Position numbers and translations under genes: made by a program. Positions 1 to 64,000 of a stretch of DNA of 64,000 nucleotides are shown here, one piece after another. Under the pieces are notes generated by a model, which saw only the letters and a list, made by a program, of their open reading frames with translations, made no database searches and was not told the origin of the DNA. The stretch covers positions 15,091 through 79,090 of the forward strand of contig JBEKBA010000008.1 in NCBI GenBank assembly GCA_050015635.1, written 5' to 3'. Within the stretch, counting starts at the first letter, position 1. Every line of letters begins with the position of its first letter. Source of the stretch: Verrucomicrobiota bacterium. GTDB lineage: Bacteria > Verrucomicrobiota > Verrucomicrobiia > Limisphaerales > UBA11358.

Positions 1-181
1 CAATGAGATCGTTCAAACCATCGCCGGTCAGGTCCGCCGCGTGCAACAGGCTGATGCCGTCATCAATCGGATAGCTTTCATGGCCGGTGAAACCGAAATC
101 ATTCGTGCCGTTCCCGCCGTGAACGGGGGAAATAAAACTTAAAAAAAATGTCGAAAGTGCCGCGCAGTATAAAAATTTCAT
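1..181 (-). CDS. Partial CDS (N-terminal part, continues beyond window start): secreted protein with FG-GAP/VCBS-like motif
   Basis: ATG at 181-179 (minus) opens a stop-free frame to position 1: MKFLYCAALSTFFLSFISPVHGGNGTNDFGFTGHESYPIDDGISLLHAADLTGDGLNDLI. It has a signal-peptide-like start and a DxTGDGxxDL motif. Absent from the ORF track because it is truncated. Confidence 0.4.
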   Translation of the reverse strand, partial: MKFLYCAALSTFFLSFISPVHGGNGTNDFGFTGHESYPIDDGISLLHAADLTGDGLNDLI

Positions 182-332
182 GACTTGCATAAAGCGGGGA
201 AAATCTGCCATTGACGGCCGCGGTTGGCGAGATTATTCGCCCACCGGTAAAATTTTGGATGGCGCGCAAAGCTCAGCGCACCCGCAGTGGCCAAGCCGGA
301 AAAATGATTTTTGATTCCAACCAATAATCCTT

Positions 333-367
333 AAAACAAAAAAGGCCTGGGAAAAATCCCAAGCCTT
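333..367 (-). terminator. Intrinsic terminator downstream of the pseudopilin gene
   Basis: On the minus strand: GGCTTGGGA-TTTT-TCCCAGGCC (9 bp stem with one G.U) followed by TTTTTTGTTTT, about 25 nt after the stop at 390. Confidence 0.55.
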
Positions 368-389
368 TGATTTAAGTCACGCGGACGGT

Positions 390-788
390 TCAATTAGGCA
401 GATAGTGAGGGAAACTACCGGTGTTTCCAATGATCAAGCAAGTAGGTGTAATACTCATAGTGCCGATTGAGTAACTTTTGGCAAATGTTCCACCAGCATC
501 TAATGGACAAATCACGCTGTTCAAGCTGCCGGCGGCACCACGACCAAGAAAGGGCGTAAGAGAAGTGCTGGTTGGCGTCGTTCCGGCGCCTTTCCCGTAT
601 TCCAATGCCCATTCCTGCTTGGCGGCATCAATTTGACGGAGGTTGTTGATACAGGCGTTCATTTGAGATGTCGAACGCGCTCTGAGGAAGTTGGGAATCG
701 CGATCGCTGCCAGGAGGCCGATAATGGCCACCACAATCATAATTTCCACCAGTGTAAAACCCGCTGCGCGGGTTGTTTTGGTTTTCAT
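390..788 (-). CDS. Prepilin-type N-terminal cleavage/methylation domain protein (T2SS/type IV pilin-like pseudopilin)
   Basis: The N-terminus AAGFTLVEIMIVVAIIGLLAAIAIPNF is the canonical G|FTLxE methylation motif plus hydrophobic helix. Confidence 0.85.
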   Translation of the reverse strand: MKTKTTRAAGFTLVEIMIVVAIIGLLAAIAIPNFLRARSTSQMNACINNLRQIDAAKQEWALEYGKGAGTTPTSTSLTPFLGRGAAGSLNSVICPLDAGGTFAKSYSIGTMSITPTCLIIGNTGSFPHYLPN

Positions 789-1186
789 AATTTACGTCTT
801 TCGATTTTTCTCTCGCGGTGTGAACGCAGCAACAGGCGGTTTACATATTTATTATTACGTTTGTGTTCACTTGATTGCCTGTTGCAACCGCAATGTGCCA
901 ATAAAACAGCACGCCTGATGCCATATTCAACCAACGGGACACTATTCGGTAAATGGGACACCGAATTGGCTCATCGTTTTCATGGGTTTAGCCTGCGTTT
1001 AATAGCTTTTGAGCCGTCCAAACATGGGCTGTCAGACCACTGTCCCACGCTGGCAATGTGGTTGAAAGTAGTGGAGAATGTTTGATTTCAATGGTTTAAG
1101 TGTGGAAAACGTTTGATTTTTCCCTGATTTTGGGTCGTGGGATACCGGCTTGTGAAGCTTCAAAATTTGAAGGCAGGCATAGCGCG

Positions 1187-1609
1187 CTACGCGCCGATCA
1201 AGTGCAGGGCGACGCGACGCGCATGACCGTGAATGCGGTGTTCCCAAACGTAAATCCCCTGCCAAGTGCCGAGCGCCAGCCGACCGTCGCGCACGGGAAT
1301 GCTCAAATTCACACCCGTAAGCGCGGTGCGGATGTGCGCGGGCATATCGTCGCCGCCTTCAGCGGTGTGAATGAAAAGCGAATTGCCGTCCGGCACCAGT
1401 CGTTTGAAAAACGCCTCCAAATCGCGGCGCACATCCGGGTCGGCATTTTCCTGAATCAGCAGCGAAGCCGAAGTATGTTGCAAATGAATCGTCAGCAGCC
1501 CATCCCTGATTTCGCTCCGGCCAATCCATGCCGCAACTTCCCGCGTGAATTCATAAAGCCCGCGCCCGCGCGTTTGAATGGTCAGTTCATGGAAAAACTG
1601 GCGGAGCAT
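1187..1609 (-). CDS. yjbQ: YjbQ/UPF0047 family protein (secondary thiamine-phosphate synthase-like)
   Basis: MLRQFFHELTIQTRGRGLYEFTREV...HTSASLLIQENADPDVRRDLE...DMPAHIRTALTGVNLSIPV matches the YjbQ family pattern. ATG at 1609 is preferred over the GTG at 1621 used in the ORF track. Confidence 0.8.
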   Translation of the reverse strand: MLRQFFHELTIQTRGRGLYEFTREVAAWIGRSEIRDGLLTIHLQHTSASLLIQENADPDVRRDLEAFFKRLVPDGNSLFIHTAEGGDDMPAHIRTALTGVNLSIPVRDGRLALGTWQGIYVWEHRIHGHARRVALHLIGA

Positions 1610-1617
1610 TTTGCCGG

Positions 1618-3312
1618 TCACTGCGGGTTCACCGGCACGCCCTTTTCCGCCAGCATTTTTTCCAGGTCAGGATTGCGCGGCTGGCCGGCTTCAAGCGCCT
1701 TTTGGTAGTGCCAGCGCGCGAGTTCCGCCATCGGCGGATTCTGGCTGATGTAAATAACGGCGAGATTGTTGTGCGCATCGCCATAATCCGGATCAAGTTG
1801 GAGGGCCTTGCGCAAGGCCGTTTCCGCCTGCTTGCGCAAACCCTTTTGGGCCAGCACCACGCCCAGATAATTTTGAATCTGCGCGTTCTGCGGATCGAGC
1901 CCCGCCGCGCGACCCAAGGTATCCAGCGCCGCGTCGTATTTCGCCTGAAGAAATTGCAAGTGGCCGAGGACGGAAAGGTTGTAGGCATCGTTGGGATTTT
2001 GCGCGAGCGCCTGCCGGATATATTTTTCGGCGTCATCAAGTTTATTCAAATTAATCTCAATCGTCGCCAGATTGGCCAGGGTCAGCGGATTGTATTCATC
2101 ACGCCGCAAAATTTCCAGATAGGCGGCTTCGGCCCTGTCGAATTGCCGGGAAGAAAAATCGCGCTGCGCCTCCGCGACCAGCACCAAGGTGTCGGCGGGC
2201 GGTTCATCGGTGGCATCCGAGTTCGACTCCGGGGCGGCGACGAGTTGCGGCGCGGATTGTTTGAACAAGGCCAATTCCTCCGGCGTGTAGGGCACGACCT
2301 GCGCTTCATCCACGGCCAGCCGCGCGCGCAAGGTTTTTATCTGGCCGGCCAATTCCCCGTTTGCGGGCTGGAGGGGCGGCGCGGTTTGAAACCGTTCCAA
2401 ACGGTTTTCCAGCGCCGCCTTTTCCAGCCAATCCACCTCCGCCGCCGATTGTAATGCAGCAAGTTGCGCCCGCAACCGCGCCAACTCGGAATCCAAATCG
2501 GCGGTGGAGGGCATATCCGCGGTGGCCGGCCTCAATTCGGCGAGCTGTCTTCTCAACAATTGATTTTCCTCGCGCAACGCCCCGGCACTACTGGCGCTGG
2601 CCAGCAACAATTGAACCCTCGCCTGTAACGCCTGGTTTTCCAGCGCCAGTTTATCGGCGCGTTCCGTCTGCTGCGCCAGCTTTTGATTCGCTTCGGTCAA
2701 TTGCCTGCGAAGCTGCGCCAACGTGGCCGCGTCAAAACCGGTCGTTGCGGCAGTTTGCGACTGCGAAAGGCTGACTTTCAGCAGATCATTTTCCTTCGTC
2801 AACGACTGGATTTGCCCCTGCGCTTTGACCAGTTCACTGGAATCAACCATGGTCGGAGACGGGGTCAATGCCTCCCTGAGTTTGGCCTGGAGCGTGGTGT
2901 TGTCCGTTTGCAGTTGCGCAACCTGCTCGTGCAACACGCTCAATTGCGACTCCAGATCGGCGTCGGCCGCCGAGGCGACCGCACCGGGCGTCGCTGCCAC
3001 GGTCGCGGGCGGCGGATTTGTCACCGGAGCTTCCGCCGAAATTTCCGCGATTTTATCCGCAAGATAATTGAGCCGGAAAGCGATGATATTGGGATGCCAA
3101 TCGGGGAAAATTTTTTGGAATCGTTGCAGTTCTGCCTGCGTCTCGACGTATTGAGCCAACGCCTGGCGCGGCTCACCGGAATTTTCCAGACCATCCGCCT
3201 GCTGCATCAAACTGTAAATAATGACATATTGATCGTCGGGGGTATCCTGCGCGCGCGCTTCCGGCGACATTACCGCCAAAAACAAACCGACCGATGCGAC
3301 GAGACGTTTCAT
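1618..3312 (-). CDS. Secreted coiled-coil + TPR repeat protein
   Basis: Signal peptide MKRLVASVGLFLAVMSPEARA. The long Q/L/A-rich heptad-like middle suggests a coiled coil. The C-terminal ~200 aa carry TPR-like repeats (AEAAYLEILRRDEYNPLTLANLA..., NAYNLSVLGHLQF...). Confidence 0.75.
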   Translation of the reverse strand: MKRLVASVGLFLAVMSPEARAQDTPDDQYVIIYSLMQQADGLENSGEPRQALAQYVETQAELQRFQKIFPDWHPNIIAFRLNYLADKIAEISAEAPVTNPPPATVAATPGAVASAADADLESQLSVLHEQVAQLQTDNTTLQAKLREALTPSPTMVDSSELVKAQGQIQSLTKENDLLKVSLSQSQTAATTGFDAATLAQLRRQLTEANQKLAQQTERADKLALENQALQARVQLLLASASSAGALREENQLLRRQLAELRPATADMPSTADLDSELARLRAQLAALQSAAEVDWLEKAALENRLERFQTAPPLQPANGELAGQIKTLRARLAVDEAQVVPYTPEELALFKQSAPQLVAAPESNSDATDEPPADTLVLVAEAQRDFSSRQFDRAEAAYLEILRRDEYNPLTLANLATIEINLNKLDDAEKYIRQALAQNPNDAYNLSVLGHLQFLQAKYDAALDTLGRAAGLDPQNAQIQNYLGVVLAQKGLRKQAETALRKALQLDPDYGDAHNNLAVIYISQNPPMAELARWHYQKALEAGQPRNPDLEKMLAEKGVPVNPQ

Positions 3313-3364
3313 AATGGAACCATAGCCACGCGGACGCGCTTTGGCAACGCTGACGGGTTATAGT

Positions 3365-3455
3365 ATCAATTTGAAAGCAGGGACAAGCGCCACCGGCGAG
3401 ACACGAAGCCCCTTGCGGGGCGGTCCTTGCGGACGGCCACCACTTGCAGCGGGCC
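3365..3455. repeat. Dispersed repeat: ATCARTTTGAAG + GGGAC hairpin module, followed by a CCTTGCGGACGGCCACC module
   Basis: atcaatttgaaagcagggacaagcgcc...ggtccttgcggacggccaccacttgc. Same modules occur at 1158, 36232, 38373 and 45173, and throughout 5.8-25.8 kb. Confidence 0.7.
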
Positions 3456-3527
3456 AAGATGTCGGACGCTGCAGCGCACGGTTGACCTGCGCCAATGATT
3501 CTGCTAGCTTCCGATTTCGTCTGCGCC

Positions 3528-4148
3528 ATGAATATCGCGCTAAATCAACACGTGCTGGTATTGAACCGGTTGTGGCAGGCGGTCAACGTCTGCACCTGCC
3601 GGCGCGCCCTCACGCTGCTTTTTCAGGGGCAGGCGCAAGTGGTGGTGGGCGGCGAAGACGGCGCGTTCCGCACCTTTAACTTCGAGGAATGGCGCGACGT
3701 TTCGGAAGACGCGCCGCACGAGGAATCCGTCCATGCCATCTCCTTCCGCATTCGCGTGCCGCGCATCATCCTGCTGATGGTTTATGACCGGTTGCCGAAG
3801 AAGGAAGTGAAGTTCACACGCCACAACATTTTTGAACGGGACAAAAACACCTGTCAATACTGCGGCGGAATATTTGACCGCAAGGACCTGAATCTTGACC
3901 ATGTCATTCCGCGCGACCGCGGCGGTCCGACGACGTGGGAAAACATCGTCTGTTCCTGCATCGGGTGCAACACGCTGAAGGCCAACTGCACGCCGCAGGA
4001 GGCCGGAATGCACCTCGTCCGCAAGCCCAAGCGACCGAAATGGCGTCCTTTCGTACAGGTCAATATCAGTCTGCAGCGGCACGACAGCTGGCGGCACTTC
4101 ATTGACCTTGCCTACTGGAACGTGGAATTGGGCGAGGACGCGCAATAA
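3528..4148 (+). CDS. HNH endonuclease family protein
   Basis: CQYCGGIFDRKDLNLDHVIPRDRGGPTTWENIVCSCIGCNTLKAN is a complete HNH/CCHH motif. ATG at 3528 (MNIALNQHVLVLN...) is preferred over 3495. Confidence 0.85.
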   Translation: MNIALNQHVLVLNRLWQAVNVCTCRRALTLLFQGQAQVVVGGEDGAFRTFNFEEWRDVSEDAPHEESVHAISFRIRVPRIILLMVYDRLPKKEVKFTRHNIFERDKNTCQYCGGIFDRKDLNLDHVIPRDRGGPTTWENIVCSCIGCNTLKANCTPQEAGMHLVRKPKRPKWRPFVQVNISLQRHDSWRHFIDLAYWNVELGEDAQ

Positions 4149-4230
4149 CTGAACCCGCCGCGCGTCCGGCGCACAACTAAATTTCCACGCCGGTGTTTGA
4201 ATTTGGGCTGGCGCAGGGTATATTGGAAAC

Positions 4231-5169
4231 ATGAAGCTCGCCGTAAAAGTTGCGATTTGCCTCGCGGGCGGATTGGCGTTGAACGCCGGTTTGCGCGCGG
4301 CCGATGTCGTGTTGACAAACATGACCGACAATCCCTACGCACCTATTGTCATTCGGAATGTTTTCGGTTTGAACCCGCCGCCGCCGCCCGTCGCGCCGGT
4401 CAAAGACGACGAACCACTGCCGAAAATCACACCCAACGGCATCATGTCCATTTTCGGGCGGTTACAGGTGCTGTTCAAAGTGGACAGCGTGGCCAAGCCG
4501 GGGAAACCGTCCGAGGAGCAATCTTACATCCTCACCGAAGGCCAGCAGCAGGACGACATTGAAATCGTGAAGATCTCTGAAAAGGCGGCCAAGGTGACGT
4601 TCAACAATCACGGCACCATTCAGGAAATAGCCCTGAACGCTGATGACAATACGCCCGCATCCGGAACCACCATGAGTCCCTATCCTCCGAACGAACCCGG
4701 ACACCACCGGTTTGGTGGACGATTCAGTAATCGTGGCTGGAAAAGCGGTTCACCCGGCCCGACGTTCGGAGACTATTCCCCGCCCCCCGGTCAACAGCCC
4801 ATGAGTCAACCGTCCGGCAATCAACAGCCTGACGGTCAACAGCCCAACAGTCAATACCCCGGCAATCAACCGTTCGGCAGTCAACAGCCCAACGATCAAC
4901 AGCCTTACAGTCCGTATGCTACGCCGCAAAATCCCCTGGCCGGCCAGATACCCCCGGGTATGACACCGGAGGAACAAACCGTTGAAATCGAAGCGAATCG
5001 CGAAGCGACCAAACAGCAGGTTATGGATGGAACGATGCCGCCACTTCCCATCACAGAGGTGACGCCGTCCGACGCCGTTGGTCCCGGCGGCAACCCTGTG
5101 TTTGAAAACGGCAATAATCCAATGGGGGACGGCGATACGTCAGGGAATGGCGATACGCCTCCACAATAG
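4231..5169 (+). CDS. Secreted hypothetical protein with P/Q-rich low-complexity repeats
   Basis: Signal peptide MKLAVKVAICLAGGLALNAGLRA. The central region has reiterated GQQP/NQQP/SQQP units. No recognisable catalytic motif. Confidence 0.55.
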   Translation: MKLAVKVAICLAGGLALNAGLRAADVVLTNMTDNPYAPIVIRNVFGLNPPPPPVAPVKDDEPLPKITPNGIMSIFGRLQVLFKVDSVAKPGKPSEEQSYILTEGQQQDDIEIVKISEKAAKVTFNNHGTIQEIALNADDNTPASGTTMSPYPPNEPGHHRFGGRFSNRGWKSGSPGPTFGDYSPPPGQQPMSQPSGNQQPDGQQPNSQYPGNQPFGSQQPNDQQPYSPYATPQNPLAGQIPPGMTPEEQTVEIEANREATKQQVMDGTMPPLPITEVTPSDAVGPGGNPVFENGNNPMGDGDTSGNGDTPPQ

Positions 5170-5272
5170 CTTGAGCATCTGGAAAGATGCCGCGCCTGCG
5201 GCGAGGCGGGTGGTGCATCAAAAACGTGGCGGGATTGACACCTCCTGAAGCGCCATTAACATTCCTTTGGCC

Positions 5273-5347
5273 GGCGTGTTCGTCTATCGGTTAGGACGCT
5301 GGATTCTCAATCCGGAAAGACGGGTTCGATTCCCGTACGCGCTACCA
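5273..5347 (+). tRNA. tRNA-Glu (anticodon CUC)
   Basis: Manual cloverleaf: acceptor GGCGTGT/ACGCGCT, D arm GTCT-ATCGGTTA-GGAC, anticodon arm CTGGA-TTCTCAA-TCCGG (anticodon CTC), variable AAAG, T arm ACGGG-TTCGATT-CCCGT, discriminator A and encoded CCA. Length 75 nt. Confidence 0.85.
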
Positions 5348-5417
5348 CTTCCGAAAGTTGAAAGATGAACGTTGAATGTTGAGCGGCTTGGGTTCAACGT
5401 TCAATTTTCAATCAATC

Positions 5418-5780
5418 ATGTTTCAGATCATCTTTACTCCGGCCAGCGCCGCCGAACTCGGGCGGATGCCAAAAGAACTCCAGTTGCAAATACTCGGTGA
5501 GTTTCGCGGTTTGCCGCAACAGGTGCTGGGCACGGAACTGGACGCGTTCGGCAAACTGGAGCTGGCCGGACGGACGTTGCACCGCTTTCGCGTGGGGGAT
5601 TATCGCGTTTATTTCGAGCGGCATGATCTGGGTGTGCTGGTGCATCGCATCTTGAGCCGGCACACCTTGAAGGATTTCCTGTTCCGTTCCGGCCTGAAAT
5701 CCGGCGAGGACCAAACCCTTCAGGAAAATCCGAAATTCTGGGAATTGATCGCGTCGGCAAAGACCTCCGCCAAGGCATAG
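5418..5780 (+). CDS. RelE/ParE-superfamily toxin-like protein with C-terminal extension (no adjacent antitoxin ORF)
   Basis: MFQIIFTPASAAELGRMPKELQLQI...LHRFRVGDYRVYFERHDLGVLVHRILSRH has the RelE/ParE signature (xRxRVGDYRxxY...I.HR). ATG at 5418. Only the tRNA lies upstream. Confidence 0.6.
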   Translation: MFQIIFTPASAAELGRMPKELQLQILGEFRGLPQQVLGTELDAFGKLELAGRTLHRFRVGDYRVYFERHDLGVLVHRILSRHTLKDFLFRSGLKSGEDQTLQENPKFWELIASAKTSAKA

Positions 5781-5799
5781 AAAATAACCGAGTGCCGGG

Positions 5800-5985
5800 T
5801 TAACCGCCAAGGCAGCGTGACGGTGCACCCAATTATAGAAGATAATCAGGGACGCGGTGGAAGTCCTTGCGGACGGCCAATGCGCCTGACGGCGCGGGAA
5901 TGGGGAAAAAGAAAAATAGACACGGATTAACACGGATGGAAACACCTCTCCCCGACCCTCTCCCCAGAGCGGAGAGGGAGAGTAA
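5800..5985. repeat. Mosaic cluster of short palindromic repeat modules (BIME-like)
   Basis: Order: TTAACCGCCAAGG; GCAGCGTGACGGTGCACCCAATTATAGAAGATAATCAG; GGGACGCGGTGGAA fused to GTCCTTGCGGACGGCCAATGCGCCTGACGGCGCGGGAATGGGG; AGACACGGATTAACACGGA; CTCTCCCCGACCCTCTCCCCAGAGCGGAGAGGGAGA. Each module recurs many times in the window. Confidence 0.85.
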
Positions 5986-6015
5986 AGCATCCTCGCAGCA
6001 AGCTGCCAGGCATTC

Positions 6016-6177
6016 TCAGAATCTGAACTCGATCTGCCCTTTGTGCAGTTGATGATAATCTCGACCCGCTCCCTGTCCTTTGACGCATTCGGCTATCACT
6101 TTCTCACTCCCATGCTGCCCCACCGTATTCACAAAATACCCGTTGCCCCAAAACTCTCCTCCCCACAACTTATTTTT
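6016..6177 (-). pseudogene. Remnant (C-terminal ~53 codons) of an IS200/IS605-type Y1 transposase TnpA
   Basis: KNKLWGGEFWGNGYFVNTVGQHGSEKVIAECVKGQG resembles the conserved TnpA C-terminus (xxFWxxGYFxxTVG...I..Y). The N-terminal HUH part is missing and the upstream part of the ORF is unrelated. Confidence 0.55.
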
Positions 6178-6223
6178 GACCCCAGGCACTCGGACAACCT
6201 TCGCAGGCGTGGTCTGGGGGCGC

Positions 6224-6487
6224 TCAGCTTCGCTTGTAAATTTCGCGGCGATGGCCGAGGTAGTGAAGATCAATGCGGCCAAGTTTCAAATCGAATTCAT
6301 AAAGCACGCGGTAGTCGCCGACTCGGAGTTTGAATTCAGGACGGCCTTGCAGCCGTTTGTGCGGGAAATTTTCAAGCCGCGTCCCCATTTCATCAATCTC
6401 GCGCTGGACGGTCTCGCGAATGCCGGAGGGCAGGTCGTCAAACGCTTTTGAAAATGTGGGCGACAAGATTTGGAGCGCAGCGGCCAC
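6224..6487 (-). CDS. relE: RelE/ParE family type II toxin
   Basis: ...RLQGRPEFKLRVGDYRVLYEFDLKLGRIDLHYLGHRREIY is the RelE/ParE core motif. GTG start lies 4 nt after the stop of the upstream antitoxin ORF. Confidence 0.8.
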   Translation of the reverse strand: MAAALQILSPTFSKAFDDLPSGIRETVQREIDEMGTRLENFPHKRLQGRPEFKLRVGDYRVLYEFDLKLGRIDLHYLGHRREIYKRS

Positions 6488-6490
6488 AGT

Positions 6491-6685
6491 TCATTGGGGC
6501 TGGCGGGTCGTGTAATTGCCTTCAGCGATTTCGCGGCGCGATTGGTCGAGCTTGGCCTTCACTTCGTCGGTGAGTTCAAGCTGGTCTTCGAGAAAATCGT
6601 CAATCCACGCGCGAACTTCTTCAATTTCAGCGCGTGAGAGCTTTGGAATGACTGCTTCAATTTCTTGAACCGAACTCATGGTCAT
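6491..6685 (-). CDS. Putative addiction-module antitoxin
   Basis: A 64 aa acidic helical protein (SVQEIEAVIPKLSRAEIEEVRAWIDDFLED...) directly upstream of and near-abutting the RelE/ParE toxin. Confidence 0.7.
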   Translation of the reverse strand: MTMSSVQEIEAVIPKLSRAEIEEVRAWIDDFLEDQLELTDEVKAKLDQSRREIAEGNYTTRQPQ

Positions 6686-6817
6686 AAAGATAACCCAGCT
6701 TAAACAAACGGCAACTCCGCAATTTCACCGGATTTTCGCCTGCCGCCCTCGTCCCGCAGGCTTCGCCCATTGGATGCCAGGCCCGGCAATCTTTAGTAGT
6801 TGCCTTTCAACTTTTTA

Positions 6818-6968
6818 CTGGCGGTGCGGCCACCATAAAAAGAGACACGGATTAACACGGAAAAGGATTAAACCGCCAAGACGCCAAGAGCGCCAAGGCA
6901 GCGTGACGCTGCACCCAATTATAGAAGATAATCAGGGACGCGGTGGAACGCGTCCGTACCATGATAAA
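6818..6968. repeat. Mosaic repeat cluster ending in a G-REP hairpin
   Basis: ctggcggtgcggccaccataaaaagagacacggattaacacgg...aaccgccaagacgccaagagcgccaaggcagcgtgacgctgcacccaattatagaagataatcaGGGACGCGGTGGAACGCGTCCGTACCatgataaac. Confidence 0.85.
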
Positions 6969-7028
6969 CTTGTTCTTTGCAGACGCTGCTTGCACCGAAA
7001 ACAGCGGCGTTTATGATTTCGCACGATC

Positions 7029-8576
7029 ATGAAACTGAAGCGGTCATCGCTGGTTTCCCAAGGGTCACTGAACCGCATACTTGAAGCGGTCAACGAGTCC
7101 TGGAAACGGCTTGATTTTCAGACGGCCATCGAGTTGATGGAACGCGCCAGCCGGCTGGACCCGGCCAATGCCGTCATCCTGTTGGATTTGGGTCGCATGC
7201 ACGGGCTGCGTCACGACCCTGCCGCCGCCGAGCGCTGTTTTGAAAAGGCGGTTCGAATCGCGCCCAAAAAATCCGAGGCGCTCGCGACAGCGGGAAAGCA
7301 AAGCCGTGATTTTGGCAACTTTGCGATGTCCGAGCGTTACTACCTGCGCGCCGTGGAACAAAAGGACGTCACGCCCGAAACCCTCGTCAAATTGGCGGAA
7401 AATTATGAGCGTCTCCGCCGTTTGGAGGACGCCGCCCGATTGGTGGAACGGGCGCTGCATGTGGATGGCGGCTGCGCGGCGGCGTTGCTGCTGTCCGCCA
7501 GGCTCAACCGGCAGTCCGGCCGGTTGGACGAAGCGGAACGGCTGCTCCGATCCATTCCAACCCACTCCGAAAATAACACACGCGCGCAGAGTTGGTATGA
7601 ACTGGGTGGAATTCTTGACCGGCAAGGGCGTTATGACGAAGCCATGTCCGCCTTCCTTGAAGCCAAGGCATTGTTGAATCCCCATGCGGGGCGTTTTCTC
7701 ACTGAACTAAAAATTATCCGCCAGCGCATCACGGCCATGCAGGCAAATATGTCCGCCGAAATGTTGCAACGCTGGTTTGATTTTGGCCGGACGCTACAAC
7801 CCTCCCGGCGGCTGGCGTTGCTGGGAGGTCATCCCCGTTCCGGCACCACTCTGCTGGAGCAGGTTTTGGATTCGCACCCGGACATCGTCTCGGTGGAAGA
7901 AACGACGATTTTTTACGATGACGCCTACCATCCTCTCACGCGCAATTTGCCGGATGACGAACCCATGCTGTCGGTTCTCGAAGCCGCGCAGACTGATGCC
8001 TTGCAACAATCGCGCGCCCACTATTTTCGTTCCGTGGAAGGATTCCTCGGTCAGCCCATCGGCAACCGGCTGTTGATTGATAAAAATCCCTCCCTGACTT
8101 TTTTAATTCCGCTCCTCATCCGCATTTTTCCAGAAATAAAACTGCTCATCGCCCTGCGCGACCCGCGGGATGTGGTTTTAAGTTGTTTCATGCAGCCTTT
8201 GCCGCTCGATCAGGGCAGCTCGGCCTATTTGAGCCTGAAAAGCACCGTTGAAGAATACAGCACGATGATGAGCCTGTGGCAAACCCTTGCGCAATTGATA
8301 AAAAACCCGTTCCTCGAAGTGCGCTACGAGGACATGGTCAATGATCTGGAATCCGTGGCGCGGCGGTCATTAGACTTTCTGGGCGTGCCGTGGGACGCCC
8401 GCGTGTTGGCCTTTGACGAACATGCGCGGCAGAAAGTGGTGCGCTCCCCGACTTACGCCGACGTGACCAAACCGGTCTATAAAGGCGCGGTTGGCCGGTG
8501 GCGGCATTACCAGAAATATCTGGAACCGCATCTGGAAAAGCTGGAGCCGTTCGTCAAGGCGTCCGGGTATGAATAG
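7029..8576 (+). CDS. TPR repeat + sulfotransferase fusion protein, paralogue 1 (ST1)
   Basis: The N-terminal ~230 aa carry TPR-like repeats. The C-terminal half has the PAPS 5'-phosphosulfate loop LGGHPRSGTTLLEQ and the 3'-phosphate motif LIALRDPRDVVLSCF. 515 aa. Confidence 0.9.
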   Translation: MKLKRSSLVSQGSLNRILEAVNESWKRLDFQTAIELMERASRLDPANAVILLDLGRMHGLRHDPAAAERCFEKAVRIAPKKSEALATAGKQSRDFGNFAMSERYYLRAVEQKDVTPETLVKLAENYERLRRLEDAARLVERALHVDGGCAAALLLSARLNRQSGRLDEAERLLRSIPTHSENNTRAQSWYELGGILDRQGRYDEAMSAFLEAKALLNPHAGRFLTELKIIRQRITAMQANMSAEMLQRWFDFGRTLQPSRRLALLGGHPRSGTTLLEQVLDSHPDIVSVEETTIFYDDAYHPLTRNLPDDEPMLSVLEAAQTDALQQSRAHYFRSVEGFLGQPIGNRLLIDKNPSLTFLIPLLIRIFPEIKLLIALRDPRDVVLSCFMQPLPLDQGSSAYLSLKSTVEEYSTMMSLWQTLAQLIKNPFLEVRYEDMVNDLESVARRSLDFLGVPWDARVLAFDEHARQKVVRSPTYADVTKPVYKGAVGRWRHYQKYLEPHLEKLEPFVKASGYE

Positions 8577-9010
8577 TCACGAAGCAGCGTGACGGTGCAC
8601 CCAGTTATAAAACAGACACGGATTGGAACGGATGAACACGGATAAAAATAAGAAGGTATTTGGCGTGGACGCGTGAAATGTAGAAGGAAGAATGATGAAT
8701 GAAGAGTAGATAAAAACGGGAAGGCGGCCCATAGCGAGACGCCCGCGCTCCCCAAACGCAGTAGAGAAATGCACCTGAACGGTGCGGGGATGGGGGATAG
8801 GGTCCAGGAAATCGGGAAAAGGAGAAATCAGACACGAATTACGCGAAAGAAAACGAAGCATTTTTAGACACGGATTAACACGGAAAGGGATTTAACCGCC
8901 AAGAACGCCAAGGCACCTGGCGGTGCGGCCACCATAAAAAGAGACACGGATTAACCGGATGGAAACACCTCTCCCCGACCCTCTCCCCAGAGCGGAGAGG
9001 GAGAAGAAAA
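8577..9010. repeat. Mosaic repeat cluster; first ~288 nt duplicated at 16943-17230
   Basis: 8577-8864 aligns with 16943 onward with 10 substitutions (manual alignment). It is followed by AGACACGGATTAACACGGA, AACCGCCAAG and CTCTCCCC...GGAGAGGGAGA modules. Confidence 0.85.
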
Positions 9011-9039
9011 ATTAACCGCCTGATGTGTCGTTTATGTAA

Positions 9040-9369
9040 TCAATTCAATTCCAGCAGCCAGGCAATTTTATCGCGCACGGCCAAAGTTACTCTAGTTTCA
9101 AACTGTCCGGCACGACGTTCCAGCCGGTGATTTTCAACCGAGGCAAGACCCTGGACATTCGCCACGCCTTCATCCGCGCCGGGCAACCAGCGCACGCGCG
9201 GCAACTTCACTTCATAATCACCACCACGAATCTGCGTCGTCAACGGCACGCACACGCATAAGGCGCGCTCCGCGTCCGGATCTTCGCGCGAGACTACCAT
9301 CAGCGGGCGCAGCTTGCCCTTCAGTCCCAGATCCACCCAATATACTTCACCAGGCTTTGGATTTATCAT
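9040..9369 (-). CDS. mazF: MazF/PemK family type II toxin (endoribonuclease)
   Basis: MINPKPGEVYWVDLGLKGKLRPLMVVSRED...CVPLTTQIRGG...VANVQGLASVENHRL is the PemK/MazF pattern (GxxxxVdf...RPxxVvs...vxPxTt). ATG at 9369 is preferred over 9471. Confidence 0.85.
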   Translation of the reverse strand: MINPKPGEVYWVDLGLKGKLRPLMVVSREDPDAERALCVCVPLTTQIRGGDYEVKLPRVRWLPGADEGVANVQGLASVENHRLERRAGQFETRVTLAVRDKIAWLLELN

Positions 9370-9565
9370 AGAAACTTTCCAGCGTGGCGGCGCGCAGTTC
9401 CCAGACTCCGGCGGGCGATTCCATCTTTTCCGGCACGGTGATTTTCGGCGCAGGCATGACCCACCAGCCACCGTTCTCCATCGTTACCAGATACTTTGCG
9501 CCTTTGCGCGTGCCCCGGATGCAGACGCGGCCTTTGTCATCGGCTTTTACCAAAGTAGTTTCCAT
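9347..9565 (-). CDS. mazE: AbrB/MazE/SpoVT-type antitoxin
   Basis: METTLVKADDKGRVCIRGTRKG... looks like a swapped-hairpin-type DNA-binding N-terminus. The 3' end overlaps the mazF start by 23 nt. Confidence 0.7.
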   Translation of the reverse strand: METTLVKADDKGRVCIRGTRKGAKYLVTMENGGWWVMPAPKITVPEKMESPAGVWELRAATLESFYDKSKAW

Positions 9566-9648
9566 GTGGGAACATTCCCACCTTTCGTTGCCATTGTCAA
9601 CGGCTTAATGCTTGAGAGTTGAAGGTGCCGAATACAGCCGGAGGAAAT

Positions 9649-9712
9649 GGGACGCGGTGGAACGCGTCCTTACCATGTCAAATTTTGGTAAGGACGACTT
9701 CCACGTCGTCCC
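9649..9712. repeat. REP doublet: two G-REP hairpins in inverted (tail-to-tail) orientation
   Basis: GGGACGCGGTGGAACGCGTCCTTACC - atgtcaaatttt - GGTAAGGACGACTTCCACGTCGTCCC. The loops are reverse complements (GTGGAA/TTCCAC). The stems differ by compensated changes. Confidence 0.85.
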
Positions 9713-9876
9713 TAATTCGTTTTTATTTTCAAACGTGGTGATTTTTGGGGTATTGCAGCGTTGCTGCAGCCGGGCTGCAGTGCTGCGGCAATGAGATGGC
9801 AGCGTTCACACGCCCCGCCATTGGTTGCCATCTTATACTGCTTGCGCAAAAAACTTCAGGGTCTAATTTTCCATTG
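9687..9876 (+). promoter_or_regulatory. Conserved structured 5' leader of ST2 (leader family shared with ST4 and ST5)
   Basis: REP hairpin + T-rich tract; then hairpin H1 at 9752-9792 (ATTGCAGCG..CTGCAG-CCGGG-CTGCAG..CTGCGGCAAT); hairpin H2 at 9794-9833 (AGATGGCA/TGCCATCT); then TATACTGCTTGCGCAAA and ATG at 9877. Confidence 0.6.
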
Positions 9877-11418
9877 ATGAGACGACTGCAGTTAGTTTCC
9901 CAGGGTTCCTTGAGCCGGATGATCAAGGCGGCGGATGAATCCTGGGGACGTGGCGACTCCCGGCAGTGCTTTGAGCTGCTGGAACGCGCCAGCCGGCTGG
10001 ACCCGGGCAATCCCAAAATGCAGCTGTATCTGGGTCAGCGGTATGGGTTGCGTTACAACTACGAGGCAGCCGAACACTGCTTTGAACAGGCCGTGCGGAT
10101 TGCACCGGATAAAACGGAGACTTTGGCCATTGCCGGGCGGCTATCCCTCGATTTCGGCAGTCATCAAATGGCCGAAGATTATTTCCGGCGCGCCGTGGAA
10201 GAAAAAGACGCCCCGGCGGAAACCTGCGCCCGACTCGCGGAAGTTTATGAACGCCTTAATCGCTTGGAAGACGCCACCAAACTGGTGGATCAAGCCTTGC
10301 AATTGGATGACAACTGCGCCATGGCACAACTGACCCGTGCCAGATTATATGGCCGCACCGGTCGATTGAAGGAAGCGGAACAACTTCTGCGGAGGTTTAC
10401 CACAACCGATTCGCATACGCAGATACGTCGCCATTACGAACTGGGCAAAAATCTGGACCAGCAAGGACGTTATGACGAAGCGATGGCCGCGTTCCTCGAA
10501 GCCAAGGCGCTCTTACTGCCAACCGCGAAACCGCTCATCGCTCAAATGAAGGTGTTTCGTGACCGCCTAAATGAATTGAAAACCAACATCTCTGCTGAAA
10601 TACTGCAACGTTGGTTTGATTGCGCCCCGGCGTTCCGACCCTCTCATCGCCTGGCTTTTCTGGGCGGTCATCCCCGTTCCGGGACAACCTTATTGGAACA
10701 GATTTTGGATTCGCATCCAGACATCGTTTCGGTGGAAGAAACGGCGATTTTTCTCGAAGACGCCTGTGTTCCCTTCAAACGCGGCTTTCCAGAGAATACA
10801 CCCACATTGTCAATCCTTGAAACGGCACAGACGAGCGCATTGCAGACATCGCGCATGAATTATTTCCGCTCCGTGGAAGGATTTCTGGGCAAACCCATCG
10901 GCAACCGGCTGTTGATTGACAAAAATCCTTCGCTGACTTTTTTGATACCCGCGCTCATCCGCGTGTTTCCTGAGGTAAAACTGATCATCGCCCTGCGCGA
11001 TCCGCGTGACGTATGTTTGAGTTGTCTCATGCAACCCTTGCTGCCACTCCGTCAGGGCAACTCGGCCTATTTGAGTCTGGAGAGTACCGTTGAGGAATAC
11101 AGCGCCATGATGAGCCTGTGGCAAACCCTCGCTCCCCTGATAAAGAACCCGTTCCTGACCGTGCGCTACGAGGACATGGTCAATGATCTGGAATCCGTGG
11201 CGCGGCGGACACTGGACTTTCTGGGCGTGCCGTGGGATGCAAGCGTGCTCAGTTTTGACCAACACGCGCGGCAGAAAGTGGTGCGCTCGCCCACTTACGC
11301 CGACGTGACCCAACCGGTCTATAAAGGGGCCATTGGCCGGTGGCGTAATTACCAGAAATATTTTGAACCGCATCTGGAAAAGCTTGAGCCGTTTGTGAAG
11401 GCGTTCGGGTATGAGTAA
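9877..11418 (+). CDS. TPR + sulfotransferase fusion protein, paralogue 2 (ST2)
   Basis: MRRLQLVSQGSLSRMI... aligns with the ST1 start. Motifs LGGHPRSGTTLLEQ and IIALRDPRDVCLSC are present. The TTG-initiated upstream extension (9745) is judged non-coding. Confidence 0.88.
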   Translation: MRRLQLVSQGSLSRMIKAADESWGRGDSRQCFELLERASRLDPGNPKMQLYLGQRYGLRYNYEAAEHCFEQAVRIAPDKTETLAIAGRLSLDFGSHQMAEDYFRRAVEEKDAPAETCARLAEVYERLNRLEDATKLVDQALQLDDNCAMAQLTRARLYGRTGRLKEAEQLLRRFTTTDSHTQIRRHYELGKNLDQQGRYDEAMAAFLEAKALLLPTAKPLIAQMKVFRDRLNELKTNISAEILQRWFDCAPAFRPSHRLAFLGGHPRSGTTLLEQILDSHPDIVSVEETAIFLEDACVPFKRGFPENTPTLSILETAQTSALQTSRMNYFRSVEGFLGKPIGNRLLIDKNPSLTFLIPALIRVFPEVKLIIALRDPRDVCLSCLMQPLLPLRQGNSAYLSLESTVEEYSAMMSLWQTLAPLIKNPFLTVRYEDMVNDLESVARRTLDFLGVPWDASVLSFDQHARQKVVRSPTYADVTQPVYKGAIGRWRNYQKYFEPHLEKLEPFVKAFGYE

Positions 11419-11420
11419 GG

Positions 11421-11670
11421 GGTAGGGACGACCTGCTGGTCGTCCCGAGGTAGGGCGTTGCTGCTGCAACGCCGTTCGGACGCGCGGCATCCGCCTTCGC
11501 CCGAGCTATGGCGGGACAGGGCGCGTCCCTACCATGCCGTTCCCAATTCGATTGAAAAAGGAAACACAACCTGCCGGTCGTCCAAAGGTAGGGCGTTGCT
11601 GCTGCAACGCCGTTCGGACACGCGGCATCCGCCTTCGCCGAGCTATGGCGGGACAGGGCGCGTCCCTACC
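11421..11670. repeat. Two copies (one full, one 5'-truncated) of a ~113 nt composite palindromic element (R2) with GGTAGGGACG/CGTCCCTACC termini
   Basis: Unit 1 is 11421-11533 and unit 2 is 11571-11670. A third full copy lies at 13273-13387. The unit contains GTAG-hairpins GGGACGACC-TGCT-GGTCGTCCC and GGCGTTGC-TGCT-GCAACGCC. Confidence 0.85.
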
Positions 11671-11722
11671 CTTTGCAGAGACTGCTTGCGCAAAGGGCAT
11701 CGGCCTCTAAAATTTTCCACGG

Positions 11723-13270
11723 ATGAAACGACCGCAGTTGGTTTCCGCCGGTTCCTTGAACCGGATGATTCAGGCCGCCGAGGAGTGCTGCATGCGCGGT
11801 GACTTTCAACAAGGCATCGAAATTTTCGAACGGGCCAGCCGTCTGGATCCAGCCAACTGGCGGCTCCGGATTCAGTTGGGGCGCGCTCACGGTTATAATT
11901 TCGACTACACGGCAACCGAACGCTGTTTTGAACAGGCGGTGCGCATTGCACCGCATAAAGCGGAGGCCCTGGCGACTGCGGGGCAGCAATGGATGAGTTC
12001 CGGCAGACCGCAAATGGCCGAAGCTTACTTCCGGCGCGCCCTGGAACAAAAAGACGCCACGGCGGACACCGTCGCCCGGCTGGCGGAACTCTACGAGCGG
12101 CTTCACCGCACGGAAGATGCCGCCGCCATGGTGGAGCGCTGCCTTCAATTGGACAACGCCTGCCCGTTGGCCCGGTTCACCCAAGCAAAATTGCACCGGC
12201 AGGCGGGGCGACTGGCCGAAGCTGAACAAGTCTTGCGCCCCATCCTGACGACGGTAGATCGCGAGTTGCGAGTCCGGGGCCTCTATGAACTGGGCGGGAT
12301 TTACGACCGGCAGGGGCGTTATGACGAAGCCATGACCGCCTTTCTCGAAGCCAAGGCGCTGCTGCTTCCGGACGCACCGCCATTGCTCGCCCAATTGCAA
12401 TCAATCAACAGTTACTTTAAGGAGATGCAAAACAACGTCTCGGCTGAACTGTTGCAGCGTTGGTCCGATTCCGGCCGGGAGCTACTTCAACCACCTCATC
12501 GTCTGGCCTTTCTGGGCGGCCATGCCCGTTCCGGGACAACTTTTTTGGAACAGGTGCTCGATTCACATCCGGACATCGTCTCAGCGGAAGAAACAAGTAT
12601 TTTTTTTTACAAGACCTACCTTTCTCTCACGCACAGTATGCCACCGGGCACATCCATGCTGGCGGCACTCGATACCGCGCCCGTTGCGTCGTTGCGGCAG
12701 GCTCGTGAACACTATTTTCGTTCGATGGAATTGTTCTTTGGCAACCCCATCGGCCATCGCCTGCTGATTGACAAAGATCCCAACTATCAAATTATGATCC
12801 CGGCTTTTGTCCGCATTTTTCCGGAAATAAAACTTTTGTTGGCGATCCGCGACCCGCGCGATGTCGTCTTGAGCTGTTTCGTCCTGCCGCATTGGCCCCT
12901 CCGCGCGGCCACCGTGACCTTTCTGAATCTTGAAGCCACGGTTAGATCCTATACCCGGGTGATGGGGATATGGAGGACGCTAAAGCCGCTGATCAAAAAT
13001 CCCTGTCTCGAAGTGCGCTACGAAGACATGGTGGACGATCTGGAATCCGTCGCGCGGCGGACTCTGGACTTCCTCGGCATGCCGTGGGATGCCCGCGTGC
13101 TCGCCTTTGACGAACATGCCCGGAAAAAGCTGGTGCGCTCCCCGACTTACGCCGACGTGACGCAGAAGGTTTATAAGCGCGCCCGGGGGCGCTGGCACAA
13201 TTACAAAAAATATCTCGAACCGCATTTGGAGAAACTGGAGCCGTTCGTCAAGGCGTTTGGGTATGAGTAA
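11723..13270 (+). CDS. TPR + sulfotransferase fusion protein, paralogue 3 (ST3)
   Basis: 515 aa with motifs LGGHARSGTTFLEQ and LLAIRDPRDVVLSCF. Its closest relative is the decayed copy ST5. Confidence 0.9.
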   Translation: MKRPQLVSAGSLNRMIQAAEECCMRGDFQQGIEIFERASRLDPANWRLRIQLGRAHGYNFDYTATERCFEQAVRIAPHKAEALATAGQQWMSSGRPQMAEAYFRRALEQKDATADTVARLAELYERLHRTEDAAAMVERCLQLDNACPLARFTQAKLHRQAGRLAEAEQVLRPILTTVDRELRVRGLYELGGIYDRQGRYDEAMTAFLEAKALLLPDAPPLLAQLQSINSYFKEMQNNVSAELLQRWSDSGRELLQPPHRLAFLGGHARSGTTFLEQVLDSHPDIVSAEETSIFFYKTYLSLTHSMPPGTSMLAALDTAPVASLRQAREHYFRSMELFFGNPIGHRLLIDKDPNYQIMIPAFVRIFPEIKLLLAIRDPRDVVLSCFVLPHWPLRAATVTFLNLEATVRSYTRVMGIWRTLKPLIKNPCLEVRYEDMVDDLESVARRTLDFLGMPWDARVLAFDEHARKKLVRSPTYADVTQKVYKRARGRWHNYKKYLEPHLEKLEPFVKAFGYE

Positions 13271-13272
13271 GG

Positions 13273-13387
13273 GGTAGGGACGACCTGCAGGTCGTCCCGA
13301 GGTAGGGCGTTGCTGCTGCAACGCCGTTCGGACGCCCGGCATCCGCCTTCGCCGAGCTATGGCGGGACAGGGCGCGGCGTCCCTACC
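13273..13387. repeat. R2 composite palindromic element, third copy
   Basis: Near-identical to 11421-11533 and begins 3 nt after the ST3 stop, exactly as unit 1 does after the ST2 stop. Confidence 0.85.
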
Positions 13388-13398
13388 ATGATAAACCT

Positions 13399-13609
13399 GG
13401 TAAGGACGACTTCCACGTCGTCCCTAATTCGTTTTTATTTTCAAACACGGTGATTTTTGGAGAATTGCAGCGTCGCTGCAGCCGGGCTGCAGTGCCGCGG
13501 CAATGAGATGGCAATCCGCGGCAATGAGATGGCAATCAGGTTTTACGCCTCGCCATGGGTTGCCATCTTATACTGCTTGCGCAAAGAGCATCGCCTTCTA
13601 AAATTGTCC
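13399..13609 (+). promoter_or_regulatory. Conserved structured 5' leader of ST4
   Basis: Same architecture as 9687-9876: REP hairpin 13399-13424 + TAATTCGTTTTTATTTTC, H1 at 13464-13504, 21-nt tandem duplication at 13496-13537, H2 at 13527-13568 (AGATGGCAA/TTGCCATCT), then TATACTGCTTGCGCAAAG. Confidence 0.6.
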
Positions 13610-15160
13610 ATGATGAGACGAACACCAATAACTTCTCCGGGTTCGTTGAAGCAGCTGCTCCAGGCGGCGGAAGCGGCACGCGAACGCATGGATTTTCAGA
13701 CGTGTATCAAGACGCTGCAAACAGCCAGCCGTCTCGCGCCTGCCAACGTCGGCGTTCTCCTCCAACTCGGCCGCATTCATGGGTTGCGCTACGACTATAC
13801 CGCCGCTGAACGCAGCTTTGAACAGGCTCTGCGTTTTGCTCCCCGGAAAACGGAGATGCTCACGGCCATTGCGGAGCATTGCCAGAATTTCCGCAACCCG
13901 GACATTGCGGAGCGTTATCTCCGGCGCGCGCTCGAACAGCCGGACGCGACGCCGCAGGCCTGCATCAAGCTCGCCGAACTTTGCGAACGGCTCCGGCGGC
14001 TGCCCGAGGCTGAGGAACTGGTGGAACGGGCGTTGAAGCTTGATCCGGCTTATCCGGCGGCGCTGCTGGTTCGCGCCCGACTGGAACGTCTGTCCGGGAG
14101 ACTGGAACCGGCGGAGGCCGTGCTGCGCTCGTTCATCACCCAACCCATTCCTAATACCTGGATTCATGCCCAAGCCTGGTATGAACTGGGCCATACTCTG
14201 GATCGTCAGGGAAAATTTGATGAAGCGATGACGGCATTCCTTGAAGCCAAGACCTTGCAGCGACCACAGGCGGACAAAATATTTGACGCCCAAAAAATAA
14301 TACAAACCAGTTACAAGGTGATGGAATCGAATATTTCCGCCGGGCAATTCCGACGCTGGTTCGAAAACGGCCCGGCATTGTCACCGGCCCGACGAGTTGC
14401 CTTGCTCTGCGGTTACGCCCGTTCCGGCACAACCCTGCTGGAGCAGGTGCTGGATGCCCATCCGGACATTATTTCAGCGGAAGAAACCACCATTTTTTTG
14501 GACGATGCCTTTGCCCCGCTCAGACGAAATTCGCCCCCGAACTCCGACATGCTGACGGTTCTGGAAACCGCCGACAACCCGGCGTTGCAGCAATCGCGCG
14601 CGGCTTATTTTGACTCCATGAATTTGTCCATCGGGAGCGCCGTCGCCAACCGGCTGTTGCTGGACAAAAACCCCATGTTCACCGGCATGATCCCGGCGTT
14701 CATCCGCATCTTTCCCGAAACCAGGTTTCTCATCGCCTTGCGCGACCCGCGCGACGTGGTCTTGAGTCGTTTCATGCAAGCCCTGCGGACGACCCCATTC
14801 ACCACGGCCTTTTTGAGCCTGGAAGGAACCGTAGAAGATTACGCCGTCATGATGAGCGCATGGAGGAAAATGGCGCCGCTGATGCCCGCTCCTTACCTGC
14901 CAGTGCGTTACGAAGACATGGTGGACGATTTGGAATCCGTCGCGCGCAAAACACTGGATTTTCTGGGTGTTACCTGGGTAAACCACGTGCTGGGGTTTGA
15001 TGAACATGCCCGAAAAAAACTGGTGCGTTCCCCCGCCTACTCCGATGTGACCCAGCCCGTCTATAAGCGCGCCCGGGGGCGCTGGCGCAATTACCAGAAA
15101 TTTTTGGAGCCGCATCTGGAAAAGCTGGAGCCGTTTGTGAAGGCGTTTGGATATGAATAG
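13610..15160 (+). CDS. TPR + sulfotransferase fusion protein, paralogue 4 (ST4, most divergent)
   Basis: MMRRTPITSPGSLKQLL... aligns with the other starts. Motifs CGYARSGTTLLEQ and LIALRDPRDVVLSRF are present. ATG at 13610 is preferred over the TTG at 13457. Confidence 0.88.
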   Translation: MMRRTPITSPGSLKQLLQAAEAARERMDFQTCIKTLQTASRLAPANVGVLLQLGRIHGLRYDYTAAERSFEQALRFAPRKTEMLTAIAEHCQNFRNPDIAERYLRRALEQPDATPQACIKLAELCERLRRLPEAEELVERALKLDPAYPAALLVRARLERLSGRLEPAEAVLRSFITQPIPNTWIHAQAWYELGHTLDRQGKFDEAMTAFLEAKTLQRPQADKIFDAQKIIQTSYKVMESNISAGQFRRWFENGPALSPARRVALLCGYARSGTTLLEQVLDAHPDIISAEETTIFLDDAFAPLRRNSPPNSDMLTVLETADNPALQQSRAAYFDSMNLSIGSAVANRLLLDKNPMFTGMIPAFIRIFPETRFLIALRDPRDVVLSRFMQALRTTPFTTAFLSLEGTVEDYAVMMSAWRKMAPLMPAPYLPVRYEDMVDDLESVARKTLDFLGVTWVNHVLGFDEHARKKLVRSPAYSDVTQPVYKRARGRWRNYQKFLEPHLEKLEPFVKAFGYE

Positions 15161-15362
15161 TCACGAAGCAGCGTGACGGTGCTTGCGCACGGCCAATGCG
15201 CCTGACGGCGCGGGAATGGGGAAAAAGAAAAAGAGACACGGATTAACACGGAAAGGGATTTAACCGTCAAGGCAACGTGACGCTGCACCCGATTATAGAA
15301 GATAATCAGGGAAGCGGTGGAAGTCCTTGCGGACGGCCACCAGTCCCTACCCTGTCATACCT
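15161..15362. repeat. Mosaic repeat cluster downstream of ST4
   Basis: tcacgaagcagcgtgacggtgc (same junction as after ST1 and ST5), then CGGCCAATGCGCCTGACGGCGCGGGAATGGGG, AGACACGGATTAACACGGA, AACGTGACGCTGCACCCGATTATAGAAGATAATCAG, and GGGAAGCGGTGGAAGTCCTTGCGGACGGCCACCAGTCCCTACC. Confidence 0.85.
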
Positions 15363-15486
15363 GGTAAGGACGACTTCCACGTCGTCCCTAATTCGTTTTT
15401 ATTTTCAAACACGGTGATTTTTGGAGAATTGCAGCGTCGCTGCAGCCGGGCTGCAGTGCCGCGGCAATGAGATGGCAATCTCACTG
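15363..15486 (+). promoter_or_regulatory. Conserved 5' leader of ST5 (shortened version)
   Basis: Identical to the ST4 leader through H1 (15428-15468) and GAGATGGCAATC. The 3' arm of H2 and the TATACT/TTGCGCAA segment are missing, and the leader is fused to the ATG at 15487. Confidence 0.55.
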
Positions 15487-16942
15487 ATGAAACGACCGCA
15501 GTTGGTTTCCGCCGGTTCCTTGAACCGGATGATTCAGGCCGCCGAGGAGTGCTGCATGCGCGGTGACTTTCAACAAGCCATCGAAATTTTCGAACGGGCC
15601 AGCCGGCTTGATCCAGCCAACTGGCGGCTCCGGATTCAGTTGGGGCGCGCTCACGGTTATAATTTTGATTACGCGGCAGCCGAACGCTGCTTTGAACAGG
15701 GGGTTCGCATTGCACCGCATAAAGCGGAGGCGCTGGCATCTGCCGGGCGGCTCTCCATTGATTTCGTACGTCATCAAATGGCCGAAGATTATTTCCGGCG
15801 CGCCCTGGAACAAAAAGACGCCACGGCGGACACCGTCGCCCGGCTGGCGGAGCATTACGAACGCCTGCACCGCGCGGAGGAAGCCGTCGCCATGGCCGAA
15901 CGCGCCCTGCAACTGGACAACGCCTGCCCTTTGGCCCGGCTCACCCGGGCAAAACTGCACCGGCAGGCGGGGCGACTGGCCGAAGCTGAACAAGTCTTGC
16001 GCCCCATCCTGACGGCAGCGGATCGCGAGTTGCGAGTCCGGGGCTTCTATGAACTGGGTGGGATTTACGACCGTCAAGGGCGTTATGACGAAGCCATGAC
16101 CGCATTCTTTGATGCCAAGGCGCTGCTGCTTCCCGACGCGCCGCCGTTGCTCGCCCAATTGCAATCCATTATCAGCTACTTGAAGGAGATGGAAAATGGC
16201 GTCTCGGCGGAACTGTTGCAGCGTTGGTTCGATTTTGGCAGGGAACTGCAACCACCTCATCGTCTGGCTTTTCTGGGCGGCCATGCCCGTTCCGGGACGA
16301 CCCTGCTGGAACAGGTTTTAGATTCACATCCGGACATTGCCTCGGCGGAAGAAACCAGTATTTTTTACAACCAAGCCCAGGTTCTTCTCACGCGCGGCTT
16401 GCCGCAAGGCACGCCCATGGTGGCGGCGCTCGACAGCGCGCCCGTCGAGTCGTTGCGGCAGAGCCTTGATTATTGCCTTTGTCCGGTTCTTTCCGGAAAT
16501 AAAGCTTTTGGTGGCATTGCGGGATCCGCGCGATGTGGTCTTGAGTTGTTTCATGCAACCACATTGGCCCCTCGGTACAGGCAACGTGACCTTTCTGAAT
16601 CTTGAAGCCACAGTCAGAACCTACGCCCGGGTGATGGGGATATGGAGGACGCTAAAGCCGCTGGTTAAAAACCCGTTCCTCGAAGTGCGCTACGAGGACA
16701 TGGTGGACGATCTGGAATCCGTGGCACGACGGACGCTGGATTTTCTGGGCGTCCCGTGGGATGCGCGTGTGCTCGCCTTTGACGAACATGCGCGGCAAAA
16801 ACTGGTGCGCTCGCCGACTTACGCCGATGTGACCCAGCCCGTCTATAAGCGCGCCCGGGGCCGTTGGCACAATTACCGGAAATATCTGGAACCGCATCTG
16901 GAAAAGCTTGAACCCCTGGTCAAGGCGTTCGGGTATGAATAG
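15487..16942 (+). pseudogene. TPR + sulfotransferase paralogue 5 (ST5), disrupted by an internal deletion/frameshift
   Basis: Two ORFs (15421-16605 and 16337-16942) together align with ST3. Between ...SLRQ and FPEIK, ST3 has 120 nt and ST5 has 31 nt, a net 89-nt loss that shifts the frame and removes the YFRS...LLIDK(N/D)P segment. Confidence 0.8.
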
Positions 16943-17437
16943 TCACGAAGCAGCGTGACGCTGCACCCAATTATAAAACAGACACGGATTGGCACGGATG
17001 AACACGGATAAAAATAAGAAGGTATTCGGGGTGGACGCGTGAAATGTAGAAGGAAGAATGATGAATGAAGAGTAGATAAAAACGGGAAGGCGGCCAATAG
17101 CGAGACGCCCGCGCTCCCCAAAAGCAGTAGAGAAATGCACCTGAACGGTGGGGGGATGGGGGATAGGGTCCAGGAAATCGGGAAAAGGAGAAATCAGGCA
17201 CGAATTACACGAAAGAAAACGAAGCATTTTAATTTAGACACGGATTACACGAATTAACACGGAAGGATTTAACCGCCAAGACGCCAAGAACGCCAAGGCA
17301 AAACGAATTGAAGTGGGACGCGGTGGAACGCATCCCTACCATGAAATCAATGCGCCTGACGGCGCCGGGGTGGGGATCACGGACGCCGCATCCATCGTCG
17401 CCAAGGCTATGACGGGACAAGGCGCGGCGTCCCTACC
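16943..17437. repeat. Mosaic repeat cluster; first ~288 nt duplicate of 8577-8864
   Basis: See 8577-9010. It continues with the G-REP GGGACGCGGTGGAACGCATCCCTACC (17315-17340) and an R2-related half-unit ending GGCGCGGCGTCCCTACC (17437). Confidence 0.85.
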
Positions 17438-17438
17438 T

Positions 17439-17816
17439 TTACGATATGATTTCAACGGCGCGATGTGAAATGCGCGAGTCAAATGTTGCCAGTCTCATCT
17501 GGTGTGCCGCGGCCAATTCGGCAAGATAAAAATCGGTCACCTGTTCCGAGTTGTGTGCGGAACTTTTCAAAGCATTCAGGTCATCCGGCAGAAAAAGAGA
17601 TTTGTAGCGGGAAATAAAATCACTCAATGCCTCCCGCGCGACCGGCATGGGAACACCGTAAATTTTGGGATGGGTGACAATTCTCAAGAAGCCGGTTTCA
17701 CAAAGCGGACAAGTGGCCAATGATTTTCCAGCCAGCCATTTATCAGCGGCGGCATATTGTGTATGCGAATCCAAAATCGCCGCAATCAGAAAATTTACGT
17801 CGAGAAGGTATCTCAT
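17439..17816 (-). CDS. vapC: PIN-domain toxin (VapC-like)
   Basis: MRYLLDVNFLIAAILDSH... is the PIN N-terminal acidic motif (LLDxN). 125 aa, with a 4-nt overlap with the upstream antitoxin ORF. Confidence 0.8.
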   Translation of the reverse strand: MRYLLDVNFLIAAILDSHTQYAAADKWLAGKSLATCPLCETGFLRIVTHPKIYGVPMPVAREALSDFISRYKSLFLPDDLNALKSSAHNSEQVTDFYLAELAAAHQMRLATFDSRISHRAVEIIS

Positions 17817-18070
17817 GGCAGGCCGGCCAGAGCCGCACGAACCTGCTCCGTTGTGACCGCCGGGCCGCCGGTAAGAATGGAATGCTTCCCTCTGCGTCTT
17901 AACAGACGAATTTGATGCCGGTGCGGTTTTGGCTTTTCAAGGCGCACCAGGATCAGCCGGCCATCGCCATCCGGTTCAACGGAGACAACGTCGCCTGTGT
18001 CAATATGAGCCTGTTTGCGGGCCTTGGCCGGAATGACCATCTGGCCGCGACCATAAATTGTCGCATGCAT
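17813..18070 (-). CDS. vapB: AbrB/SpoVT-type antitoxin (VapB-like)
   Basis: MHATIYGRGQMVIPAKARKQAHIDTGDVVSVE... is the AbrB/MazE-like looped-hinge motif. ATG at 18070 is preferred. Confidence 0.75.
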   Translation of the reverse strand: MHATIYGRGQMVIPAKARKQAHIDTGDVVSVEPDGDGRLILVRLEKPKPHRHQIRLLRRRGKHSILTGGPAVTTEQVRAALAGLP

Positions 18071-18148
18071 GGGCCAAACATAACGCAAGCATTGCTTACA
18101 TACAACAAAAGAATTGATGCCGCGCCTATGGCGCTGAGAAAGAAGTTT

Positions 18149-18212
18149 GGGACGCGGTGGAACGCATCCCTACCATGATAAAATTTGGTAGGGACATCGC
18201 GCTGCGATGTCC
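18149..18212. repeat. REP doublet (inverted pair of G-REP hairpins)
   Basis: GGGACGCGGTGGAACGCATCCCTACC - atgataaaattt - GGTAGGGACATCGCGCTGCGATGTCC. The second hairpin has a different but fully self-complementary stem (GGACATCGC/GCGATGTCC). Confidence 0.85.
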
Positions 18213-18242
18213 GGATGCCGCATTTTGAGAAGGGCAGCGGGA

Positions 18243-18650
18243 TTAAAGCAGACCGCGATGAATCAATTCATCGGCCAGCATTTTCGGCGAAACAATCTTC
18301 ACACCTTGAACTGTTTTGCCAAAATACACACCAAAGTCCTGCTGATCACCGGTGAGCAGATGGGTTGCGCCTCCGGCAACGGCCCCGCCCAGAATCGGAA
18401 CATCCTTCAACGGCAATTCCACTTTCAAATCAGTAACGAGGGCGGGAACCCATTCACATTTTCCGATCAAAGAATCCAGATGGCGCAATGCCGCGGGGAA
18501 TTTTACCTCAAGATTCCGGCGCGCCTCCTCGACGGCGTAGGCACTGGTGATGCACCCGCCATGTTTGAACAACACCTTTAAAAAGGCGCGCATCCGGCTT
18601 TGCAGTGGCGCGCCGGAAAAGAGAATGTTCGCATCCAGAAACACCCTCAT
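18243..18650 (-). CDS. PIN-domain protein (toxin of a second PIN/AbrB pair)
   Basis: MRVFLDANILFSG...HLLTGDQQDFG is PIN-like (FLDANIL start and a conserved late acidic residue). It overlaps the upstream antitoxin ORF by 4 nt. Confidence 0.7.
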   Translation of the reverse strand: MRVFLDANILFSGAPLQSRMRAFLKVLFKHGGCITSAYAVEEARRNLEVKFPAALRHLDSLIGKCEWVPALVTDLKVELPLKDVPILGGAVAGGATHLLTGDQQDFGVYFGKTVQGVKIVSPKMLADELIHRGLL

Positions 18651-18877
18651 TTCTTGAACTTCAAGCGGGACAACGCCTCGTCGTTATTGCGGTTGAATTC
18701 GGCCAGCCGCTTTTCGGTGTAGATTTCCAATGGAAAAGTGACACCCGAACGCAACAGGATGCCTTCGCTAGTTTCCTCGGCGACAACCTGCCCGGCGCTT
18801 TTGAGACCAAGCCTTTGCCGCAATAATTTGGGAAGCGTGAGCGTTCCCCGTTCATTGACGTTGATGACCTTTGTCAT
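18647..18877 (-). CDS. AbrB/SpoVT-type antitoxin
   Basis: MTKVINVNERGTLTLPKLLRQRLGLKSAGQVV... is an AbrB-like motif (G.lt.Pk..R..lgl..G). 76 aa, directly upstream of the PIN gene. Confidence 0.7.
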   Translation of the reverse strand: MTKVINVNERGTLTLPKLLRQRLGLKSAGQVVAEETSEGILLRSGVTFPLEIYTEKRLAEFNRNNDEALSRLKFKK

Positions 18878-18912
18878 ACTTTCAGTATTTCACACTTTCA
18901 GCTTTAATGCAA

Positions 18913-19737
18913 GTGGCGGATGCGGGGAAGAAGAAAGTTTGGGACGCGGTGGAAGTCCTTGCGGACGGCCACCAGTCCCTACCGTGACAATCTGGTAAGG
19001 ACGACTTCCACGTCGTCCCTGACTTGATTAAGAAGATAAATGGGACGCGGTGGAAGGACGACGGCCACCAGTCTCTACCATGTCGTCCCCACCGACAATT
19101 CGTGAATCATTCCTTGATACGGCCAGTCTTCCGGGCGGGTAACGAGTTTTTTGCGCACCGGATTCTCCCGGACATACAGCCACTTTGCCATGTATTGACG
19201 GGCATCACGCAGACGATGGTGAAAGCCCGACCGCTGCCATGCCCATGGTTGATTCACATGTCGGCGGTTGAACCGGCTCTTCCAATACGCCACCCATGTT
19301 TCAATGGTGAAGGCCAGATCGCGCGGCGCGCAAAACACATGCAAATGATCCGGCATCAACACATATTGGCCAACCAACCACGCATCCGCCGCCCGCCAGA
19401 TTTCCTTGAGTGATTCGTGAACCAATGGTTGCGCCAGCCATGGAATTCGATCTTTTGTGTTCACCGTCAACAAGATAATATTCGGGCCGGAGAGGGAAAT
19501 TTTTACGCCGCGGGAGGGAGTCTTGCGACCTGGAATCCGGTCAGGTGAAAAACGTTCAACCATGATCAAATTTATTAAACGTGGCGGATGCGAGGAAGAA
19601 GAAAGTTTGGGACGCGGTGGAAGTCCTTGCGGACGGGCAGCGTGACGCTGCACCCGCACCTTGCGGTGGGCCACCAACGGACGCCGCATCCATCGTCGCC
19701 AAGGCTATGACGGGACAAGGCGCGGCATCCCTAACCT
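18913..19737 (-). mobile_element. RAYT unit: HUH/Y1 transposase gene bracketed by REP-containing direct repeats
   Basis: 56-nt direct repeats at 18913-18968 and 19581-19636 (55/56 identical) flank CDS 19075-19563. Both flanks carry G-REP hairpins and related modules. Confidence 0.65.
19075..19563 (-). CDS. REP-associated tyrosine transposase (RAYT) / IS200-like HUH Y1 transposase
   Basis: HUH motif in YVLMPDHLHVFCAP. Tyr motif in AKWLYVRENPVRKKLV. ATG at 19563 is preferred, because the ORF-track extension to 19689 runs through repeat sequence. Confidence 0.8.
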   Translation of the reverse strand: MVERFSPDRIPGRKTPSRGVKISLSGPNIILLTVNTKDRIPWLAQPLVHESLKEIWRAADAWLVGQYVLMPDHLHVFCAPRDLAFTIETWVAYWKSRFNRRHVNQPWAWQRSGFHHRLRDARQYMAKWLYVRENPVRKKLVTRPEDWPYQGMIHELSVGTTW

Positions 19738-19759
19738 GGAACGGTACCTTACACCAAAG

Positions 19760-19790
19760 CAAAAAAAGAGCCGCTCCGAAGAGCGGCTCC
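19760..19790 (-). terminator. Intrinsic terminator of the PEP-CTERM gene
   Basis: Minus strand: GGAGCCGCTC-TTCG-GAGCGGCTC followed by TTTTTTTGC, about 30 nt after the stop at 19820. Confidence 0.8.
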
Positions 19791-19819
19791 TGTGAAAACC
19801 TAAAACCAAACCCGCAGTA

Positions 19820-20437
19820 TTACGCCTTTTTGCGGCGAGCAATCAGCAGTCCTGCCAGACCCAAGCCACCCAGCGCCAGCGTGGTAGGTTCCGGCACAGC
19901 TAAAGCAACCGTGAACCCTGTAAGCGGTATTGCAACTTGCCCATTATCACTAAACATATCTCCCTCCAATTGCAAGTTAATGGAAGTGCCAAGAGAATTA
20001 AACTTAACCACTCCTGAAGTTCCAGTTATAGTGTCAGCAGCATGACCGCTTACTGTACTGGTATTAAAGGCATAAACCTCGAAATACGCAGGTGCTGTTC
20101 CAGGGTTCGCCGGATAAGTCGAAACTGTAACCGGGGTGGATACAAAAAGTCCTGCCCCATCCGCTGTGTCACCAAGAAAGCTCCCATAAAACGCAACCGG
20201 GGTTGTTCCGGCCACCGCATTAAATGTTCCCGCCGTTCCCGTGGAGGAATACAAAAGTTCGGCACTAAAATCACTATCCACTGCCAAACCATTATCCGCT
20301 CCCAAGCCCGAAATGGTCACCGGAGCCGTACTGCTACCATTGTAGTTAACAAAAACCAGATTGCCCTGGGCACTCGCCTTGTTTACAGCAGCCATGGCTG
20401 CCACGCCTATAATTGATGCTATGATTGTTCTTTTCAT
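19820..20437 (-). CDS. PEP-CTERM sorting-domain secreted protein
   Basis: Signal peptide MKRTIIASIIGVAAMAAVNKASA. C-terminus VPEPTTLALGGLGLAGLLIARRKKA is PEP-CTERM (VPEP + TM + basic tail). Confidence 0.85.
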   Translation of the reverse strand: MKRTIIASIIGVAAMAAVNKASAQGNLVFVNYNGSSTAPVTISGLGADNGLAVDSDFSAELLYSSTGTAGTFNAVAGTTPVAFYGSFLGDTADGAGLFVSTPVTVSTYPANPGTAPAYFEVYAFNTSTVSGHAADTITGTSGVVKFNSLGTSINLQLEGDMFSDNGQVAIPLTGFTVALAVPEPTTLALGGLGLAGLLIARRKKA

Positions 20438-20481
20438 GTTATGTTTTGTTTTTTAGGTTTTCAGATTTTCTACACTAAATT

Positions 20482-21180
20482 TTATGGGGCTGTATCTATT
20501 TGCTGCCAATTTGTTCCCGCTCCGGGGTTCACAAAGAAGCCTTCTCCCGGGGTAAAGGTCGGATTACCCGTCCAAAGCCCGGCACCAATGGTACTCCGTT
20601 TTGCTGCCTGCACAAAGCCAGTTCCAGGAACCCAAGTTTCAACAATGGTTCCCTTAGGCAGCGAACTTCCCAAATTTAACACGCCCGGACCTTGGTCAGC
20701 GCCGTTGGTCAGAGTGCCACTGACGGGATACGGGCTACCAATTAATTGATACAGTGAACCAGTCAGAGCCATGGTATTGGTGCCAATAGGTGCGGGAATC
20801 ACATTTCCAACAAAAGTATTTGTCCAAGGTGACGGCGTCTGAATCATGAATCCTACTCCCGGCGGAATAAAGGTGGTGGCGGCGTTGGCAGTCCAAGCAC
20901 CAGCTCCAATTGTGCTTCTTTTAACATCAATGCTGAAACCGCTGGCAGTAAATAGTTCAACCTGGCCTCCCTTAGGAAAATTGGTTGGTCCCAAAACATT
21001 GGTGATGTTATCAACCCCGTCCAAATCCAACGGATTGGCAGCGCACACCCAGCCCGGGGTGCCTGGCGAAATGACCTGAACATAACCGACAATATTTTGT
21101 GAATAGACGTTCTGCGCCTGTGAAGAAGCAATTCCGGCAGCAAGAGCACCCGCTGCAAGAAGTAGTGTTTTTGTTCTCAT
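20482..21180 (-). CDS. Secreted hypothetical protein with an internal two-fold repeat
   Basis: Signal peptide MRTKTLLLAAGALAAGIASSQA. Two related halves each end in ...KRSTIGAGAWT.N...PPGVGFMIQ and ...KRSTIGAGLWTGN...TPGEGFFVN. Confidence 0.6.
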   Translation of the reverse strand: MRTKTLLLAAGALAAGIASSQAQNVYSQNIVGYVQVISPGTPGWVCAANPLDLDGVDNITNVLGPTNFPKGGQVELFTASGFSIDVKRSTIGAGAWTANAATTFIPPGVGFMIQTPSPWTNTFVGNVIPAPIGTNTMALTGSLYQLIGSPYPVSGTLTNGADQGPGVLNLGSSLPKGTIVETWVPGTGFVQAAKRSTIGAGLWTGNPTFTPGEGFFVNPGAGTNWQQIDTAP

Positions 21181-21423
21181 ATTTTTAGTTTGTTGTTACC
21201 GAGTGTACCGTGTGCAATGTGAATATCTCAAATTACCAGCCAACTGTCAACATTTTTTTGAACGTTTTTGAGGCAATCTGAATCGGTCAAAAGGCCTTAT
21301 TTCAAAGGGTTTTCTGCAATTCATGGCTGAAGGGGTCAAATGTTTCTCAATGTTAACGCACTTTTTTGGATGATTTTCAAAGCCATTTAGAGCATTTCCA
21401 TCAATTCTGTAGCGTGCGCCTGC

Positions 21424-21516
21424 GATCCTTGCGGATGGCCACCACTTGCGGACGGCCAATGCGCCTGACGGCGCGGGGATGGGGAAAAAGCAAAATAGAC
21501 GCAGATTAACATGGAG
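21424..21516. repeat. Mosaic repeat modules upstream of the second Y1 transposase gene
   Basis: gatCCTTGCGGATGGCCACCACTTGCGGACGGCCAATGCGCCTGACGGCGCGGGGATGGGGaaaaagcaaaatAGACGCAGATTAACATGGA. Confidence 0.8.
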
Positions 21517-21540
21517 GAAACGCGTCTTTTGGAAGCTTCG

Positions 21541-22242
21541 TCAGGAGCGACATCTTTGTAGAAACCAGAATAAAAAGATTTCCCAGCTCCCTCAGGAGCG
21601 GCATCTTCCGCGCATGGCCAACACCTACACGCAAATTTACATTCACGTCGTGTTTGCCGTTGAAGGCAGACAGAATCTCATCAAGCCGGCACACAACGAC
21701 GAATTGCAAAAATACATTACCGGCATCATTACGGGCCAGAAACAAAAATTGATTGCCGTAAACAACATGCCGGATCATCTGCATTTGCTCGCCGGTTTGA
21801 GGCCGGATTCCCCGCTCTCGGATTTGGTGCGCGATGTGAAGGCGGGCTCTTCAAAATTTATCAACGAAAAACGCTGGGTTGCCGGAAGATTTTCGTGGCA
21901 GGAAGGATTCGGGGCGTTTTCACATTCGCGTTCGCAACTTGGCACGGTCATTCGTTATATTGAGAATCAGCAAAGGCATCATGCGAAGAAATCGTTCCGC
22001 GAGGAATACATTGAATTGTTGGAGAAGTTCGACGTGGATTACGACCGGCGATACATTTTCAAAACGGATGATAAATAATGTTTGTTGTTGAAAATATGGA
22101 TTCCCAAGCGCCGTCAGGAGCGGCATCTGCCGTTCGCAAATCCATTTGAATTCCGGCTTGAATCATTTTTAAATTATGCCGCCCCTACGGGGCTTGATCA
22201 TTTTGCGGATGACGCACTACAAAGATACCGCGCCTACGGCGC
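21541..22242 (+). mobile_element. IS200/RAYT-like unit: Y1 transposase gene bracketed by TCAGGAGCG(A/G)CATCT repeats and TAC-loop hairpins
   Basis: 15-mers at 21541-21555, 21592-21606 and 22114-22128. Hairpins GCCCC-TAC-GGGGC (22181-22193) and GCGCC-TAC-GGCGC (22230-22242) lie downstream of the CDS. Confidence 0.5.
21614..22078 (+). CDS. IS200-like / RAYT-type HUH Y1 transposase
   Basis: MANTYTQIYIHVVFAVEGRQNLI..., HUH motif NNMPDHLHLLAGL, and Tyr motif VIRYIENQQRHHAKKSF. ATG at 21614. Confidence 0.85.
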   Translation: MANTYTQIYIHVVFAVEGRQNLIKPAHNDELQKYITGIITGQKQKLIAVNNMPDHLHLLAGLRPDSPLSDLVRDVKAGSSKFINEKRWVAGRFSWQEGFGAFSHSRSQLGTVIRYIENQQRHHAKKSFREEYIELLEKFDVDYDRRYIFKTDDK

Positions 22243-22259
22243 TGAAGCGGGTGGAAGAG

Positions 22260-23312
22260 TCAATCGGCAGCCACGGAAATCAGGATTTTAAGGGAATCGG
22301 GCGTTGGCTGCGCTGCCAGGGCAACGGCAGCGGCGGTTTCAGCCAGCGGAAAATGGTGGGTGATTAAATCGCGCACGTCGAACCGGCGGGAAAAGACGAG
22401 GCGGGCGACTTCGGCCTGAAGCGTGAAATGGGACGAATAACTGCCGAGCAGTTCCTTTTCATCCACGCAAATGACGGCGGGGTCAATGCCCAGTTGCGCG
22501 CCACGCCGGGTATGGGCAAAGAGCATCACTTGTCCGCCGCCCCGCACCAGGCGCAGGGCCTCCTGCACGGCTTCGCTGGAAGGAACGGCAATGATGGCGG
22601 CGTCAATCCGAGGTTGAGGGTTGAGGGTTGAAAGTTGAGAAGCCAAAACGGCGCGCTTCGCGCCGAATTTTTTTGCGAGGCGCAGGCGGGCTGGAAGCAG
22701 GTCCGTGGCGATGACATTCACGCCCTGCAATTTGAGCAAACGGGTGAACATCAGACCGATCGGCCCCTGCCCGGCCACCAGAACGGTGTCGCCACGCAGG
22801 AGGGTCAGGCGTTTGACGGCCTTGAGCACGGTGTCAATGGGTTCGAGCATGGCGCCCTCGGCAAAGGAATTTTTTGCCGGAATTTTCACGACGGCGGGCA
22901 GGACGAAATTCATCACGCGGACGTATTCGGCGTACCCGCCGCCCGCGGGTTCAAATCCGGCCGTGATGCCGGTGCGTTTGTATTGCGGGCATTGGGCAAA
23001 GGCGCGGTGGCGGCAGAAATGGCAGTGGAGGCAGGGAGCGTGATGGTGGAGCGCCACGCGGTCGCCCGGTTTGAAGCCGCGCACGCGCGCGCCGGTTTTG
23101 ACGATGGTTCCGGCGGTTTCGTGGCCAAAGATGCGCGGCGGGGGCACGGTGCCGTATTGGATTTTTTTGATGTCGGTCGGGCAGACGCCGCAAACGGCGA
23201 CGCGCACGAGCAATTCGCCCGCGCCGATGCGCGGGACGGGCACGGTTTCGAGGCGCAAGTCATTCACGCCGCGATAAACGACGGCGCGCATGGTTTTGGG
23301 GATGTCGAACAC
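22260..23312 (-). CDS. Zinc-dependent alcohol/polyol dehydrogenase (MDR superfamily)
   Basis: Catalytic Zn motif VCGVCPTDIK...GHETAGTIV, structural Zn cysteines CLHCHFCRHRAFAQC, and Rossmann motif VLVAGQGPIGL. Confidence 0.85.
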   Translation of the reverse strand: MFDIPKTMRAVVYRGVNDLRLETVPVPRIGAGELLVRVAVCGVCPTDIKKIQYGTVPPPRIFGHETAGTIVKTGARVRGFKPGDRVALHHHAPCLHCHFCRHRAFAQCPQYKRTGITAGFEPAGGGYAEYVRVMNFVLPAVVKIPAKNSFAEGAMLEPIDTVLKAVKRLTLLRGDTVLVAGQGPIGLMFTRLLKLQGVNVIATDLLPARLRLAKKFGAKRAVLASQLSTLNPQPRIDAAIIAVPSSEAVQEALRLVRGGGQVMLFAHTRRGAQLGIDPAVICVDEKELLGSYSSHFTLQAEVARLVFSRRFDVRDLITHHFPLAETAAAVALAAQPTPDSLKILISVAAD

Positions 23313-23330
23313 GGGGAAATTCTAACCATA

Positions 23331-23666
23331 GACGGACACGGATGGACACAGATTTTTTAACCACACCTTGCGGTGGGCCAATGCGCCTGACGGGCAGCGT
23401 GACGCTGCACACCTTGCGGTGGGCCAAGATTATAAAAATAGAAATTAGACACGAATTAACACGGAGCATTTTTAGACGCGAATTACACGAATTAACACGA
23501 ATTGACTCAAACAAGGATGCCAAGGCAGCGGTGCTTGCGCACTACCACCATGGACGCGGTGGAACGCGTCCCTACCATGAGGATCAACGTTTCTCGGTGA
23601 TTGCAAAATCACAGACGGTCCCGGATGGACATAGATTTTTTAACCACGGATGAACACGGATTTTTG
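23331..23666. repeat. Mosaic repeat cluster
   Basis: GGACACGGATGGACACAGATTTTTTAACC; GCAGCGTGACGCTGCAC; AGACACGAATTAACACGGA and variants; G-REP GGACGCGGTGGAACGCGTCCCTACCATGA (23552-23580); GGATGGACATAGATTTTTTAACCACGGATGAACACGGA. Confidence 0.85.
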
Positions 23667-23728
23667 GCAGTGACTTAATTTGAATTTGAAAATGCACCCT
23701 TTTGATTTACTATTTTTGCGGCGTAGAT

Positions 23729-24064
23729 ATGAGGGTGTCTCAATTGTTACCGATGCCAAAAAAAAGCCAAAAAAGAATCAGGGAAAAGCGGTCATTTTCA
23801 TCTCTTCGCCCAAAAGACCGCTTTTTGGCTTATGTGATGATAACGTTAATAATCGGTGCTATTCTGGTGTTTGCGATATCCATAGGCATAATAATTCAAG
23901 GGAAAAATCAGACGTCAGGTAACTTTTCAGAGCAAAGTTCCAGCCCGGCCACAGTGCCATCGAATCCTGGTCCCGCAACAACAGGGAATGCGGAGAATGA
24001 CGCCTCAACAAATCCTCTGGCCCCCTTAACAGAGTCCATTATTTCCGACACCAATTCGAATTAG
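23729..24064 (+). CDS. Hypothetical small single-pass membrane protein
   Basis: MRVSQLLPMPKKSQKRIREK..., then TM segment FLAYVMITLIIGAILVFAISIGIII, then an S/P/N/T-rich tail. Lies in a visibly AT-richer segment. No homology recognised. Confidence 0.35.
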   Translation: MRVSQLLPMPKKSQKRIREKRSFSSLRPKDRFLAYVMITLIIGAILVFAISIGIIIQGKNQTSGNFSEQSSSPATVPSNPGPATTGNAENDASTNPLAPLTESIISDTNSN

Positions 24065-24089
24065 GGACTTATATATATATGGCAAACCT

Positions 24090-24235
24090 GGTAAGGACGA
24101 CTTCCACGTCGTCCCTGATTTGATTAAAAGAGAAATAATAAATGGGACGCGGTAAAAGTCCTTGCGGACGGGCAGCGTGACGCTGCACCCAATTATAGAA
24201 AAAACAGCCAATGGACACGGATGAACATAGATTTT
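24090..24235. repeat. Mosaic repeat cluster
   Basis: GGTAAGGACGACTTCCACGTCGTCCC (24090-24115); GGGACGCGGTAAAAGTCCTTGCGGACGGGCAGCGTGACGCTGCACCCAATTATAGAA; GGACACGGATGAACATAGATTTTT. Confidence 0.85.
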
Positions 24236-24481
24236 TCAAGCGGTCTTCGTTTCTTTTTCGGCACGTTCGGTGAGCCAAGAGTTAATGAGGCTTTGATACG
24301 GAATGCCGCGGCGATTGGCCAGACAGCGGATTTTGTCCAAAGTGATGCCCGGAATCCGCAGGCTGACGGGTTCGCGGGTGGGTTTGAGGTTGGGAAAGAT
24401 GACCGGTCGCGCCCGGGAGAGGTCGGCGTCCGCCCAATCACCGGTTTTCGCTTCTTTGACGTAACGGATGTTTTTCTTCAT
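24236..24481 (-). CDS. brnA: BrnA-type antitoxin (CopG/RHH-like)
   Basis: ...VSLRIPGITLDKIRCLANRRGIPYQSLINSWLTER is the BrnA pattern (the C-terminal RHH region resembles IPYQTLI..ll). It pairs with the upstream BrnT gene. Confidence 0.75.
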   Translation of the reverse strand: MKKNIRYVKEAKTGDWADADLSRARPVIFPNLKPTREPVSLRIPGITLDKIRCLANRRGIPYQSLINSWLTERAEKETKTA

Positions 24482-24782
24482 ACCATTTTCTTTCCAGCCG
24501 GCTCATCGGCCTGACGGAGACAACGCGAATCAGATCGCCGCGCAAAGTGAAGGCGCAAGTGATCAACTTCCGTTCATCCGTCCGGCCAAAAGCGAGCCAG
24601 CGTTTTTCCGCGCCGCTGTGTTTCTCGTCAGCCATGACTTCAGGCGTATTGAAAAACAACTGTTCGGCTTCCGGCACAGAAATGCCATGCTTGATTTCGC
24701 TCTTTTGAAAATTGCCTTCATCCCAATCGAAGCCGGCAATCTGGCGCAAATCGAGCACACTGAAATTGTATATGCAGGACAT
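24438..24782 (-). CDS. brnT: BrnT-type toxin (DUF497 ribonuclease)
   Basis: FDWDEGNFQKSEIKHGISVPEAEQLFFN...RWLAFGRTDERKLITCAFTLRGDLIRVVSVRPMSRLERKWY is the BrnT/DUF497 signature (F.WD..K...N..KHG). Confidence 0.8.
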   Translation of the reverse strand: MSCIYNFSVLDLRQIAGFDWDEGNFQKSEIKHGISVPEAEQLFFNTPEVMADEKHSGAEKRWLAFGRTDERKLITCAFTLRGDLIRVVSVRPMSRLERKWYEEKHPLRQRSENR

Positions 24783-24832
24783 GGCAGACGCAAGTCCATT
24801 TCAAAAATGGTAATGGGTCAGTTTCAATGGTA

Positions 24833-24944
24833 GCAGCGTGACGGTCCTTGCGGACGGCCAATGCGCCTAACGGCGCGGGGATGGGGGATAGGGTCCAGGA
24901 TATCGGGAACGAAAAAGAGCGGGAGCGCAGCTGTCCCTGCCATG
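24833..24944. repeat. Mosaic repeat cluster
   Basis: GCAGCGTGACGGTCCTTGCGGACGGCCAATGCGCCTAACGGCGCGGGGATGGGGGATAGGGTCCAGGATATCGGGAAC...GAGCGGGAGCGCAGCTGTCCCTGCCATGA. The same string family is seen at 8790-8830, 17150-17190 and 42690-42790. Confidence 0.8.
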
Positions 24945-24948
24945 AGTA

Positions 24949-25665
24949 TCAGCGTTCATCGGTTTTTGCAAAATCCGTGAACCACGGTTCCGGTTGACAG
25001 GAAAATTCCATTGGCCGGTCGCGCCACACAAAGCGCACGGCACGGGCATGGAGGGCGTGGTTTTCAAAAATAAGACGGGCGCGTTGTGCGCCGGTCAGGC
25101 GGTTTTCGACGAGCGCCAGATACAAATCCTCGTCGCCGCCATAAAGTTTGTCGCCGGCAACGGGATGGCCGACATGGGCGAGGTGGATGCGGATTTGATG
25201 TTTGCGGCCGGTGCGCGGGAGGATTCGCAGCAGGGAAAATTCGCCTTCGCCCCGACTAAAACGCCGCTCAACCCAAAATTCAGTCTGCGACGGCGAGCCG
25301 TCGGGGCGCACGCAATCCTTCACGGCCACGAGACTGTGTTCGTCCCGGCCGAGCGGCGCGTCAATGATTCCCCGTTCCGCCGCGACGTGGCCGTGGACGA
25401 TGGCAAGGTATTCCTTTTCTACGGCGCGGTTTTCCAGAATTTTTCCGAGTCCGCCCGCGACGCCGGAATTTTTGGCGATGATGACCACGCCGCTGGTCTC
25501 GCGGTCGAGGCGGTTGACAAGATGCGGTGGCGCGGAACCTTTCAAATGCAAACGCGCGCGGCCGATCAAACCGGACAGTTCGCCGTTTTTGGCCGGATGG
25601 CAGACGAGCCCCGCCGGTTTGTTGACGACCAGCAATTCATCGTCTTCATAGATGATATTGAGCAC
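24949..25665 (-). CDS. RluA-family pseudouridine synthase
   Basis: Catalytic motif HLVNRLDRETSGVVIIAK (HRLD..TSG) and the later GRKHQIRIHLAHVGHPVAGDKLYG motif. Confidence 0.88.
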   Translation of the reverse strand: MLNIIYEDDELLVVNKPAGLVCHPAKNGELSGLIGRARLHLKGSAPPHLVNRLDRETSGVVIIAKNSGVAGGLGKILENRAVEKEYLAIVHGHVAAERGIIDAPLGRDEHSLVAVKDCVRPDGSPSQTEFWVERRFSRGEGEFSLLRILPRTGRKHQIRIHLAHVGHPVAGDKLYGGDEDLYLALVENRLTGAQRARLIFENHALHARAVRFVWRDRPMEFSCQPEPWFTDFAKTDER

Positions 25666-25676
25666 AAAAAAAATTT

Positions 25677-25797
25677 ACACGAAGCAGCGTGACGGTGCTT
25701 GCGCACTGCCACCATACCCAATTATAAAAAATAGCCGCCGATGGACACGGATGGACACAGATTTTTTAACCGGCGAGACATGAATTGACACGAATTT
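25677..25797. repeat. Mosaic repeat cluster (last dense cluster of the accessory block)
   Basis: cacgaaGCAGCGTGACGGTGCTTGCGCACTGCCACCATACCCAATTATAAAA...GGACACGGATGGACACAGATTTTTTAACC...GACACGAATTTT. Confidence 0.8.
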
Positions 25798-25839
25798 TCT
25801 TTTTTGATTCGTGTGAATTGATGAAATTCGCATTTCACA

Positions 25840-27753
25840 ATGCGCCGCATTCTTTTCATCTGCCTGCTGCTGGCCGGAGTGACCCTGGCAATTTACTGGC
25901 CGGCGCGGAATTATGACATTGTCTTTTTGGACGACCCACTGTTCGTGACGGACAATCCGGATGTCGCAGCGGGGCTGAACTGGCACAGTTTTGTCTGGGC
26001 GATGACCAGCGTCACGGCAGCCAACTGGCATCCGGTGACCAGTTTTTCGTTTGTGCTGATGCATCAATTTTTTGGAACCAATCCCGGCGCGGAACATCTG
26101 GTGAACCTATTCTTTCATGCAGCGAACGTGGTATTGTTGTTCCTGGTTTTGCTGCAAATGACGGGCGCGACCTGGCGCAGCGCCATGGTGGCCGCGATTT
26201 TCGCGTGGCATCCGCTGCGCGTGGAATCGGTCGCATGGATTTCGGAGCGCAAGGACGTGCTGTTTGGTTTTTTCACGCTGCTGTCGCTCCTTTGCTATGC
26301 GCGCTACGCGCAACAGCGGTCCAAAGCGAAATTTGAGCCGCAAGTTTCCGCCGGCCGACTTGGGACGCGTGATTACGCGCTGGCATTGATATTTTTCGTG
26401 CTGGGCTACATGAGCAAGGCGATGATTGTGTCGCTGCCATTTCTTTTTCTGCTGCTGGATTACTGGCCGCTCCAGCGGATGACCCACGGTGAATTCCGGA
26501 TGGCGAATTTGAAACCGCTTCTGCTTGAAAAAATTCCCTTTTTTGTTCTGGCGATTTTTTTCAGCGCGCTCACGTTTTGGATTCAAAAAACCCACGCCGC
26601 CAACTTCGTGACGCTGGAAAGACTCGGCCTGATGGATCGAACCGGCCATGCCATGCAGTCCTACGTGCAATATGTTTCAAAACTTTTCTGGCCGGCCAAT
26701 CTCGCCGTCTTTTATCCGTATCCCCAAACCCAGGACTTTTTGGAAATCTGTCTGGCCGGGTTATTGTTGCTGGCCATTTCGGCGTTCTGCGTCTGCCAGA
26801 TTGCGCGCAGGCCGTATCTGGCCGTCGGCTGGTTTTGGTATCTGGGAACGGCGGTTCCCATCATCGGCCTCGTGCAAGTCGGTGCACAGGCCATGGCCGA
26901 CCGTTACACCTACCTGCCATTAATCGGCCCGGTCATCAGCCTGGTCTGGCTGATTTCGGACGGGGTGAAATCAAAATCACTCCGGAAATTCCTGCTCGCG
27001 CCGATGACCGTGGTTCTGCTGGCCACCTGCGTGATTTTGACACGGCGACAGTTGCAATTCTGGCAGAACACCATCACCCTTTTTGAACACACCATCGCGG
27101 TCACCCCGGAAAATGCCCCGGCGCAATATTTGCTGGCCGTCGGCCTGGATCGTGAAGGCCGTCTGGAGGAGGCGATGCTTCATTACCGCATTGACGTGGC
27201 GATAGTTCCCCAAAATTACCGGGCTTATTTCAGATTGGGCGAGTGCTTCAAAAGACAAGGCCGCTGGGAGCAGGCGGCACAGGAATACAACGCCGCCATC
27301 GCGGCGGACGTCAACGCTGATAATTACGTCACACACTTAAGTCTGGCCGATGCGCTGTCGCATTTGGGACGAAATGAGGAAGCCAAGTTTCATCTCGACG
27401 AGGCGCTGCGGATCAAACCCGATTCGATTTTAACCATGAACAACCTCGCCTGGCTGCTGGCCACCTGCCCGGACGCAAACGTTCGCGACGGCGCACGCGC
27501 CATCCAACTGGCCGAACGCGCCTGTGAACTGACCGATCACCAAGTACCCATGTGCATCGGCACGCTGGCCGCCGCCTATGCCGAGGCGGGAAGGTTTGAC
27601 GATGCGATTGCCACCGCGCAAAAAGCCTGTGCGCTTGCGAAAAAATTGGGCAAACAAGGCCTGTTGCAAAAAAATCAGGAACTGCTCGAACTTTACCACG
27701 CGCACAAACCGTATCGTGAATCCGTCGAAAAACTTGTTCCTGGCGCCCAGTGA
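25840..27753 (+). CDS. Polytopic membrane protein with C-terminal TPR domain (PMT/ArnT-like glycosyltransferase-fold family)
   Basis: About 400 aa carry many TM segments, starting ...YWPARNYDIVFLDDPLFV (DD motif in the first loop). C-terminal TPR repeats follow (NAPAQYLLAVGLDREGRLEEAMLHYRIDV...). Confidence 0.7.
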   Translation: MRRILFICLLLAGVTLAIYWPARNYDIVFLDDPLFVTDNPDVAAGLNWHSFVWAMTSVTAANWHPVTSFSFVLMHQFFGTNPGAEHLVNLFFHAANVVLLFLVLLQMTGATWRSAMVAAIFAWHPLRVESVAWISERKDVLFGFFTLLSLLCYARYAQQRSKAKFEPQVSAGRLGTRDYALALIFFVLGYMSKAMIVSLPFLFLLLDYWPLQRMTHGEFRMANLKPLLLEKIPFFVLAIFFSALTFWIQKTHAANFVTLERLGLMDRTGHAMQSYVQYVSKLFWPANLAVFYPYPQTQDFLEICLAGLLLLAISAFCVCQIARRPYLAVGWFWYLGTAVPIIGLVQVGAQAMADRYTYLPLIGPVISLVWLISDGVKSKSLRKFLLAPMTVVLLATCVILTRRQLQFWQNTITLFEHTIAVTPENAPAQYLLAVGLDREGRLEEAMLHYRIDVAIVPQNYRAYFRLGECFKRQGRWEQAAQEYNAAIAADVNADNYVTHLSLADALSHLGRNEEAKFHLDEALRIKPDSILTMNNLAWLLATCPDANVRDGARAIQLAERACELTDHQVPMCIGTLAAAYAEAGRFDDAIATAQKACALAKKLGKQGLLQKNQELLELYHAHKPYRESVEKLVPGAQ

Positions 27754-27769
27754 ATTATCTTAAGCCGCA

Positions 27770-28396
27770 GTGAAAGAAAAAGAAAAGTGGAATTGCTGGC
27801 TGCCGTTGGTATTCGTGGCGCTGTTTGCCGTGTCGCGGATTCCCGGCCTGCTGCCGTCGAATTTCAGCGCGGCCTATGCCTTCGCGTTTTGCGCGGGCGT
27901 TTATTTTCGCGGGGCGATGGCGTGGTGGCTGCCGCTGGGCGTGATGGCCGTCACGGATGTCGCGTTGAACCTTTTTTATTACCACGTCGCGCCGTTCGGT
28001 TTTTATCTGCTGTTGAATTACGCGGTCTATGCGGCGCTCACCGGCCTGGGCAAATGGTTCGGCCCGCGCGCGCCGTTTTACAAGCTGTTGTCCGGCGGTC
28101 TGCTGGGCGCGGTGATTTTCTATCTGGTCACCAACACGCTGTCGTGGCTGCAGGACCCCTTTTACGCCAGAACCATCGCCGGCTGGATTCAGGCCCTGAC
28201 CATCGGACATCCCGGCATTCATCCGGCAACGTGGGAATTTTTCCGCAACACGCTTTTGAGCGGGGGCCTTTTCACGGCGCTTTTCGTGGCGGCGGCCAGA
28301 TTGACCGCACCCGCCGAATCGCCCGCTGAAAAAAACGCCGGAGCGCGCGACGCCGAATCCGAAACGGAGGAAACGTCAGAAGAGGCCGGCGCGTGA
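27770..28396 (+). CDS. Integral membrane protein, function unknown
   Basis: Six predicted hydrophobic segments and an acidic C-terminal tail. GTG start. The stop overlaps the start of the next gene. Confidence 0.6.
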   Translation: MKEKEKWNCWLPLVFVALFAVSRIPGLLPSNFSAAYAFAFCAGVYFRGAMAWWLPLGVMAVTDVALNLFYYHVAPFGFYLLLNYAVYAALTGLGKWFGPRAPFYKLLSGGLLGAVIFYLVTNTLSWLQDPFYARTIAGWIQALTIGHPGIHPATWEFFRNTLLSGGLFTALFVAAARLTAPAESPAEKNAGARDAESETEETSEEAGA

Positions 28397-28854
28397 AAAT
28401 CGGGGTCATTTCCGACACGCACGATTTTTTCGACCCGAAAATCCCGGGACTGTTCGCGGGGGTTGAACACATTCTGCACGCGGGCGACATCGGCTCGGCG
28501 TTCATCACGTTTGAACTGGAACAAATCGCGCCCGTCACCGCCGTGTCCGGCAACACCGACGAGGATTTGCCGTTCAAGGAAACGGAAATCGTCGAACTGG
28601 CCGCGCGAAAATTTCTCGTGCATCACATCGTAAATCCGCATGCGCCCGCCGACAAAATCAAAGACCACATCGCCCGCGAGCGCCCGGACGCCGTCGTCTT
28701 CGGCCACACGCACCAGCCGTTTTGCGAAACGATTGGCGGGATCCTGTTTATCAATCCCGGTTACGCGGGCAGGCCGAAGTCCGGCGCGGAACGCAGCGTT
28801 GCGGTTTTGGATTGCGATGAAGCGGGTATCCGCGCGGAACATCTCGGGTTTTGA
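28393..28854 (+). CDS. YfcE/MJ0936-family metallophosphoesterase
   Basis: MKIGVISDTHD...ILHAGDIGS...GNTDE...VVFGHTHQP is the full calcineurin-like phosphoesterase motif set. Confidence 0.85.
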   Translation: MKIGVISDTHDFFDPKIPGLFAGVEHILHAGDIGSAFITFELEQIAPVTAVSGNTDEDLPFKETEIVELAARKFLVHHIVNPHAPADKIKDHIARERPDAVVFGHTHQPFCETIGGILFINPGYAGRPKSGAERSVAVLDCDEAGIRAEHLGF

Positions 28855-28906
28855 TTGCCGCCGGAATTTCCTTTCGCGACGCCATGTCATTTGTTAAAAA
28901 ATTTCC

Positions 28907-29836
28907 ATGCGGAAAATTTTTTGGGCCATTTCGGGCTTCTGGCTCTGCGGGCTGCTCGTCTTGGCGCGCGCGGACACATTTCAGTTGACCGACGGCACGG
29001 CGCTGACCGGCGACATCGTCACCTTCAATGACGGCGGCGTCACTTTCCGCATGGCGGACGACAGTTACACAAACGTGATGTGGACAAAATTTTCGCAGGA
29101 GGCGCTCGGGCAATTGTCGAAAAACCCGAGAATCAAGCCGCTCGTCGAACCGTTCATCGAAATCCCCGAGTCGGAACGCCCGAAGAAGCCGGAAATAAAA
29201 GTCGGGGACGTGACGCGGCTGGAACTGCCGCCGGACCAATCCCTGCCGGGCGCGCTGTTCTCATCGCCGGTCGGACTGTTTATCCTGTTCGTGCTTTATT
29301 GCGCGAATCTTTACGCGGGTTTTGAAATCGCGGTGGTTCGCGCGCGACCGGTCGGACTGGTGGTGGGGGTGGCGGCGGTGCTGCCGGTTTTGGGACCGGT
29401 CATTTTTCTTTCGCTGCCCATGCGCGTGGCCGCCGCGCCGGCATTCGTGGAAGAGCCAGCCGATGCGCGGACTTTCAACGTGCCGGGACAGTCCGAACCG
29501 GTGGCGGCCGCGCCGGGCGGAATTCACATTGCCGAGTCCTCGTGGCAAAAACCGGCGCTTCCCGAACCGGTGGTTTTTCAGCGCGGACAATTCACGTTCA
29601 ACCGCCGGTTTCTGGAGACGAAATTTTCCAACTTTTTCGGCATGACGCGGCGCGAGGCGGACCGCGACATGGTGCTCACCGTGAAAGCCGCGGGCGGCGT
29701 GTACGTCGTGCAGCGCATCTCGCGGATCGCGGCCAATGAAGTGCATCTTGAGGTCGTGCAGGGTGTGTCGCGGCGGGAGATCATGGTGCCGTTCGCGGAC
29801 ATTCAGGAAATCCAGCTCAAACACAAGGACGCATGA
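28907..29836 (+). CDS. Hypothetical membrane-anchored protein
   Basis: N-terminal signal/anchor, two central TM segments (GLFILFVLYCANLYAGFEIAVV, GLVVGVAAVLPVLGPVIFLSL), and a C-terminal soluble domain. No motif recognised. Confidence 0.5.
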   Translation: MRKIFWAISGFWLCGLLVLARADTFQLTDGTALTGDIVTFNDGGVTFRMADDSYTNVMWTKFSQEALGQLSKNPRIKPLVEPFIEIPESERPKKPEIKVGDVTRLELPPDQSLPGALFSSPVGLFILFVLYCANLYAGFEIAVVRARPVGLVVGVAAVLPVLGPVIFLSLPMRVAAAPAFVEEPADARTFNVPGQSEPVAAAPGGIHIAESSWQKPALPEPVVFQRGQFTFNRRFLETKFSNFFGMTRREADRDMVLTVKAAGGVYVVQRISRIAANEVHLEVVQGVSRREIMVPFADIQEIQLKHKDA

Positions 29837-30414
29837 AATACCGCACCATTCTGATGTTCGGCGCGCCCGGTTCGGGCAAGGGCACGCACGGAAAAATTCT
29901 CGGCGCGGTTCCCGGCTTCAGCCATTGCAGTTGCGGCGAGGTTTTCCGCAGCTTGAGTCCCGAAACACCGCTGGGCAAAACCTTCGTCGAATATTCCAGC
30001 CGCGGCCAGCTCGTGCCCGACGAGCCAACCGTCGAACTCTGGCAGCGATACGCGCACGGCCTCACGGCCAGCGGACGTTTCAATCCCGAACGCGACACGC
30101 TCGTGCTCGACGGCATCCCGCGCAACGTCCATCAGGCGGAAATGCTCGCTGATTTTCTCAACGTCGTCGCCCTCTTCTACATGTGCAGCGCCAATTTTGA
30201 AAATCTGGTGGCGCGCCTGCAACGCCGCGCCCTCAAGGACAACCGCCTCGACGACGCGAACATGGACGTCATCCGCGCGCGTCTGAAGACCTACGAGAAG
30301 GAAACCAAGCCGGTGCTGAATTTTTACGGAAAAAAAATCGTTTATCGCATCAACACCGACGGGACGCCGCCCGAGACGTTCTTGAAGATTCTCCGGCACA
30401 TCGTCAAACTTTGA
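29833..30414 (+). CDS. Adenylate kinase-family nucleoside monophosphate kinase
   Basis: P-loop ILMFGAPGSGKGTHGKIL, then SCGEVFRS, PDE...V, and LDGIPRNVHQAE (Adk G-x-PR pattern). Short LID-less form. ATGA overlap with the upstream gene. Confidence 0.75.
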   Translation: MKYRTILMFGAPGSGKGTHGKILGAVPGFSHCSCGEVFRSLSPETPLGKTFVEYSSRGQLVPDEPTVELWQRYAHGLTASGRFNPERDTLVLDGIPRNVHQAEMLADFLNVVALFYMCSANFENLVARLQRRALKDNRLDDANMDVIRARLKTYEKETKPVLNFYGKKIVYRINTDGTPPETFLKILRHIVKL

Positions 30415-30467
30415 GCGCGGGCGACTATTTCCCTTTGTCCGCGCCCGGTTTCGTGTTTCGCTGAAGC

Positions 30468-31466
30468 ATGACCGCGTTGCGAATCATCTTTATGGGCACT
30501 GCGGAATTATCCGGCGCGAGTCTGGAAACGCTGGCGCGCGAAGAACGATTTCAAATCGCCGCCGTGGTCACGCAGCCGGACAAACCGAAGGGCCGCGCCC
30601 TCCGGCCGCAGCCGTCGCCCGTCAAATCGCTCGCGCAAAAATTGAACCTGCCCGTGCTCCAGCCCGAACGCGCCCGCGACGAAGAATTCATCGCCGGACT
30701 GCGCGGGTTGGAACCGGAGCTGATTGTGGTCGTCGCTTACGGACAAATTCTGCCGCCGGACATTCTGGAGTTGCCGCGCTTCGGCTGTCTGAACGTCCAC
30801 ACATCGCTGCTGCCGAAATATCGCGGGGCCGCGCCGATTCAGCGGGCGATCGCCAACGGCGACACCGAGACGGGCGTGACAATCATGAAGATGGACACCG
30901 GACTTGACACAGGTGACATCGTCGCGCAGCACCGCGCGCCGATTCAACCGGAGGACGATTCCGCCACGGTGCATGACCGGCTCGCGCAACTCGGCGCGAC
31001 CCTGCTCGCGCAAACCATTCCGGATTACGTCGCCGGAAAAATTCCGCCGCGGCCGCAGCCCGTTGAAGGCGTGAGTTACGCCGCGAAAATCAAAAAAGAG
31101 GACGGCCACATTGATTGGAACCAGCCCGCGAACACCATCCGGAACCGGCTGCGCGCGTTCACGCCGTGGCCGGGTGCGTTCACGTTTTTGAAAACGGAAC
31201 TGAAGCCGCAGTTGCTCAAAATCTGGAAAGCGGAAGTCGCTGAAGTAATTTCCGACGGGGACAGCGCGGCGCGGCGTCCTTGCCCCGGGGAAATTTTGTC
31301 GGCGGGCAAAACCGGCATTATTGTTGCTTGCGGAAAAGGCGCGCTGCGGGTTTTGGAATTGCAGCGCGAAGGCGGCCGGCGCATGACGGCGGCGGAATTT
31401 CTGGGCGGCAATCCGTTGAAGGCCGGCGGGAGTTTTAGTCAACCGGATTCCCGCAACCCTGTTTAA
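30468..31466 (+). CDS. fmt: Methionyl-tRNA formyltransferase
   Basis: IIFMGTAELS..., VVTQPDKPKGRA..., CLNVHTSLLPKYRGAAPIQRAI..GD.ETGVTIM are classic Fmt motifs (HxSLLP.xRG, SLLP box). Confidence 0.9.
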   Translation: MTALRIIFMGTAELSGASLETLAREERFQIAAVVTQPDKPKGRALRPQPSPVKSLAQKLNLPVLQPERARDEEFIAGLRGLEPELIVVVAYGQILPPDILELPRFGCLNVHTSLLPKYRGAAPIQRAIANGDTETGVTIMKMDTGLDTGDIVAQHRAPIQPEDDSATVHDRLAQLGATLLAQTIPDYVAGKIPPRPQPVEGVSYAAKIKKEDGHIDWNQPANTIRNRLRAFTPWPGAFTFLKTELKPQLLKIWKAEVAEVISDGDSAARRPCPGEILSAGKTGIIVACGKGALRVLELQREGGRRMTAAEFLGGNPLKAGGSFSQPDSRNPV

Positions 31467-31522
31467 TTCCCCGTTCGCCTTTCGCTTCACCTTGGTCACT
31501 CAAATACAACGCCCGACTTTCC

Positions 31523-32203
31523 CTACGCTTGCACGCCAGCCCCCTGGCCTTTCACACCGGTGTGGCGGATGTCCTGCGCTTCGCAGAGATAAACGACGTC
31601 TTCAGCCACGTTCGTCGCGTGATCGGCGATACGTTCAAGGCTTTTGGAGACTACCATCAAATGGAGGCAGCGGCCAATCGTGGCGGGATTTTCAACCATG
31701 AATTGCGCCAGCGTCTGGTGAATCTGCCTGTTGAGCGCGTCCACCTCCTTGTCGCGCGGAATGACGGCGCGGGCAGCGGCGGAATCACGATTCACAAACG
31801 CATCGAGCGAGGCCTTGAGCATGTCGAGCGCAAGCGCGGCCATGCGCGGCAGGTCGAGAATGATTTTCACGGGCGGTTCCTGCGAAAGGTCGCGCGCCCG
31901 CTTGGCGATTTTGGTGGCTTCGTCGCCGATGCGTTCGAGGTTCTGGGAAATTTTCATGGCGACGGTGACGAGGCGCAGGTTGCTGGCCAGCGGCGCCTTG
32001 GTGAGCAATTGAATGACAAGGTCGTCAATCTCAACTTCAAACTGGTCAATGACGCGGTCGCTTTCCTTCACGCGCAGCGCCAGATCGGCATCGCGCTGGA
32101 TGAGCGCCTCAAGCGCCTGATTCACGGCCGTCTCGGCGTGGCTGGCCATGGTCAGCAGTTTTTGCCGCAAACCGTCCAGACCCATTTCAAAATAATTCTC
32201 CAT
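31523..32203 (-). CDS. phoU: Phosphate signalling complex protein PhoU
   Basis: Two PhoU repeats with E(R/I)IGDxAT motifs (NLERIGDEATKIA and SLERIADHATNVAE), located downstream of pstB. Confidence 0.9.
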   Translation of the reverse strand: MENYFEMGLDGLRQKLLTMASHAETAVNQALEALIQRDADLALRVKESDRVIDQFEVEIDDLVIQLLTKAPLASNLRLVTVAMKISQNLERIGDEATKIAKRARDLSQEPPVKIILDLPRMAALALDMLKASLDAFVNRDSAAARAVIPRDKEVDALNRQIHQTLAQFMVENPATIGRCLHLMVVSKSLERIADHATNVAEDVVYLCEAQDIRHTGVKGQGAGVQA

Positions 32204-32222
32204 TTACCGGATTAAATATAGT

Positions 32223-33014
32223 TCAACCGAACCGGCCTGTCACATAATCCTCGGTCTGTTTCTTTGCCGGACTGGTAAAAATTTTCGTCGTCGCATCGAA
32301 TTCAACCAGTTCGCCGAGATAAAAGAACGCGGTGAAATCCGAAATGCGCGCGGCCTGCTGCATGTTGTGCGTCACTATGACAATCGTATAATCTTTTTTC
32401 AACTCCTGAATCAAATCCTCAATCTTTGACGTGGCGAGCGGGTCGAGCGCGGACGCGGGTTCGTCCATGAGCAAAATTTCGGGTTGCACGGCCAGCGCGC
32501 GCGCGATGCAAAGCCGCTGCTGCTGGCCGCCGGACAAACTGACGGCGGGCGCGTGCAGTCGGTCTTTGACTTCGTCCCAAAGCGCGGCCATTTGAAGCGA
32601 CTGCTCGGTGCGCTCGGCGAGCAGCCTGCGGTCGCGAATGCCGTTCAGGCGCAGACCGACTGTGACATTTTCGGAAACGGACATGGTCGGAAACGGATTT
32701 GATTTTTGAAACACCATGCCGACGCGGCGGCGGACGACGACCGGTTCAACGTTGCGCGCGTAAATGTCGTCACCGAACAGACGGATTTCGCCGGTCATCC
32801 GCGCTTCGGGCACGAGTTCGTGCATCCGGTTGAGCGCGCGGAGAAAAGTGGATTTGCCGCAGCCGCTCGGCCCGATGATGGCGGTGACCGCCCTGGCGGC
32901 AACGTCGAGCGACACATCCTTGAGCACTTTGTTTTCGCCGAAAAACACGCAGAGATTGCGCGCGGTCAGCGCGGTGTTTGAATTGTTGGCGGCGGTGGCC
33001 ATGGAAAGGGTCAT
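32223..33014 (-). CDS. pstB: Phosphate ABC transporter ATP-binding protein PstB
   Basis: Walker [10 protein letters not shown], signature [14 protein letters not shown], Walker B ILLMDEP. PstB-type ...IYA..V......[12 protein letters not shown]. Confidence 0.92.
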
Positions 33015-33865
33015 GCGTGGCGGCGATTAAAACGGTCGCGCGTCAAAAAGCGCACGCCGACGTTGATGAACAAAACGAGGAGGAGCAAAACCAGCGCGCC
33101 CGCCCAAGCCTGCCGGTGCCAGTCGTCGTAAGGCGAAATGGCGTAATTGAAAATTTGCAGCGGGAGCGCGGCGATGGGTTCGGTCAGGCTGTGGGCCCAA
33201 TAACGGTTGCCGAACGCGGTGAAGAGCAACGGCGCGGTTTCGCCCGCAACGCGCGCCAGCGCGAGCAGGACGCCGGTGACAATGCCTTTCAATGCGGTGC
33301 GCACGACGATTTGCACGATGGTTTTCCATTTGGCAATGCCCAGCGCCAGCGCGGCTTCGCGGTAGCCGTTGGGCACGAGCTGCAAAACCTCCTCGGTGGT
33401 GCGCGTCACGAGCGGAATCATCATCAAGCCGAGCACGACGCCGCCGGCGAGCGCGGAAAAGCCGTGCATCGGCACGACGAGCAGCGCATAAACGACGATG
33501 CCCCAGGTGATGGACGGCACGCCGTTGAGAATATCCGCGCCGAAACGAATCCACCAATTTAATTTTAACGAACCGTATTCCGAAAGGAAAACGCCGCCGA
33601 GCACGCCGATGGGCACGCCGAGCACGGCAGCTTGTCCCAGCAGGATAAATGTGCCGGCAATTGCGTTGCCCATGCCGCCGCCGGATTCGCCGACCGCCTT
33701 TGGCAATTGCGTGAAAAACGCCCAGTTGATGGAGGTGAAACCTTCCTTGATCAGATGATAGAACACGAGCAGCAGCGGCGTGACGACGAGAATGGCGCAC
33801 GCGAACGCACCGGCCTGCATCAACCTGTTTTTGCATTTGCGCCAGTTGTGGTTCGGGGCGTTCAT
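33011..33865 (-). CDS. pstA: Phosphate ABC transporter permease PstA
   Basis: EAA-loop-like [22 protein letters not shown], six TM segments, and position between pstC and pstB. Confidence 0.88.
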
Positions 33866-33866
33866 T

Positions 33867-34853
33867 TCAATGCTGCGGTTTCACGCCCGTTCCGGCAAAG
33901 GTTTTCAAAAGCAGCTGCGCGGCGCCATTCACCACGATGGTGACGCCGAGCAGCACCAGGCCGATTTCAAACAGCGCGCTTAAATAATTATCCCCCGTCG
34001 CTTCGCTGAATTCGTTGGCGATGACGCTGGCGAGCGTGTAGCCGGGTGCGAAGAGCGATTTGACGATTTGCGGCGAATTGCCGATGACCATCGTCACGGC
34101 CATCGTTTCACCGAGCGCGCGCCCAAGTCCGAGAATGACCGCGCCGAACAGTCCTTTTTTTGCATAACTCAAAACCGCGATGCGGGTGACTTCCCAGCGT
34201 GTCGCACCCAGCGCGTAGGCGGCCTCGCGTTGCAGGCCGGGGACGGAGCGCAAAATCTCGCGCGAAACGGACGTGATGATGGGGACGATCATGATGGCAA
34301 CAATGATGCCGCCCGCCAGGATGCTCACCCCGTAAATCGGCCCCTGGAAAAATGGCAGAAAGCCAAGCGATTTTTGCAGCCACGGAAACAAATGATCGCG
34401 CAGCCACGGCACCATCACGAAAATTCCCCACAGGCCCAGAATCACGCTCGGCACGGCGGCGAGCAGCTCGATGAACATGATGAGCGGCTGGCGCAGCCAT
34501 TGCGGCGCGAGTTCCGTCAGATACACGGCGGTCGCGATGCTGATGGGAACCGCGATGATGAGCGCGATGGCGGATGAAACCAGCGTGCCGAAAATAAACG
34601 GCAGCGCGCCGAATTGATCGTTGACCGGATCCCAGTCGCTGCTGACGAGAAAATGCCAGCCGAATTTTTGGAGTGCGAGTTTCGAGCCGTTGAAGAGTTC
34701 AAAACCGATGAGCGCGATGAGGACGAAAATGGACAGCGCCATGAACAAGGTCAGCCATTGGAACGCGCGGTCGCCGAAATGGCTGTCGGGGCGGTTCGCG
34801 TCCGGCGTACTGAGGTTGTTCGCGGCGGCATTCACAATTTTTTGTTGCTCCAA
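33867..34853 (-). CDS. pstC: Phosphate ABC transporter permease PstC
   Basis: REAAYALGATRWEVTRIAVLSYA (EAA loop), a polytopic protein, immediately downstream of pstS. Confidence 0.88.
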   Translation of the reverse strand: MEQQKIVNAAANNLSTPDANRPDSHFGDRAFQWLTLFMALSIFVLIALIGFELFNGSKLALQKFGWHFLVSSDWDPVNDQFGALPFIFGTLVSSAIALIIAVPISIATAVYLTELAPQWLRQPLIMFIELLAAVPSVILGLWGIFVMVPWLRDHLFPWLQKSLGFLPFFQGPIYGVSILAGGIIVAIMIVPIITSVSREILRSVPGLQREAAYALGATRWEVTRIAVLSYAKKGLFGAVILGLGRALGETMAVTMVIGNSPQIVKSLFAPGYTLASVIANEFSEATGDNYLSALFEIGLVLLGVTIVVNGAAQLLLKTFAGTGVKPQH

Positions 34854-34896
34854 AAACTAAACGGACGAAGAGCGGAAGGAACGGCGCTCTTCGTCC
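34851..34896 (-). terminator. pstS-pstC intergenic stem-loop (attenuating terminator / mRNA stabiliser candidate)
   Basis: Minus strand: GGACGAAGAGCG-ccgttccttc-CGCTCTTCGTCC (12 bp perfect stem, 34863-34896) followed by GTTTAGTTTTT. Confidence 0.6.
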
Positions 34897-34934
34897 TGCT
34901 CACGGCAAAAAAACTACGCGGCGGCGGAGCAAAG

Positions 34935-35954
34935 TCAGTATTTAATTGTGTCAATCAATTGCAATTCGCGCTGCCGGACGGCGTCGGGCAGCGGCGCGTA
35001 GTCGAGCGCGGGTGACAGTTTTTGTCCCTCGGTGATCGCCCATTTCAAAAACGCGACGAGATTTTTTCCGCGCGCGGAATCCTTTTGTTCTTGATAAACC
35101 AAAACCCAGCTCGCGCCGGAAATCGGGTAGGACTTGTCGCCCGGCGCGTTGACCATGGAGAAACGAAAGTCGTCAGGGATGGTGGCGGTGGCGAGCGCGG
35201 CGCTCACGGAATCGGGCGCGGGCGAAATAAAATTGCCGGCGGCGTTTTTCACGTCGGCGTAGGGCATTTTATTTTTGTCGGCGTAGGCGAGTTCCACATA
35301 ACCGATGCCGCCGGGCAGTTGTTTGACTTGTCCGGCAACGCCCTCGCTGCCTTTGGCGCCAAGCCCGATGCCGGCGGGCCATTTCACGGAAGCGCCTTTG
35401 CCGACGGTGTCCGCCCACGCGGGATTCACGCTGCTCAGATAGTCCGTAAAGATGAAACTCGTGCCGCTGCCATCGGAGCGGTGAATGGGAATGACGCTCG
35501 TGTCGGGCAATTCGACGCCCGGATTCAGCGCGGTGATTTTCGGATCATTCCACCGGATGATGTTGCCAAGGTAGATATTCGCAATCGTGTCGCTGTCCAG
35601 TTTGAGTTTTGGATCGCCGGGCAGATTGTAGGTAATCGCCACTCCGCCGGCCACGACCGGCAGATGCAAAATTTTCCCGGGCGCAGTCGCCATGGAAGCA
35701 TCGGACATCGGCGCGTCGGAAGCGCCAAAGTCAACGGTTTGATTGAGCAGTTGTTTCTGCCCGCCGCCCGAACCGATGGATTGATAATTAAAATGCACCG
35801 TCGGGTCCACACTGCCGTAAGCCTCGAACCATTTCGTGAAGGCGGGATAATCGAAGGACGAACCCGCGCCGTTGAGGAGCAGTTGCGCCGTCGCGCTGGT
35901 TTGCGCGACCAACAAGCCGACAAGGCCGAGGACCGGAAGAATCAGCTTCTTCAT
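34935..35954 (-). CDS. pstS: Phosphate-binding protein PstS
   Basis: Signal peptide, then NGAGSSFDYPAFTKW...YQSIGSGGG..Q......DFGASDAP...RSDGSGTSFIFT are PstS phosphate-binding motifs. Confidence 0.92.
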   Translation of the reverse strand: MKKLILPVLGLVGLLVAQTSATAQLLLNGAGSSFDYPAFTKWFEAYGSVDPTVHFNYQSIGSGGGQKQLLNQTVDFGASDAPMSDASMATAPGKILHLPVVAGGVAITYNLPGDPKLKLDSDTIANIYLGNIIRWNDPKITALNPGVELPDTSVIPIHRSDGSGTSFIFTDYLSSVNPAWADTVGKGASVKWPAGIGLGAKGSEGVAGQVKQLPGGIGYVELAYADKNKMPYADVKNAAGNFISPAPDSVSAALATATIPDDFRFSMVNAPGDKSYPISGASWVLVYQEQKDSARGKNLVAFLKWAITEGQKLSPALDYAPLPDAVRQRELQLIDTIKY

Positions 35955-36231
35955 TTTGAGAGTTAATCAGTTTTGCGTTCAGGAATCATGTTACATTCCG
36001 GTTAATAAAAATTTCCACAACAGACTGCGCATACGATTGGGGAGTCAAGGCCATTAACGCCACACCACCGGCAAGTAGTGTCGCCTTCGTGGGATTTTTT
36101 CTTATGATTTTTTCCATGGTTGTTGCGTTGAAATGCGGCGACACCTTGCGGCCACGCCGTTACAACCATGTGGCGGAATTGTTACAACCCGGTGACACCG
36201 CCTTTTCCCCGTCACCGGGAAAATGGGCGGT

Positions 36232-36313
36232 GTATCAGTTTGAAGATAGGGACAGCGCGCTACACTGTCCGTAATTGGGTGCAGCATCAAGCTGCCCGTC
36301 CGCAAGGATTGCC
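36232..36313. repeat. Dispersed repeat modules (ATCAGTTTGAAG + GGGAC hairpin; reverse-complement W and P modules)
   Basis: atcagtttgaagataGGGACAGcgcgctacaCTGTCCgtAATTGGGTGCAGCatcaaGCTGCCCGTCCGCAAGGAttgcc. Confidence 0.75.
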
Positions 36314-36331
36314 GCGCGCCGATTCAAAAAA

Positions 36332-36886
36332 TCACATCGCGCGAAACGCGGTCAGGCCCAGCAACACGATGAAAACGGAAAACGCCAGCCGGATTACGCT
36401 GCCGGTTTTGACGCGCGCTTCCGTGGCCGTCGCCCAATTCAAAAGGTCGCGCAATTTCCACGGCGTCACCGTGAACCAGATGCCCGCGACGATCAAAACG
36501 TACGCCCAGACCTGGATCACCCAAACCCATGACGTTGCACCGAGCCACGGGCGCCCCGTGTCCACCATGAGTTTCCCCAGCAGCAGCGCCAAAACCGCGA
36601 GCCCGCGCACCGCCAGAAAATCCTGCACGAAAACGCACGACAGCAGTCCGATCGCCGCAAAAGCAACCATCATGTAGGATTTATAAGCCGAAAAATCCGC
36701 GAGCGATTCACAGTTGACGTTCCATAAAAACCACGCCGTGGCCAGCAGCATCAGCAGGATGCCGGCGGGCAGGTTGCGCGGGAATTTTCTGACCGCCGCA
36801 ACAAATTGCGTTGGTTTGGTCAGACCGTAAATTTGCGGCACGCTCATTCCCGCGCCGAGCAAAATGGACAAAAGCGACAGTTTCAT
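36332..36886 (-). CDS. Integral membrane protein, function unknown
   Basis: 184 aa with about six hydrophobic segments. No motif recognised. Same strand as miaB and pstS. Confidence 0.55.
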   Translation of the reverse strand: MKLSLLSILLGAGMSVPQIYGLTKPTQFVAAVRKFPRNLPAGILLMLLATAWFLWNVNCESLADFSAYKSYMMVAFAAIGLLSCVFVQDFLAVRGLAVLALLLGKLMVDTGRPWLGATSWVWVIQVWAYVLIVAGIWFTVTPWKLRDLLNWATATEARVKTGSVIRLAFSVFIVLLGLTAFRAM

Positions 36887-36945
36887 TTTAGAAAGCTAAT
36901 CACGAATGGACACAAAAGAACACGAAAAATTCAAAGGTAAATTCC

Positions 36946-38298
36946 TCACAAATTCACTATCGCCGGATCGCCGTAAAGTGTGAAGGAACCCGCGCGCGTG
37001 ATTTTCAAATCCATGATCCGGCCACGATGGCGTTCGCCGCCGTCGAATAAAACGATTTTGTTGCAGCGCGTGCGGCCGGACATCCGTGCAGGATTTTTTT
37101 TGCTCGGCCCTTCCACCAGAATCTGCATCCGCCGCCCGACAAATGTTTCGTATTTGCGTTTCCCGATTTCGTTGATCGTATCGAGCAGGCGCTGATTGCG
37201 TTCTTCGCGGATGCGTTGCGGCACCTGATCGGGCATGGCGGCGGCGGGCGTATCGCGACGCGGCGAGTATTTGAAAATGTAGGCGTTGTCAAACTCCACT
37301 TCGCGCGCGAGCGAAAGCGTTTCCTCGAAATCCTTTTCTGTTTCGCCGGGAAAACCGACGATAATGTCGGTCGTAATGCCAATTTCCGGCTTTGCGTGGC
37401 GTAAATTCCGGATGATGCCCAGCAAGCGTTCGCGCGTGTAGCCGCGGTGCATCAATTTCAAAACTCGGTCGCTGCCGCTCTGGACGGGTAGGTGCGCGCT
37501 CTCGCACAGTTTCGGCAGCCGCGTGTAGGCGTCAATCAAATCGTCGCCGTAGCCTTTCGGGTGCGGCGAGGTGAAACGGATGCGTTCCAGCCCCTCAATT
37601 TCGTGTACGGCATCGAGCAATTGCACAAAAGCGGTTTTGCCATTCTGAATGGGCAGGTCGCGTTTGCCGTAGCTCGTGACGATCTGGCCGAGCAGGGTGA
37701 TCTCCTTCACGCCGCGCGAAACGAGTTCGCGGCATTCGTTCACGATGTCGGCAATCGTGCGGCTGCGTTCCCCGCCACGCGTGTATGGCACGATGCAGAA
37801 CGTGCAATACTGGTTGCAGCCCTGCATGATGCTCACGAACGCACTGGCGGATTTCCCCGGGATGCCGTTGAGCAGATGTTCCCGAATTGTGGCTTCGCTC
37901 CCCTGCTCGTCCGCCACGTCCACAATTTTCGTGCGCCGCCCGGAAATGATTTCGTCGAGGTAATCCGCCGCGCGGTGAAATTTTTGCGTGCCCAGAACGA
38001 GGTCAACGTCCGGCAATTGATCAATCAATTCCCGTCCCCGGCTTTGCGCCATGCAGCCCATGAAACCGAGGACAACGTCCGGGCGGTTTTTGCGCACGTC
38101 TGCCGCGAGGTTTTGCATCTTGCCGATGGCTTTTTGCTCTGCGAAATCGCGCACGCTGCAGGTGTTGAGCAGAATCACATCCGCCACAGCCTCGGTCGGC
38201 GCAAGCGACCAGCCTTTGGCGGCGAGTTGCGCAGCGACAGCCTCGCTGTCGCGTTCGTTCATCTGGCAACCGTAGGTTTTGATGAAAACACCCGGCAT
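36946..38298 (-). CDS. miaB: tRNA (N6-isopentenyl adenosine-37) methylthiotransferase MiaB
   Basis: N-terminal UPF0004 cysteines (TYGCQMNERDSE...NTCSVR), radical-SAM CNQYCTFCIVPYTRG, and a C-terminal TRAM domain. Confidence 0.92.
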   Translation of the reverse strand: MPGVFIKTYGCQMNERDSEAVAAQLAAKGWSLAPTEAVADVILLNTCSVRDFAEQKAIGKMQNLAADVRKNRPDVVLGFMGCMAQSRGRELIDQLPDVDLVLGTQKFHRAADYLDEIISGRRTKIVDVADEQGSEATIREHLLNGIPGKSASAFVSIMQGCNQYCTFCIVPYTRGGERSRTIADIVNECRELVSRGVKEITLLGQIVTSYGKRDLPIQNGKTAFVQLLDAVHEIEGLERIRFTSPHPKGYGDDLIDAYTRLPKLCESAHLPVQSGSDRVLKLMHRGYTRERLLGIIRNLRHAKPEIGITTDIIVGFPGETEKDFEETLSLAREVEFDNAYIFKYSPRRDTPAAAMPDQVPQRIREERNQRLLDTINEIGKRKYETFVGRRMQILVEGPSKKNPARMSGRTRCNKIVLFDGGERHRGRIMDLKITRAGSFTLYGDPAIVNL

Positions 38299-38372
38299 TT
38301 TTTAGAGGGTTAACATACTCATCTCCGGCGGCATTGAAAAGCGTAATTCAATTTGTGGCGGCACGGCATTGC

Positions 38373-38455
38373 ATCAATTTGAAGGCAGGGACCGCGCACT
38401 GCGCCGTCCGGACGCCGCCACCGGCGGCACAACCCGCTTGCGGGCGCGCGGCAAA
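38373..38455. repeat. Dispersed repeat (ATCAATTTGAAG + GGGAC hairpin module and GC-rich palindromes)
   Basis: atcaatttgaaggcaGGGACcGCGCAcTGCGCcGTCCggacgccGCCACCGGCGGCacaacCCGCttGCGGGcgcg, in the miaB / regulator divergent spacer. Confidence 0.7.
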
Positions 38456-38520
38456 GTTGTATTCTTGTTGCGGACGGCAAGGTGATTTGGCTGCGCCTCG
38501 AGGCGGGGCCGGATTGCATT

Positions 38521-40536
38521 ATGGAATCCGAATCGTTGAAAGTTTTGTTCATCGGAGGTGACGAGCGCTTTGCGCACGCCGTTGCCGGGATGCTGCATGA
38601 AGCGGGCGGAACCATCAAAGCCGACTTTGTTCCGTCGCTCGAAGCCGGTTTCAGCGCACTCGGGAAAACTTCCTTTGACGCCGTTTTGTTCGAGCTGCCC
38701 ACGGCGAATGCCGCTGGTCTATTCCAAGCCACCTCGCTCGCCGTCAAAGCCCAGCGCGTGCCCGTTGTCGTTTTTGGATCGGTCACTGACGAGGCCTTTG
38801 CAGTCGAGGCCGTCCGCGCGGGTGCACAGGATTATCTGGCCAAGGAACAGCTCAATGCGCAGGCGCTGCAACGCACCATCCGCTGCGTGATTGAACGCCA
38901 GCTCGAGCGCGTCGTGCTGATCGACGAAAAGGAAAATTACCACGGCATTTTTGACCATCTGGTTGAAGGCATCTTCCGCACGACGCCCGACGGACATTAC
39001 CTGCTGGCCAACATCGCGCTGGCGCGCATCTACGGTTACAACTCGCCGGTGGAATTGATGGCCGGCATCACCGATATTGGGCGCAACCTTTACGTCAACC
39101 CGGCCCGGCGCGATGAATTCGTCCGGTTGATGCAGCAGGACGACACGCTCACCGGATTCGAGTCGGAAATTTATCGCAAGGACGGCCGCACCATCTGGAT
39201 TTCCGAAAATTGCCGCGCCGTCCGCGACCCGCAGGGAAAATTGCTTTACTACGAAGGCACCGTCGAGGACATCACGCATCACCGCCAGACCGAGTTCAGC
39301 CTGCGGAATTCGGAATCGCTCTACCATTCACTGGTCGAGACGATGCCGCAAAACGTCTTCCGCAAAGACCTTCAGGGACGGTTCACTTTCGCCAACCAAC
39401 AGTATTGTAATCATTATCGCTGCCGGCTGGAGGACATCCTCGGTAAAACCGACTTTGATTTTTTCCCGAAGGAACTGGCCGCGCAGTATCAACGGGACGA
39501 TTTGCGCGTCATGGAAACCGGTCAAACCATCGAAATCACTGAGGAACATCACCCATTGGGACAGGAGAAAACTTTCGTCCAGGTTGTCAAAACGCCGCTT
39601 TACGGCGCGGACGGAAAAATCACCGGACTACAGGGCATCTTCTGGGACATCACGGAAAAAAAACGCGCCGAGGAGCAGATTCGCAGGACGAGCGCCGAAC
39701 TGGCGCTCAGTCGTGAAGAGTTGCGCGCGAAAAATGCCGTCATGGAGGAAAATTTGCGCATGGCGCGCGAAGTCCAGCTCGCGATGCTTTTGCAGCAATA
39801 TCCGGCGTTTCCCCAAAATGTTGCGCCGGAACAAAGTGTGTTTCAATTCGCGCACCGCTATCTTCCGGCGGAAACCATCGGCGGCGATTTCTTCAGCGTC
39901 TCCGCGCTTTCCGAAACGGAAGTCGGCGTGTTCATTTGCGACGTCACCGGCCACGGCGTGCGCTCCAGCCTCGTCACCGCCATGATTCGCGCGCTCGTTG
40001 AGGAACTCAAACCCCTCGCCCACGATCCCGGCATGTTTCTGCGCAAACTTAACTCCGATTTGAACAACATCCTCAAAACCACCGGCTCGCTGATGCTCAC
40101 CACTGCGTTTTACTTCGTAGCCAACTGGGAAACCGGCGTCTTGCGCTTCGCCAACGCAGGCCATCCCAAGCCGTTGCACGTGCGCCGCCGGGCAAATGAA
40201 GTCGAACTGCTCTACAATGCCGCCGGCAAAAGCCAGCCCGCACTTGGTTTATTTGAAAACCCGGAATATCAAACCACCGAGACCCGGCTTGAGCCCGGCG
40301 ACCTCGTGATGCTCTTCACCGACGGCCTCTACGAAGTTCTAGGCCCCAACGAGGAATTGTATTCGCAGGAACGGCTGCTCTTGGATGTCAAAATCCGGGC
40401 GCAAAAACCCGCCGCGCTTTTGTTCGACGAATTGCTGGAAACCGTCCGCGCCTTTTCCATTGACCGTGAATTCGAGGACGACGTCTGCCTCGTCGGCATG
40501 GAGTTCACCGGCGCGCCGGCGCGGAAGAAATCCTAG
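38521..40536 (+). CDS. Receiver-like domain + 2 PAS + PP2C/SpoIIE-type serine phosphatase
   Basis: N-terminal CheY-like fold (VLFIGGDE...FDAVLFELP...VVVFGS...YLAKE); PAS repeats (GIFRTTPDGHYLLAN..., SLVETMPQNVFRKDLQGRFTFAN...); C-terminal GGDFF...CDVTGHG...FTDGL PP2C motifs. ATG at 38521 is preferred. Confidence 0.85.
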   Translation: MESESLKVLFIGGDERFAHAVAGMLHEAGGTIKADFVPSLEAGFSALGKTSFDAVLFELPTANAAGLFQATSLAVKAQRVPVVVFGSVTDEAFAVEAVRAGAQDYLAKEQLNAQALQRTIRCVIERQLERVVLIDEKENYHGIFDHLVEGIFRTTPDGHYLLANIALARIYGYNSPVELMAGITDIGRNLYVNPARRDEFVRLMQQDDTLTGFESEIYRKDGRTIWISENCRAVRDPQGKLLYYEGTVEDITHHRQTEFSLRNSESLYHSLVETMPQNVFRKDLQGRFTFANQQYCNHYRCRLEDILGKTDFDFFPKELAAQYQRDDLRVMETGQTIEITEEHHPLGQEKTFVQVVKTPLYGADGKITGLQGIFWDITEKKRAEEQIRRTSAELALSREELRAKNAVMEENLRMAREVQLAMLLQQYPAFPQNVAPEQSVFQFAHRYLPAETIGGDFFSVSALSETEVGVFICDVTGHGVRSSLVTAMIRALVEELKPLAHDPGMFLRKLNSDLNNILKTTGSLMLTTAFYFVANWETGVLRFANAGHPKPLHVRRRANEVELLYNAAGKSQPALGLFENPEYQTTETRLEPGDLVMLFTDGLYEVLGPNEELYSQERLLLDVKIRAQKPAALLFDELLETVRAFSIDREFEDDVCLVGMEFTGAPARKKS

Positions 40537-40653
40537 AGCCATTGATAGAAATTATGTAGCGATGCGGAGCGAAGTTTTTGGCTTTTGGCAAGGGAATCAA
40601 TGGCCTCCTGCCCATGTGACCGGTCCAAAACCCCTCTTTTTCCTTCGTAACAT

Positions 40654-40695
40654 ATTCCATTCCAGTCTATTCCAGCGTATTCCAGTCTATTCCAG
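40654..40695. repeat. Tandem 10-bp repeat (about 4 units) abutting the typA stop
   Basis: attccat|TCCAGTCTAT|TCCAGCGTAT|TCCAGTCTAT|TCCAGccc, with exact 10-nt phasing. Confidence 0.8.
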
Positions 40696-40698
40696 CCC

Positions 40699-42534
40699 TC
40701 ACTCCTGCACGAACTTGATCACGCGGGATTTTTCGGAGCGTTTGCGCTGGTTTTCATCGAGAATTTTTTTGCGGAGACGCAGGTTCTTCGGGGTGGCCTC
40801 CACATATTCGTCCACGTCGATGTATTCGAGCGCGCGTTCCAGGCTTAATTTCAACGGCGAGTTCAGTTGAATGCCTTTGCCGTCGCCCTGCGAACGCATG
40901 TTCGTAAGGCGTTTTTCTTTCACCGGGTTCACCGGAATGTCATTCTCGCGCGCGTTCTCACCCACGATCATGCCCACGTACACATTATCGCCCGGCTCGA
41001 TCATCAGCCGTCCGCGTTCCTGCACCATGTTCAGCGCGTAACTTGTCGCCTCGCCGGAATCCATCGAGACGAGCGAGCCGTTTTTGCGCGCCGCGATTTC
41101 GCCGCGGTCCGCGCCGTATTCGTGGAATAAATGGCTCATCACGCCCATGCCCTTCGTTGAGTTGACCAGATCGGTCTCAAAACCAATTAGCCCACGCATC
41201 GGCACCAGCGCCTCGACCGAAACCTGGTTGCCCACATGGTTCATGTTCGTGATCTGCGCCTTGCGGCTGGAAAGATTTTCCATGATCGCGCCGAGATTTT
41301 CGCTCGGAATTTCCACGAACAGTTTTTCAATCGGCTCCAGCAATTCACCATTCGCGCTCTTTTTCCAAAGCACTTCGGGACGCGAAACCAGGACTTCGTA
41401 CCCTTCCCGGCGCATTTGCTCTACGAGAATGGCGATTTGCATTTCGCCACGGCCGCTGACCGCGAAAACTTTCGGGTCGCCCGTCTGCGCGATTCGCAGC
41501 GCGACGTTTGTGCGGATTTCCTTCACGAGCCGGTCCCAGATGTGGCGCGCGGTCACCAGCTTACCGTCCTGGCCCGCGAGCGGGCTGTCGTTCACTGCGA
41601 ATTCCATCTGGATCGTCGGTGGATCAATCGGTATGTAGGGCAGCGCCGCTCGCGCCTCGGAATCGCAGATCGTCTCGCCGATAAACACGTCTTCGAAACC
41701 AGTGAGCCCGACAATGTCGCCCGCGTGCGCTTCCTGGACTTCGATCCGCTTCATGCCCTCGAAATGAAAAATCGCGGTGATTTTCCCCCTGGAAACTTTG
41801 CCGTGACCGTGACGGCAGATGGCCGCGTCGCCGAGCTTGACCTTACCCTCGTATATTTTGCCGAATGCGATACGGCCCAGATAATCGCTATAATCCAGAT
41901 TTGCCACCAGCAACTGGAAACCGTCGCCCGCCTTCGCGCGCGGCGCGGGAATGTGCTTCGTGATGGCTTCAAACAACGGCTCCATCGTGCCGCTCGCGTG
42001 ATTGAGATCAACTTTCGCGTAGCCTTGTTTCGCCGAACAATAAATGAACGGAAAATCCAGTTGCTCGTCCGTCGCGTTGAGCGACATGAACAGTTCAAAA
42101 ACCTCATCCAGGACTTTCTTGGGGTTCGCGTTTTCGCGGTCAATTTTGTTGATGACCACAATCGGCTTCGCCCCGGCTTCCAGCGCCTTGCGCAGCACAA
42201 AGCGCGTCTGTGCCTGCGGACCTTCGGCCGAGTCCACCACCAGCAGCACGCCGTCAATCATGTTCATGATGCGCTCGACCTCGCCGCCAAAATCCGCGTG
42301 GCCGGGCGTGTCCACGATGTTGATGTGATAATTCTTGTATTTGAACGCGGCGTTCTTGGCCCGGATGGTGATGCCCTTTTCCTTTTCCAAATCCATCGAA
42401 TCCATCAGGCGCTCTTCCTGCGATTCATGCTGGTTGGCGCGGAACGTTCCCGACTGCTTGAGCAGGCAGTCCACGAGCGTCGTCTTGCCGTGGTCAACGT
42501 GAGCGATAATCGCAATGTTCCGGATGTGCTGCAT
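40699..42534 (-). CDS. typA: Translational GTPase TypA/BipA
   Basis: [19 protein letters not shown]..., [17 protein letters not shown]. 611 aa with EF-G-like domains and the TypA C-terminus. Confidence 0.95.
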
Positions 42535-42600
42535 AAATTTTCAAACCAAGCCGGACAGTTTGCCCTGTCATTAGAAAAGGTCAAGCCATGTGTGAAGGAA

Positions 42601-43096
42601 AATCAGGACACGAATTTCACGAATTAGCGCGAATTCAAATTTTCACTTCGGATATCCGCCGACCGATTGCAGGGGTAATGGTGCTAGCGCACGGCCAAGG
42701 CGCCTGACGGCGCGGGGATGTGGGATGGGTTCTGGGGTTTGGGGTCTTGGGAATGGCGTATAGGAAATCGGGAACAAAAAGAGCGGGAGCGCAGCGGTGC
42801 TTGAGCACTGCCACTATTACGGACGGCCACCAGTCCCTACCGACAATGTTTGGGACGCGGACTATCTGCCGATGTGTTGCCGGGGTTCCGCAGGGCTGCT
42901 GCCGGGGTGCGGCAGGACTGCTGCAATGGCGCGGCAAACCACCGCGGACGCCGCAGCGGTCCTTGCGGACGGCCACCACATCCCTACCAAAAAATGAAAC
43001 GTGCGTTCTTTCCAAGAGCGGAGAGGGGGAAGAAAATTTGATCGCCACGATGCCAGGAACGTTCCTTGCGGACGGGCGGCGTGACGCTGCATCCGA
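42601..43096. repeat. Large mosaic repeat cluster in the typA / manC-like spacer
   Basis: GGACACGAATTTCACGAATTAGCGCGAATT; CGGCCAAGGCGCCTGACGGCGCGGGGATGTGGG; GGAAATCGGGAACAAAAAGAGCGGGAGCGCAGCGGTGCTTGAGCACTGCCAC; GGACGGCCACCAGTCCCTACC; GGTCCTTGCGGACGGCCACCACATCCCTACC; GAGCGGAGAGGGGGA; CCTTGCGGACGGGCGGCGTGACGCTGCA. Confidence 0.8.
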
Positions 43097-43134
43097 CCTT
43101 CAAACTGATCCGCCATCTCATTGGCCAAATTTGG

Positions 43135-44265
43135 CTAAACCAGTTTCTTCAATCTCGCATCTTCTCCCAATTTCCTGACCAATTCCTTTACCTTTTGCGC
43201 CTGGCTTTTGTGCGCCAGCAACACTGCGTCGTCCGTCTGCACCAGAATCGAATCGCGCAAACCCACCACCGCAATCGGGGTTTTGTTTTTTGTCCGCGCG
43301 TCGTAGATGATGTTCCGCGCGGCGTCCACGTGGATGAAGTCCGCCACGGCGCAATTGCCTTCCGCGTCGGCCTTGAGATGCCGCGCCAGCGCGTTCCACG
43401 CACCGAGGTCGTCCCATTCAAACGCGCCGTCGGCCACGATGACGTTTTGCGCGTGCTCCATCAGCGCGTAATCAATCGAGATTTTTTTGATCGCCGGATA
43501 GTCCTTCGCCAGAATTTTCGCAAGCTTCACCGGCTGGTTTGCCACCTTGAACCAGCGCTGGCACGCGGCGAACATTTCCGGCTGATGCTTCTCCAGTCCG
43601 TTCGTGACCGTGATGAAACTCCAGACGAACATTCCGGCGTTCCAGCGATACTGCCCGCTGTTGACGTATTCCAGCGCGCGCTGAAAATCCGGTTTCTCCA
43701 CGAATTTTTCGGCTTTGTAAAAAAGGGTCTTCGTTTTCTTCGCGCGGGACGGCGTGGGCAATTCCTGTCCCACGTGAATGTAGCCGTAACCCGTCGCGGG
43801 CTCCGTCGGCTTGATGCCGATCGTCACCATCGCCTGTCCCTGCGCCGCCACGTCAAACGCGTCGCTCAAGACCTGCTGGAATTTTTTCTCCCCGGGAATC
43901 ACATGGTCGGCGGGCAAAACGGCCATGACGCCGGTCGTGGAACGCGCGCCGACGAGCGCCGCGCCCAGCGTCACGGCGGCGCACGTGTCACGCCCCATCG
44001 GCTCGGCCACCAGATTTTGTCCCGGAATTTTCGGCAATTGCCTGCGGACTTCCGGCAGTTGCGCCGCGTTGGTGATGACGAAAATATTTTTCGCCGGCAC
44101 CAGCGGCAGCACGCGATCAACGGCCTCCTGCAAAAAGGATTTCTTGCCGAGCAATGCGAGCAATTGCTTGGGCATCTTCCCGCGGCTCAACGGCCAGAAA
44201 CGCTCGCCGCGCCCGCCCGCCATGATGATGACGAAACGGTTCTTGTTGTCGGTTTTTGTCTTCAT
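43135..44265 (-). CDS. Mannose-1-phosphate guanylyltransferase (nucleotidyltransferase family)
   Basis: FVIIMAGGRGERFWPLSR (GxGxR NTP-transferase loop), then ...EKPD...A..Y..SG.Y.WN.GMF.W. ATG at 44265 is preferred. Confidence 0.85.
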   Translation of the reverse strand: MKTKTDNKNRFVIIMAGGRGERFWPLSRGKMPKQLLALLGKKSFLQEAVDRVLPLVPAKNIFVITNAAQLPEVRRQLPKIPGQNLVAEPMGRDTCAAVTLGAALVGARSTTGVMAVLPADHVIPGEKKFQQVLSDAFDVAAQGQAMVTIGIKPTEPATGYGYIHVGQELPTPSRAKKTKTLFYKAEKFVEKPDFQRALEYVNSGQYRWNAGMFVWSFITVTNGLEKHQPEMFAACQRWFKVANQPVKLAKILAKDYPAIKKISIDYALMEHAQNVIVADGAFEWDDLGAWNALARHLKADAEGNCAVADFIHVDAARNIIYDARTKNKTPIAVVGLRDSILVQTDDAVLLAHKSQAQKVKELVRKLGEDARLKKLV

Positions 44266-44312
44266 AATTCGTTGACCCGGATCCAATCGGTTAAAATCCG
44301 TGTTATCCGCGT

Positions 44313-45113
44313 TTAAACTGTTTTTACTGCATCCGCGAGCGATTTCACAAATTCACCCACGCGCTTCACCAGCTCTTTTGATTTTCCGTGTTCGGCGATT
44401 TGATTCACCACCGCGCTGCCGACGACGACGGCGTCCGCGTTTTGCGCGACGAGTTTCGCCTGTCCGGGATTCGAGACGCCGAAGCCGACGGCAATCGGAA
44501 GATTCGTGTGCGCGCGGATTTTGGCGACCTGCAACGCGAGGTTTGACGTGATTTTTTCCTGCATCCCCGTCACGCCTTCGCGCGAGACGTAATAAATGAA
44601 ACCCGCGCCGCGCTTCACGATGAATTTCATGCGCTCCTCCGGCGTCGTCGGCGCGACGAGATAAACCTGGCACAAATTATTTTTGTGCATGAGCGCCTCG
44701 TAATTTTCCGATTCTTCCGGCGGCAAATCCAAAACCAGCAATCCGTCCACGTCCGCGCGCGCCGCGTCCGCGATGAATTTTTCCATACCGGCGCGATGGA
44801 TGAGATTGAAATAGATATAAAGGACAATCGGGATTTTGGAGTGCCTGCGCACGGCCACAACTGTTTCCAATACTTTAGGTGGAGTAGTGCCGGATTCCAG
44901 ACCGCGCTGCGCGGCGAGCTGGTTCACCAAGCCGTCGGCCAGCGGATCGCTGAACGGCACGCCGAGTTCCAGCACATCCACGCCCGCCTTGTCGAAAGCC
45001 AGGGCCAGTTCGCGCGTGGCGGCGGAATTCGGGTCGCCCGCGCCGATGTAAACGATCAAACCTTTTTGACCGGCCTTTTGGAGTTGGGCAAATTTCTCAA
45101 CGATGCGATTCAT
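44313..45113 (-). CDS. trpA: Tryptophan synthase alpha chain
   Basis: MNRIVEKFAQLQKAGQKGLIVYIGAGDPN...LELGVPFSDPLADG...GFIYYVSREGVTG...PIAVGFGVS are TrpA signature motifs. No trpB is adjacent. Confidence 0.9.
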   Translation of the reverse strand: MNRIVEKFAQLQKAGQKGLIVYIGAGDPNSAATRELALAFDKAGVDVLELGVPFSDPLADGLVNQLAAQRGLESGTTPPKVLETVVAVRRHSKIPIVLYIYFNLIHRAGMEKFIADAARADVDGLLVLDLPPEESENYEALMHKNNLCQVYLVAPTTPEERMKFIVKRGAGFIYYVSREGVTGMQEKITSNLALQVAKIRAHTNLPIAVGFGVSNPGQAKLVAQNADAVVVGSAVVNQIAEHGKSKELVKRVGEFVKSLADAVKTV

Positions 45114-45408
45114 GCGCGCGCGGGAGTTTCCCGTTTGATGTTCCAAGTTTCAAGCGGGATTTGCGGTGGTGCATCAGTTTGAAGGTAATCCACTATGACA
45201 GTTTGCAATCAAACACGGTGCAACTATTCCCTTCCGTGATGTACATAATCCCACAAAATGTCATTTGTCTGTAACAAAAACAGAGGCCGATACGTCCATG
45301 CTGCGGAACTAGGAGTAAATACTCATGGCAGGAGACGTGCCGAATAACAACGCTTGTAGCGTCCGGGACGAAACAGTACATTAAACAAAACAACAAACTC
45401 AAATAAAC

Positions 45409-46062
45409 ATGAAAACGAAAAACATAATTAAACTGACGGCCCTTTCCGCAGCCATAATGATCGCGGGCATGGCTCAATCCAATGCGGCGATAGTGTCAAC
45501 GAATACGGTGCAAAGCATTACCGTTGCCTTCACCCTTTATTCACAGGGCACGACTACGACTAATGATCACCATGCGGTAATAACCGCAGTGAACACGGCC
45601 ACGGTTGATACGAAAAGTTTTATCACCAATTTCCTGGATTCCACGAATGTCTTTAAAAATCCAAATCTGGTTTTGGTGGTGCGAAATAACGGTTCAACCA
45701 ATCCTGTGGACGCCTTTGAGATTCGCGACGGAACCAATCCACCCGTTGTTGTCACCGGGCTTTCGACAACCAATAGCCCCAGTGTCAATAGTCGGAACGC
45801 TCCCACCAATGGAATAGTAACTGGCGTGAAATACAGCATCTTTAGTTTTAATGCGACGAGTTCCGCCGATACCAATGATACATATAGCTTGAGCGGTTTC
45901 ACGTCCACGACACACGCAAGCATTAAAGTTGGAGATGCAATCCTTAGCGTGGATAAGCTTACCGCCGATGTCGCCGGCACTTACAAAACAAATGGCGTAT
46001 TTGACGCAGTCGTTGATGGTAGAGTGACCCTTGGTGGTTTTGTTTATTCAAAAACTCAATAA
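45409..46062 (+). CDS. Secreted hypothetical protein (T/N/S/V-rich)
   Basis: Signal peptide MKTKNIIKLTALSAAIMIAGMAQSNAA. Followed by a strong terminator. No motif recognised. Confidence 0.6.
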   Translation: MKTKNIIKLTALSAAIMIAGMAQSNAAIVSTNTVQSITVAFTLYSQGTTTTNDHHAVITAVNTATVDTKSFITNFLDSTNVFKNPNLVLVVRNNGSTNPVDAFEIRDGTNPPVVVTGLSTTNSPSVNSRNAPTNGIVTGVKYSIFSFNATSSADTNDTYSLSGFTSTTHASIKVGDAILSVDKLTADVAGTYKTNGVFDAVVDGRVTLGGFVYSKTQ

Positions 46063-46117
46063 TAAAGAACTGACGAACCTGGCTGCCGGGGTTCTGAAGA
46101 GACCGGCAATGGAAACA

Positions 46118-46155
46118 AGCCAGGACAGGGTTTAGCCCCTGTCCTGGCTGTTTCA
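46118..46155 (+). terminator. Intrinsic terminator
   Basis: AGCCAGGACAGGG-tttagc-CCCTGTCCTGGCT (13 bp perfect stem) followed by GTTTC. Confidence 0.7.
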
Positions 46156-46178
46156 AGGCGAATCTAAAGGCGATTTCA

Positions 46179-46733
46179 ATGAGAGCTAAAGTTGCAATTC
46201 CGTTGCTGCTTGTGGGAATTATGGCGGTGCTTTTGGTATTCGTGGCTCGACCAAAAACTTCCGCTCCAAGTCCTCAACCGGCACCGGTAACAACTAGCGA
46301 TTCCATGCCGAAAACCAGTTCCGTCGGCCATTCGGAAGCTCTCTCAAATTCTTCGCCGACGAGGCCGGAGGAAAATTCGACGGCAACAGAGGTTGCCACC
46401 GACGATTCAGCTAATGCAGATTATGAAGTTTATGTAGTTAATCGGACCACCGAACTGGAAAACCTGGGGATGACCGACGACCCCAATTCGCTGGCCGAGA
46501 TTGAGTCTGAATTTGACAACCGGGACCCGCGAATTCAAGAGGCGGCAGTGGCCGCCGCCGTCCAATTCGGGAGTCGGGACGCAATTCCCGCATTGCAGGA
46601 TGCCTACAGACATTTCGATGATCCTGAACAAAAGATTAACATCCAAAAAGCCATTGATTTCCTGGAATTGCCTCCTCTGGGTGAAACGGCCAATGCAACA
46701 GCGTCAGCAGGCGGCGGCAATAACGGAAATTAG
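46179..46733 (+). CDS. Membrane-anchored hypothetical protein with HEAT-like repeat
   Basis: N-terminal anchor AKVAIPLLLVGIMAVLLVFVA. C-terminal DPRIQEAAVAAAVQFGSRDAIPALQDAYRHFDDPEQKINIQKAIDFL is a HEAT/PBS-lyase-like repeat. Confidence 0.55.
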   Translation: MRAKVAIPLLLVGIMAVLLVFVARPKTSAPSPQPAPVTTSDSMPKTSSVGHSEALSNSSPTRPEENSTATEVATDDSANADYEVYVVNRTTELENLGMTDDPNSLAEIESEFDNRDPRIQEAAVAAAVQFGSRDAIPALQDAYRHFDDPEQKINIQKAIDFLELPPLGETANATASAGGGNNGN

Positions 46734-46926
46734 TTCCACCATTTGGAAATCGGTCATGATTCACTTAGTCCCAATAATCTCCGGTATGCTCAGGATCACA
46801 AGCAAGGTGTGTCCGTTGCGGCTTCGTATGTATTACACAAGCGATAGACCTGACCGGCTTTGGGCCAAAATAAAATAGTGCCCGCGACAGGATTCTTATC
46901 TGTCAATTTGCGGCACGATTGACGGA

Positions 46927-47211
46927 CTAATGCCCCTTCTTTTTGGATGCCGGGGGAAGGTTTTCCGAATTTTCCTTCACCACCGCGATCATCTCTTTCA
47001 TCCCTACCTTGATCTCGCCGACCTGCGGATGCACTTCCTTGATGAGATCGTGTTCGATCTTGGACAGCTTTTCGATTCGTTTGCCCTGCTCGCGAAGCTG
47101 GTCCAAAAGGGCATTCTGTTTGGATGAAAGCCGGTGCATCCACCAAAAGCAAACACCCCAGCAAACGGAGCCGGCCAAAGTCATCCAGAAAGCGAGGCCA
47201 TTTTTATTCAT
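46927..47211 (-). CDS. Small single-pass membrane protein, function unknown
   Basis: MNKNGLAFWMTLAGSVCWGVCFWWMH (TM segment), then a helical charged tail. ATG at 47211 is preferred over the TTG at 47217. Confidence 0.5.
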   Translation of the reverse strand: MNKNGLAFWMTLAGSVCWGVCFWWMHRLSSKQNALLDQLREQGKRIEKLSKIEHDLIKEVHPQVGEIKVGMKEMIAVVKENSENLPPASKKKGH

Positions 47212-47382
47212 AGCCAATGATGAGGATGATCAGGAAACGCTGGCGCGAAATAAAATCTGCGGAGAATTCAGCCCAACTTTCTGGAATGCCCGGCCTCTTG
47301 ATGGCGGCCGCAACCCGCGCCGTATCCGTCAATTTCATTGCTTCGTATATGGGTTAAACCCGATCCCGATCAAAATCAATCA

Positions 47383-47460
47383 AAAGCCCGGCGAATACCG
47401 GAGGAAAAGCATTCGCCGGGTGATGCTGGCCCGAACAAATTTCATTTCGCCCGGGCTTTG
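47383..47460 (-). promoter_or_regulatory. Candidate terminator/antiterminator switch in the leader of the 46927-47211 gene
   Basis: Minus strand: CAAAGCCCGGGCGAA ... CCCGGCGAAT-(14 nt)-ATTCGCCGGG-CTTTTGATTGATTTTG. The 10-bp terminator stem is followed by a U-rich tract. The upstream segment can instead pair with the 3' arm. Confidence 0.45.
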
Positions 47461-47880
47461 CAAATGATTCAAGTCTGCTTCGACTCCATTCGTCGGATCC
47501 ACTTGGTTTTCACGAACCGCAATACAATTTCACCGGCGAGCGCAGACGCCCCAACGGTGGTCGGGATAAAATGAATGCCAACGGGTATTTGGTTTTCATT
47601 TTATTTCCTTCGGTCGTTGCGTTGTTGGTTTTTAACAATCGCAGTATATTAAGTGAGGCGTCCACTTTTCGCCATACGGTGAAACCCTACCATGAGTTGT
47701 TGCAAGTATTTACGCGGAAAAGCTGATCCAGCCGCTCAAAGTCAACAAACGGCTGGATTTCAAAGTCGCGGTTTACTGCGTGGGCAGCGGCTTAAGAACA
47801 GCAGGCGGCGAAGAGTTCGTTGATGGCATTCCCGGATTTAAAGCTGTTTGCCCAAAGTGATTTGGGGATTAAGATGCGTC

Positions 47881-48198
47881 ATGGCTTTGGAGACATTTAA
47901 GGCGAGCCGGTGGACGCATGGAAATTTCCTGTTCCCCACCGTCATCGAAGTGACAGACAAGGCGGTCATCCGCCACAAGCGCTCGTGGTTCAGCCGCGAC
48001 GAAATCAGCATCAGCATCACCAAGGTTGCGTCCGTCCACATCAAAACGGGAATCATCTGGTCGGACATTTTGATTGAATCCACCGGCGGCAGCGACCCAT
48101 TGGCGAGTCACGGCCACAGGAAAGCCGACGCGCGTCGCATCCGGGAGTTGATCGAAACGGCGCAGGGAAGCGTGGCCGGCAGAATGGAGCAGGGATAA
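47881..48198 (+). CDS. Bacterial PH-domain (bPH_2/YdbT-like) protein
   Basis: ...FLFPTVIEVTDKAVIRHKRSWFSRDEISISITKVASVHIKTGIIWSDILIESTGG fits the bPH_2 pattern by eye. ATG at 47881 is preferred. Confidence 0.5.
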   Translation: MALETFKASRWTHGNFLFPTVIEVTDKAVIRHKRSWFSRDEISISITKVASVHIKTGIIWSDILIESTGGSDPLASHGHRKADARRIRELIETAQGSVAGRMEQG

Positions 48199-48202
48199 AA
48201 TC

Positions 48203-49138
48203 ATGAAAGCGTGTGGCATGCTCGTGTTGTTTTTGGCGGGTTCACTTGTTGCGCGGGCGGATGACGACACGGTCACATTGCCGGAGCTGATTCAAGGCGC
48301 TCAACAGTGGGCGCAGGAAAATCTTGACACGAATATTCTCAACGCGCTGCCTGAGGTGGACGAGCGGACGGTGCAACAATTTATGCGCGAAGTGCAGCAG
48401 CGCTATCAAGGCGACTACGTGGTGGATATTGCGGCACTGCGGCAAACCGCGCTCACCGTCCTGCCATTGCTGGAAAGCAGCGAGGAAACCCTGCCCTACG
48501 CCGCGTGGCTCAGGGCGCAGATGGATTACCTTGATGTCGCGGACGAAATCCGGCTCACGATTCCACCGCCAAAAGTTGAAATCAACCAGCCACCCCAACC
48601 AGTTCCCAATCCTCCGCCGCAACAGGAACGCGAGCTCTGGGTGAAAAAAGTCTCCACCGATCCCTGGCCCGCCCTGGCCAAAGAATATGTACCGGAGTTG
48701 AAGCCGATTTTTGCCGCGCAAAAGATTCCGCCGGAATTGGTCTGGGTGGCGGAAGTGGAATCGTCCTTTGACCGTCGCGCATTAAGTCCGGCGGGAGCCG
48801 CGGGATTATTTCAATTGATGCCGGACACGGCCAAACGGTTCGGCCTTTCCTTGTGGCCGCGTGATCAACGCTTTCAGCCGGAACCCAGCGCGACCGCTTC
48901 CGCCCAATACCTGAAATATCTTTACGACCGTTTCAAGGACTGGCGGCTCGCACTGGCCGCTTACAACGCCGGTGAAGGCACGGTGCAAAAACTTCTGGAT
49001 CGCCATCCTGCGGGCGGTTACGACGCCATCGCCGAACATCTGCCTGCGGAAACGCAAATGTATGTGCCCCGGGTTGAAGCAACCCTCTTGCAGCGTGAAG
49101 GCGCAAAACTCGAACAACTTTCCGCGCCGACAAGTTAA
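48203..49138 (+). CDS. Lytic transglycosylase (SLT domain) with signal peptide
   Basis: VWVAEVESSFDRRALSPAGAAGLFQLMPDTAKRFGL...ALAAYNAGEGTV contains the SLT catalytic ES motif, GLMQ-like motif and AYNAG motif. Confidence 0.88.
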   Translation: MKACGMLVLFLAGSLVARADDDTVTLPELIQGAQQWAQENLDTNILNALPEVDERTVQQFMREVQQRYQGDYVVDIAALRQTALTVLPLLESSEETLPYAAWLRAQMDYLDVADEIRLTIPPPKVEINQPPQPVPNPPPQQERELWVKKVSTDPWPALAKEYVPELKPIFAAQKIPPELVWVAEVESSFDRRALSPAGAAGLFQLMPDTAKRFGLSLWPRDQRFQPEPSATASAQYLKYLYDRFKDWRLALAAYNAGEGTVQKLLDRHPAGGYDAIAEHLPAETQMYVPRVEATLLQREGAKLEQLSAPTS

Positions 49139-49271
49139 ACCACGTTGCGGACAAATTTATTTTGCCAGCCTTCGCACAGAAGGCGGCGCTGGATGGGGGA
49201 TACATAATGTTTGCGCTTCTTCGCCCCAGAAAATGCCCCTTTTCGAGCCATGAGTCCCCTGCTTTACCACA

Positions 49272-52200
49272 TCACAACTGGAATTTCACTTCCACGAAGT
49301 GTTCCCGGCGATCATCTGCAAGCTTCAACGCGGCACCCGATTGTTCCATCCCATCAAGAAATATTTTTGGCGGAACTTTCCACGTGCCCGATGCATTGAT
49401 GCAGGTGATGTGATAGACCGTTTCGCGATGGCGGTAATCCAGCTTGAAAGATTTCCAGTCCAGCGGAGCCTTGGGCGTGAAACGCAATTCGTCCACGGCC
49501 AGTTCCACTCCCAAAAACGTTTCCAGAATCAAGCGATACATCCATCCCGCGGAGCCGGTATACCAAGTCCAGCCGCCACGACCCGTATGCGACGACACGC
49601 TGTAAACATCCGCCGCGGTGACGTAGGGCTCGGCCTTGTAACGCGCCACGTCCTTTGGTTCCCGGGCGTGTAATATGGGATTGATGAACTTGAACAATTC
49701 CCACGCACGCGCGGTTTCGCCGGCAAGCGCAAAGGCCATCACCGTCCAGACGGCCGCGTGCGTATATTGGCCGCCGTTTTCGCGTACGCCGGGAACATAA
49801 CCTTTGATGTAGCCGGGTTCCATTGGCGATTTGTCGAATGGTGGATCAAATAATTCAATCAGCCTGGCTTCGCGTCGGACCAAACGATGCGTCACGGAAT
49901 CCAACGCGGTGCGGACGCGATCCTGGCTTCCCGCGCCGGAGATGACCGACCAGCTTTGCGGCAGGGAGTCAATCTGACATTCGGGGTTGGAAGATGAACC
50001 GAGCGGGTCGCCATTGTCAAAATAGGCGCGGCGATACCATTGGCCGTCCCATGCGTTGTTCTCAATGTTGTCGCGCAACGCCGCCGACTGCTCTTCGCAT
50101 TGCTGCGCGAAAGCTCCATCTCCGCGCTGTTTCGCCAGAATGGAAAAATGTTTTAAAACGTCATACAGAAAAAACGCCAGCCAGACGCTTTCGCCTTTTC
50201 CACGTTCACCGACCAGATTCATGCCATCGTTCCAATCGCCACAGCCCATCAGTGGCAAACCGTGCGCGCCAAATTTCAAACCGTTTTTTATGGCGCGCAC
50301 GCAATGTTCGTAAAGCCGGCCGGACTCGGCGGAGCGGTCAGGTAAATCGTAATACGCTTCCTCCTCCAGCTTGACCGCGCGGCCTTCCAGAAAAAAAATA
50401 TTTTCATCCAGCACGCCGGTGTCGCCCGTGGTTTCGACATAACGGCAGGTTGCGTAAGGCAGCCAGAGATAATCGTCGGAAAAATGTGTGCGCACCCCGC
50501 GACCGGACGGCGGATGCCACCAATGTTGCACGTCGCCTTCACGAAACTGGTGCGCGGCGGCGCGGAGCAATTGGTCGCGCAACAATTCCGGACGGGCATG
50601 AACCAGCGCCATCGAATCCTGAAGCTGGTCGCGAAAACCAAACGCACCGCCGGATTGATAAAAGCCCGTGCGCGCCCACAACCGGCAGGAAATCGTCTGG
50701 TAAAGCAGCCAGCCGTTGGCCAGAAGATTCAAAGCCGGTTCGGGTGTTTCCACATGGACGGCGCTCAAAATATGACCCCAGAAATCCCAAACTTTTTGCA
50801 ATTCTTCGCGACAGGTCTGGAGATTTTGAAATCTCCGCGCAAGGTCGCGCGCGGCTTCCAGATTTTGCCCCGCGCCCAGAATGAAGGCGATTTCGCGTTC
50901 CTGCCCCGGCTCAAGTTCCATTTGCACTTGCAACACCGCGCAAGGATCAAGGCCGGCGCCGATTTTTCCCGAGAGCCGTGTGCGCCGAAGCGCAGCCGGT
51001 TGCGCGGGCGTTCCATTGCGTCCGAAAAATTCCGTGCGGTCCGCCGTGTAGGAACGCGCCAGTTCACTACTGGCCGCGAACGCCACGCGGCCTTCAAAGT
51101 CGGTGTTGTATGGATTGCGCGCGAACAACGCGCTGGTTTGCGGATCGATTTCCGTGGCGATGTGCATCGCGCTTTTCTGCCGCGACTCGCCCAAAACCCA
51201 TTCCCAATAACCGGTCAGGGACAGGCGACGCCGACGATCGGAATTGTTTCGCAGTTTTAAAACGGCGAATTTCACCGGCTCATTGATGGACACATAAATC
51301 CATAACTCGGATGAAATGCCATCCTGCGTATGTTCAAAGACACTGTATCCAAAACCGTGCCGCACGACATACGGCGATTCCCCGCGCGCCGGGAGCGGAG
51401 TCGGCGACCAAAATTGTCCGGTCTGTTCGTCACGGATGTAAAACGCCTCGCCGCTGGCGTCCGTCACGGCGTCGTTGTTCCACGGCGTCAACCGGAACTC
51501 ATGGCAATTCTCGCTCCAGGTGTAGCTGCCGCCGCTTTCAGAAATGAGCGTGCCAAAATTCGGATTGCCCAGCACATTGACCCACGGCGCGGGCGTGGTT
51601 GCGCCGGGAAGAACCGTGATGACGTATTCGCGTCCGTCGGCCGTGAAACCACCCAAGCCGTTGAAGAAAACCAGTTTGCGCCCCGGCAATTCAATCGGGG
51701 TTTGAATTTCAGGCCGCGAGCGGATGCGCAGTGCAGGCGGCAGCGGTTCGGGCCGCGAGCGGCGTTGCAATTGTTCCAGCAACGTTCCTTTGTCATCGTG
51801 CAAAACAATCCGCGCCGCCGTTTCCAGAAGAATTTTATCTTCCGGCGAAAATTGATCCACGCGGCGCAAAAAGATTCCGCCGGGCTTGTCAATCAACTGG
51901 GTGCCGCTGTTCGCCGCGACGAGATTCAGGATCTGGTCATGCAGCGCCTGACGGTAAACTGAATCGTCCTCGTTCAAAATCACGAGGTCTACGGCCAAAC
52001 CTTTCAACCGCCAGTAAGCGTGCGCCTGCACGATTTGCCGCACCAAATCAACGAGGTCAACGTTCGTGGCATACAACAACAAGATCGGCAAATCGCCGGA
52101 AATGCCGAAGCTCCAAAGATTGCGCTGGCCTCGCTGATTACGCGCCAGAACACCGGGACTCGCCCGGCGCACAGCCTGATTGTAAAGCAAGGCACCGGCG

Positions 52201-55200
52201 AGCCGGCCATAAAGTTGCGCTTCAACCTCGGTCGTGTTCAAATGGCGCAACATGATCAAGCCATGCGTCCAGGCCAATTCAAAACAACGGTCGGCGATGG
52301 TTTGATCCTGATATTTTTCGACGAGGCCCAGAATTTCTTCACGCGTCGGAGCGATGCCGGAAACTAGGGTGACCGTGGCGCTTTCCTTCGGTTCGAGCCG
52401 GAGGGTGCGACGGATGGACGCAATCGGGTCGAGCACCGAACCTTCGCTATTCGACAGCGGCGAAAAAATTTTCAACGCGGCGGGGGAGGTCAGGTTTCCG
52501 CCGCGGCCAATAAATTGCGCGCGGTCGGTTTCAAATGAAACCGTTCCGATTTCGTTGCCGTGAACCAGCAGCAAGTGACCAATCCACGGTAATTTTTCGT
52601 GCGCTGAGCGAGGCCGGCGGGAACAAAGAATGGCGTTTTGCTGTGGAACAATTTGCGTTTGAATAAACAGATTACTGAAGGCCGGATGCGCCAGATCCGC
52701 CGCGGCCGCGTTCAAAACAATTTCCGCGTAGCTGGTGACTTCAATGATGCGTGTCTCATCAGAATGATTGGTGAACGTGATGCGACGAACTTCCACGTCG
52801 TTCTCAGGCGAAACCGCGATCTCGGTGTATGTGCCAATCTCGTGCAGGCGCGAGCGAAATTCCGCGCGTCCCTGGCTGAAGATGGCCTCATAACCGGACC
52901 TGGTTTCCAAGGTGGGTTGATGCGTGGGCGACCAGAATGCGCCGCTGTCCACATCGCGCAGATAAAAAAATGTTCCCCAGCAATCGCGCGTCGCATCTTC
53001 GCGCCAGCGCGTCAGCGCAGTGTCGTTCCAGCGGCTGTAGCCGCCGCCGGTGTTCGTGACCATCACGTGATAACAGCCATTAGAAAGCAGATGAACTTCG
53101 GGCGGCCCGACATTCGGATTGGTGAACACGCGCATCGTGGCTTCGACCACCGCCGCCGATTCGCGTTCCCGGCTGGCTTCAAGTTCATGCGGATAAAGGA
53201 CGGAGGTTTCACGCGGCACGCGCTCATGCAGCAACAGTTCGGCGGATTTGAACAACGGGTTGGCGTTGAAGCGCCGTTGCATGGGACGATCCAGCAGGAT
53301 GTAAGCGAGCGAAAGCAAACTCATGCCTTGATGATGCGCCATGAAAGAACGGACGATGGCGTGTGTCTGGCCGTTCGGCACACGCGCAACGGTGTAATCC
53401 AGTGCTTCGTAAAAACCGAATCTACCCCCGGCTCTTTCATGACGAAGCTCTCTGAGGTTTTTGCAGGATTCTTCCGGCGCGACCATCAACGCCATGACCG
53501 TCGCGTAGGGAGCAATGACAACGTCATGAGCCAGACCGCGTTTGAAGCCCAGGCCCGGCACGCCAAAGGCGCGATACTGATAATTGGCATCGGTGTCCCG
53601 CAAATTGTAGCCCGATTCCGATATGCCCCAGGGAACCTTGATCTGTTTGCCGTATTGAATTTGCCGCGCCACGGCGGATTTGCAGGAAAGATCAAGGAGG
53701 GTGTTTTCATAACTGGGCATGACCAGCATCGGCATGAGATATTCGAACATCGAACCGCTCCACGAAATCAGCGTCGGCTTGCCGCCGGCCGAAGTCAGCG
53801 AACGTCCCAACCTGAACCAATGGTTTTGCCCCACCTGTCCCAGGGCGATGGCCACGTAACTCGTCAGCCGCGCTTCGGAAGCCAGCAAATCGTAGCAACT
53901 CGTGTCGAGGCGATGCTGGCTAACGTTGTAACCGATGGAAAAAAGTTCGCGCGCCGGGTCATACAAAATCGTGAAATCCATGCGCGCCAGTTCGTCGCAG
54001 CGGTGCGCCAAATCTTCCAATTCGTTCAGAGTTGCCAGCGCTTTTTGTCCGGCCGCATCCAGCCGGGAACGCAAGTCAGACAACAGGCCTGCCAGTTCTG
54101 CGCTTTCAGGAGAACTGTGCGCGGCGTCGAGCAGTTCATCCAGTTTCATCAGCCAGTTTTCCGTTTCACCGGCGAGACCGCGCACGCTCATCGGCGCGTT
54201 AAGCTGCTCCCAGAATTTTTTCAATTCCTGCGCCAACTCCGGCTTCAAATGGACCTGGAGGGGTTCATGCAAATGCAGCCACGGAAATCCGGCGAGAATT
54301 TCCTCGCGCTGTTCCCGGCAGCTTTGTTCAAAAATCCGCCGCCAGGTTTCAAACTCATGGTTCGATTCATTTTTCGCACCGGCCGGTTTCACTGCGGCAT
54401 CAATCAACTGGTCGAGCATTTGAACCGTTTCCGCCGGCGACCTGGACATTCCAGCCAGTAATTTTCCCAGCGCTTCCAAATTCGCCGTGGATCCCACATT
54501 GCGCGACTGCTCTTTCAGGACGCCGAGTGTATCACGAAGTCCGGCGATGATTCTGGCGGCGCTCCAATCCTGATCCGCCAGTTCGAGCAATCCTGAATGA
54601 AGGGTCAGCAGCAGGCCGGCGAGGTTGCCGTTGTCCACGGTGGAAATATAAAGCGGCACCAGCGGCTTGAGTGTGTGCGTATCGTACCAGTTGTAAAAAT
54701 GTCCGCGATAACGCTCCAGCTTTTCCACGGTCTCCAGCGTATGCGCCAGGCGTCCCGTCAGGCCGCGCAATGTAACATAGCCAAAATCATGCGCAGCCAG
54801 GGCGCTCAACAGGGAGAGGCCGATGTTGGTGGGCGACGTGCGGGTCGCAATGACGGCGCGCGGATACTCCTGAAAATTATCCGGCGGCAGCCAGTGCTCT
54901 TCGGCGCTGGCAAACGTTTCAAAAAAATTCCACGTCTTGCGCGCCAATTTGCGGAGCTGGTGAATTTGCTCCGTTGAAAATTCAACGCGCTTTTCTTCGA
55001 TGGGCAGGCTGATCCACCAAGCAATCGCCGGTGAAACCACCCACAGCGCGAGAAAGCCAAGGATGATCGACGAGGGCGGATTGCCGAGGAAAAAAAACAG
55101 GGCGGATGCGCCCAGGGCCAGCGCCGGCGCACAACCCATCGCGGCATAGAAATTGTGTAAATTGTGATTGTCGTCACATTCATTGTCGCCGGCCGTTTGC

Positions 55201-57983
55201 CATTCCAGCAGATGACGGCGCGTGAAAATCAACCGCCACAGTGTGCGCGTCACGGCATCCAAACTGATGACGGTATCATAGGGAAGAAATGCCACCGTCA
55301 AAATCGCCTGTCCCGCCTGACGGGCCAGAGTTTGGCCTACATTTTTCAGATGCAGGTAAAACGGCAGGTCTTTCGGCTTGCGCAAAAATTCCGTCAACAC
55401 CGCCAGCAGCGAAGGCAGCACAATGATGGACAAAATCAATAATCCCCAGGCACCGGCGTCTTTGGGAAAAAGTATCCAGCCCAGCATGAGTAGAAACACC
55501 AGCGCAAAAGGAACCAGGCTTCGTCGCAAATTGTCGAAGATTTTCCAGCGCGATAATCCCGACAGTGGATTTTGCACACGCCTCATGTCCAGTCCGGGCA
55601 GGCGCGGCAGCAGCCACGCCGCGATCTGCCAGTCGCCGCGCATCCAGCGGTGACGCCGCCGCGTGTCGGCGCTGTAGCGCGAGGGAAATTCCTCAAACAG
55701 TTGCACATCGCTAACCAGCGCCGAGCGCGCGTAAGTGCCTTCCAACAGGTCGTGGCTTAAAATCCGGTTTTCCGGAAATTTTCCGCCGACCGCGCGTTCA
55801 AATGCGTCCACATCGTAAATGCCTTTGCCGATGAACGAGCCTTCGTGGAAAACGTCCTGATAAACATCCGAGACCGTTCGCGTGTAGGGATCAATCCCCG
55901 GATCGCCGCAAAATAATTTCACAAACCGCGACCGCCCGGCGCTCGGCAGGCTGACGGCGACACGCGGTTGTAAAATCGTGTAGCCTTCGACAATCAATCC
56001 TTTTTCCATGTCGTAAATGGGGCGGTTCAGTGGATGCGCCATCGTCGCCGCCAGTTGCCGCGCCGCGTCGCGCGGAAGCTGCGTGTCAGTATCGAGCGTG
56101 ATGACATATTTGATGCGGGGCAACGCCGCGAGGTCGCCGACGATCTGCAGGAAACATTCCACGCCACCACCGCGCAAACAGTGGTTTAAATCGGCAAGCT
56201 TGCCGCGTTTGCGCTCGTAACCCATCCAGATTCTCTCCGGTTCATTCCAGCGACGCGGACGTTGAAAAAAATAAAAAATGCAAGGCCGGTCACTTTTGTA
56301 TTTTTGGTTCAATGCCCGAATGCCTTCGCCGGCGTGCCGCAACAATTCGTCATCGCCAGGCTGGTGTTCTTCCGGCGCATCGCAAAAGTCGGTCAGCAGC
56401 GCGAAGAAGACATTGTCGTCGCAATTGGCCAAATACCGGACTTCGAGCGCTTCCAGCAGGGTTTCGACGCCGCGCATGCTGGCCAGCATCGTGGGCACAA
56501 CCACCAGTGTGGCATGCGCCGGCGGAATACGTTTGGAAAAATCCAGGCGCGGCAAGGGAGTTGGTTTGACGAAAATGGTGACGAACCAGTTCACCAGCGA
56601 TACGCCCAACTGGCTGGTGCAAAACAATGCCAGCAGCACCAGCAGACCGAGCATCCATTCCGGTATTTCCATCGCCGCCGCGCGCTGCAACAGTGGAATG
56701 GTCACAGCCAGAGTCACGGCGAGAATACCGCCGAGATAAAATGTGAGCGGAAATTTCCGGGCGATTCGCGGAAGGACACTGCGGATGGGAATCCTCATTT
56801 CCGCGGCGTGTTCCAAAATTCTCACTCCCTTGCCGGAAAGAAAAAAACCGACGTGCGCCAGACGGTCGTCGGGATGGCTGGCATTTTTTTGCGCCAGACC
56901 AACGGCCAGAGCCGCCACTTCAAATTCGGTTTTGTGACTGTGGCGGGCGATGCGTTCCACGGTGTGCCGGTAAAGATCGCGCGTCGTAAAATCCATTTGC
57001 GCATAAACCCCGGCCGGATCGGTGCGCAAAGTTTGTTCCACCACGCTTTGGCCTTCCACGAATTCCTGCCAGTCCATCGTGTCGAGAAAACGCAGGCTGC
57101 CGATGCAATTGCCCACCGAAACCTGGGTGGCCGCCTGATACTGGCTTTCACTTTGAACCAACTGTCCAACCGTCAGGCCATCCTCGGCCAAGCGTTCTTC
57201 AATCCAGCCCACCGCGAGTTTTACCGACGGTGATTTTTCCTGGATGCGCCGCAAAAATTCCGTCACGAATCCCCGGTTCAAGGATGGCTGGGATTTCGCC
57301 ATTTCACCCACAACCACAATCAAATGAGAGGAATTTTTTTCCGCCACCTGCAAAATTTGATCGGCCCAGTTTCCCGCCGAATCACGATCTTTTCGCACCG
57401 TGTTCATCTGGGCCGCCACCCGCCGCAAATTTTCAATTAAGGCCAGCCGGAGCATGATGGGAATCGCCCACAGTTCGCCCAGCTTCAACGGAACAATTTC
57501 CTGATAACCCGCCACGAAACTCGTCAGGTGTGTGGCGTCAATCCGCCCATCCGTGTGGGAAACGATTTGCAGGGCGATCTCATAAACGCGTGGGAAATCC
57601 GTCCATGGCCCATTAAGCAATTGCGGCAGTTGCCGGTTGAAACCGCGCGGCAGGTGACGCTGCGCCGTGCGGATTTGCTCCTCAATCAAATGAAAATTGT
57701 CCAGCAACCATTCCGCGGCCGGGGTAATGTGCCGCGTCTTCTCCACATGCAGGGTCCGCTCATTGTAATCGCGCAGGATTTTTTCATTGGTCGCCAATCG
57801 GGGAAGCAGCAGATTCGGTCCGCTGCCGTTTTTCACCCGGCGATTCTGCGCCAGGTTGCGCGCGGATTGTTTGAGCAAATCAAGGCTCAATAATTCACCG
57901 CGTAACGGTTGTTCGTCAATCAACACCTCCGGCGTTTCATTTTGTCTTGTTCGATTATGAATTGGAATTTGTTTCAGATTCAT
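49272..57983 (-). CDS. ndvB: Cyclic beta-1,2-glucan synthase (NdvB/ChvB/Cgs-type: TM + GT84 glycosyltransferase + GH94 phosphorylase)
   Basis: A single 2903-aa ORF. The N-terminal third has TM segments and a GT domain (ITLDTDTQLPRDAA, RRHRWMRGDWQ = the QxxRW-like motif). The C-terminal ~1000 aa are cellobiose/chitobiose-phosphorylase-like (GFRDQLQD..., GGQYTHAAVW). Size and order match Cgs/NdvB. Confidence 0.88.
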   Translation of the reverse strand: MNLKQIPIHNRTRQNETPEVLIDEQPLRGELLSLDLLKQSARNLAQNRRVKNGSGPNLLLPRLATNEKILRDYNERTLHVEKTRHITPAAEWLLDNFHLIEEQIRTAQRHLPRGFNRQLPQLLNGPWTDFPRVYEIALQIVSHTDGRIDATHLTSFVAGYQEIVPLKLGELWAIPIMLRLALIENLRRVAAQMNTVRKDRDSAGNWADQILQVAEKNSSHLIVVVGEMAKSQPSLNRGFVTEFLRRIQEKSPSVKLAVGWIEERLAEDGLTVGQLVQSESQYQAATQVSVGNCIGSLRFLDTMDWQEFVEGQSVVEQTLRTDPAGVYAQMDFTTRDLYRHTVERIARHSHKTEFEVAALAVGLAQKNASHPDDRLAHVGFFLSGKGVRILEHAAEMRIPIRSVLPRIARKFPLTFYLGGILAVTLAVTIPLLQRAAAMEIPEWMLGLLVLLALFCTSQLGVSLVNWFVTIFVKPTPLPRLDFSKRIPPAHATLVVVPTMLASMRGVETLLEALEVRYLANCDDNVFFALLTDFCDAPEEHQPGDDELLRHAGEGIRALNQKYKSDRPCIFYFFQRPRRWNEPERIWMGYERKRGKLADLNHCLRGGGVECFLQIVGDLAALPRIKYVITLDTDTQLPRDAARQLAATMAHPLNRPIYDMEKGLIVEGYTILQPRVAVSLPSAGRSRFVKLFCGDPGIDPYTRTVSDVYQDVFHEGSFIGKGIYDVDAFERAVGGKFPENRILSHDLLEGTYARSALVSDVQLFEEFPSRYSADTRRRHRWMRGDWQIAAWLLPRLPGLDMRRVQNPLSGLSRWKIFDNLRRSLVPFALVFLLMLGWILFPKDAGAWGLLILSIIVLPSLLAVLTEFLRKPKDLPFYLHLKNVGQTLARQAGQAILTVAFLPYDTVISLDAVTRTLWRLIFTRRHLLEWQTAGDNECDDNHNLHNFYAAMGCAPALALGASALFFFLGNPPSSIILGFLALWVVSPAIAWWISLPIEEKRVEFSTEQIHQLRKLARKTWNFFETFASAEEHWLPPDNFQEYPRAVIATRTSPTNIGLSLLSALAAHDFGYVTLRGLTGRLAHTLETVEKLERYRGHFYNWYDTHTLKPLVPLYISTVDNGNLAGLLLTLHSGLLELADQDWSAARIIAGLRDTLGVLKEQSRNVGSTANLEALGKLLAGMSRSPAETVQMLDQLIDAAVKPAGAKNESNHEFETWRRIFEQSCREQREEILAGFPWLHLHEPLQVHLKPELAQELKKFWEQLNAPMSVRGLAGETENWLMKLDELLDAAHSSPESAELAGLLSDLRSRLDAAGQKALATLNELEDLAHRCDELARMDFTILYDPARELFSIGYNVSQHRLDTSCYDLLASEARLTSYVAIALGQVGQNHWFRLGRSLTSAGGKPTLISWSGSMFEYLMPMLVMPSYENTLLDLSCKSAVARQIQYGKQIKVPWGISESGYNLRDTDANYQYRAFGVPGLGFKRGLAHDVVIAPYATVMALMVAPEESCKNLRELRHERAGGRFGFYEALDYTVARVPNGQTHAIVRSFMAHHQGMSLLSLAYILLDRPMQRRFNANPLFKSAELLLHERVPRETSVLYPHELEASRERESAAVVEATMRVFTNPNVGPPEVHLLSNGCYHVMVTNTGGGYSRWNDTALTRWREDATRDCWGTFFYLRDVDSGAFWSPTHQPTLETRSGYEAIFSQGRAEFRSRLHEIGTYTEIAVSPENDVEVRRITFTNHSDETRIIEVTSYAEIVLNAAAADLAHPAFSNLFIQTQIVPQQNAILCSRRPRSAHEKLPWIGHLLLVHGNEIGTVSFETDRAQFIGRGGNLTSPAALKIFSPLSNSEGSVLDPIASIRRTLRLEPKESATVTLVSGIAPTREEILGLVEKYQDQTIADRCFELAWTHGLIMLRHLNTTEVEAQLYGRLAGALLYNQAVRRASPGVLARNQRGQRNLWSFGISGDLPILLLYATNVDLVDLVRQIVQAHAYWRLKGLAVDLVILNEDDSVYRQALHDQILNLVAANSGTQLIDKPGGIFLRRVDQFSPEDKILLETAARIVLHDDKGTLLEQLQRRSRPEPLPPALRIRSRPEIQTPIELPGRKLVFFNGLGGFTADGREYVITVLPGATTPAPWVNVLGNPNFGTLISESGGSYTWSENCHEFRLTPWNNDAVTDASGEAFYIRDEQTGQFWSPTPLPARGESPYVVRHGFGYSVFEHTQDGISSELWIYVSINEPVKFAVLKLRNNSDRRRRLSLTGYWEWVLGESRQKSAMHIATEIDPQTSALFARNPYNTDFEGRVAFAASSELARSYTADRTEFFGRNGTPAQPAALRRTRLSGKIGAGLDPCAVLQVQMELEPGQEREIAFILGAGQNLEAARDLARRFQNLQTCREELQKVWDFWGHILSAVHVETPEPALNLLANGWLLYQTISCRLWARTGFYQSGGAFGFRDQLQDSMALVHARPELLRDQLLRAAAHQFREGDVQHWWHPPSGRGVRTHFSDDYLWLPYATCRYVETTGDTGVLDENIFFLEGRAVKLEEEAYYDLPDRSAESGRLYEHCVRAIKNGLKFGAHGLPLMGCGDWNDGMNLVGERGKGESVWLAFFLYDVLKHFSILAKQRGDGAFAQQCEEQSAALRDNIENNAWDGQWYRRAYFDNGDPLGSSSNPECQIDSLPQSWSVISGAGSQDRVRTALDSVTHRLVRREARLIELFDPPFDKSPMEPGYIKGYVPGVRENGGQYTHAAVWTVMAFALAGETARAWELFKFINPILHAREPKDVARYKAEPYVTAADVYSVSSHTGRGGWTWYTGSAGWMYRLILETFLGVELAVDELRFTPKAPLDWKSFKLDYRHRETVYHITCINASGTWKVPPKIFLDGMEQSGAALKLADDRREHFVEVKFQL

Positions 57984-58504
57984 TATGGCTGCGCGTTATT
58001 CCTGCAATGGAAGCTGGTGTTGCAGACCACTTTAGGACTCGAAAGCAGTGATAACCTTGATAGATGCCAAAGACAATGGGGTGAACACCCCATGGACTTT
58101 AAAATGAACCATGCCATGCGATCGAGGGCATATGAAATGTCATGCGTAAAGCTGTCACTCATTCCCGACATCATGAAATTTATTTTGCATACAGCGTGCC
58201 ATTGGGAACCAACAGAGATGCAAGCTGTGGCAGGAGCCGTCATGCGGGTGAGCTTTGCGAAATTACAATTTTAAGGTTCATCAACTTTGCAAACTGCACG
58301 TTGCTTTAAAAAATTGCTGCAAACTGACCATGCCGATTTTATTTGTGTGCGGGTTGTCTGCACCCTCCCTGCAATGGTTCTGCAATGCCGTTGCAGGTTG
58401 ATTCCGAAGCAGCTTCACGTTACCTCACGGCCTGAACGAAGGCAGTTGAATCGCACCCGCATTTCCCGCTTTTGTCAATGCGCCGGGTCGTTTAAATTCA
58501 ACGC

Positions 58505-61123
58505 ATGGTTTTTTTGTGCCGGTGGTTTTTAATTTTTTCCGCATTGGTTTTGAGCGGCACACCGATTTTTGCCGCCAGCGCGCGGGAAGATCGCGCTTAC
58601 ACCGCCGCCGCGAGCGCGTTTCAGGATGCGATGTGGAGCCGCGCGGAAACAGAGTTCGCCCAGTTCGTCGCCAAATACCCAAAATCCACCAATGCGACGG
58701 TAGCTGTGCTGCTACAGGCACAGGCGGAATTCAAACAGGGAAAATTCGCGGAGACCATCATACTGCTTTCGACGCGAAAAACGGAAGCCGGAAAATTCGC
58801 CGACCAGTACGATTATTGGATCGGCGAGTCGCAATTTCAAAATGGCGATTTTTCCACGGCGGCGGAAACTTTCATTTCACTGGTGCAAAATTTCCCTGAA
58901 TCGCCATTGCGACTACGCGCCGTGGTGGAGGCGGCAGCGGCGCGCGCGCAACTCAACCAGTGGCCGCAGGTCGGCGCGTTACTGGGAGAGCCGGGCGATG
59001 TATTTTCCCGCGCGGCGCAAATGGATTCGGCGAGCGAACTGGTTGTGCGCGGGCGATTGCTGCTGGCGCAGGCAAAATTCGCACAAAAAGATTTCAACGG
59101 CGCGGCGGCAATTCTGCAATTGCTGGCCACGCAACCGTTGAAAATGGAACTGGACTGGCAGCGCGCCTATTTGCTTTGCCAGGTGAAACTCGCGGCGGGT
59201 GACCTGCATGCAGCGCTGGCGGTCACGACAAACCTACTCCAGATCGCGCCGAGCGAAAAAGACGACTGGCGCGCCGAAAGCAGGGCATTGCGCGCGGAGG
59301 CGCTGGAAAAATTAAGTCGCACAAACGAAGCCATTGCTGTTTATCAAGAAAATCTCACAAAAAACGTGCCGGAAGAACAGCAACGGCAGGCAATTTTAAA
59401 AATCGCGGAGTTGTCCATTATGCAAAAGCAATTTGCGAACGCGGAGTCGTCGTTGCAACAATTTCTCGCGGATTTTTCCAATTCGCCGGCGGCAGATGTC
59501 GCGCTGCTGACGCTGGGCGAATTGCATTTGAAGGATTACGCCGCGCAGCCGGCGGCGACGAATCATTTGCAGCAGGCGTCCGCGCTGTTCAGCCAACTTC
59601 TCGGCGCGTTCCCGAACAGCCCGTTCGCGGGCAGGGCGCATTTGGATCGCGGCTGGTGTTATTGGCTGGCGGAAAAAATCCCCGAAAGCCTCGATGATTT
59701 CAGGGCGGCGGCGCAAAAATTGCCGCCGTCGGAGGATTTAGCGGTGGCGCGTTTTAAAATCGGCGATGCGCTGTTCGTGCAAAAAGATTTTGCCGGCGCG
59801 CTGAAAAATTACCGCGCGGTACTCGATGGCTTCACAAATTTTCCGGCCGTTGGAAAAATGCTTGGCGACCTCGCATTGTATCAAGTTTTGCGCGCGTGTC
59901 TGGAGCTGAAAGACATGGCTGGCGCGAACACCGCGCTGGCGCAGATCTTGAAATTTTATCCCACGAGTGATCTGGTCGACAACAGTCTGCTGCTCGTCGG
60001 TGAAAGCCAGACGGATTTGAACCAGCCCGCCGCAGCACGGGCGTTGTTTCAAGATTTTGAAAAGCAATCTCCCGATTCGGAACTTCGCCCACAGGTGGAG
60101 ATGGCCATTGCACGCACCTATGAGCAGGAAAAAAACTGGCCTGCCGCCATCGGACAATACGAAGGCTGGCTGAAGCTTTTCCCGACCAACTCGCTTCGTC
60201 CGCAGGTGAATTACGCGCAGGCGTGGGCGAATTTTCAGGCAGGCAACGAGACGAATGCGTTCGTGCTGTTCACAAATTTCGTCGCACAGTTTCCGACGAA
60301 TGATGAACTCGCGCCGCTCGCGCAATGGTGGGTGGCCGATCATTTTTACCGCGCCAGTGATTTCGTGAACGCGGAAAGAAATTACAAATTCATTTTTCAA
60401 AACACAAACTGGCAAAGCTCCCCGCTGATTTATCCGGCGCAGATGATGGCCGGACGCGCCGCGGTCGGGTGGTTCGGTTTTCAAGATGCCATCGGATATT
60501 TCATGGGGTTGGTGGACGACACGAATTGTCCACCGGATCTTAACGCGCAGGCGCGCTTTGCCTGGGGCGGTGCGCTGATGCAGATGAATTCATCCGATAT
60601 GAATAATCCGCTGGCGAATTTTCAACTGGCCACGAACGTGTTCGCCCAGATTGTTCAAATGTATCCGACGAATGAATTGAGCGCGCTTGCATGGGGCGAA
60701 ATCGGCGACTGTGATCTGCAACTGACCAATTACGACAGCGCGACAAATGCCTATGCGCAAGCCGTCAATTCGCCGTTTGCAAATATTGCCGCGCGAAGCC
60801 AGGCGCAAATCGGCTGGGGAATTGCGCTGGAAAAAGAAGCGGCGTTGATGACCGGTACCGACCAGACCAATCTGCTTCAAATGGCTTTGAATCATTATCT
60901 CGATGTGCTCTACGGAAAAAATCTGCGCGACGGCGAAACACCCGATGCGTTTTGGACGGAGAAAGCCGGCTTGCAGGCCGCCGCGCTGGCTGAAACTCTC
61001 GACGAATGGCTGCAGGCGGTGAACGTCTATCAACGTCTCGAAGCGTTGCTGCCACAGTTGAAGGATTCGCTGAAAAGGAAAATCGCCGCCGCGCAGGAAA
61101 ATTTCCCGCCGTCAAAAAACTGA
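58505..61123 (+). CDS. Large secreted TPR-repeat protein
   Basis: Signal peptide, then about 20 YbgF/TPR-like repeats (F..G.F..A...F..F...YP.S). 872 aa. Confidence 0.8.
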   Translation: MVFLCRWFLIFSALVLSGTPIFAASAREDRAYTAAASAFQDAMWSRAETEFAQFVAKYPKSTNATVAVLLQAQAEFKQGKFAETIILLSTRKTEAGKFADQYDYWIGESQFQNGDFSTAAETFISLVQNFPESPLRLRAVVEAAAARAQLNQWPQVGALLGEPGDVFSRAAQMDSASELVVRGRLLLAQAKFAQKDFNGAAAILQLLATQPLKMELDWQRAYLLCQVKLAAGDLHAALAVTTNLLQIAPSEKDDWRAESRALRAEALEKLSRTNEAIAVYQENLTKNVPEEQQRQAILKIAELSIMQKQFANAESSLQQFLADFSNSPAADVALLTLGELHLKDYAAQPAATNHLQQASALFSQLLGAFPNSPFAGRAHLDRGWCYWLAEKIPESLDDFRAAAQKLPPSEDLAVARFKIGDALFVQKDFAGALKNYRAVLDGFTNFPAVGKMLGDLALYQVLRACLELKDMAGANTALAQILKFYPTSDLVDNSLLLVGESQTDLNQPAAARALFQDFEKQSPDSELRPQVEMAIARTYEQEKNWPAAIGQYEGWLKLFPTNSLRPQVNYAQAWANFQAGNETNAFVLFTNFVAQFPTNDELAPLAQWWVADHFYRASDFVNAERNYKFIFQNTNWQSSPLIYPAQMMAGRAAVGWFGFQDAIGYFMGLVDDTNCPPDLNAQARFAWGGALMQMNSSDMNNPLANFQLATNVFAQIVQMYPTNELSALAWGEIGDCDLQLTNYDSATNAYAQAVNSPFANIAARSQAQIGWGIALEKEAALMTGTDQTNLLQMALNHYLDVLYGKNLRDGETPDAFWTEKAGLQAAALAETLDEWLQAVNVYQRLEALLPQLKDSLKRKIAAAQENFPPSKN

Positions 61124-61172
61124 CGTGTCGTTTGACACGCGCGCCGGGCAAGTCTAGCTTGGTTCACAAACA

Positions 61173-61520
61173 ATGAGTGAAACCGTCACCACCGAATCCG
61201 TGATTGCGCTGACGCCGAATGCAGCGGAAGAAGTGAAATCCCTTTTGTCGCAACCGGAAAATTCCGGCAAATCGCTGCGGATTTACGTCGAACAGGGCGG
61301 CTGTTCGGGAATGCAATACGGCATGGTGTTCGATGAGAAGCGCGACGGCGATTTGGTGTCCGAGCAGCGCGGCGTAAGTGTGTTCATAGATGCGATCAGC
61401 GCGCAATATCTGCATGGCACGTTGATTGATTTCAGCGAAGCATTGGTATCCGGCGGTTTCAAAATCTCCAATCCAAACGCGAAGCAAAGTTGCGGCTGTG
61501 GAAAATCCTTTGAGGCTTGA
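61173..61520 (+). CDS. Iron-sulfur cluster insertion/assembly protein (ErpA/IscA/HesB family)
   Basis: LRIYVEQGGCSGMQYGMVFDE... plus C-terminal CGCGKSF give the three conserved HesB cysteines. Confidence 0.9.
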   Translation: MSETVTTESVIALTPNAAEEVKSLLSQPENSGKSLRIYVEQGGCSGMQYGMVFDEKRDGDLVSEQRGVSVFIDAISAQYLHGTLIDFSEALVSGGFKISNPNAKQSCGCGKSFEA

Positions 61521-61553
61521 GCGAATTTGATCAACCCGATCAAGCCTGACAAC

Positions 61554-61585
61554 GCCGTTCCGTGCGATGCGGAACGGCTTTTTTT
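61554..61585 (+). terminator. Intrinsic terminator
   Basis: GCCGTTCCG-tgcgatg-CGGAACGGC followed by TTTTTTTG. Confidence 0.8.
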
Positions 61586-61615
61586 GTTTGTCACGTTTCC
61601 TTTGGCGATGCGCCT

Positions 61616-63013
61616 TCAGAACTCCCAATGTAACCGTGCGCCAAAGACTGACACGGGACCGCGATCCCGGTTGAACGCCGGGTCGGTAATGAACTGGTAA
61701 TCCACAGTCGCATGGACAGCTTTCCAGATTTGGAAATCATAATAGGTTTCGATGATTTTTTCCCAGCCATAATTCAAATTGCCGTCGCCGGCCAGAATGC
61801 CCATGCCGCCAGCCTCTAAATATTCCTGCTCCACATGCGAAATGCCGTTCATCACGCCCGCCAGACCAAAGGTGTCGCCGGGCCGCTGCCAGGCTTCACC
61901 CTTGATGCTCAAACCCAATGAAGCCGTGTAATCCACATCGCTGAACATCCACGCCTCTTCTTGGCCGTCATTCCAGCCCAGGCGCGAAAACATGCCGACG
62001 TTCTTCGCAATTTCCTGTTCCCAGTTCAGGCCAAAACCATATTTGTAGCGGTAGGCGCTCGCCGCAGAAATGTCCGCTCCCACACCGTGAGCCTCCAGAA
62101 TAGGAATCGCCTCCGAGTAGCTGGCCATATCAGCTTTATTGAGATAGGCAAGAAACCGAATCGTCCCCGGATGAGCGTTGACGCTGTAACGGCGCTCAAA
62201 TTCCGTCACCATTCCCCAAGCACGTAAAAACGGGCCATCTTGTGCCGAACTGTCAGACGGCCATGTGAGAAGCCGGTCGTCTGCGGTCAAACTATTCTGG
62301 AAGCGCGGCACTTGGAAAAATCCATAGCGCAAAGTCCATTTCGGCTGATTCAATTCCACGGCAAGTCCGGTGTCATATCCGATGGTATCGGCCGGATAAT
62401 CCCACGCCTCGTTGTTCACGAACGCCCAGTTCATGAATTGCGTGCGCGGATCATTGGCGTAAGCGTTGCTGTCAAAAATATCCGGGGCTGCGAACCGTCC
62501 AAGCGTGAGTGTAAGTCGTGAAATATCCTGTTTTCCAGCGAGTGTGAGTTGGTCATCGGACACATCCTCCTGATCGCCGCCAAAGCCGATGGTTTGCCGA
62601 ATGAACAGGCGTGCGATGGTACCGTTAGGATCCGCAGTGCCAATGCGATAGGCTTCGCCGCTGGGAAAGCCTTCCACGCCAAGCGTATTGTCGAGGCCAA
62701 ATCCCTGCCACATAAGGCCGTCAATGTGCGCCTCGGCTCCACTCCATAAGCGGACACCGGCCATCAAATCCAGTGAAACGGTTTCGCGGGTTTGGCCGCC
62801 GTCGGGCAGGCTTTGTGGCCCGGAATACTTCGCCGGAAAGGCAGGATAGCCCTGAACAATGTCGGTGTTTTGAACGTGCCAGTTCCAGGTTTGCCGCGAA
62901 TTGGTGGAAGTCGGTTCAACGGCCAGCGCGGACGTGGAGTTCGTGGACAAATCCGCCGCCGCCGTTATTCCAGCGAAACCAGTGAACGCAGCCAGCAGGC
63001 TGAATTTAAGCAT
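61616..63013 (-). CDS. oprB: Carbohydrate-selective porin (OprB family)
   Basis: Signal peptide; ...FMNWAFVNNEAWDYPADTIGYDTGLAVELN...; beta-barrel-like alternation; C-terminal ...FGARLHWEF (terminal aromatic residue). Confidence 0.75.
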   Translation of the reverse strand: MLKFSLLAAFTGFAGITAAADLSTNSTSALAVEPTSTNSRQTWNWHVQNTDIVQGYPAFPAKYSGPQSLPDGGQTRETVSLDLMAGVRLWSGAEAHIDGLMWQGFGLDNTLGVEGFPSGEAYRIGTADPNGTIARLFIRQTIGFGGDQEDVSDDQLTLAGKQDISRLTLTLGRFAAPDIFDSNAYANDPRTQFMNWAFVNNEAWDYPADTIGYDTGLAVELNQPKWTLRYGFFQVPRFQNSLTADDRLLTWPSDSSAQDGPFLRAWGMVTEFERRYSVNAHPGTIRFLAYLNKADMASYSEAIPILEAHGVGADISAASAYRYKYGFGLNWEQEIAKNVGMFSRLGWNDGQEEAWMFSDVDYTASLGLSIKGEAWQRPGDTFGLAGVMNGISHVEQEYLEAGGMGILAGDGNLNYGWEKIIETYYDFQIWKAVHATVDYQFITDPAFNRDRGPVSVFGARLHWEF

Positions 63014-63155
63014 AAATTAAAAATGTGGAATTTGATACGGGTTTAAATCAACGCTAAGAACGGCGGTGGAATTTGTTGGAATTAACTTGAATTGATTTGA
63101 TATTGTTTGAAATCAAGGACTTACGATTGGAAATGGCGGTTTTCAAAAAAGCGAT

Positions 63156-64000
<845 letters not shown>

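Follow-up and report, generated by a model that had tools for sequence, protein, structure and literature searches.

The 64-kb stretch of DNA analyzed here (the window), from an uncultured Verrucomicrobia genome, contains a tandem array of genes in which tetratricopeptide repeats (TPR) are fused to a sulfotransferase domain. We put at about even the chance that these genes encode TPST-type TPR enzymes that sulfate protein acceptors, most likely neighboring PEP-CTERM or other secreted proteins, and that they are ancient paralogues whose copy number changes slowly. ST1 (7029 to 8576, 515 aa), ST2 (9877 to 11418, 513 aa), ST3 (11723 to 13270, 515 aa), and ST4 (13610 to 15160, 516 aa, the most divergent paralogue) are intact and lie on the forward strand; a TTG start at 9745 upstream of ST2 is probably a spurious extension across a REP module. 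ST5 (15487 to 16942, forward strand) is an ST3-type pseudogene with patches derived from ST2, ST1, and ST4. Its length of 1,456 nt is not a multiple of 3, and an 89-nt deletion after 16474 has removed the conserved DKNP lysine segment and shifted the frame. An earlier reading made from the sequence alone (the sequence-only reading) had described five same-strand TPR-sulfotransferase genes, and all five starts were correct, but given the deletion and frameshift in ST5, which was inactivated recently, the array is a real one of four intact copies and one broken copy.

A profile search found Sulfotransfer_3 (PF13469) in ST1 to ST4 (E 1e-30 to 1e-35) together with TPR families, as the sequence-only reading had assigned them, and the genes are ordinary members of a TPR plus PF13469 family found mainly in Verrucomicrobiota and Planctomycetota. 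This family comprises 3,787 50%-identity clusters at E ≤ 1e-30 and more than 6,600 members at E ≤ 1e-10 among at most 8,000 candidates considered; single polypeptides fusing two to four TPR-ST units exist. The layout had been considered unusual, and indeed no characterized system with it was found, nor did a literature search return a paper on the TPR-sulfotransferase family. The arrangement is nonetheless far from singular in a family thousands strong, with 26 of 76 related loci carrying two to four copies within 10 kb.

Judged by sequence and by a structural model, the closest characterized relatives of the catalytic domain are the protein-tyrosine sulfotransferases TPST1/2, which in animals sulfate tyrosines of proteins, and not the cytosolic SULTs, contrary to the “cytosolic-type” label given earlier. 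Among solved structures, sequence comparison placed TPSTs nearest to the catalytic half (E 1.6e-17 to 1.7e-13; 5e-17 to 4e-13 for ST1), compared to 8e-7 for the CurM sulfotransferase, 7e-4 for SULT4A1, and 4e-3 for HS3ST. An AF2 model of ST1 (pLDDT 87.6, pTM 0.84) matched TPSTs in Foldseek with TM-scores of 0.59 to 0.70 on the target at 22 to 26% identity, and its TPR half matched the TPR domains of SPY and OGT. In an alignment with TPST, all the TPST catalytic motifs align and are invariant in 20 family members. The two putative PAPS-binding motifs, 5′-PSB and 3′-PB, occur in all copies as had been noted, except that ST4 reads CGYARSGTT at the 5′-PSB instead of the proposed GGH(P/A)RSGTT. The N-termini are hydrophilic, and the proteins lack transmembrane segments.

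The Sulfotransfer_3 family also takes in enzymes with polyketide, glycolipid, and sugar acceptors, and likeness to TPSTs at 22 to 26% identity therefore leaves the acceptor unfixed. TPST2 acceptor-contact residues show no obvious conservation in the family in the TPST alignment; Arg101 of TPST2, which we take to be such a contact, aligns with Thr293. Sulfation of small molecules or natural products, as by CurM or OLS, with a coincidental gene neighborhood, would fit the second rank of the CurM and OLS sulfotransferases among solved relatives (E about 1e-6). Their similarity is far below that of TPSTs, however, PKS, NRPS, and other biosynthetic genes are absent from the window and from the recurrent neighbors, and the TPR fusion suggests macromolecular partners; we thus regard this explanation as very unlikely. 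Protein acceptors, as the sequence-only reading had proposed, are plausible because the catalytic domain is TPST-like and the TPR half OGT/SPY-like.

On the preferred reading, ST1 to ST4 would be four functional, soluble cytoplasmic enzymes, each with a TPR superhelix (about aa 10 to 240) followed by a TPST-type PAPS-dependent domain. We infer that PAPS would be held by the 5′-PSB loop (GGxPRSGTT, R270) and the 3′-PB motif (R377...S385), that Glu291 of the conserved EET motif would act as the general base on the acceptor hydroxyl, presumably of a tyrosine, helped by K352 and S473, and that an extended protein or peptide segment would dock in the TPR groove by analogy with OGT and SPINDLY.

The array had also been described as rapidly duplicating, which its divergence does not support. 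ST1 to ST4 share only 55 to 70% nucleotide identity, and codon comparison gave a paralogue dS of about 1 to 2 and a dN/dS of 0.05 to 0.33, i.e., saturated synonymous divergence with purifying selection throughout. ST1, ST2, ST3/5, and ST4 form four clades, each with orthologues, partly collinear, in other Limisphaerales-like MAGs; they are four old orthogroups and not recent duplicates, and the sole young duplication in the array is ST3/ST5. Purifying selection has kept these ancient paralogues, which presumably differ in acceptor preference. The last ~90 codons, previously said to be nearly invariant even at the nucleotide level, are 72 to 90% identical in nucleotides and 74 to 93% in amino acids, with dS still at 0.4 to 1.6, and their conservation thus sits at the protein level and not at the nucleotide level. 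A variable TPR module joined to a constant catalytic module is likewise only half of the picture: within the catalytic half, aa 296 to 345 and 389 to 425 match the TPR in variability, and alignment with TPST places both sub-regions opposite segments that surround the acceptor site.

Turnover of the array is real but modest. In strain L001, whose flanks are 98 to 99% identical, ST3 and ST5 are missing, another ST4-type copy is present, and the spacer between ST2 and ST4 is an IG2/IG3 hybrid; the breakpoints of this difference in gene content fall in shared REP-type intergenic hairpin repeats. A recombination test detected short gene-conversion tracts in ST5 (p 0.0005 to 0.0025). Recombination, as opposed to rapid duplication, is therefore borne out. 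The modules shared between flanks were all confirmed as well. The 3′ flank of ST1 (8577 to 8912) is duplicated after ST5 (16943 to 17288) at 92.8% identity; the match spans 348 nt, more than the first estimate of ~288 nt. A GC-rich REP-type hairpin module (fold z about -4) lies in two tandem copies after ST2 (11419 to 11670; second copy 11566 to 11670), and a third follows ST3 (13271 to 13390; 95% identity to 11419 to 11536). This third copy is the likely substrate of an unequal crossover removing or adding ST3. The 138-nt 5′ leader repeat upstream of ST2 (9664 to 9801) recurs upstream of ST4 (13377 to 13513) and ST5 (15343 to 15480) at 91 to 97% identity, with parts at 18975 to 19020 and 24084 to 24120. 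These intergenic modules are not confined to the array but are dispersed REP/MITE-like hairpins also present at about a dozen other sites of the window. Their probable source is a REP-associated tyrosine transposase-like gene with REP modules on either side (19075 to 19689, reverse strand; NF047646, E 1e-18, 67.7 bits, under the 80-bit cutoff). Copy number would accordingly shift slowly through unequal crossover at such hairpins, alongside short gene-conversion tracts and occasional decay, as in ST5.

The same repeats raise the question of a partial assembly artifact, in which ST5 would be a chimeric join of strain variants and the true copies would number four or fewer. ST5 is a mosaic whose flanks are shared as repeats with ST1 and ST4, it was found in no other public assembly searched, the only contig with an identical ST1 ends right after ST2, and the array of the nearest strain differs. 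However, L001, an independent assembly, also carries four tandem copies at the same locus, tandem arrays are common in long-read MAGs, and ST5, with its own substitutions, differs from ST3 by ~12%, far above the 1 to 2% strain divergence of the flanks. ST1 to ST4 are too divergent, at the identity given above, for mistaken collapse or duplication to be possible. An artifact is thus unlikely.

The supposed mazEF pair between ST1 and ST2 includes a PemK/MazF-family toxin gene (9040 to 9471, reverse strand; PF02452, E 9e-12), which L001 and L077 carry in the same position, but its partner, a 72-aa ORF upstream of and overlapping it (9347 to 9565, reverse strand), is presumed to be an antitoxin by position and has no Pfam, NCBIfam, or PADLOC match. 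ParE, PemK, and PIN toxin genes, an HNH gene, tRNA-Glu, and the RAYT-like gene surround or interrupt the array. Such a setting could suggest a defense or mobile island in which the array has a phage defense role. Yet the ST proteins match no PADLOC family, the GC content of the array matches the rest of the window, and the array and its secreted-protein neighbors are syntenic in many genomes without toxin, HNH, tRNA, or REP insertions, the toxin-antitoxin and REP elements here resembling secondary insertions; we consider this role highly improbable.

The new lead from the gene neighborhood is that PEP-CTERM genes adjoin TPR-ST genes, an association found in no paper in our literature search. 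The sequence-only reading had seen no obvious acceptor nearby, which is questionable given that the array has the window's only PEP-CTERM-like ORF a short way downstream (19820 to 20437, reverse strand; PF07589, 31 bits, cutoff 20.7). This ORF is a conserved neighbor, as are its partner encoding a 232-aa secreted protein (20482 to 21180, reverse strand; 16 loci) and, upstream, a gene for a 312-aa secreted Pro/Gln-rich protein (4231 to 5169, forward strand; 16 loci), the last two without a family match. As a caveat, Verrucomicrobiota and Planctomycetota are rich in PEP-CTERM genes. Significance was assessed against a within-locus null, under which 8% of PEP-CTERM-like ORFs would fall within 300 bp of an ST gene; the observed share is 36%. 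At the loci that remain when the inherited synteny block is set aside, the median PEP-ST distance is 437 bp versus 3,366 bp (reached in 0/200 permutations). The adjacency is significant in Verrucomicrobiota and Planctomycetota, a cultured isolate included, and the PEP-CTERM motif was found by Pfam in 9 of 10 neighbors tested (6 above the gathering cutoff). PEP-CTERM and ST genes interleave on one strand in Oceaniferula (PEP-ST-PEP-PEP-ST), Phycisphaeraceae, and Pirellulales. Of 47 PEP-like ORFs in all, only 16 are on the strand of the nearest ST gene, and in the lineage to which the window belongs the PEP-CTERM gene converges on the array and is not co-directional with it. No tyrosine is conserved across the neighboring PEP-CTERM proteins. 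Since their genes adjoin TPR-ST genes across two phyla, PEP-CTERM proteins are candidate targets, and since they carry Sec signal peptides, sulfation would have to be cytoplasmic and precede export.

The adjacency also fits sulfation of a glycan or glycolipid, e.g., an exopolysaccharide or lipid-linked precursor made alongside a PEP-CTERM/exosortase system; PEP-CTERM systems are classically tied to exopolysaccharide production. The TPR would then be a scaffold tethering the enzyme to the assembly machinery instead of a protein-acceptor selector, the paralogues being distinguished by the sugar or position they modify. Weak matches to the Nod-factor sulfotransferase NoeE (E 1e-8), fold matches to Stf9, and sub-threshold TPR matches to PEP-CTERM system PrsT and polysaccharide-export TPR proteins point the same way. 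Nevertheless, the PrsT matches are generic TPR far under the cutoff (57 bits versus 312), and the scores of carbohydrate sulfotransferases fall short of those of TPSTs by a factor of 10^10 or more. In agreement with the sequence-only reading, the scanned ORFs of the window include no PAPS-synthesis gene and no glycosyltransferase cluster; the array has no glycosyltransferase, flippase, polymerase, or export genes beside it, and none stood out among recurrent neighbors in related loci. Glycan sulfation is therefore less likely. Under protein sulfation, which we favor, the likeliest acceptors would be the precursors of the next-door surface and secreted proteins (PEP-CTERM and partners), modified before export.

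Among known systems, the database family “tetratricopeptide repeat-containing sulfotransferase” (TPR plus PF13469) has the same architecture as the window genes; this name is an annotation only, and members are labeled “sulfotransferase” or “TPR repeat protein” in sources. Animal TPST1/TPST2 (PDB 5WRI and 3AP1; tick TPST, 8W5Z) match the catalytic half best in both sequence and fold and have in common with the family the 5′-PSB GGxPRSGTTL, the EET catalytic Glu, the (N/D)K(D/N)P lysine, the RDxRxxxxS 3′-PB, and the C-terminal RS...KP...W segment, but they are Golgi-lumen type II membrane proteins without TPR. The CurM/OLS domains, mycobacterial Stf9, and NoeE/NodH belong to the same PAPS-dependent superfamily with weaker sequence or fold matches, many orders below those of TPSTs; their acceptors are polyketides, glycolipids, or Nod factors, and they have no TPR fusion. 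OGT and SPINDLY likewise combine an N-terminal TPR superhelix that docks protein substrates with a C-terminal group-transfer domain, although the latter is a GT-B glycosyl/fucosyl transferase unrelated to sulfotransferases, making this an analogy and not enzyme homology. RaxST of Xanthomonas oryzae is a bacterial cytoplasmic PAPS-dependent tyrosine sulfotransferase acting on RaxX (PMC4646787, PMC4216712). Compared by description, RaxST is a single-copy enzyme without TPR whose operon also encodes a type I secretion system, while no such transporter lies near the array; it sulfates a genome-adjacent secreted peptide before export and is thereby the only established precedent for the logic proposed here.

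The array comprises five genes on the forward strand, which the open reading frame (ORF) listing of the window places at 7029-8576 (ST1), 9877-11418 (ST2), 11723-13270 (ST3), 13610-15160 (ST4), and 15487-16942 (ST5). In Pfam searches, TPR families matched the first ~230 residues of all five copies, and Sulfotransfer_3 (PF13469, E values of 1e-30 to 1e-35, 108 to 121 bits versus a curated cutoff of 27) together with Sulfotransfer_1 matched the last ~260 residues of ST1 to ST4. ST5 was matched in two ORF fragments. This copy (1456 nt) shows a single 89-nt gap in the nucleotide alignment, directly after window position 16474, by which the segment YFRS...LIDKNP...IP is lost and the frame is shifted; it otherwise carries no further stop codons. 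We conclude that ST5 is a pseudogene that lost its function recently. The sequence-only reading of the window was largely right about the five genes, their starts, strand, and domains, but overlooked the decay of ST5, and its description of the nucleotide-binding motifs is accurate except in ST4, which reads CGYARSGTT. Neither ST3 nor ST5 turned up in another assembly, either in an exact-protein lookup or when metagenome contigs were searched twice for exact DNA matches.

Among solved structures, the catalytic half matched tick and human protein-tyrosine sulfotransferases (TPSTs; tick TPST and human TPST1/2, E values of 1.6e-17 to 1.7e-13), with weaker matches to the CurM ST (8e-7), SULT4A1 (7e-4), and the HS 3-O-sulfotransferase (4e-3). 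Membership in the cytosolic SULT class, as first proposed, was consequently rejected, the TPST matches being stronger by a factor of 10^10 or more. ST1 was also modeled with AlphaFold2 (pLDDT of 87.6, pTM of 0.84), and the model retrieved TPSTs in Foldseek at target TM-scores of 0.59 to 0.70 and 22 to 26% identity, with Stf9 next, while its TPR half matched the TPR domains of SPINDLY and OGT, which are TPR-fused fucosyl and glycosyl transferases. The motifs GGxPRSGTTL, EET, the lysine of DKNP, RDxRxxxxS, and RS...KP...W are invariant across 20 aligned members and align with those of TPST1/2, as do the 5'-phosphosulfate-binding loop (R270-T274) and the 3'-phosphate-binding element (R377...S385). 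In addition, R270, E291, K352, and S473, none of which varies in the family, align with R78, E99, K158, and S285, the catalytic residues of TPST2, and E291 lies 21 residues from the P-loop arginine, a spacing equal to that of E99 in TPST2. With PF13469 above its cutoff, a matching alpha/beta fold, and the motifs kept, the assignment of a sulfotransferase domain stands, and we consider it very probable that these are PAPS-dependent enzymes of the TPST type. TPST2 contacts its acceptor peptide through R101 and a backbone-pairing strand at residues 198 to 200; R101 aligns with T293, and the segment aligned to the strand (residues 389 to 405) is among the most variable regions between paralogues. 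The N termini are hydrophilic and no transmembrane segment was found, the only hydrophobic stretch being a core element of the catalytic fold; therefore, the enzymes should be cytoplasmic, the compartment in which PAPS is made.

At E values of 1e-10 or below, at least 6,600 hits were obtained in a word-indexed search limited to 8,000 candidates; most come from Verrucomicrobiota metagenome-assembled genomes, and their names go no further than "sulfotransferase" or "TPR repeat protein." An exhaustive search gave 3,787 representatives of 50%-identity clusters at E values of 1e-30 or below, most of them full length and some combining two to four TPR-ST units in one polypeptide. We then surveyed one genome per GTDB species, yielding 75 loci, or 76 with that of a close relative of the window strain (L001). 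Two to four family copies occur within ±10 kb in 26 of the 76 loci, and several genomes hold multiple loci, so the layout is not unique, contrary to what had been supposed. The family, annotated but uncharacterized, is very large, and this array is nothing out of the ordinary within it. In a neighbor-joining tree, ST1, ST2, ST3/ST5, and ST4 occupy four distinct clades, all of which also contain genes from other genomes, and at a related locus, L002, genes of the ST1, ST2, and ST4 types are arranged in the order seen in the window. The copies are therefore old paralogues shaped by differential loss and by occasional duplication and decay. Three predicted proteins from public metagenomes (P0127, P0169, and P0142) carry four, three, and two Sulfotransfer_3 domains, respectively, interleaved with TPR blocks; they are fused versions of the tandem arrays and hint that neighboring units work together. 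Because such multimodule polypeptides exist and TPSTs are homodimeric, neighboring paralogues may form hetero-oligomers.

Divergence between clades was computed per segment by the Nei-Gojobori method. Amino acid identity is 46 to 60% in the TPR part, 49 to 74% in the N-terminal part of the catalytic domain, and 74 to 93% in the last ~90 codons, where nucleotide identity is 72 to 90%; near invariance of this stretch at the nucleotide level had therefore been overstated. The dN/dS ratio ranges from 0.05 to 0.33 in all segments, and no sign of diversifying selection on the TPR part was found (0.22 to 0.30, equal to the N-terminal catalytic part). Synonymous divergence is about 1 to 2 in most pairs and in every segment, including the C-terminal one (exceptions there being 0.41 for ST1-ST2 and 0.64 to 0.71 for ST1 or ST2 versus ST5), and the conserved C terminus thus reflects stronger constraint at the protein level, not nucleotide homogenization. 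Only ST3 and ST5 form a close pair (dS of 0.27 across the TPR part). When runs of shared variable sites were tested by permutation, ST5 showed short-tract gene conversion, with tracts in common with ST2 (alignment nt 290-324, P = 0.0005), ST1 (nt 1285-1314, P = 0.0025), and ST4 (nt 1446-1476, P < 0.0005). Homogenization of the 3' ends by gene conversion was rejected for most pairs, given a dS of about 1 in the last 90 codons; the tracts detected were only short. Conservation is concentrated in the motifs for PAPS binding and catalysis and in the last ~90 residues; variation falls in the TPR domain and in two catalytic subregions (residues 296 to 345 and 389 to 425), the latter two corresponding in the TPST alignment to segments around the acceptor site. 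Only four strong clade-specific conserved positions were found.

The strain represented by L001, a JGI metagenome contig, is 98 to 99% identical to the window over window positions 1-9626 and 17439-18126 and differs in the array. Its order is ST1 (97% identical), the pemK pair, ST2 (95.6%), ST4 (98.5%), a second ST4-type paralogue (~80%), and a 651-residue membrane and TPR protein, without ST3 and ST5. The L001 spacer between ST2 and ST4 resembles the window spacer that follows ST2 over most of its length and ends as the ST4-proximal part of the spacer that follows ST3, which is the product expected from an unequal crossover between the repeats that the two spacers share. L001 independently supports a tandem array at this locus and establishes that gene content differs between strains; a 5-kb contig with an identical ST1 stops directly after ST2. 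Recombination, as first proposed, is thus borne out by the ST5 tracts and by the gene content of L001, but rapid duplication is not: there was no recent burst, the paralogues being old and the four clades having members in other genomes. Array turnover is slow and repeat mediated, and the array is an ordinary example of a multicopy family.

The shared flanks described in the sequence-only reading were real in the repeat comparison, but they are not a feature of the array, since the same short modules occur at about a dozen other window sites, between 5.8 and 25.7 kb and near 42.7 to 43.0 kb. A 21-nt palindrome core has five matches in the window versus none in shuffled sequences, and the modules fold as strong GC-rich hairpins (z scores of -3.3 to -4.1); they are REP/MITE-like dispersed repeats. 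The modules that fill the array spacers also lie on both sides (18929-19020 and 19597-19737) of a gene at 19075-19689 (-) that resembles REP-associated tyrosine transposases (RAYT-like), matched by NF047646 below its cutoff (E value of 1e-18, 67.7 versus 80 bits). Read from TTG starts (MENCSVAAAGLQCRGNEMAI...; 9745-9876, 13457-13609, and 15421-15486), the shared "leader" repeat forms an uninterrupted frame with ST2, ST4, and ST5, and database homologues of 555 to 567 residues probably owe their longer N termini to the same spurious calling through a REP element. Rfam found no riboswitch or known RNA in this leader, its only match being tRNA-Glu(CTC) at 5273-5347, and promoter and terminator scans did not exceed the shuffled background. 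The ~20-kb stretch after this tRNA (5376-25711) is unusually rich in REP-type repeats and type II toxin-antitoxin genes, with a weak ParE-like gene (5376-5780, +), a ParE gene (6224-6487, -), and a PemK toxin gene (9040-9471, -; PF02452, E value of 9e-12, 45.6 bits versus a cutoff of 23.1). A 72-residue ORF upstream of and overlapping the PemK gene had no family match when a MazE/PemI (AbrB-type) antitoxin was sought. Insertions between ST5 and the downstream PEP-CTERM gene comprise two PIN-type pairs (toxin at 17439-17816 and antitoxin at 17813-18088; 18243-18650 and 18647-18877; all -), the RAYT-like gene, and REPs. The elements of this stretch seem to have entered secondarily a locus that is otherwise syntenic. 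The array was also considered as a defense system, which was rejected, PADLOC giving no match.

To find recurrent neighbors, we clustered the ORFs of all loci. A syntenic frame is present in 16 Limisphaerales-type loci and includes, in the window, a secreted Pro/Gln-rich protein upstream of the array (4231-5169) and two convergent downstream genes, encoding a PEP-CTERM protein (19820-20437, -; PF07589, 31 bits versus a cutoff of 20.7) and a 232-residue secreted protein (20482-21180). The PEP-CTERM gene is the only such ORF in the window, and in L002, L004, and L021 its counterpart lies only 0.3 to 0.7 kb from the sulfotransferase gene. PEP-CTERM genes also flank TPR-sulfotransferase genes in distant lineages, often interleaved on the same strand, as in Phycisphaeraceae (PEP-ST-PEP-PEP), Pirellulales, and others. 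In the cultured isolate Oceaniferula spumae NT6N (NZ_AP026866.1, 1229384-1250871), the order PEP-ST-PEP-PEP-ST is tightly packed on one strand; its two middle PEP-CTERM paralogues contain AYNY(A/D)Q(N/G)YDDR motifs, which resemble tyrosine sulfation sites. Pfam found the PEP-CTERM motif in nine of ten distant neighbors tested, six of them above the gathering cutoff. In a within-locus randomization, the share of PEP-like ORFs no farther than 300 bp from a sulfotransferase gene is 36%, versus 8% expected, and for loci not in the syntenic set the distance has a median of 437 bp versus 3366 bp, a value reached in 0 of 200 permutations. The neighbors are acidic, rich in Ser/Thr and in tyrosine (3.8% versus 2.5%), some with YDD-type motifs, and no tyrosine is conserved across the PEP-CTERM neighbor families. 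Pfam and NCBIfam scans of the window ORFs found no exosortase (Xrt/EpsH), which could sit elsewhere in the genome.

Secreted neighbors without a PEP-CTERM motif end in conserved tails, ...NW(V/Q)(Q/E)TLP or ...FYRLxxP/Q, in loci L002 to L044 (e.g., L002 10580-11257 and L037 11792-16240) and in the window (20482-21180); these tails may represent a sorting signal or terminal motif that has yet to be described. A 637-residue protein at 25840-27753 (+) combines a ~400-residue hydrophobic N-terminal domain, lacking a family or PDB match, with C-terminal TPRs, and a 34%-identical paralogue directly follows the array in L001 (18820-20775). It may be another TPR-coupled envelope enzyme, and our impression is of a likeness to TMTC/PMT-type glycosyltransferases. 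Neither this type of N-terminal domain nor the conserved secreted neighbors had a family match. The rest of the window holds housekeeping genes (fmt, adk, pstSCAB-phoU, miaB, bipA, and trpA) and, as first noted, no PAPS synthesis genes. A gene for a 2903-residue protein (49272-57983, -) combines GT2, glucoamylase-like, and GH94 domains, as cyclic beta-1,2-glucan synthases typically do; this gene and manC, encoding mannose-1-phosphate guanylyltransferase (43135-44286, -), are both separated from the array by more than 25 kb.

These observations are most economically read as an OGT-like design in which a TPR docking module fused to a TPST-type catalytic domain would act in the cytoplasm, with several long-lived paralogues differing in acceptor preference and the adjacent PEP-CTERM and secreted proteins as candidate acceptors, sulfated before export. 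In the main rival, the enzymes would sulfate a glycan or lipid associated with the PEP-CTERM/exosortase surface system, the TPR domain being a scaffold. Adjacency to PEP-CTERM genes cannot separate the two, whereas the likeness to TPSTs and the absence of glycan synthesis neighbors favor a protein substrate, a possibility already raised from the sequence. We give a protein or peptide acceptor an even chance and regard PEP-CTERM proteins specifically as a possible but less probable choice. Slightly more doubtful still is the full proposal that these are dedicated cytoplasmic protein sulfotransferases of PVC-group bacteria, in which each paralogue would recognize one class of PEP-CTERM or secreted surface protein precursor through its TPR groove and sulfate a tyrosine or other hydroxyl before export. 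If true, protein sulfation would be a widespread bacterial surface modification, with one enzyme per substrate class and expandable arrays; if the acceptor is a glycan, sulfated surface polymers of Verrucomicrobiota and Planctomycetota from soil and water would have in this family a major source that has so far gone unassigned.

To our knowledge, little is known of how PEP-CTERM surface proteins are modified, and RaxST of Xanthomonas is the only known bacterial protein-tyrosine sulfotransferase, our literature searches having found no other. Searches on TPR-sulfotransferase fusions or on a link between PEP-CTERM proteins and sulfotransferases returned nothing relevant. What makes the family worth following is its TPST-type nature and its cross-phylum PEP-CTERM association, for neither of which we found a published account. 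A TPST-like family of thousands of members, with an OGT-like docking domain and PEP-CTERM adjacency across two phyla, offers a testable candidate for bacterial tyrosine sulfation and PEP-CTERM modification, and O. spumae NT6N, as a cultured carrier, offers the best starting point for experiments. The adjacent PEP-CTERM and secreted proteins are candidate acceptors by analogy with RaxST, which acts on RaxX before export (PMC4646787). The RaxST-RaxX system pairs an adjacent small precursor peptide with a type I secretion/peptidase transporter (raxA/raxB), whereas the vicinity of the array contains neither ABC-peptidase nor MFP genes, the neighbors being Sec-type secreted and PEP-CTERM proteins. 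TPSTs, for their part, have a type II membrane anchor and reside in the Golgi lumen, whereas ST1 to ST4 have no such anchor and carry an N-terminal TPR domain instead.

Follow-up and report, generated by a model that had tools for sequence, protein, structure and literature searches.

The palindromic repeats represented by positions 9649-9712 of the window, i.e. of the whole 64-kb stretch of DNA that was analysed, are very probably part of a Verrucomicrobiota REP/RAYT system, a 'REPtron' together with its dispersed REPs and BIME-like clusters. The element is a palindromic DNA repeat with a 5' GGTA[G/A] tag, a GGGAC/GTCCC foot and, in the main class, a TTCCAC loop. The first-pass annotation had described a REP-like family whose GC-rich hairpins carry a tag on their 5' side and vary in the stem by compensatory changes, and this description is borne out by the covariation of the stems, by the elements flanking a RAYT gene and by the loci of its homologues. 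The family and its hairpin, the covariation, the intergenic placement, the RAYT flanking and a hairpin class that varies with RAYT phylogeny are all directly supported.

The sequence from 9649 to 9712, GGGACGCGGTGGAACGCGTCCTTACC-ATGTCAAATTTT-GGTAAGGACGACTTCCACGTCGTCCC, is a tail-to-tail doublet of two inverted 7-bp hairpins with the loop GTGGAA/TTCCAC, the tags facing inward across a 12-nt spacer. The left half is a type A element on the minus strand (9649..9674), which reads GGTAAGGACGCG-TTCCAC-CGCGTCCC on that strand and scores 43.7 bits with the covariance model; the spacer ATGTCAAATTTT occupies 9675..9686, and the right half is a type B element on the plus strand (9687..9712, GGTAAGGACGAC-TTCCAC-GTCGTCCC). 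The inner stems of the two hairpins, GCG/CGC and GAC/GTC, differ by compensatory changes, and the entire doublet can be folded as one long hairpin (DNA dG −23.5 kcal/mol, z −7.4). Both tags of this doublet are GGTAA and not GGTAG, so the GTAG initially assigned to them has to be corrected to GTAA. In the GTAA copies the base replacing the last G of the tag is unpaired, and the stem has therefore 7 bp instead of 8. The core sequence quoted in the first-pass annotation, GGTAGGGACGCG-TTCCAC-CGCGTCCC, stands as a family consensus but not as an exact copy, the best one, at 23551-23576, ending in ...GTCCA. Spacers related to ATGTCAAATTTT were also seen at 13388-13398, 15352-15362, 18175-18186 and 18984-18993.

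Type A elements are also present on the minus strand at 6935..6960 (tag GGTAC), 17315..17340 (GGTAGGGATGCG-TTCCAC-CGCGTCCC) and 18149..18174, which all match the covariance model, and at 23551..23576 (GGTAGGGACGCG-TTCCAC-CGCGTCCA), the nearest to the consensus of all copies. The copy at 18149 forms the left half of a doublet (18149-18212) whose right half, at 18187..18212 on the plus strand, is of type F (GGTAGGGACATCGC-GCT-GCGATGTCC). Type B elements lie on the plus strand at 13399..13424 and 15363..15388, as right halves of doublets with a type E (13329-13387) and a type C (15309-15351) partner, respectively, at 18994..19019, as the middle one of three clustered elements immediately downstream of the RAYT gene, and at 24090..24115, with a partial type C arm (24144-24171) 28 nt further on. 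Type D elements are found on the plus strand at 11421..11446 (GGTAGGGACGACC-TGCT-GGTCGTCCC), 3 nt past the stop codon of a sulfotransferase paralogue, and at 13273..13298, where the loop is TGCA and the covariance model matches. The positions first reported for the GAC/GTC-stem variant (9687, 13399, 15363, 18994 and 24090), for the GACC-TGCW-GGTC variant (11421 and 13273) and for the GGACATCGC-GCT-GCGATGTCC variant (18187) are all correct.

Type C is a long bulged hairpin on the minus strand, present at 15309..15351 (GGTAGGGACTGGTGGCCGTCC-GCAA-GGACTTCCACCGCTTCCC) and 18941..18983, with a variant at 19042..19079 (GGTAGAGACTGGTGGCCGTCGTCCTTCCACCGCGTCCC) on the same strand, in which the TAG of the tag is the RAYT stop codon. 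Type E, also on the minus strand, is a long imperfect hairpin closed by GGGACGCG.../...CGCGTCC (11478..11533), which recurs at 11616-11670, 13329-13387 and 17381-17437; a degenerate copy lies upstream of the RAYT gene, at 19679-19735. Type H is a tagged hairpin with a different foot (11449..11473, plus strand, GGTAGGGCGTTGC-TGCT-GCAACGCC; more copies at 11587-11611 and 13301-13325) and falls in one class with the GGGCG/TGC hairpins beside RAYT homologues. At 5849..5877 on the minus strand, a partial type C arm (GGGACGCGGTGGAAGTCCTTGCGGACGG) is joined to a different repeat module, and partial arms resembling it lie at 19609-19636, 24144-24171, 42800-42841 and 42945-42988. The variant noted earlier around 36247 does exist as a hairpin (36245..36272, plus strand, GATAGGGACAG-N9-CTGTCC), but with its GATA tag, 6-bp stem and 9-nt loop its membership of the family is doubtful; the covariance model of the TTCCAC class gave no match at 36245 in the window scan.

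The tag GGTAG stands directly at the hairpin foot in types C, D, E, F and H and in three of the five type A copies, while GGTAA is found in all five type B copies and in the type A copy at 9649, and GGTAC at 6935. This placement agrees with that in REPs, where GTAG or GT[AG]G stands 0-2 nt 5' of the stem. The GTAA tag departs from the published degenerate forms of GTAG. The E. coli TnpA-REP tolerates no change of GTAG, and the Stenotrophomonas and Marinomonas enzymes tolerate some (PMC8266576). The stems have 7-9 bp with loops of 3-6 nt, or form the longer bulged hairpins, which agrees with the definition of REPs as GC-rich stem-loops, some 20-40 nt long, whose sub-families are distinguished by complementary stem changes.

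Inverted dimers of both kinds and BIME-like clusters are present in the window. Five doublets are tail-to-tail, with spacers of 10-12 nt (ATGTCAAATTTT, ATGATAAAATTT, ATGATAAACCT, CTGTCATACCT and GTGACAATCT); the term used at first pass agrees with the published one, in which TT denotes GTAG tags facing inward (PMC3733652). Head-to-head pairs (18994/19042 and 24090/24144) and D-H-E clusters were also observed. The doublets combine different partners at different sites (A/B, A/F, E/B and C/B) around related spacers, so the pair is not one fixed repeated (REPIN) unit within the window. Each element type keeps to one strand throughout the window, and elements occur in both orientations relative to the adjoining genes. 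A fixed strand per type, whatever the orientation of the neighbouring gene, is what strand-specific insertion coupled to replication might produce; the GC skew of the window was uninformative as to leading and lagging strand.

The motif GTA[AG]GGAC occurs 17 times in the window for 0.82 expected, and GTAGGGAC-N8-24-GTCC nine times for 0.03. Perfect GGAC...GTCC hairpins with a stem of at least 7 bp number 12, compared with 0.11 in shuffled sequences, and 10 of the 12 are tagged. The covariance model of the TTCCAC class gave 19 matches at E<0.1, all within 5.8-24.2 kb, the ten strongest of which include window sequences used in building the model. Our curated list of full and partial elements contains 30, where at least 20 had been counted before. 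All 30 are intergenic, one of them overlapping the last codons of the RAYT gene, and non-coding DNA makes up 16.5% of the window; the extragenic location is that of REPs. The concentration between 5.8 and 25.8 kb proposed in the first-pass annotation was also recovered, with 27 of the 30 elements in a region that accounts for 52% of all intergenic bases (binomial P=1.3e-5, a value that overstates the significance because local duplications make the copies non-independent). The element density of this 64-kb window is unusually high.

The gene at 19075..19563 on the minus strand, present in one copy in the window, encodes a RAYT/TnpA-REP-like protein of 162 aa with the HUH motif DHLH, a WQ...HHRLR segment and the Tyr motif YVRENP. 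Three elements lie directly downstream of it and two upstream (18941-19079 and 19609-19735). The sole family match of the protein is NCBIfam REP_Tyr_transpos (NF047646, E=5e-19), with a score of 68.6 bits for a curated cut-off of 80, i.e. below threshold. The same model is matched by all 21 aligned homologues (best E-value 2.5e-20). A Pfam search with E-values up to 10 gave no match for the protein, Y1_Tnp (PF01797) included, and Y1_Tnp is matched weakly by 10 of the 21 homologues. The protein thus passes the curated threshold of neither family; the clade is a divergent one, and it is the models, not the defining motifs, that are at issue.

As there is no Pfam match, the identification is based on NCBIfam, on a profile search of the PDB and on fold comparison. 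The only significant match of the profile search is 4ER8, the E. coli TnpA-REP (E=8.6e-11). Its HUH motif, WQ, H101, R104, Y115 and N119, whose roles in the E. coli enzyme are described in PMC6006769, align with DHLH, WQ, H, R, Y130 and N134; in terms of motifs, HMH and YIYINP align with DHLH and YVRENP, both of which are invariant or nearly so in the 21 homologues. The AlphaFold model (pLDDT 81) has 4er8_A as best Foldseek match (E=7e-8, TM 0.68), followed by the TnpA proteins of IS200, IS608 and ISDra2. The protein therefore combines an HUH motif and a catalytic Tyr in Y-x-x-x-N-P on an IS200-like (Y1) fold, and its gene is flanked by REPs of the family. Together with the hairpin class, which follows the protein tree, these data uphold the earlier proposal that 19075-19563 is the cognate RAYT.

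The protein has at least 967 homologues of about 158 aa, the closest one 82% identical; all those with an organism name are from Verrucomicrobiota, and JGI calls some of them RayT. GTA[GA]-tagged hairpins were found within 350 nt of the gene at 46 of 80 homologue loci, on both sides at 37 of them, the other 34 loci presenting none. Across the 80 Verrucomicrobiota loci the density of tagged hairpins is 2.78 per kb near the gene and 0.156 per kb beyond 1 kb, a difference of about 18-fold. At the 46 flanked loci, GGTA[GA]-tagged hairpins number 4.75 per kb nearest the gene and, at growing distances, 0.52, 0.16 and 0.055 per kb, the last value being the background level in related genomes at 5-10 kb from the RAYT gene. 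In a neighbour-joining tree the proteins fall into three groups, one with GGGAC/TTCCAC hairpins, which includes the window, one with GGGCG/TGC hairpins and one with no tagged hairpins; the hairpin class follows the RAYT tree across genomes. Two RAYT copies within 20 kb occur at one of the 80 loci, and several MAGs carry two loci. A neighbourhood of an alcohol-dehydrogenase gene and a RAYT gene is common to the window and to four of the homologue loci (L029, L040, L050 and L072).

The stem covariation was evaluated on 61 copies picked solely by their left half and loop. In 52 of them all three inner positions form Watson-Crick pairs, with nine different triplets, and the covariation score of the inner stem is 0.372, compared with 0.141 in shuffles (none of 500 reached 0.372). 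G-T pairs are also present in stems. A metagenome scan gave at least 172 matches on at least 120 contigs. Of the 172 matches listed, 156 have complementary bases at both free inner pairs, and among the pairs of elements in these contigs those with outward tags and 10-40 nt spacing predominate. Only 4 of the 120 contigs listed carry a RAYT homologue and 116 do not, which indicates that the elements are dispersed away from the gene. The scan thereby bears indirectly on the genome-wide dispersal that is typical of REPs, usually in more than 100 copies.

The gene at 19075-19563 (minus strand), single-copy in the window, very probably encodes the cognate HUH/Y1 tyrosine transposase. On the model of the TnpA-REPs characterised in E. 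coli, Stenotrophomonas and Marinomonas, this protein would bind, cleave and mobilise the elements. By this analogy, the enzyme would bind the folded hairpin on the tag-bearing strand in single-stranded DNA, for example at the replication fork, with the tag and the foot or loop serving as recognition and guide elements. Cleavage at a nearby dinucleotide through a 5'-phosphotyrosine link, followed by strand rejoining, may over time have copied REPs or REP pairs to other intergenic sites or beside existing REPs, and the expected outcome would be clusters of alternating orientation and mosaics. No pair of filled and empty sites was obtained: megablast of the window against the 120 listed metagenome loci gave no match, the syntenic loci, about 70-83% identical in genes, are too diverged for intergenic alignment, and the paralogous intergenic regions within the window are mosaics with no clean empty site.

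Local segmental duplication has also multiplied some copies, which lie in repeated blocks. It could be asked whether duplication or gene conversion explains the family as a whole, the cassettes having been copied along with tandem TPR-sulfotransferase paralogues and no dedicated transposase being involved. Five such paralogues lie in tandem over 7-17 kb; the type B copies at 9687, 13399 and 15363 belong to one 138-nt repeat (D10) that runs on toward paralogous genes, two of its three copies being 97% identical; copies of the D-H-E block stand at 11421, 11559 and 13273 (D16); and the single orientation of each type in the window would agree with such copying. We nevertheless consider this origin very improbable. 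Copies stand beside unrelated genes outside the paralogue array (6935, 17315, 18149/18187, 18941-19079, 23551, 24090 and 42.8-43.0 kb), and the left partners of type B differ from site to site (A, E, C, C and none), so that whole cassettes were not simply copied. The family moreover recurs in numerous contigs and genomes that are unrelated, where it presents compensatory variants and is closely linked to RAYT genes. It is scarcely credible that the doublets are MITEs, i.e. inverted-repeat remnants of an ordinary DDE insertion sequence whose transposase moves them in trans. The doublets do have the general MITE shape, being short inverted repeats that fold into one long hairpin, but their ends lack target-site duplications, they combine unlike partners, some hairpins stand singly, and no gene for a DDE transposase was seen among the window ORFs examined; across genomes, the consistent neighbour of the elements is a gene of the HUH/Y1 type. 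With no target-site duplications and no matching IS, this reading was rejected.

A host function, in which the hairpins are intrinsic terminators or mRNA-stabilising 3' hairpins under selection and the RAYT-like gene is incidental, is very improbable as an explanation of the family. REPs elsewhere can stabilise mRNA or attenuate transcription (background cited in PMC3733652). In the window, type D stands 3 nt past the stop codons of two paralogues, a T-rich run follows three type B copies and the stems contain G-T pairs. In the first-pass annotation the TTCCAC hairpin followed by CTAATTCGTTTTTATTTTC was taken for a functional intrinsic terminator, a claim that neither geometry nor context supports. 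The T-run begins 8 nt past the stem, and the terminator scan does not call the site; over the whole window it gives 32 terminator-like sites for 29.8 expected. The run accompanies three of the five type B copies (9687, 13399 and 15363), all of which belong to the 138-nt duplication that precedes paralogous genes; the copies at 18994 and 24090 lack it. At 9687 the element has a minus-strand TA operon on one side and a plus-strand gene on the other, i.e. divergently transcribed genes, so no upstream gene ends there. The site therefore does not present the arrangement of an intrinsic terminator, a GC-rich stem with a U-run within 0-2 nt at the 3' end of a unit, and this reading was rejected for its T-run geometry and divergent gene context. 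More generally, elements occur in both orientations relative to neighbouring genes, and a host function does not account for the enrichment close to RAYT genes or for the match between hairpin class and RAYT tree. At the gathering threshold, Rfam gave only a tRNA in the window and no known RNA family for the hairpins.

The REP/RAYT reading finds its closest characterised counterpart in the E. coli REP/BIME elements and their TnpA-REP (RAYT group 2, subclass 2.2; PDB 4ER8). Both have a GTAG-type tag 5' of a GC-rich hairpin, an intergenic location, alternating orientation, clusters, heterodimers of two stem variants and an HUH/Y1 gene (single-copy in the window) flanked by its own REPs, and the residues aligned with W94, Q95, H101, R104, Y115 and N119 are conserved in the window protein. 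However, the identity in the fold alignment is only 16%, the window protein is below the NCBIfam cut-off, and its Tyr motif is YVRENP instead of YIYINP. The short hairpins of the window are perfect, without a conserved bulge, and have a conserved 6-nt loop and often a GTAA tag, unlike E. coli REPs, and the host is from Verrucomicrobiota rather than Proteobacteria. With the REPINs and SMAGs of Pseudomonas and Stenotrophomonas and their group 3 RAYTs (subclass 2.5), the window shares short, perfect, GTAG-tagged palindromes, inverted pairs that can be folded into one long hairpin, conserved loop positions, co-variation of RAYT and REP class and a protein with DH[LF]H and WQ motifs and about 150-160 aa (table in PMC6006769). 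It differs from REPINs in its heterogeneous doublet partners (no fixed unit is evident) and very short tail-to-tail spacers of 10-12 nt, and the Tyr motif of the window clade is YVxENP, compared with YI[VI]ANP in group 3. The TnpA of the IS200/IS605 family (IS608, ISDra2) has the same HUH/Y1 fold (Foldseek E about 1e-4). A single-strand hairpin recognised with a 5' guide tetranucleotide would be a further likeness, the binding here being assumed by analogy, as would the lack of target-site duplication. The gene here, in contrast, is single-copy in the window and not bounded by distinct left and right ends as a mobile unit, and its hairpins are dispersed on their own in many copies.

Within the same phylum, the GTAG-17 to GTAG-20 repeats of Opitutus terrae (Di Nocera et al. 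2013, PMC3733652) share with the window several GTAG-REP families per genome, HH/TT dimers and very short spacers. Many O. terrae copies are intragenic, whereas none is in the window; O. terrae belongs to the Opitutales, while the window organism, judging from related loci, is from the neighbourhood of the Limisphaerales/'subdivision 3'. GTAG REPs and RAYT genes that their flanking REPs overlap, as well as heterodimers and HH/TT dimers, have already been described, also for O. terrae, and REPtrons are reported for most host species of GTAG repeats (PMC3733652). When the literature was searched for the exact repeat, the one match was coincidental. The system is an ordinary REP/RAYT system, of a kind already described, here in a little-studied branch of Verrucomicrobiota, and the current understanding of REPs is unchanged by these results.

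What may be new is the protein clade. We suggest, tentatively, that a large RAYT clade, confined to Verrucomicrobiota among the named homologues, has been missed by published classifications and represents an independent, long-lived REP-RAYT partnership outside Proteobacteria and Cyanobacteria, co-diversified with at least two hairpin classes. Its signature is a length of about 158 aa with DHLH, [W/F]Q...HHRLR and YVxENP, and its hairpins are of the GGGAC/TTCCAC and GGGCG/TGC classes, one branch being without tagged hairpins. Such a clade could have been missed because it is near-invisible to Pfam Y1_Tnp, on which the 2018 survey was based, and lies below the NCBIfam cut-off. Together, this locus and the 80 related ones record a REP/RAYT lineage of the phylum that has many members and in which repeat and transposase have diversified jointly. 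REP/RAYT systems are regarded as domesticated single-strand transposases by which populations of short repeats are kept up in bacterial genomes. To our knowledge, nearly all experiments on them, and most surveys, concern Gammaproteobacteria. Given their clear signature (tag, GGGAC foot, TTCCAC loop and a free, covarying inner stem), the present elements form a convenient data set on the parts of a REP that are read by the transposase. Recognising these repeats would also improve annotation: they probably break metagenome assemblies in Verrucomicrobiota, and they yield spurious ORFs, for example '...WDAVERV...'.

The hairpins form a structured, intergenic repeat family of GGTAG/GGTAA-tagged REPs that flanks a HUH/Y1 transposase (RAYT) gene, single-copy in the window, and gene and hairpin have diversified together. 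The doublet at 9649-9712 reads GGGACGCGGTGGAACGCGTCCTTACC-ATGTCAAATTTT-GGTAAGGACGACTTCCACGTCGTCCC and comprises two elements tagged at their 5' ends, a type A hairpin on the minus strand in the left half (GGTAAGGACGCG-TTCCAC-CGCGTCCC) and a type B hairpin on the plus strand in the right half (GGTAAGGACGAC-TTCCAC-GTCGTCCC). The two halves share the tag, the foot (GGAC/GTCC) and the loop, and their inner stems differ by two compensatory double changes, GCG/CGC vs GAC/GTC. The whole 64 nt, when single-stranded, can alternatively adopt a single long hairpin interrupted by two internal mismatch loops (dG -23.5 kcal/mol, z = -7.4, either strand). The first-pass annotation had described the arrangement as tail-to-tail, and the tags indeed point inward, as in the TT dimer of Di Nocera et al. 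(PMC3733652). The GTAG tag it reported is absent from this doublet, where the tags are GGTAA and not GGTAG; its core sequence is the family consensus.

REP hairpin repeats exceed chance expectation in the window. The motif GTA[AG]GGAC occurs 17 times vs 0.82 expected, GTAGGGAC-N8-24-GTCC 9 times vs 0.03 expected, and perfect GGAC...GTCC hairpins 12 times vs 0.11 in shuffles, with the tag on 10 of the 12. Curation gave 30 full or partial elements: five copies each of types A and B; two full copies, one variant and five partial arms of type C, whose 39-nt hairpin is long and bulged; two copies of type D (GACC-TGCW-GGTC); four copies and one degenerate copy of type E, whose long, imperfect hairpin closes with GGGACGC.../...GCGTCC; one copy of type F; three of type H, which has a different foot (GGTAG-GGCGTTGC-TGCT-GCAACGCC); and one doubtful element at 36245. 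With a covariance model for the TTCCAC class, 19 matches had E<0.1, all within 5.8-24.2 kb; among the top ten are sequences from which the model was built. All 30 elements are intergenic, although the non-coding share of the window is only 16.5%, and 27 lie within 5.8-25.8 kb, a stretch with 52% of all intergenic bases (P=1.3e-5, a value that overstates significance because the copies are non-independent).

To assess stem pairing without circularity, copies were chosen on the tag, left arm and loop only. In 52 of 61 copies all three inner pairs were Watson-Crick, nine different triplets being represented, and six of the nine exceptions belong to a 7-nt-loop variant that still pairs. The covariation score was 0.372 vs 0.141 in shuffles, none of 500 shuffles reaching it (27 distinct sequences), and pairing was lost when the partner columns were slid; foot and loop showed almost no variation. 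A metagenome scan leaving two inner pairs free matched at least 120 contigs, and the free positions were complementary in 156 of the 172 matches listed. Of the 120 contigs listed, only 4 have a gene for a RAYT homologue; the elements are thus scattered away from the gene. Among the matches listed, the most common pairs had tags outward and 10-40 nt spacing.

The RAYT gene, present once in the window (19075-19563, minus strand), encodes 162 aa with MPDHLHVF (the HUH motif), WQ...FHHRLR and YVRENP. Its sole family match is NCBIfam REP_Tyr_transpos (E=5e-19), where its 68.6 bits fall short of the curated cut-off (80 bits), and a Pfam search found no match even at E up to 10. The only relative in the PDB is 4ER8, the E. 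coli TnpA-REP bound to its REP hairpin (E=0.002 for the sequence alone, 8.6e-11 for a profile of 21 sequences). In these alignments, E. coli W94, Q95, H101, R104, Y115 and N119, reported to act in GTAG contact or catalysis (PMC6006769), are matched in the window protein, and E100 is replaced by His. The AlphaFold model (pLDDT 81, pTM 0.78) is closest in fold to 4er8_A (E=7e-8, TM 0.68), followed by IS200/IS608/ISDra2 transposases. At least 967 proteins of about 158 aa belong to the family; the ones bearing an organism name are Verrucomicrobiota, and some are annotated by JGI as 'REP element-mobilizing transposase RayT', NCBI listing them as hypothetical. The NCBIfam model matched all 21 aligned members (best E-value 2.5e-20) and Pfam Y1_Tnp only 10 of 21, weakly.

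Directly downstream of the RAYT gene stand three elements of alternating orientation, a type C (18941-18983, minus), a type B (18994-19019, plus) and a type C variant (19042-19079, minus), and the stop codon of the gene is the TAG within the GGTAG tag of this variant. The upstream side has a partial type C arm (19609-19636) and a degenerate type E element (19679-19735). The gene is bracketed by two direct copies of a repeat of about 57 nt that contains the type C arm (18914-18970 and 19582-19638).

A profile-guided scan with one genome per species gave 80 homologue loci, mostly titled Verrucomicrobiota, many of them Limisphaerales or 'subdivision 3'. At 46 of the 80 loci, GTA[GA]-tagged hairpins lie no more than 350 nt from the RAYT homologue, on both sides in 37; their density is 2.78 per kb near the gene vs 0.156 per kb beyond 1 kb. 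At the 46 flanked loci, the density of GGTA[GA]-tagged hairpins falls from 4.75 to 0.52, 0.16 and 0.055 per kb with growing distance. Across genomes the tag is constant and the hairpin sequence varies, as in GGTAG-GGGACGAG-TTCCAC-CTCGTCCC, GGTAG-GGCGGAGC-TGCC-GCTCCGCC or the inner stems ...GGA...TCC, ...GAT...ATC and ...GCT...AGC. On a neighbour-joining protein tree the loci sort by hairpin class: one clade, to which the window belongs together with its closest relatives L081 and L082, has a GGGAC foot and TTCCAC loop, another, large clade has a GGGCG/GGGCA foot and TGC loops, and a further clade lacks tagged hairpins. Cognate pairs would be expected to show just such RAYT-REP co-variation. 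In the two closest relatives (RAYT 76-81% identical), GCG/GAC heterodimers recur with unchanged polarity toward the gene. The alcohol-dehydrogenase gene at 22260-23312 also lies near the RAYT homologue in L029, L040, L050 and L072, which fits vertical inheritance of the RAYT gene.

Orientation is fixed for each element type between 5.8 and 43 kb, the tags of A, C and E always on the minus strand and those of B, D, F and H always on the plus strand, independently of flanking-gene orientation. This rule may fit strand-specific insertion on single-stranded DNA, documented for IS200/IS605 (PMC6006769), and could equally stem from local duplication. Five tandem paralogues with TPR and Sulfotransfer_3 domains occupy 7-17 kb on the plus strand (7029-8576, 9745-11418, 11723-13270, 13457-15160 and 15421-~16942), 60-90% identical in patches; the fifth, in two ORFs (15421-16605, 16337-16942), is probably split by a frameshift. 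Some elements were clearly copied along with their surroundings, in a 138-nt segment (D10) and a D-H-E block (D16), and duplication does inflate the local count, the density at 5.8-25.8 kb being 1.35 per kb vs 0.05-0.16 per kb at 1-10 kb from RAYT genes elsewhere. Nevertheless, local duplication cannot explain the family as a whole, because copies adjoin unrelated genes, type B has different left partners at different sites and the family spans genomes.

D10 also bears on the proposal that the TTCCAC variant is an intrinsic terminator, which the data do not support: the T-run in CTAATTCGTTTTTATTTTC starts 8 nt past the stem, and a consensus scan called no type-B copy and found no overall excess of terminator-like sites (32 vs 29.8 expected). 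The T-run follows only the type-B copies at 9687, 13399 and 15363, all within D10, which extends toward the paralogous sulfotransferase genes; at 18994 and 24090, CTGAYTTGATTAA... and another REP arm follow instead. The doublet at 9649-9712 has the minus-strand MazE/MazF-like operon (9040-9565) on one side and a plus-strand gene on the other, so it is not the end point of any plus-strand transcript.

By analogy with the TnpA-REP systems of E. coli, Stenotrophomonas and Marinomonas (PMC8266576), the enzyme would bind the folded tagged strand, with the tetranucleotide as recognition and guide element, cut a nearby dinucleotide and join strands. The cleavage dinucleotide of the studied systems is CT (PMC8266576); a CT directly 3' of the stem in all type-B copies (GTCGTCC|CT) is suggestive only. 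GTAG-tagged REPs, HH/TT dimers, heterodimers, clusters, REPtrons and REP-overlapped RAYT genes have been described, and the PVC superphylum is reported to have GTAG repeats, Opitutus terrae being 'highly enriched' (PMC3733652). A literature search found no description of this particular REP sequence family in searchable texts. The 2018 phylogenomic RAYT survey began from Pfam Y1_Tnp matches (PMC6006769), which the window clade largely escapes. Therefore, the system is of the known REP/RAYT kind and possibly an unclassified RAYT subclass.

Among the homologue loci, L050 (2034-13523) and L072 (7172-10765) carry long same-orientation tandem arrays of the TGCC-loop hairpin around the RAYT gene, with periods of about 36-64 nt and, in L050, about 40 copies in 19 kb. 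In the clade without GTAG-tagged hairpins, another conserved sequence, GGCTCGCG(G/A)GGACGCTCGCCCCACC or AGGGCTCGACGGAGTCTCGCC, directly follows the RAYT stop (L009, L010, L013-L015, L019, L025, L026, L034, L038, L062, L063, L067), a possible alternative cognate repeat without the tag.

Toxin-antitoxin modules lie among the repeats on the minus strand: PemK/MazF with an AbrB/MazE-like ORF at 9347-9565 (module 9040-9565), PIN with MazE (17439-18088) and a weak PIN match (18243-18650). The DNA of the first is 91.6% identical to part of L040, far above the similarity of neighbouring genes, which suggests recent horizontal movement. A tRNA-Glu gene (anticodon CTC, 5273-5347, plus) stands immediately upstream of the repeat-dense 5.8-25.8 kb, which, with these modules and the tandem paralogues, has the look of a variable island beside a tRNA gene.

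A separate intergenic module, CAGCGTGACGCTGCACCC, forms a small hairpin (GCAGCG-TGA-CGCTGC), usually with AATTATAGAAGATAATC next; all but one of the ten copies lie on the plus strand (5813, 6899, 8585, 15273, 16951, 19638, 23395, 24173, 43077; minus at 36277), and three score as sigma-70-like promoter matches (GTGACG-18-GATAAT). Three further plus-strand intergenic modules are GGCCAATGCGCCTGACGGCGCGGG (5875, 15191, 21454, 24856, 42693), AGACACGGATTAACACGGA, with CACGGAT/CACGAAT-type short repeats (5918, 6843, 8866, 15234, 16980, 23447), and the palindromic CTCTCCCCAGAGCGGAGAGGGAG (5958, 8981). The junction GTCCTTGCGGACGG forms a hairpin of 4 bp around a TTGC loop (plus at 3423, 5863, 15323, 18955, 19623, 24158, 24844, 42959, 43062; minus at 36296) and has three continuations: CCACCAGTCCCTACC completes REP type C, and CCAATGCGCC... 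and GCAGCGTGACG... enter other modules. The intergenic repeats are therefore a mosaic of recombined modules. The related small hairpins CACC-TTGC-GGTG and GTGC-TTGC-GCAC take the same position.

Spurious ORFs arise from the repeats, as at 9612-9794 (plus) and similar sites (e.g. '...RRKWDAVERVLTMSNFGKDDFHVVPNS...'), and N-terminal extensions of called homologues read across REPs (e.g. 'VVGTGSTPSHSF' in the homologue P0003). Within ORF 4231-5169, a 15-nt unit is repeated in tandem about 9 times (4788-4922, plus) and encodes a Q/P-rich low-complexity stretch, and a giant ORF of 2903 aa spans 49272-57983 on the minus strand.

Follow-up and report, generated by a model that had tools for sequence, protein, structure and literature searches.

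The window analysed here, 64,000 nucleotides from an uncultured Verrucomicrobium, contains a gene for a putative HUH/Y1 protein enclosed by two 56-nt direct repeats and by several hairpins. The question raised by this locus is whether the gene is a RAYT inside its presumed substrate, as the first-pass annotation had it, or whether it belongs to an element of the IS200/IS605 type of which the direct repeats would be the trace. We favour, with a probability of about 85%, that the locus is a REPtron, in which a domesticated single-copy RAYT lies within a cluster of cognate GTAG-headed REPs and REPIN dimers, the 56-mer being a copy of leader and REP. The features are the following (coordinates of the window):

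18143-18213, plus strand: REP cluster on the far side of the toxin-antitoxin unit, made of the REP-A hairpin and an inverted GTAG-headed hairpin
18243-18650, minus strand: PIN-like toxin, 135 aa (weak Pfam PIN_3 match, below cut-off)
18647-18877, minus strand: mazE/AbrB-like antitoxin, 76 aa (weak Pfam MazE_antitoxin match, below cut-off)
18913-18968, plus strand: left 56-mer, 35 nt upstream of the mazE-like start and part of the portable REP/toxin-antitoxin unit
18941-18985, plus strand: REP-C, a long REP with a 20-nt GTCCTTGCGGACGGCCACCA module in its loop and the end GTCCCTACC, 8 copies in the genome
18994-19019, plus strand: REP-B hairpin, GGTAAGGACGAC-TTCCAC-GTCGTCCC with a GTAA head, inverted partner of the REP arm at 19603-19625
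19042-19090, plus strand: chimeric REP, a head-to-head REPIN minus 28 nt at 19055/19056, coding for the RAYT C-terminal SVGTTW
19075-19563, minus strand: coding sequence of the RAYT (TnpA_REP-type HUH/Y1 tyrosine transposase), an intact ORF of 162 aa
19564-19608, minus strand: 5' leader of the RAYT (AAACTTTCTTCTTCCTCGCATCCGCCAC GTTTAATAAATTTGATC, then ATG), conserved upstream of orthologues
19581-19636, plus strand: right 56-mer, with the distal leader, a REP arm and loop (GGGACGCG-GTGGAA) and a GTCCTTGCGGACGG module
19637-19737, plus strand: mosaic of several hairpin modules upstream of the RAYT
19766-19791, minus strand: intrinsic terminator belonging to the PEP-CTERM gene upstream, at the outer edge of the REPtron

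Identity and conservation of the RAYT

The ORF contains both motifs pointed out in the first-pass annotation, PDHLHVF and YVRENPV, and the 162-aa HUH/Y1 protein described there was found as such. The HUH motif is H73-L-H75, the catalytic tyrosine Y130, and these residues and N134 were unchanged across an alignment of 30 homologues. They line up with HUH, Y115 and N119 of E. coli TnpA_REP (PDB 4ER8), the roles of which are described in PMC6006769, and alignment of the catalytic residues, which had been suggested as a check, favours a RAYT. The same structure was the sole significant PDB match of the protein by sequence (E = 0.002 with the single sequence, 3.8e-10 with a profile), no IS200 or IS608 chain being among the matches of this search. 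The AF2 model (pLDDT 85) also had 4ER8 as its top Foldseek match (E 6.4e-9, TM 0.66/0.65 over the full length), followed by ISDra2, IS200 and IS608 with E values of 3.5e-5 and above (~4e-5) and TM ~0.5; the predicted fold is nearer to TnpA_REP than to the TnpA of IS200/IS605.

Classification by HMM, also proposed earlier, went only part of the way. The highest-ranked NCBIfam family was indeed REP_Tyr_transpos (NF047646), but at 68.6 bits versus a cut-off of 80, and neither the 162-aa nor a 204-aa frame matched any Pfam family at E <= 10, Y1_Tnp (PF01797) included; the 80-bit and PF01797 limits are operational thresholds. The coverage of TnpA_REP by PF01797 is poor (PMC6006769). As the protein lies under the curated thresholds, membership is based instead on profile, fold and context, and on this basis the product of 19075-19563 is a RAYT of the TnpA_REP type, belonging to a divergent clade as both results with the family models indicate.

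The frame of 204 aa that starts at 19689 was rejected as the true gene. It takes in REP and leader DNA and lacks conservation among the homologues, which have ~158 aa; the call is an artefact of REP DNA that has no stops there. An exact database look-up of the 162-aa protein returned no record, because the databases carry the 204-aa version. Compared with the homologues the C-terminus has an insertion of 3 aa, and no tnpB-sized ORF adjoins the gene.

In the assembly (G000, a 3.46-Mb MAG, 93% complete and in 286 contigs) the RAYT finds only itself at E <= 1e-3, and the remaining Y1 genes are of different subfamilies. The count of copies, another of the checks proposed, thus speaks against an ordinary insertion sequence. 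A perfect 122-nt copy of 18934-19055 was found at the very end of contig C8 (C8:81429-81550), 47 kb away and with different flanks, and given the completeness of the MAG and the position of this copy a second RAYT, collapsed or missing from the assembly, may exist. Homologues are numerous (967 at E <= 1e-3) and dN/dS values of 0.11-0.26 indicate purifying selection. Relatives with RAYTs 77-82% identical keep the neighbourhood, in which the PEP-CTERM gene and its terminator precede the RAYT, toxin-antitoxin genes follow it and sulfotransferases are near; the terminator is kept in L012 and also in the corresponding site of G002, which has no RAYT. The conserved locus, the purifying selection and the REP co-variation described below suggest that the RAYT has persisted vertically.

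The 56-nt repeat and the toxin-antitoxin unit

The two direct repeats were reproduced at both places where they had been reported, and the copies of GTGGCGGATGCG(G/A)GGAAGAAGAAAGTTTGGGACGCGGTGGAAGTCCTTGCGGACGG have 55/56 identity. Beyond the 56-mer the sequences are weakly alike for 15 nt on the 5' side (9/15) and identity falls to 10/42 on the 3' side. Only these two copies of the whole 56-mer are present in the assembly, while its 3' 35 nt are a common REP module. The distal 28 nt of the RAYT leader are part of the right copy. This leader aligns with the region upstream of the L013 orthologue, where it is recognisable though the coding dS is 0.76, and in L011 and L012 it is weaker, recognisable nonetheless. 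The leader part of the 56-mer (TTCTTCTTCCYCGCATCCGCCAC) had 0 exact matches among the metagenome contigs scanned, a set from which near-identical records may be missing. The right 56-mer consists of 28 nt of conserved leader together with half of the REP that lies upstream of the RAYT and belongs to it.

The left copy keeps company with the toxin-antitoxin genes. The 815-nt unit recurs at 99.1% identity in L024, where the left 56-mer, the REP-A/B/C cluster and the toxin-antitoxin genes are found in another context, beside an IS1595 transposase and with no RAYT within 3 kb. In L025 the left 56-mer is also carried with these genes; it stays attached to them in three contexts. The order in the unit is REP-A, REP-B, REP-C, copied RAYT leader and toxin-antitoxin genes, and in L024 a second REP-B in the same orientation follows the unit, giving a 29-nt direct repeat (TTAATCAAGTCAGGGACGACGTGGAAGTC). 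L025 was also considered as a RAYT-less junction and discarded: a multi-copy IS has inserted in REP-B there, its end forms the 5' flank, and the contig goes no further; the interior of this IS is absent from the bin.

The left 56-mer is probably a recent duplicate of the right segment, presumably copied in this direction and fused before the mazE-like/PIN operon. Recombination, gene conversion and RAYT action are candidate mechanisms for the duplication. The direct repeat probably exists because the adjacent toxin-antitoxin unit bears a copy of the RAYT upstream region. It had been taken as a possible mark of excision and reinsertion of a RAYT cassette, which finds no support in this form since the right copy is the gene's own REP and leader and the left one moves with mazE-like/PIN into a RAYT-less context (99%); the 56-mer is neither an IS end nor a scar of RAYT transposition.

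The 56-nt segment could have been retained as a promoter/operator module, the REP half and the pyrimidine-rich leader having been copied before the toxin-antitoxin operon and placing it under shared regulation with the RAYT. This is compatible with the REPtron and we regard it as rather unlikely. It is consistent with the conservation of the leader upstream of RAYT orthologues despite a coding dS of 0.76-1.2, with the attachment of the left 56-mer to the toxin-antitoxin genes in three contexts, and with the arrangement of three successive minus-strand units (RAYT; mazE-like/PIN; AbrB-like/PIN at 17439-18088), each preceded by a REP and then by CCCAAACTT(T)CTT. However, no sigma-70 promoter was predicted in 18600-19900 at the scan thresholds and, with so high an identity between the copies, the duplication may be too young for divergence.

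REP hairpins in the window, the genome and related genomes

REPs and REPINs are found on both sides of the RAYT (the REPIN at 18941-19019 and the REPs at 19042-19090 and 19609-19636), the cognate form being 5'-GGTA(G/A)GGACGnn-TTCCAC-nnCGTCCC; the sequence of REP-A is GGTAGGGACGCGTTCCACCGCGTCCC. The hairpin noticed earlier in the left flank, REP-B, does fold as ssDNA (-6.6 kcal/mol, z = -3.0) and REP-C forms a hairpin of -12.6 kcal/mol. Both together are a head-to-head REPIN, with 18935-19025 folding as one hairpin (-20.8 kcal/mol, z = -3.3), and similar doublets are located at 9649-9712 and 15309-15388. The cluster beyond the toxin-antitoxin unit folds with -16.9 kcal/mol (z = -4.3). The chimeric REP covers the TAG stop of the RAYT (19075-19077), as had been proposed. 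In a near-identical strain (L023, whose two flanks match at 100% and 99.9%) it has 28 extra nucleotides, CGCGTCCCTACCATGTCAAATTTGGTAT, so the chimera is a 28-nt deletion relative to L023. An inverted REP pair, 19003-19025 and 19603-19625 (83% complementary), brackets the RAYT and is the counterpart of the inverted REPs at the G003, G024 and G014 orthologues, so the earlier contrast between classical RAYTs with inverted REPs and this one with direct repeats does not hold. The mosaic upstream contains a GCAGCG-TGA-CGCTGC hairpin, the most abundant 16-mer of the genome (56 copies), a CACC-TTGC-GGTG mini-hairpin, GGCCACCA and a long GTTAG-headed REP (19677-19737) with 4 other copies at 96-100%. 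The modules GTCCTTGCGGACGG and GCAGCGTGACGCTGC are abundant, also flank a second Y1 gene at 21.4 kb, and were not found in the flanks of the orthologues; their enzyme may be this RAYT or a different one. A search of 18000-20000 against Rfam (E <= 1) yielded nothing above threshold, the matches being driven by terminators.

At <=2 mismatches the core GGGACGCGGTGGAAG has 16 occurrences in the window (0.19 expected); genome-wide it has 71. Short REP hairpins number 33-38 in the genome, 33 of them at <=1 mismatch versus 0 in the control. The nn/nn positions are Watson-Crick in 33/38, with compensatory stem changes, and the TTACC or CTACC tail (that is, the GTAG/GTAA foot) is present in 32/38. Overall there are ~64 REP sites, 19 of them on the 81.5-kb RAYT contig where 1.5 were expected, and the two most abundant 16-mers of the genome (54-56 copies) are located in the RAYT flanks. 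The hairpins flanking the RAYT belong to an extragenic family that is dispersed in the genome and has a GT[AG]G foot. The REP copies in the sulfotransferase array have extended identical flanks in common and were therefore copied together with the gene units; the enrichment on this contig is in part due to tandem duplication of sulfotransferase units and their spacers, not to transposition, and the proposal that the RAYT drives the rearrangements of the array finds no support.

Each of the full-length orthologues (L002-L009, L011-L013) has flanking hairpins headed by GTAG, GTGG or GGAG. The stems of these hairpins are specific to the species, and the hairpins are dispersed in the genome to which they belong. 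The REP type of G003, G024 and G014 has 8, 21 and 44 occurrences in these genomes respectively and 0 in controls, and brackets the local RAYTs in inverted orientation. GTGG-footed variants are found at the G001 and G035 orthologues, and in L011 REPs in the same orientation flank the RAYT as here. G002, of the same genus, has a syntenic site without RAYT and with a truncated REP, and neither a RAYT nor REPs of the cognate family were found in its genome. G025 has only a C-terminal remnant of the RAYT, at a contig end, while G027 has 76 REPs of the cognate family and no orthologous RAYT in the assembly. Furthermore, strain-level indels and IS insertions are located exactly at REPs. Across these species the REP sequence co-varies with the RAYT. 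The idea of a mobile cassette survives to the extent that the whole REPtron is present or absent between related species, without the 56-mer as its scar. Same-orientation REPs on either side make the RAYT deletable and the G002 site fits this, probably by loss rather than gain.

Beyond what is directly observed (gene identity, copy number, repeat anatomy, REP/RAYT co-variation and strain polymorphisms at REPs), the REPtron might work as follows. If it acts like E. coli TnpA_REP, the HUH enzyme would, as a monomer, bind a REP folded on single-stranded DNA and read its GTAG foot. Y130 would then cut with the metal held by H73/H75, and the strand would be rejoined. REPs and REPINs would be copied or excised and the RAYT gene itself would not. 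The left 56-mer, probably a copied RAYT upstream segment, now moves with the mazE-like/PIN operon.

The RAYT could also have ceased to mobilise REPs, being domesticated for another host function or inert, which would leave segmental duplication, gene conversion and recombination as the only ways for REPs to spread. We find this improbable. The array REPs duplicated with their genes, the small REP population and the REPs kept in G027 point in this direction, but the catalytic residues are invariant in a gene under purifying selection, the REPs differ between species together with the RAYT, strains differ exactly at REPs, and the perfect 122-nt REP-cluster copy has other flanks.

The REP-bounded mazE-like/PIN unit might be a cargo mobilised through REPs, with the RAYT moving the segment between same-strand REPs after the operon captured the RAYT control region, on the model of an IS200-type enzyme that moves the DNA between left and right ends; we consider this quite improbable. 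The reading of every small gene downstream of the RAYT as a REP-bounded cassette in an integron-like array was rejected on the small-gene runs of L011 and L012, which have no intervening REPs.

Y1 transposons such as IS608 and ISDra2 use subterminal hairpins in the same orientation. The REPs around the RAYT here and in L011 are placed likewise and the empty site of G002 shows presence or absence of the whole REPtron, but it is very improbable that the 668-bp segment (one 56-mer, REPs and RAYT) is a (recently) autonomous IS200/IS605-like element with same-strand hairpins as ends and repeats marking excision-reinsertion or tandem duplication, since such elements have many near-identical copies, element-specific left and right ends and often tnpB, while this RAYT is single-copy, without tnpB and without defined ends common to another copy, shares its flanks with non-RAYT loci as REP modules only, has orthologues at the same locus with different REPs, is nearer to TnpA_REP in fold and sequence, and has a left 56-mer that belongs to the toxin-antitoxin unit and is RAYT-less in L024.

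Comparison with known REP systems

The locus is an ordinary REPtron, a known kind of element, here in an uncultured Verrucomicrobium. The TnpA_REP and REPtron of E. coli were reportedly the subject of work by Ton-Hoang in 2012. With E. coli TnpA_REP (RAYT, YafM; PDB 4ER8, Messing 2012, PMC3479197; Quentin 2018, PMC6006769) the protein shares the HUH, the single catalytic Tyr and the Asn, and no other protein matches better in sequence or fold, but at ~18% identity only, under the NCBIfam cut-off and unseen by Pfam PF01797. The single-copy gene, the GT[AG]G-footed REPs with an inverted pair and doublets, and the mosaic (BIME-like) setting are also as in the E. coli REPtron, while the REP here differs in its TTCCAC loop of 6 nt and its GGTAGGGACG foot and lies partly over the stop codon, coding for the last residues. 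In the REPIN-RAYT systems of Pseudomonas fluorescens (Bertels and Rainey 2011, PMC3116915; Bertels 2017, PMC5581495) we find the same single-copy, vertically kept RAYT, flanks with the most abundant 16-mers, inverted REP doublets, cognate REPs that vary by RAYT lineage, and RAYT and REPs apparently lost together in a relative. The differences are a REP population of tens and not hundreds, head-to-head doublets with spacers of 6-11 nt, other hairpin modules nested in the REPs, and a RAYT clade apparently outside the proteobacterial groups (Groups 1-5 being those described). IS200/IS605 TnpA (IS608, ISDra2; PDB 2VJV, 2XM3) has in common the HUH/Y1 fold and chemistry on ssDNA hairpins, and differs by the weaker fold match (E ~4e-5, TM 0.5), the lack here of a Pfam match, tnpB or element-specific ends, and the single copy.

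In the PVC superphylum, GTAG-tagged REP families have been described in Opitutus terrae (GTAG-17 to -20) and Rhodopirellula baltica (Di Nocera 2013, PMC3733652). Going by the text of that paper, they share GTAG/GTGG-footed stem-loops in Verrucomicrobia, dimers and clusters, REPtrons and REPs as coding sequence, and differ in stem/loop consensus, our host being moreover uncultured. The GTGG-footed REPs at the G001 and G035 orthologues are reminiscent of O. terrae GTAG-20, for which a GTGG majority was reported.

With this locus, a class known mainly from Proteobacteria gains a well-documented REPtron of an uncultured Verrucomicrobium. A new question would be opened only if the RAYT proves to move the REP-bounded toxin-antitoxin unit. 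The link between RAYT and REPs is unusually clear without experiment, through the species-specific REPs, the RAYT-less G002 site free of cognate REPs and the strain indels and IS at REPs. For annotation, the artefactual 204-aa ORF is a warning; genes of this clade, unseen by Pfam and sub-threshold in NCBIfam, are usually labelled "hypothetical" or "putative transposase" for that reason. The comparative set, in turn, accounts for much of the hairpin mosaic of the window.

The REPtron and its RAYT

The window locus is a REPtron (a REPIN-RAYT system) and a divergent addition to an already known class. GTAG REPs and REPtrons are on record for members of the PVC superphylum, Opitutus terrae among them (PMC3733652). 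Between two 56-nt repeats we found the 162-aa HUH/Y1 protein described in the first-pass annotation, encoded by an intact ORF and carrying the motifs PDHLHVF and YVRENPV.

Features of the locus
19075-19563, minus strand: RAYT gene
18913-18968 and 19581-19636: left and right 56-mers
18994-19019: REP-B hairpin
17439-18088 and 18243-18877: adjoining antitoxin and PIN-toxin pairs downstream of the RAYT
18955-18974, 19623-19676 and 21426-21461: mini-hairpins (~86 sites genome-wide)
21446-22078, plus strand: second Y1 transposase, IS200 type (Pfam Y1_Tnp 80.7 bits; NCBIfam IS200 60 bits)

Pfam Y1_Tnp did not match the RAYT even at E <= 10, and its top NCBIfam family was REP_Tyr_transpos, with 68.6 bits, under the cut-off of 80. 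Among all PDB sequences the sole significant match was E. coli TnpA_REP (4ER8), with E = 0.002 for the single sequence and 3.8e-10 for a profile of 30 RAYT homologues, and neither search returned IS200 or IS608 chains. The AlphaFold model made from the 30-homologue alignment (pLDDT 85, pTM 0.78) also had 4ER8 as its best structural match, over the full length (E 6.4e-9, TM 0.66), followed by IS200/IS605 transposases (~4e-5, TM 0.5). All 30 homologues keep H73, H75, Y130 and N134; the two histidines line up with the HUH motif of TnpA_REP, Y130 with its Y115 and N134 with its N119. The roles of these TnpA_REP residues were taken from PMC6006769. Both the class assignment against IS200/IS605 and the catalytic residues, singled out for checking in the first-pass annotation, thus came out on the RAYT side. 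A longer frame of 204 aa from 19689 lacks conservation and runs through stop-free REP and leader DNA. The family comprises 967 proteins at E <= 1e-3, typically ~158 aa long, mostly unannotated or listed as 'putative transposase' or 'RayT' in IMG; the named members are from Verrucomicrobia.

The RAYT is single-copy in the window's own assembly (G000, 93% complete), the copy number usual for RAYTs in the earlier proposal, and its dN/dS is 0.11-0.26 in comparison with three orthologues whose proteins are 77-82% identical to it. In all three, as in the window, a PEP-CTERM gene and its shared terminator lie upstream, small toxin-antitoxin genes lie downstream and TPR-sulfotransferases are encoded close by; this arrangement is also that of L023, a near-identical strain. 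The remaining Y1 genes of G000 belong to other subfamilies: the second Y1 transposase of the window, a fragment (~6079-6189) and a gene on contig C234. Ahead of the second Y1 gene (21386-21486) there are GTGG mini-hairpin modules and a CCAATGCGCCTGACGGCGCGGGGATGGGG module, and a similar module string is found at 5864-5920, near the fragment. Distant Y1 relatives (26-33% identity) sit within stop-free frames of 960-1440 aa and appear to be nested in frame inside large genes.

Distant Y1 relatives in long frames, examples
G039:C54:5978-6226
G036:C6:21722-21973
G019:C26:33768-34097
G016:C5:338793-339041
G021:C13:39456-39779

REP hairpins around the RAYT and across the genome

The REP core, GGGACGnn-GTGGAA-nnCGTCC, forms a hairpin and precedes (C/T)TACC; on the complementary strand it becomes 5'-GGTA(G/A)GGACGnn-TTCCAC-nnCGTCCC, a GTAG-footed REP by the definition of PMC3733652 and PMC6006769. 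There are 33 copies in G000 at <=1 mismatch, against 0 for the reversed control, and 38 at <=2 mismatches, with complementary nn/nn in 33/38 and the TACC tail in 32/38. There are also eight long copies of the REP-C type with a 20-nt module in the loop. Of ~64 REP sites in total, 19 are on the 81.5-kb contig of the RAYT (1.5 expected). REPs are found in head-to-head doublets, 18935-19025 folding as one hairpin (-20.8 kcal/mol, z = -3.3), and the hairpin previously noted at REP-B was found as described. When the flanking-16-mer test of Bertels et al. (PMC5581495) was applied, the RAYT flanks were found to hold the two commonest 16-mers of the genome (56 and 54 copies), while 40 copies are reached in only 0.4% of random 220-nt windows. 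The abundant modules GTCCTTGCGGACGG and GCAGCGTGACGCTGC, absent from the orthologues' flanks and also flanking the second Y1 gene, may or may not be substrates of this RAYT.

A second abundant family, GTGG-CC-N4-GCAA-N4, consists of hairpins whose stem is 4 bp long and whose loop is GNRA-like on the complementary strand. Genome-wide there are 86 of these mini-hairpins, 60 with complementary stems (10 and 0 in the reversed control), with stem variants GTCC/GGAC, GTCT/AGAC, CACC/GGTG and GTGC/GCAC. They are frequently nested in REP loops (REP-C) or joined to a GCAGCG-TGA-CGCTGC hairpin.

The first-pass annotation had opposed direct repeats here to the inverted REPs of classical RAYTs. Actually, an inverted pair brackets the gene, formed by REP-B and the upstream REP arm at 19603-19625 (23 nt, 83% complementary), and this layout matches that of the G003, G024 and G014 orthologues. 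A same-orientation REP is also found on each side, since the downstream side has doublets, and the same is true of orthologue locus L011. A role of the RAYT in rearranging the sulfotransferase array, also suggested earlier, is without support: the REP doublets of the array have long identical flanks in common, so they were duplicated along with the gene units.

The 56-nt repeat and the toxin-antitoxin unit

The two copies of the repeat, GTGGCGGATGCG(G/A)GGAAGAAGAAAGTTTGGGACGCGGTGGAAGTCCTTGCGGACGG, are as first described, with 55/56 identity. On the 5' side a weak likeness extends over 15 further nt (9/15, equalled by random windows in 0.6% of trials) and on the 3' side similarity ends (10/42). 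In the 3.46-Mb assembly the whole 56-mer has only two copies and its 3' 35 nt are a common repeat module. In gene orientation the right 56-mer reads as module CCGTCCGCAAGGAC, REP loop and arm TTCCAC-CGCGTCCC, and AAACTTTCTTCTTCCTCGCATCCGCCAC, with 17 further nt (GTTTAATAAATTTGATC) to the RAYT ATG. The stretch past the REP is the RAYT's own leader. Upstream of the L013 orthologue its conservation is clear, in L011 and L012 it can still be recognised, and it is kept despite near-saturated synonymous sites (dS 0.76-1.2).

The left 56-mer lies 35 nt upstream of a mazE-like gene, in a segment (19055-18241) containing REP-A, REP-B, REP-C, the 56-mer, the mazE-like gene and a PIN gene. This segment recurs in L025 and, 99.1% identical, at L024:2823-3637, in another neighbourhood (IS1595 transposase, AAA_15 ATPase, DUF3226) with no RAYT within 3 kb. 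Because the leader is conserved in the orthologues and the unit recurs without a RAYT in L024, the left 56-mer is probably a recent duplicate of the RAYT upstream region, now part of a portable toxin-antitoxin unit; the process behind the copying we infer. The bracketing of the RAYT by 56-mers follows from the RAYT and the toxin-antitoxin units being neighbours. In L024 the unit is followed by a second REP-B, leaving 29-nt direct repeats around the mazE-like/PIN unit. RAYT-dependent movement of this REP-bounded unit is unlikely; if true, it would make the locus more notable. Both antitoxin and PIN-toxin pairs of the window are preceded by a REP and then CCCAAACTT(T)CTT. In relatives this position is occupied by other toxin-antitoxin genes (PemK in L013 and genome G002), indicating a variable toxin-antitoxin spot beside the REPtron.

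REPtrons in relatives and changes at the REPs

All the full-length orthologues inspected (L002-L009, L011-L013) are flanked by GTAG-, GTGG- or GGAG-footed hairpins with species-specific stems. Hairpins around the G003, G024 and G014 orthologues are of the type GGTAGGGC...GCTGCCGC...GCCC, which has 8, 21 and 44 genomic copies respectively, includes compensatory variants and brackets their RAYTs in inverted orientation. Four further families of the order are also rich in the window REP family (G025 45, G027 76, G029 16 and G034 16 copies). G025 keeps a 54-aa C-terminal remnant of the RAYT clade at a contig end (L017 = G025:C25, 1471-1699), flanked by two identical same-orientation REPs, GGGACGAGGTGGAACTCGTCC, of which it has 45; the G027 assembly has no RAYT orthologue despite its 76 REPs.

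G002, of the same genus, lacks both the RAYT and the window REP family. Its syntenic site (L027 = G002:C20, 2823-2967) shows that the entire REPtron is present or absent between species. There, the PEP-CTERM gene comes with the same terminator, and within ~40 nt after it lies a truncated REP, GATAAGGCGCGCTCCA. Next are the promoter region belonging to the antitoxin that comes after the RAYT in L013 (88.8% identity over 383 nt) and the antitoxin and PemK pair found after the RAYT in L013. Gain of the REPtron is the less simple reading; the simpler one is loss in G002 by recombination between same-orientation REPs.

The chimeric REP across the RAYT stop codon was found as previously described. 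Compared with L023, which apart from this is 100% and 99.9% identical over stretches of 2.2 and 2.6 kb, it is a head-to-head REPIN with 28 nt deleted from its interior. It encodes the last codons of the RAYT, where SVGTTW contains a 3-aa insertion compared with homologues. Furthermore, 18934-19055 has a perfect 122-nt copy with different left-hand flanks at the end of the RAYT-bearing contig (C8). REP hairpins are also the site of a multi-copy IS (ends ...TTAATCGGACACCAGT and ACTGGTGTCCGATTAA...). Each insertion is in REP-A or REP-B, 3 nt beyond the TTCCAC/GTGGAA loop, and the IS interrupts the G000 assembly in at least seven places, its interior being absent from the bin.

Sites of the REP-inserted IS
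G000 contig ends: C1:1-123, C28:1-100, C60:1-100, C64, C65, C44, C11
Other sites: L024:3661-3734; L025:1-98

In strain L025 the IS is in REP-B at window position 19014/19015, a point that lies between the toxin-antitoxin unit and the RAYT.
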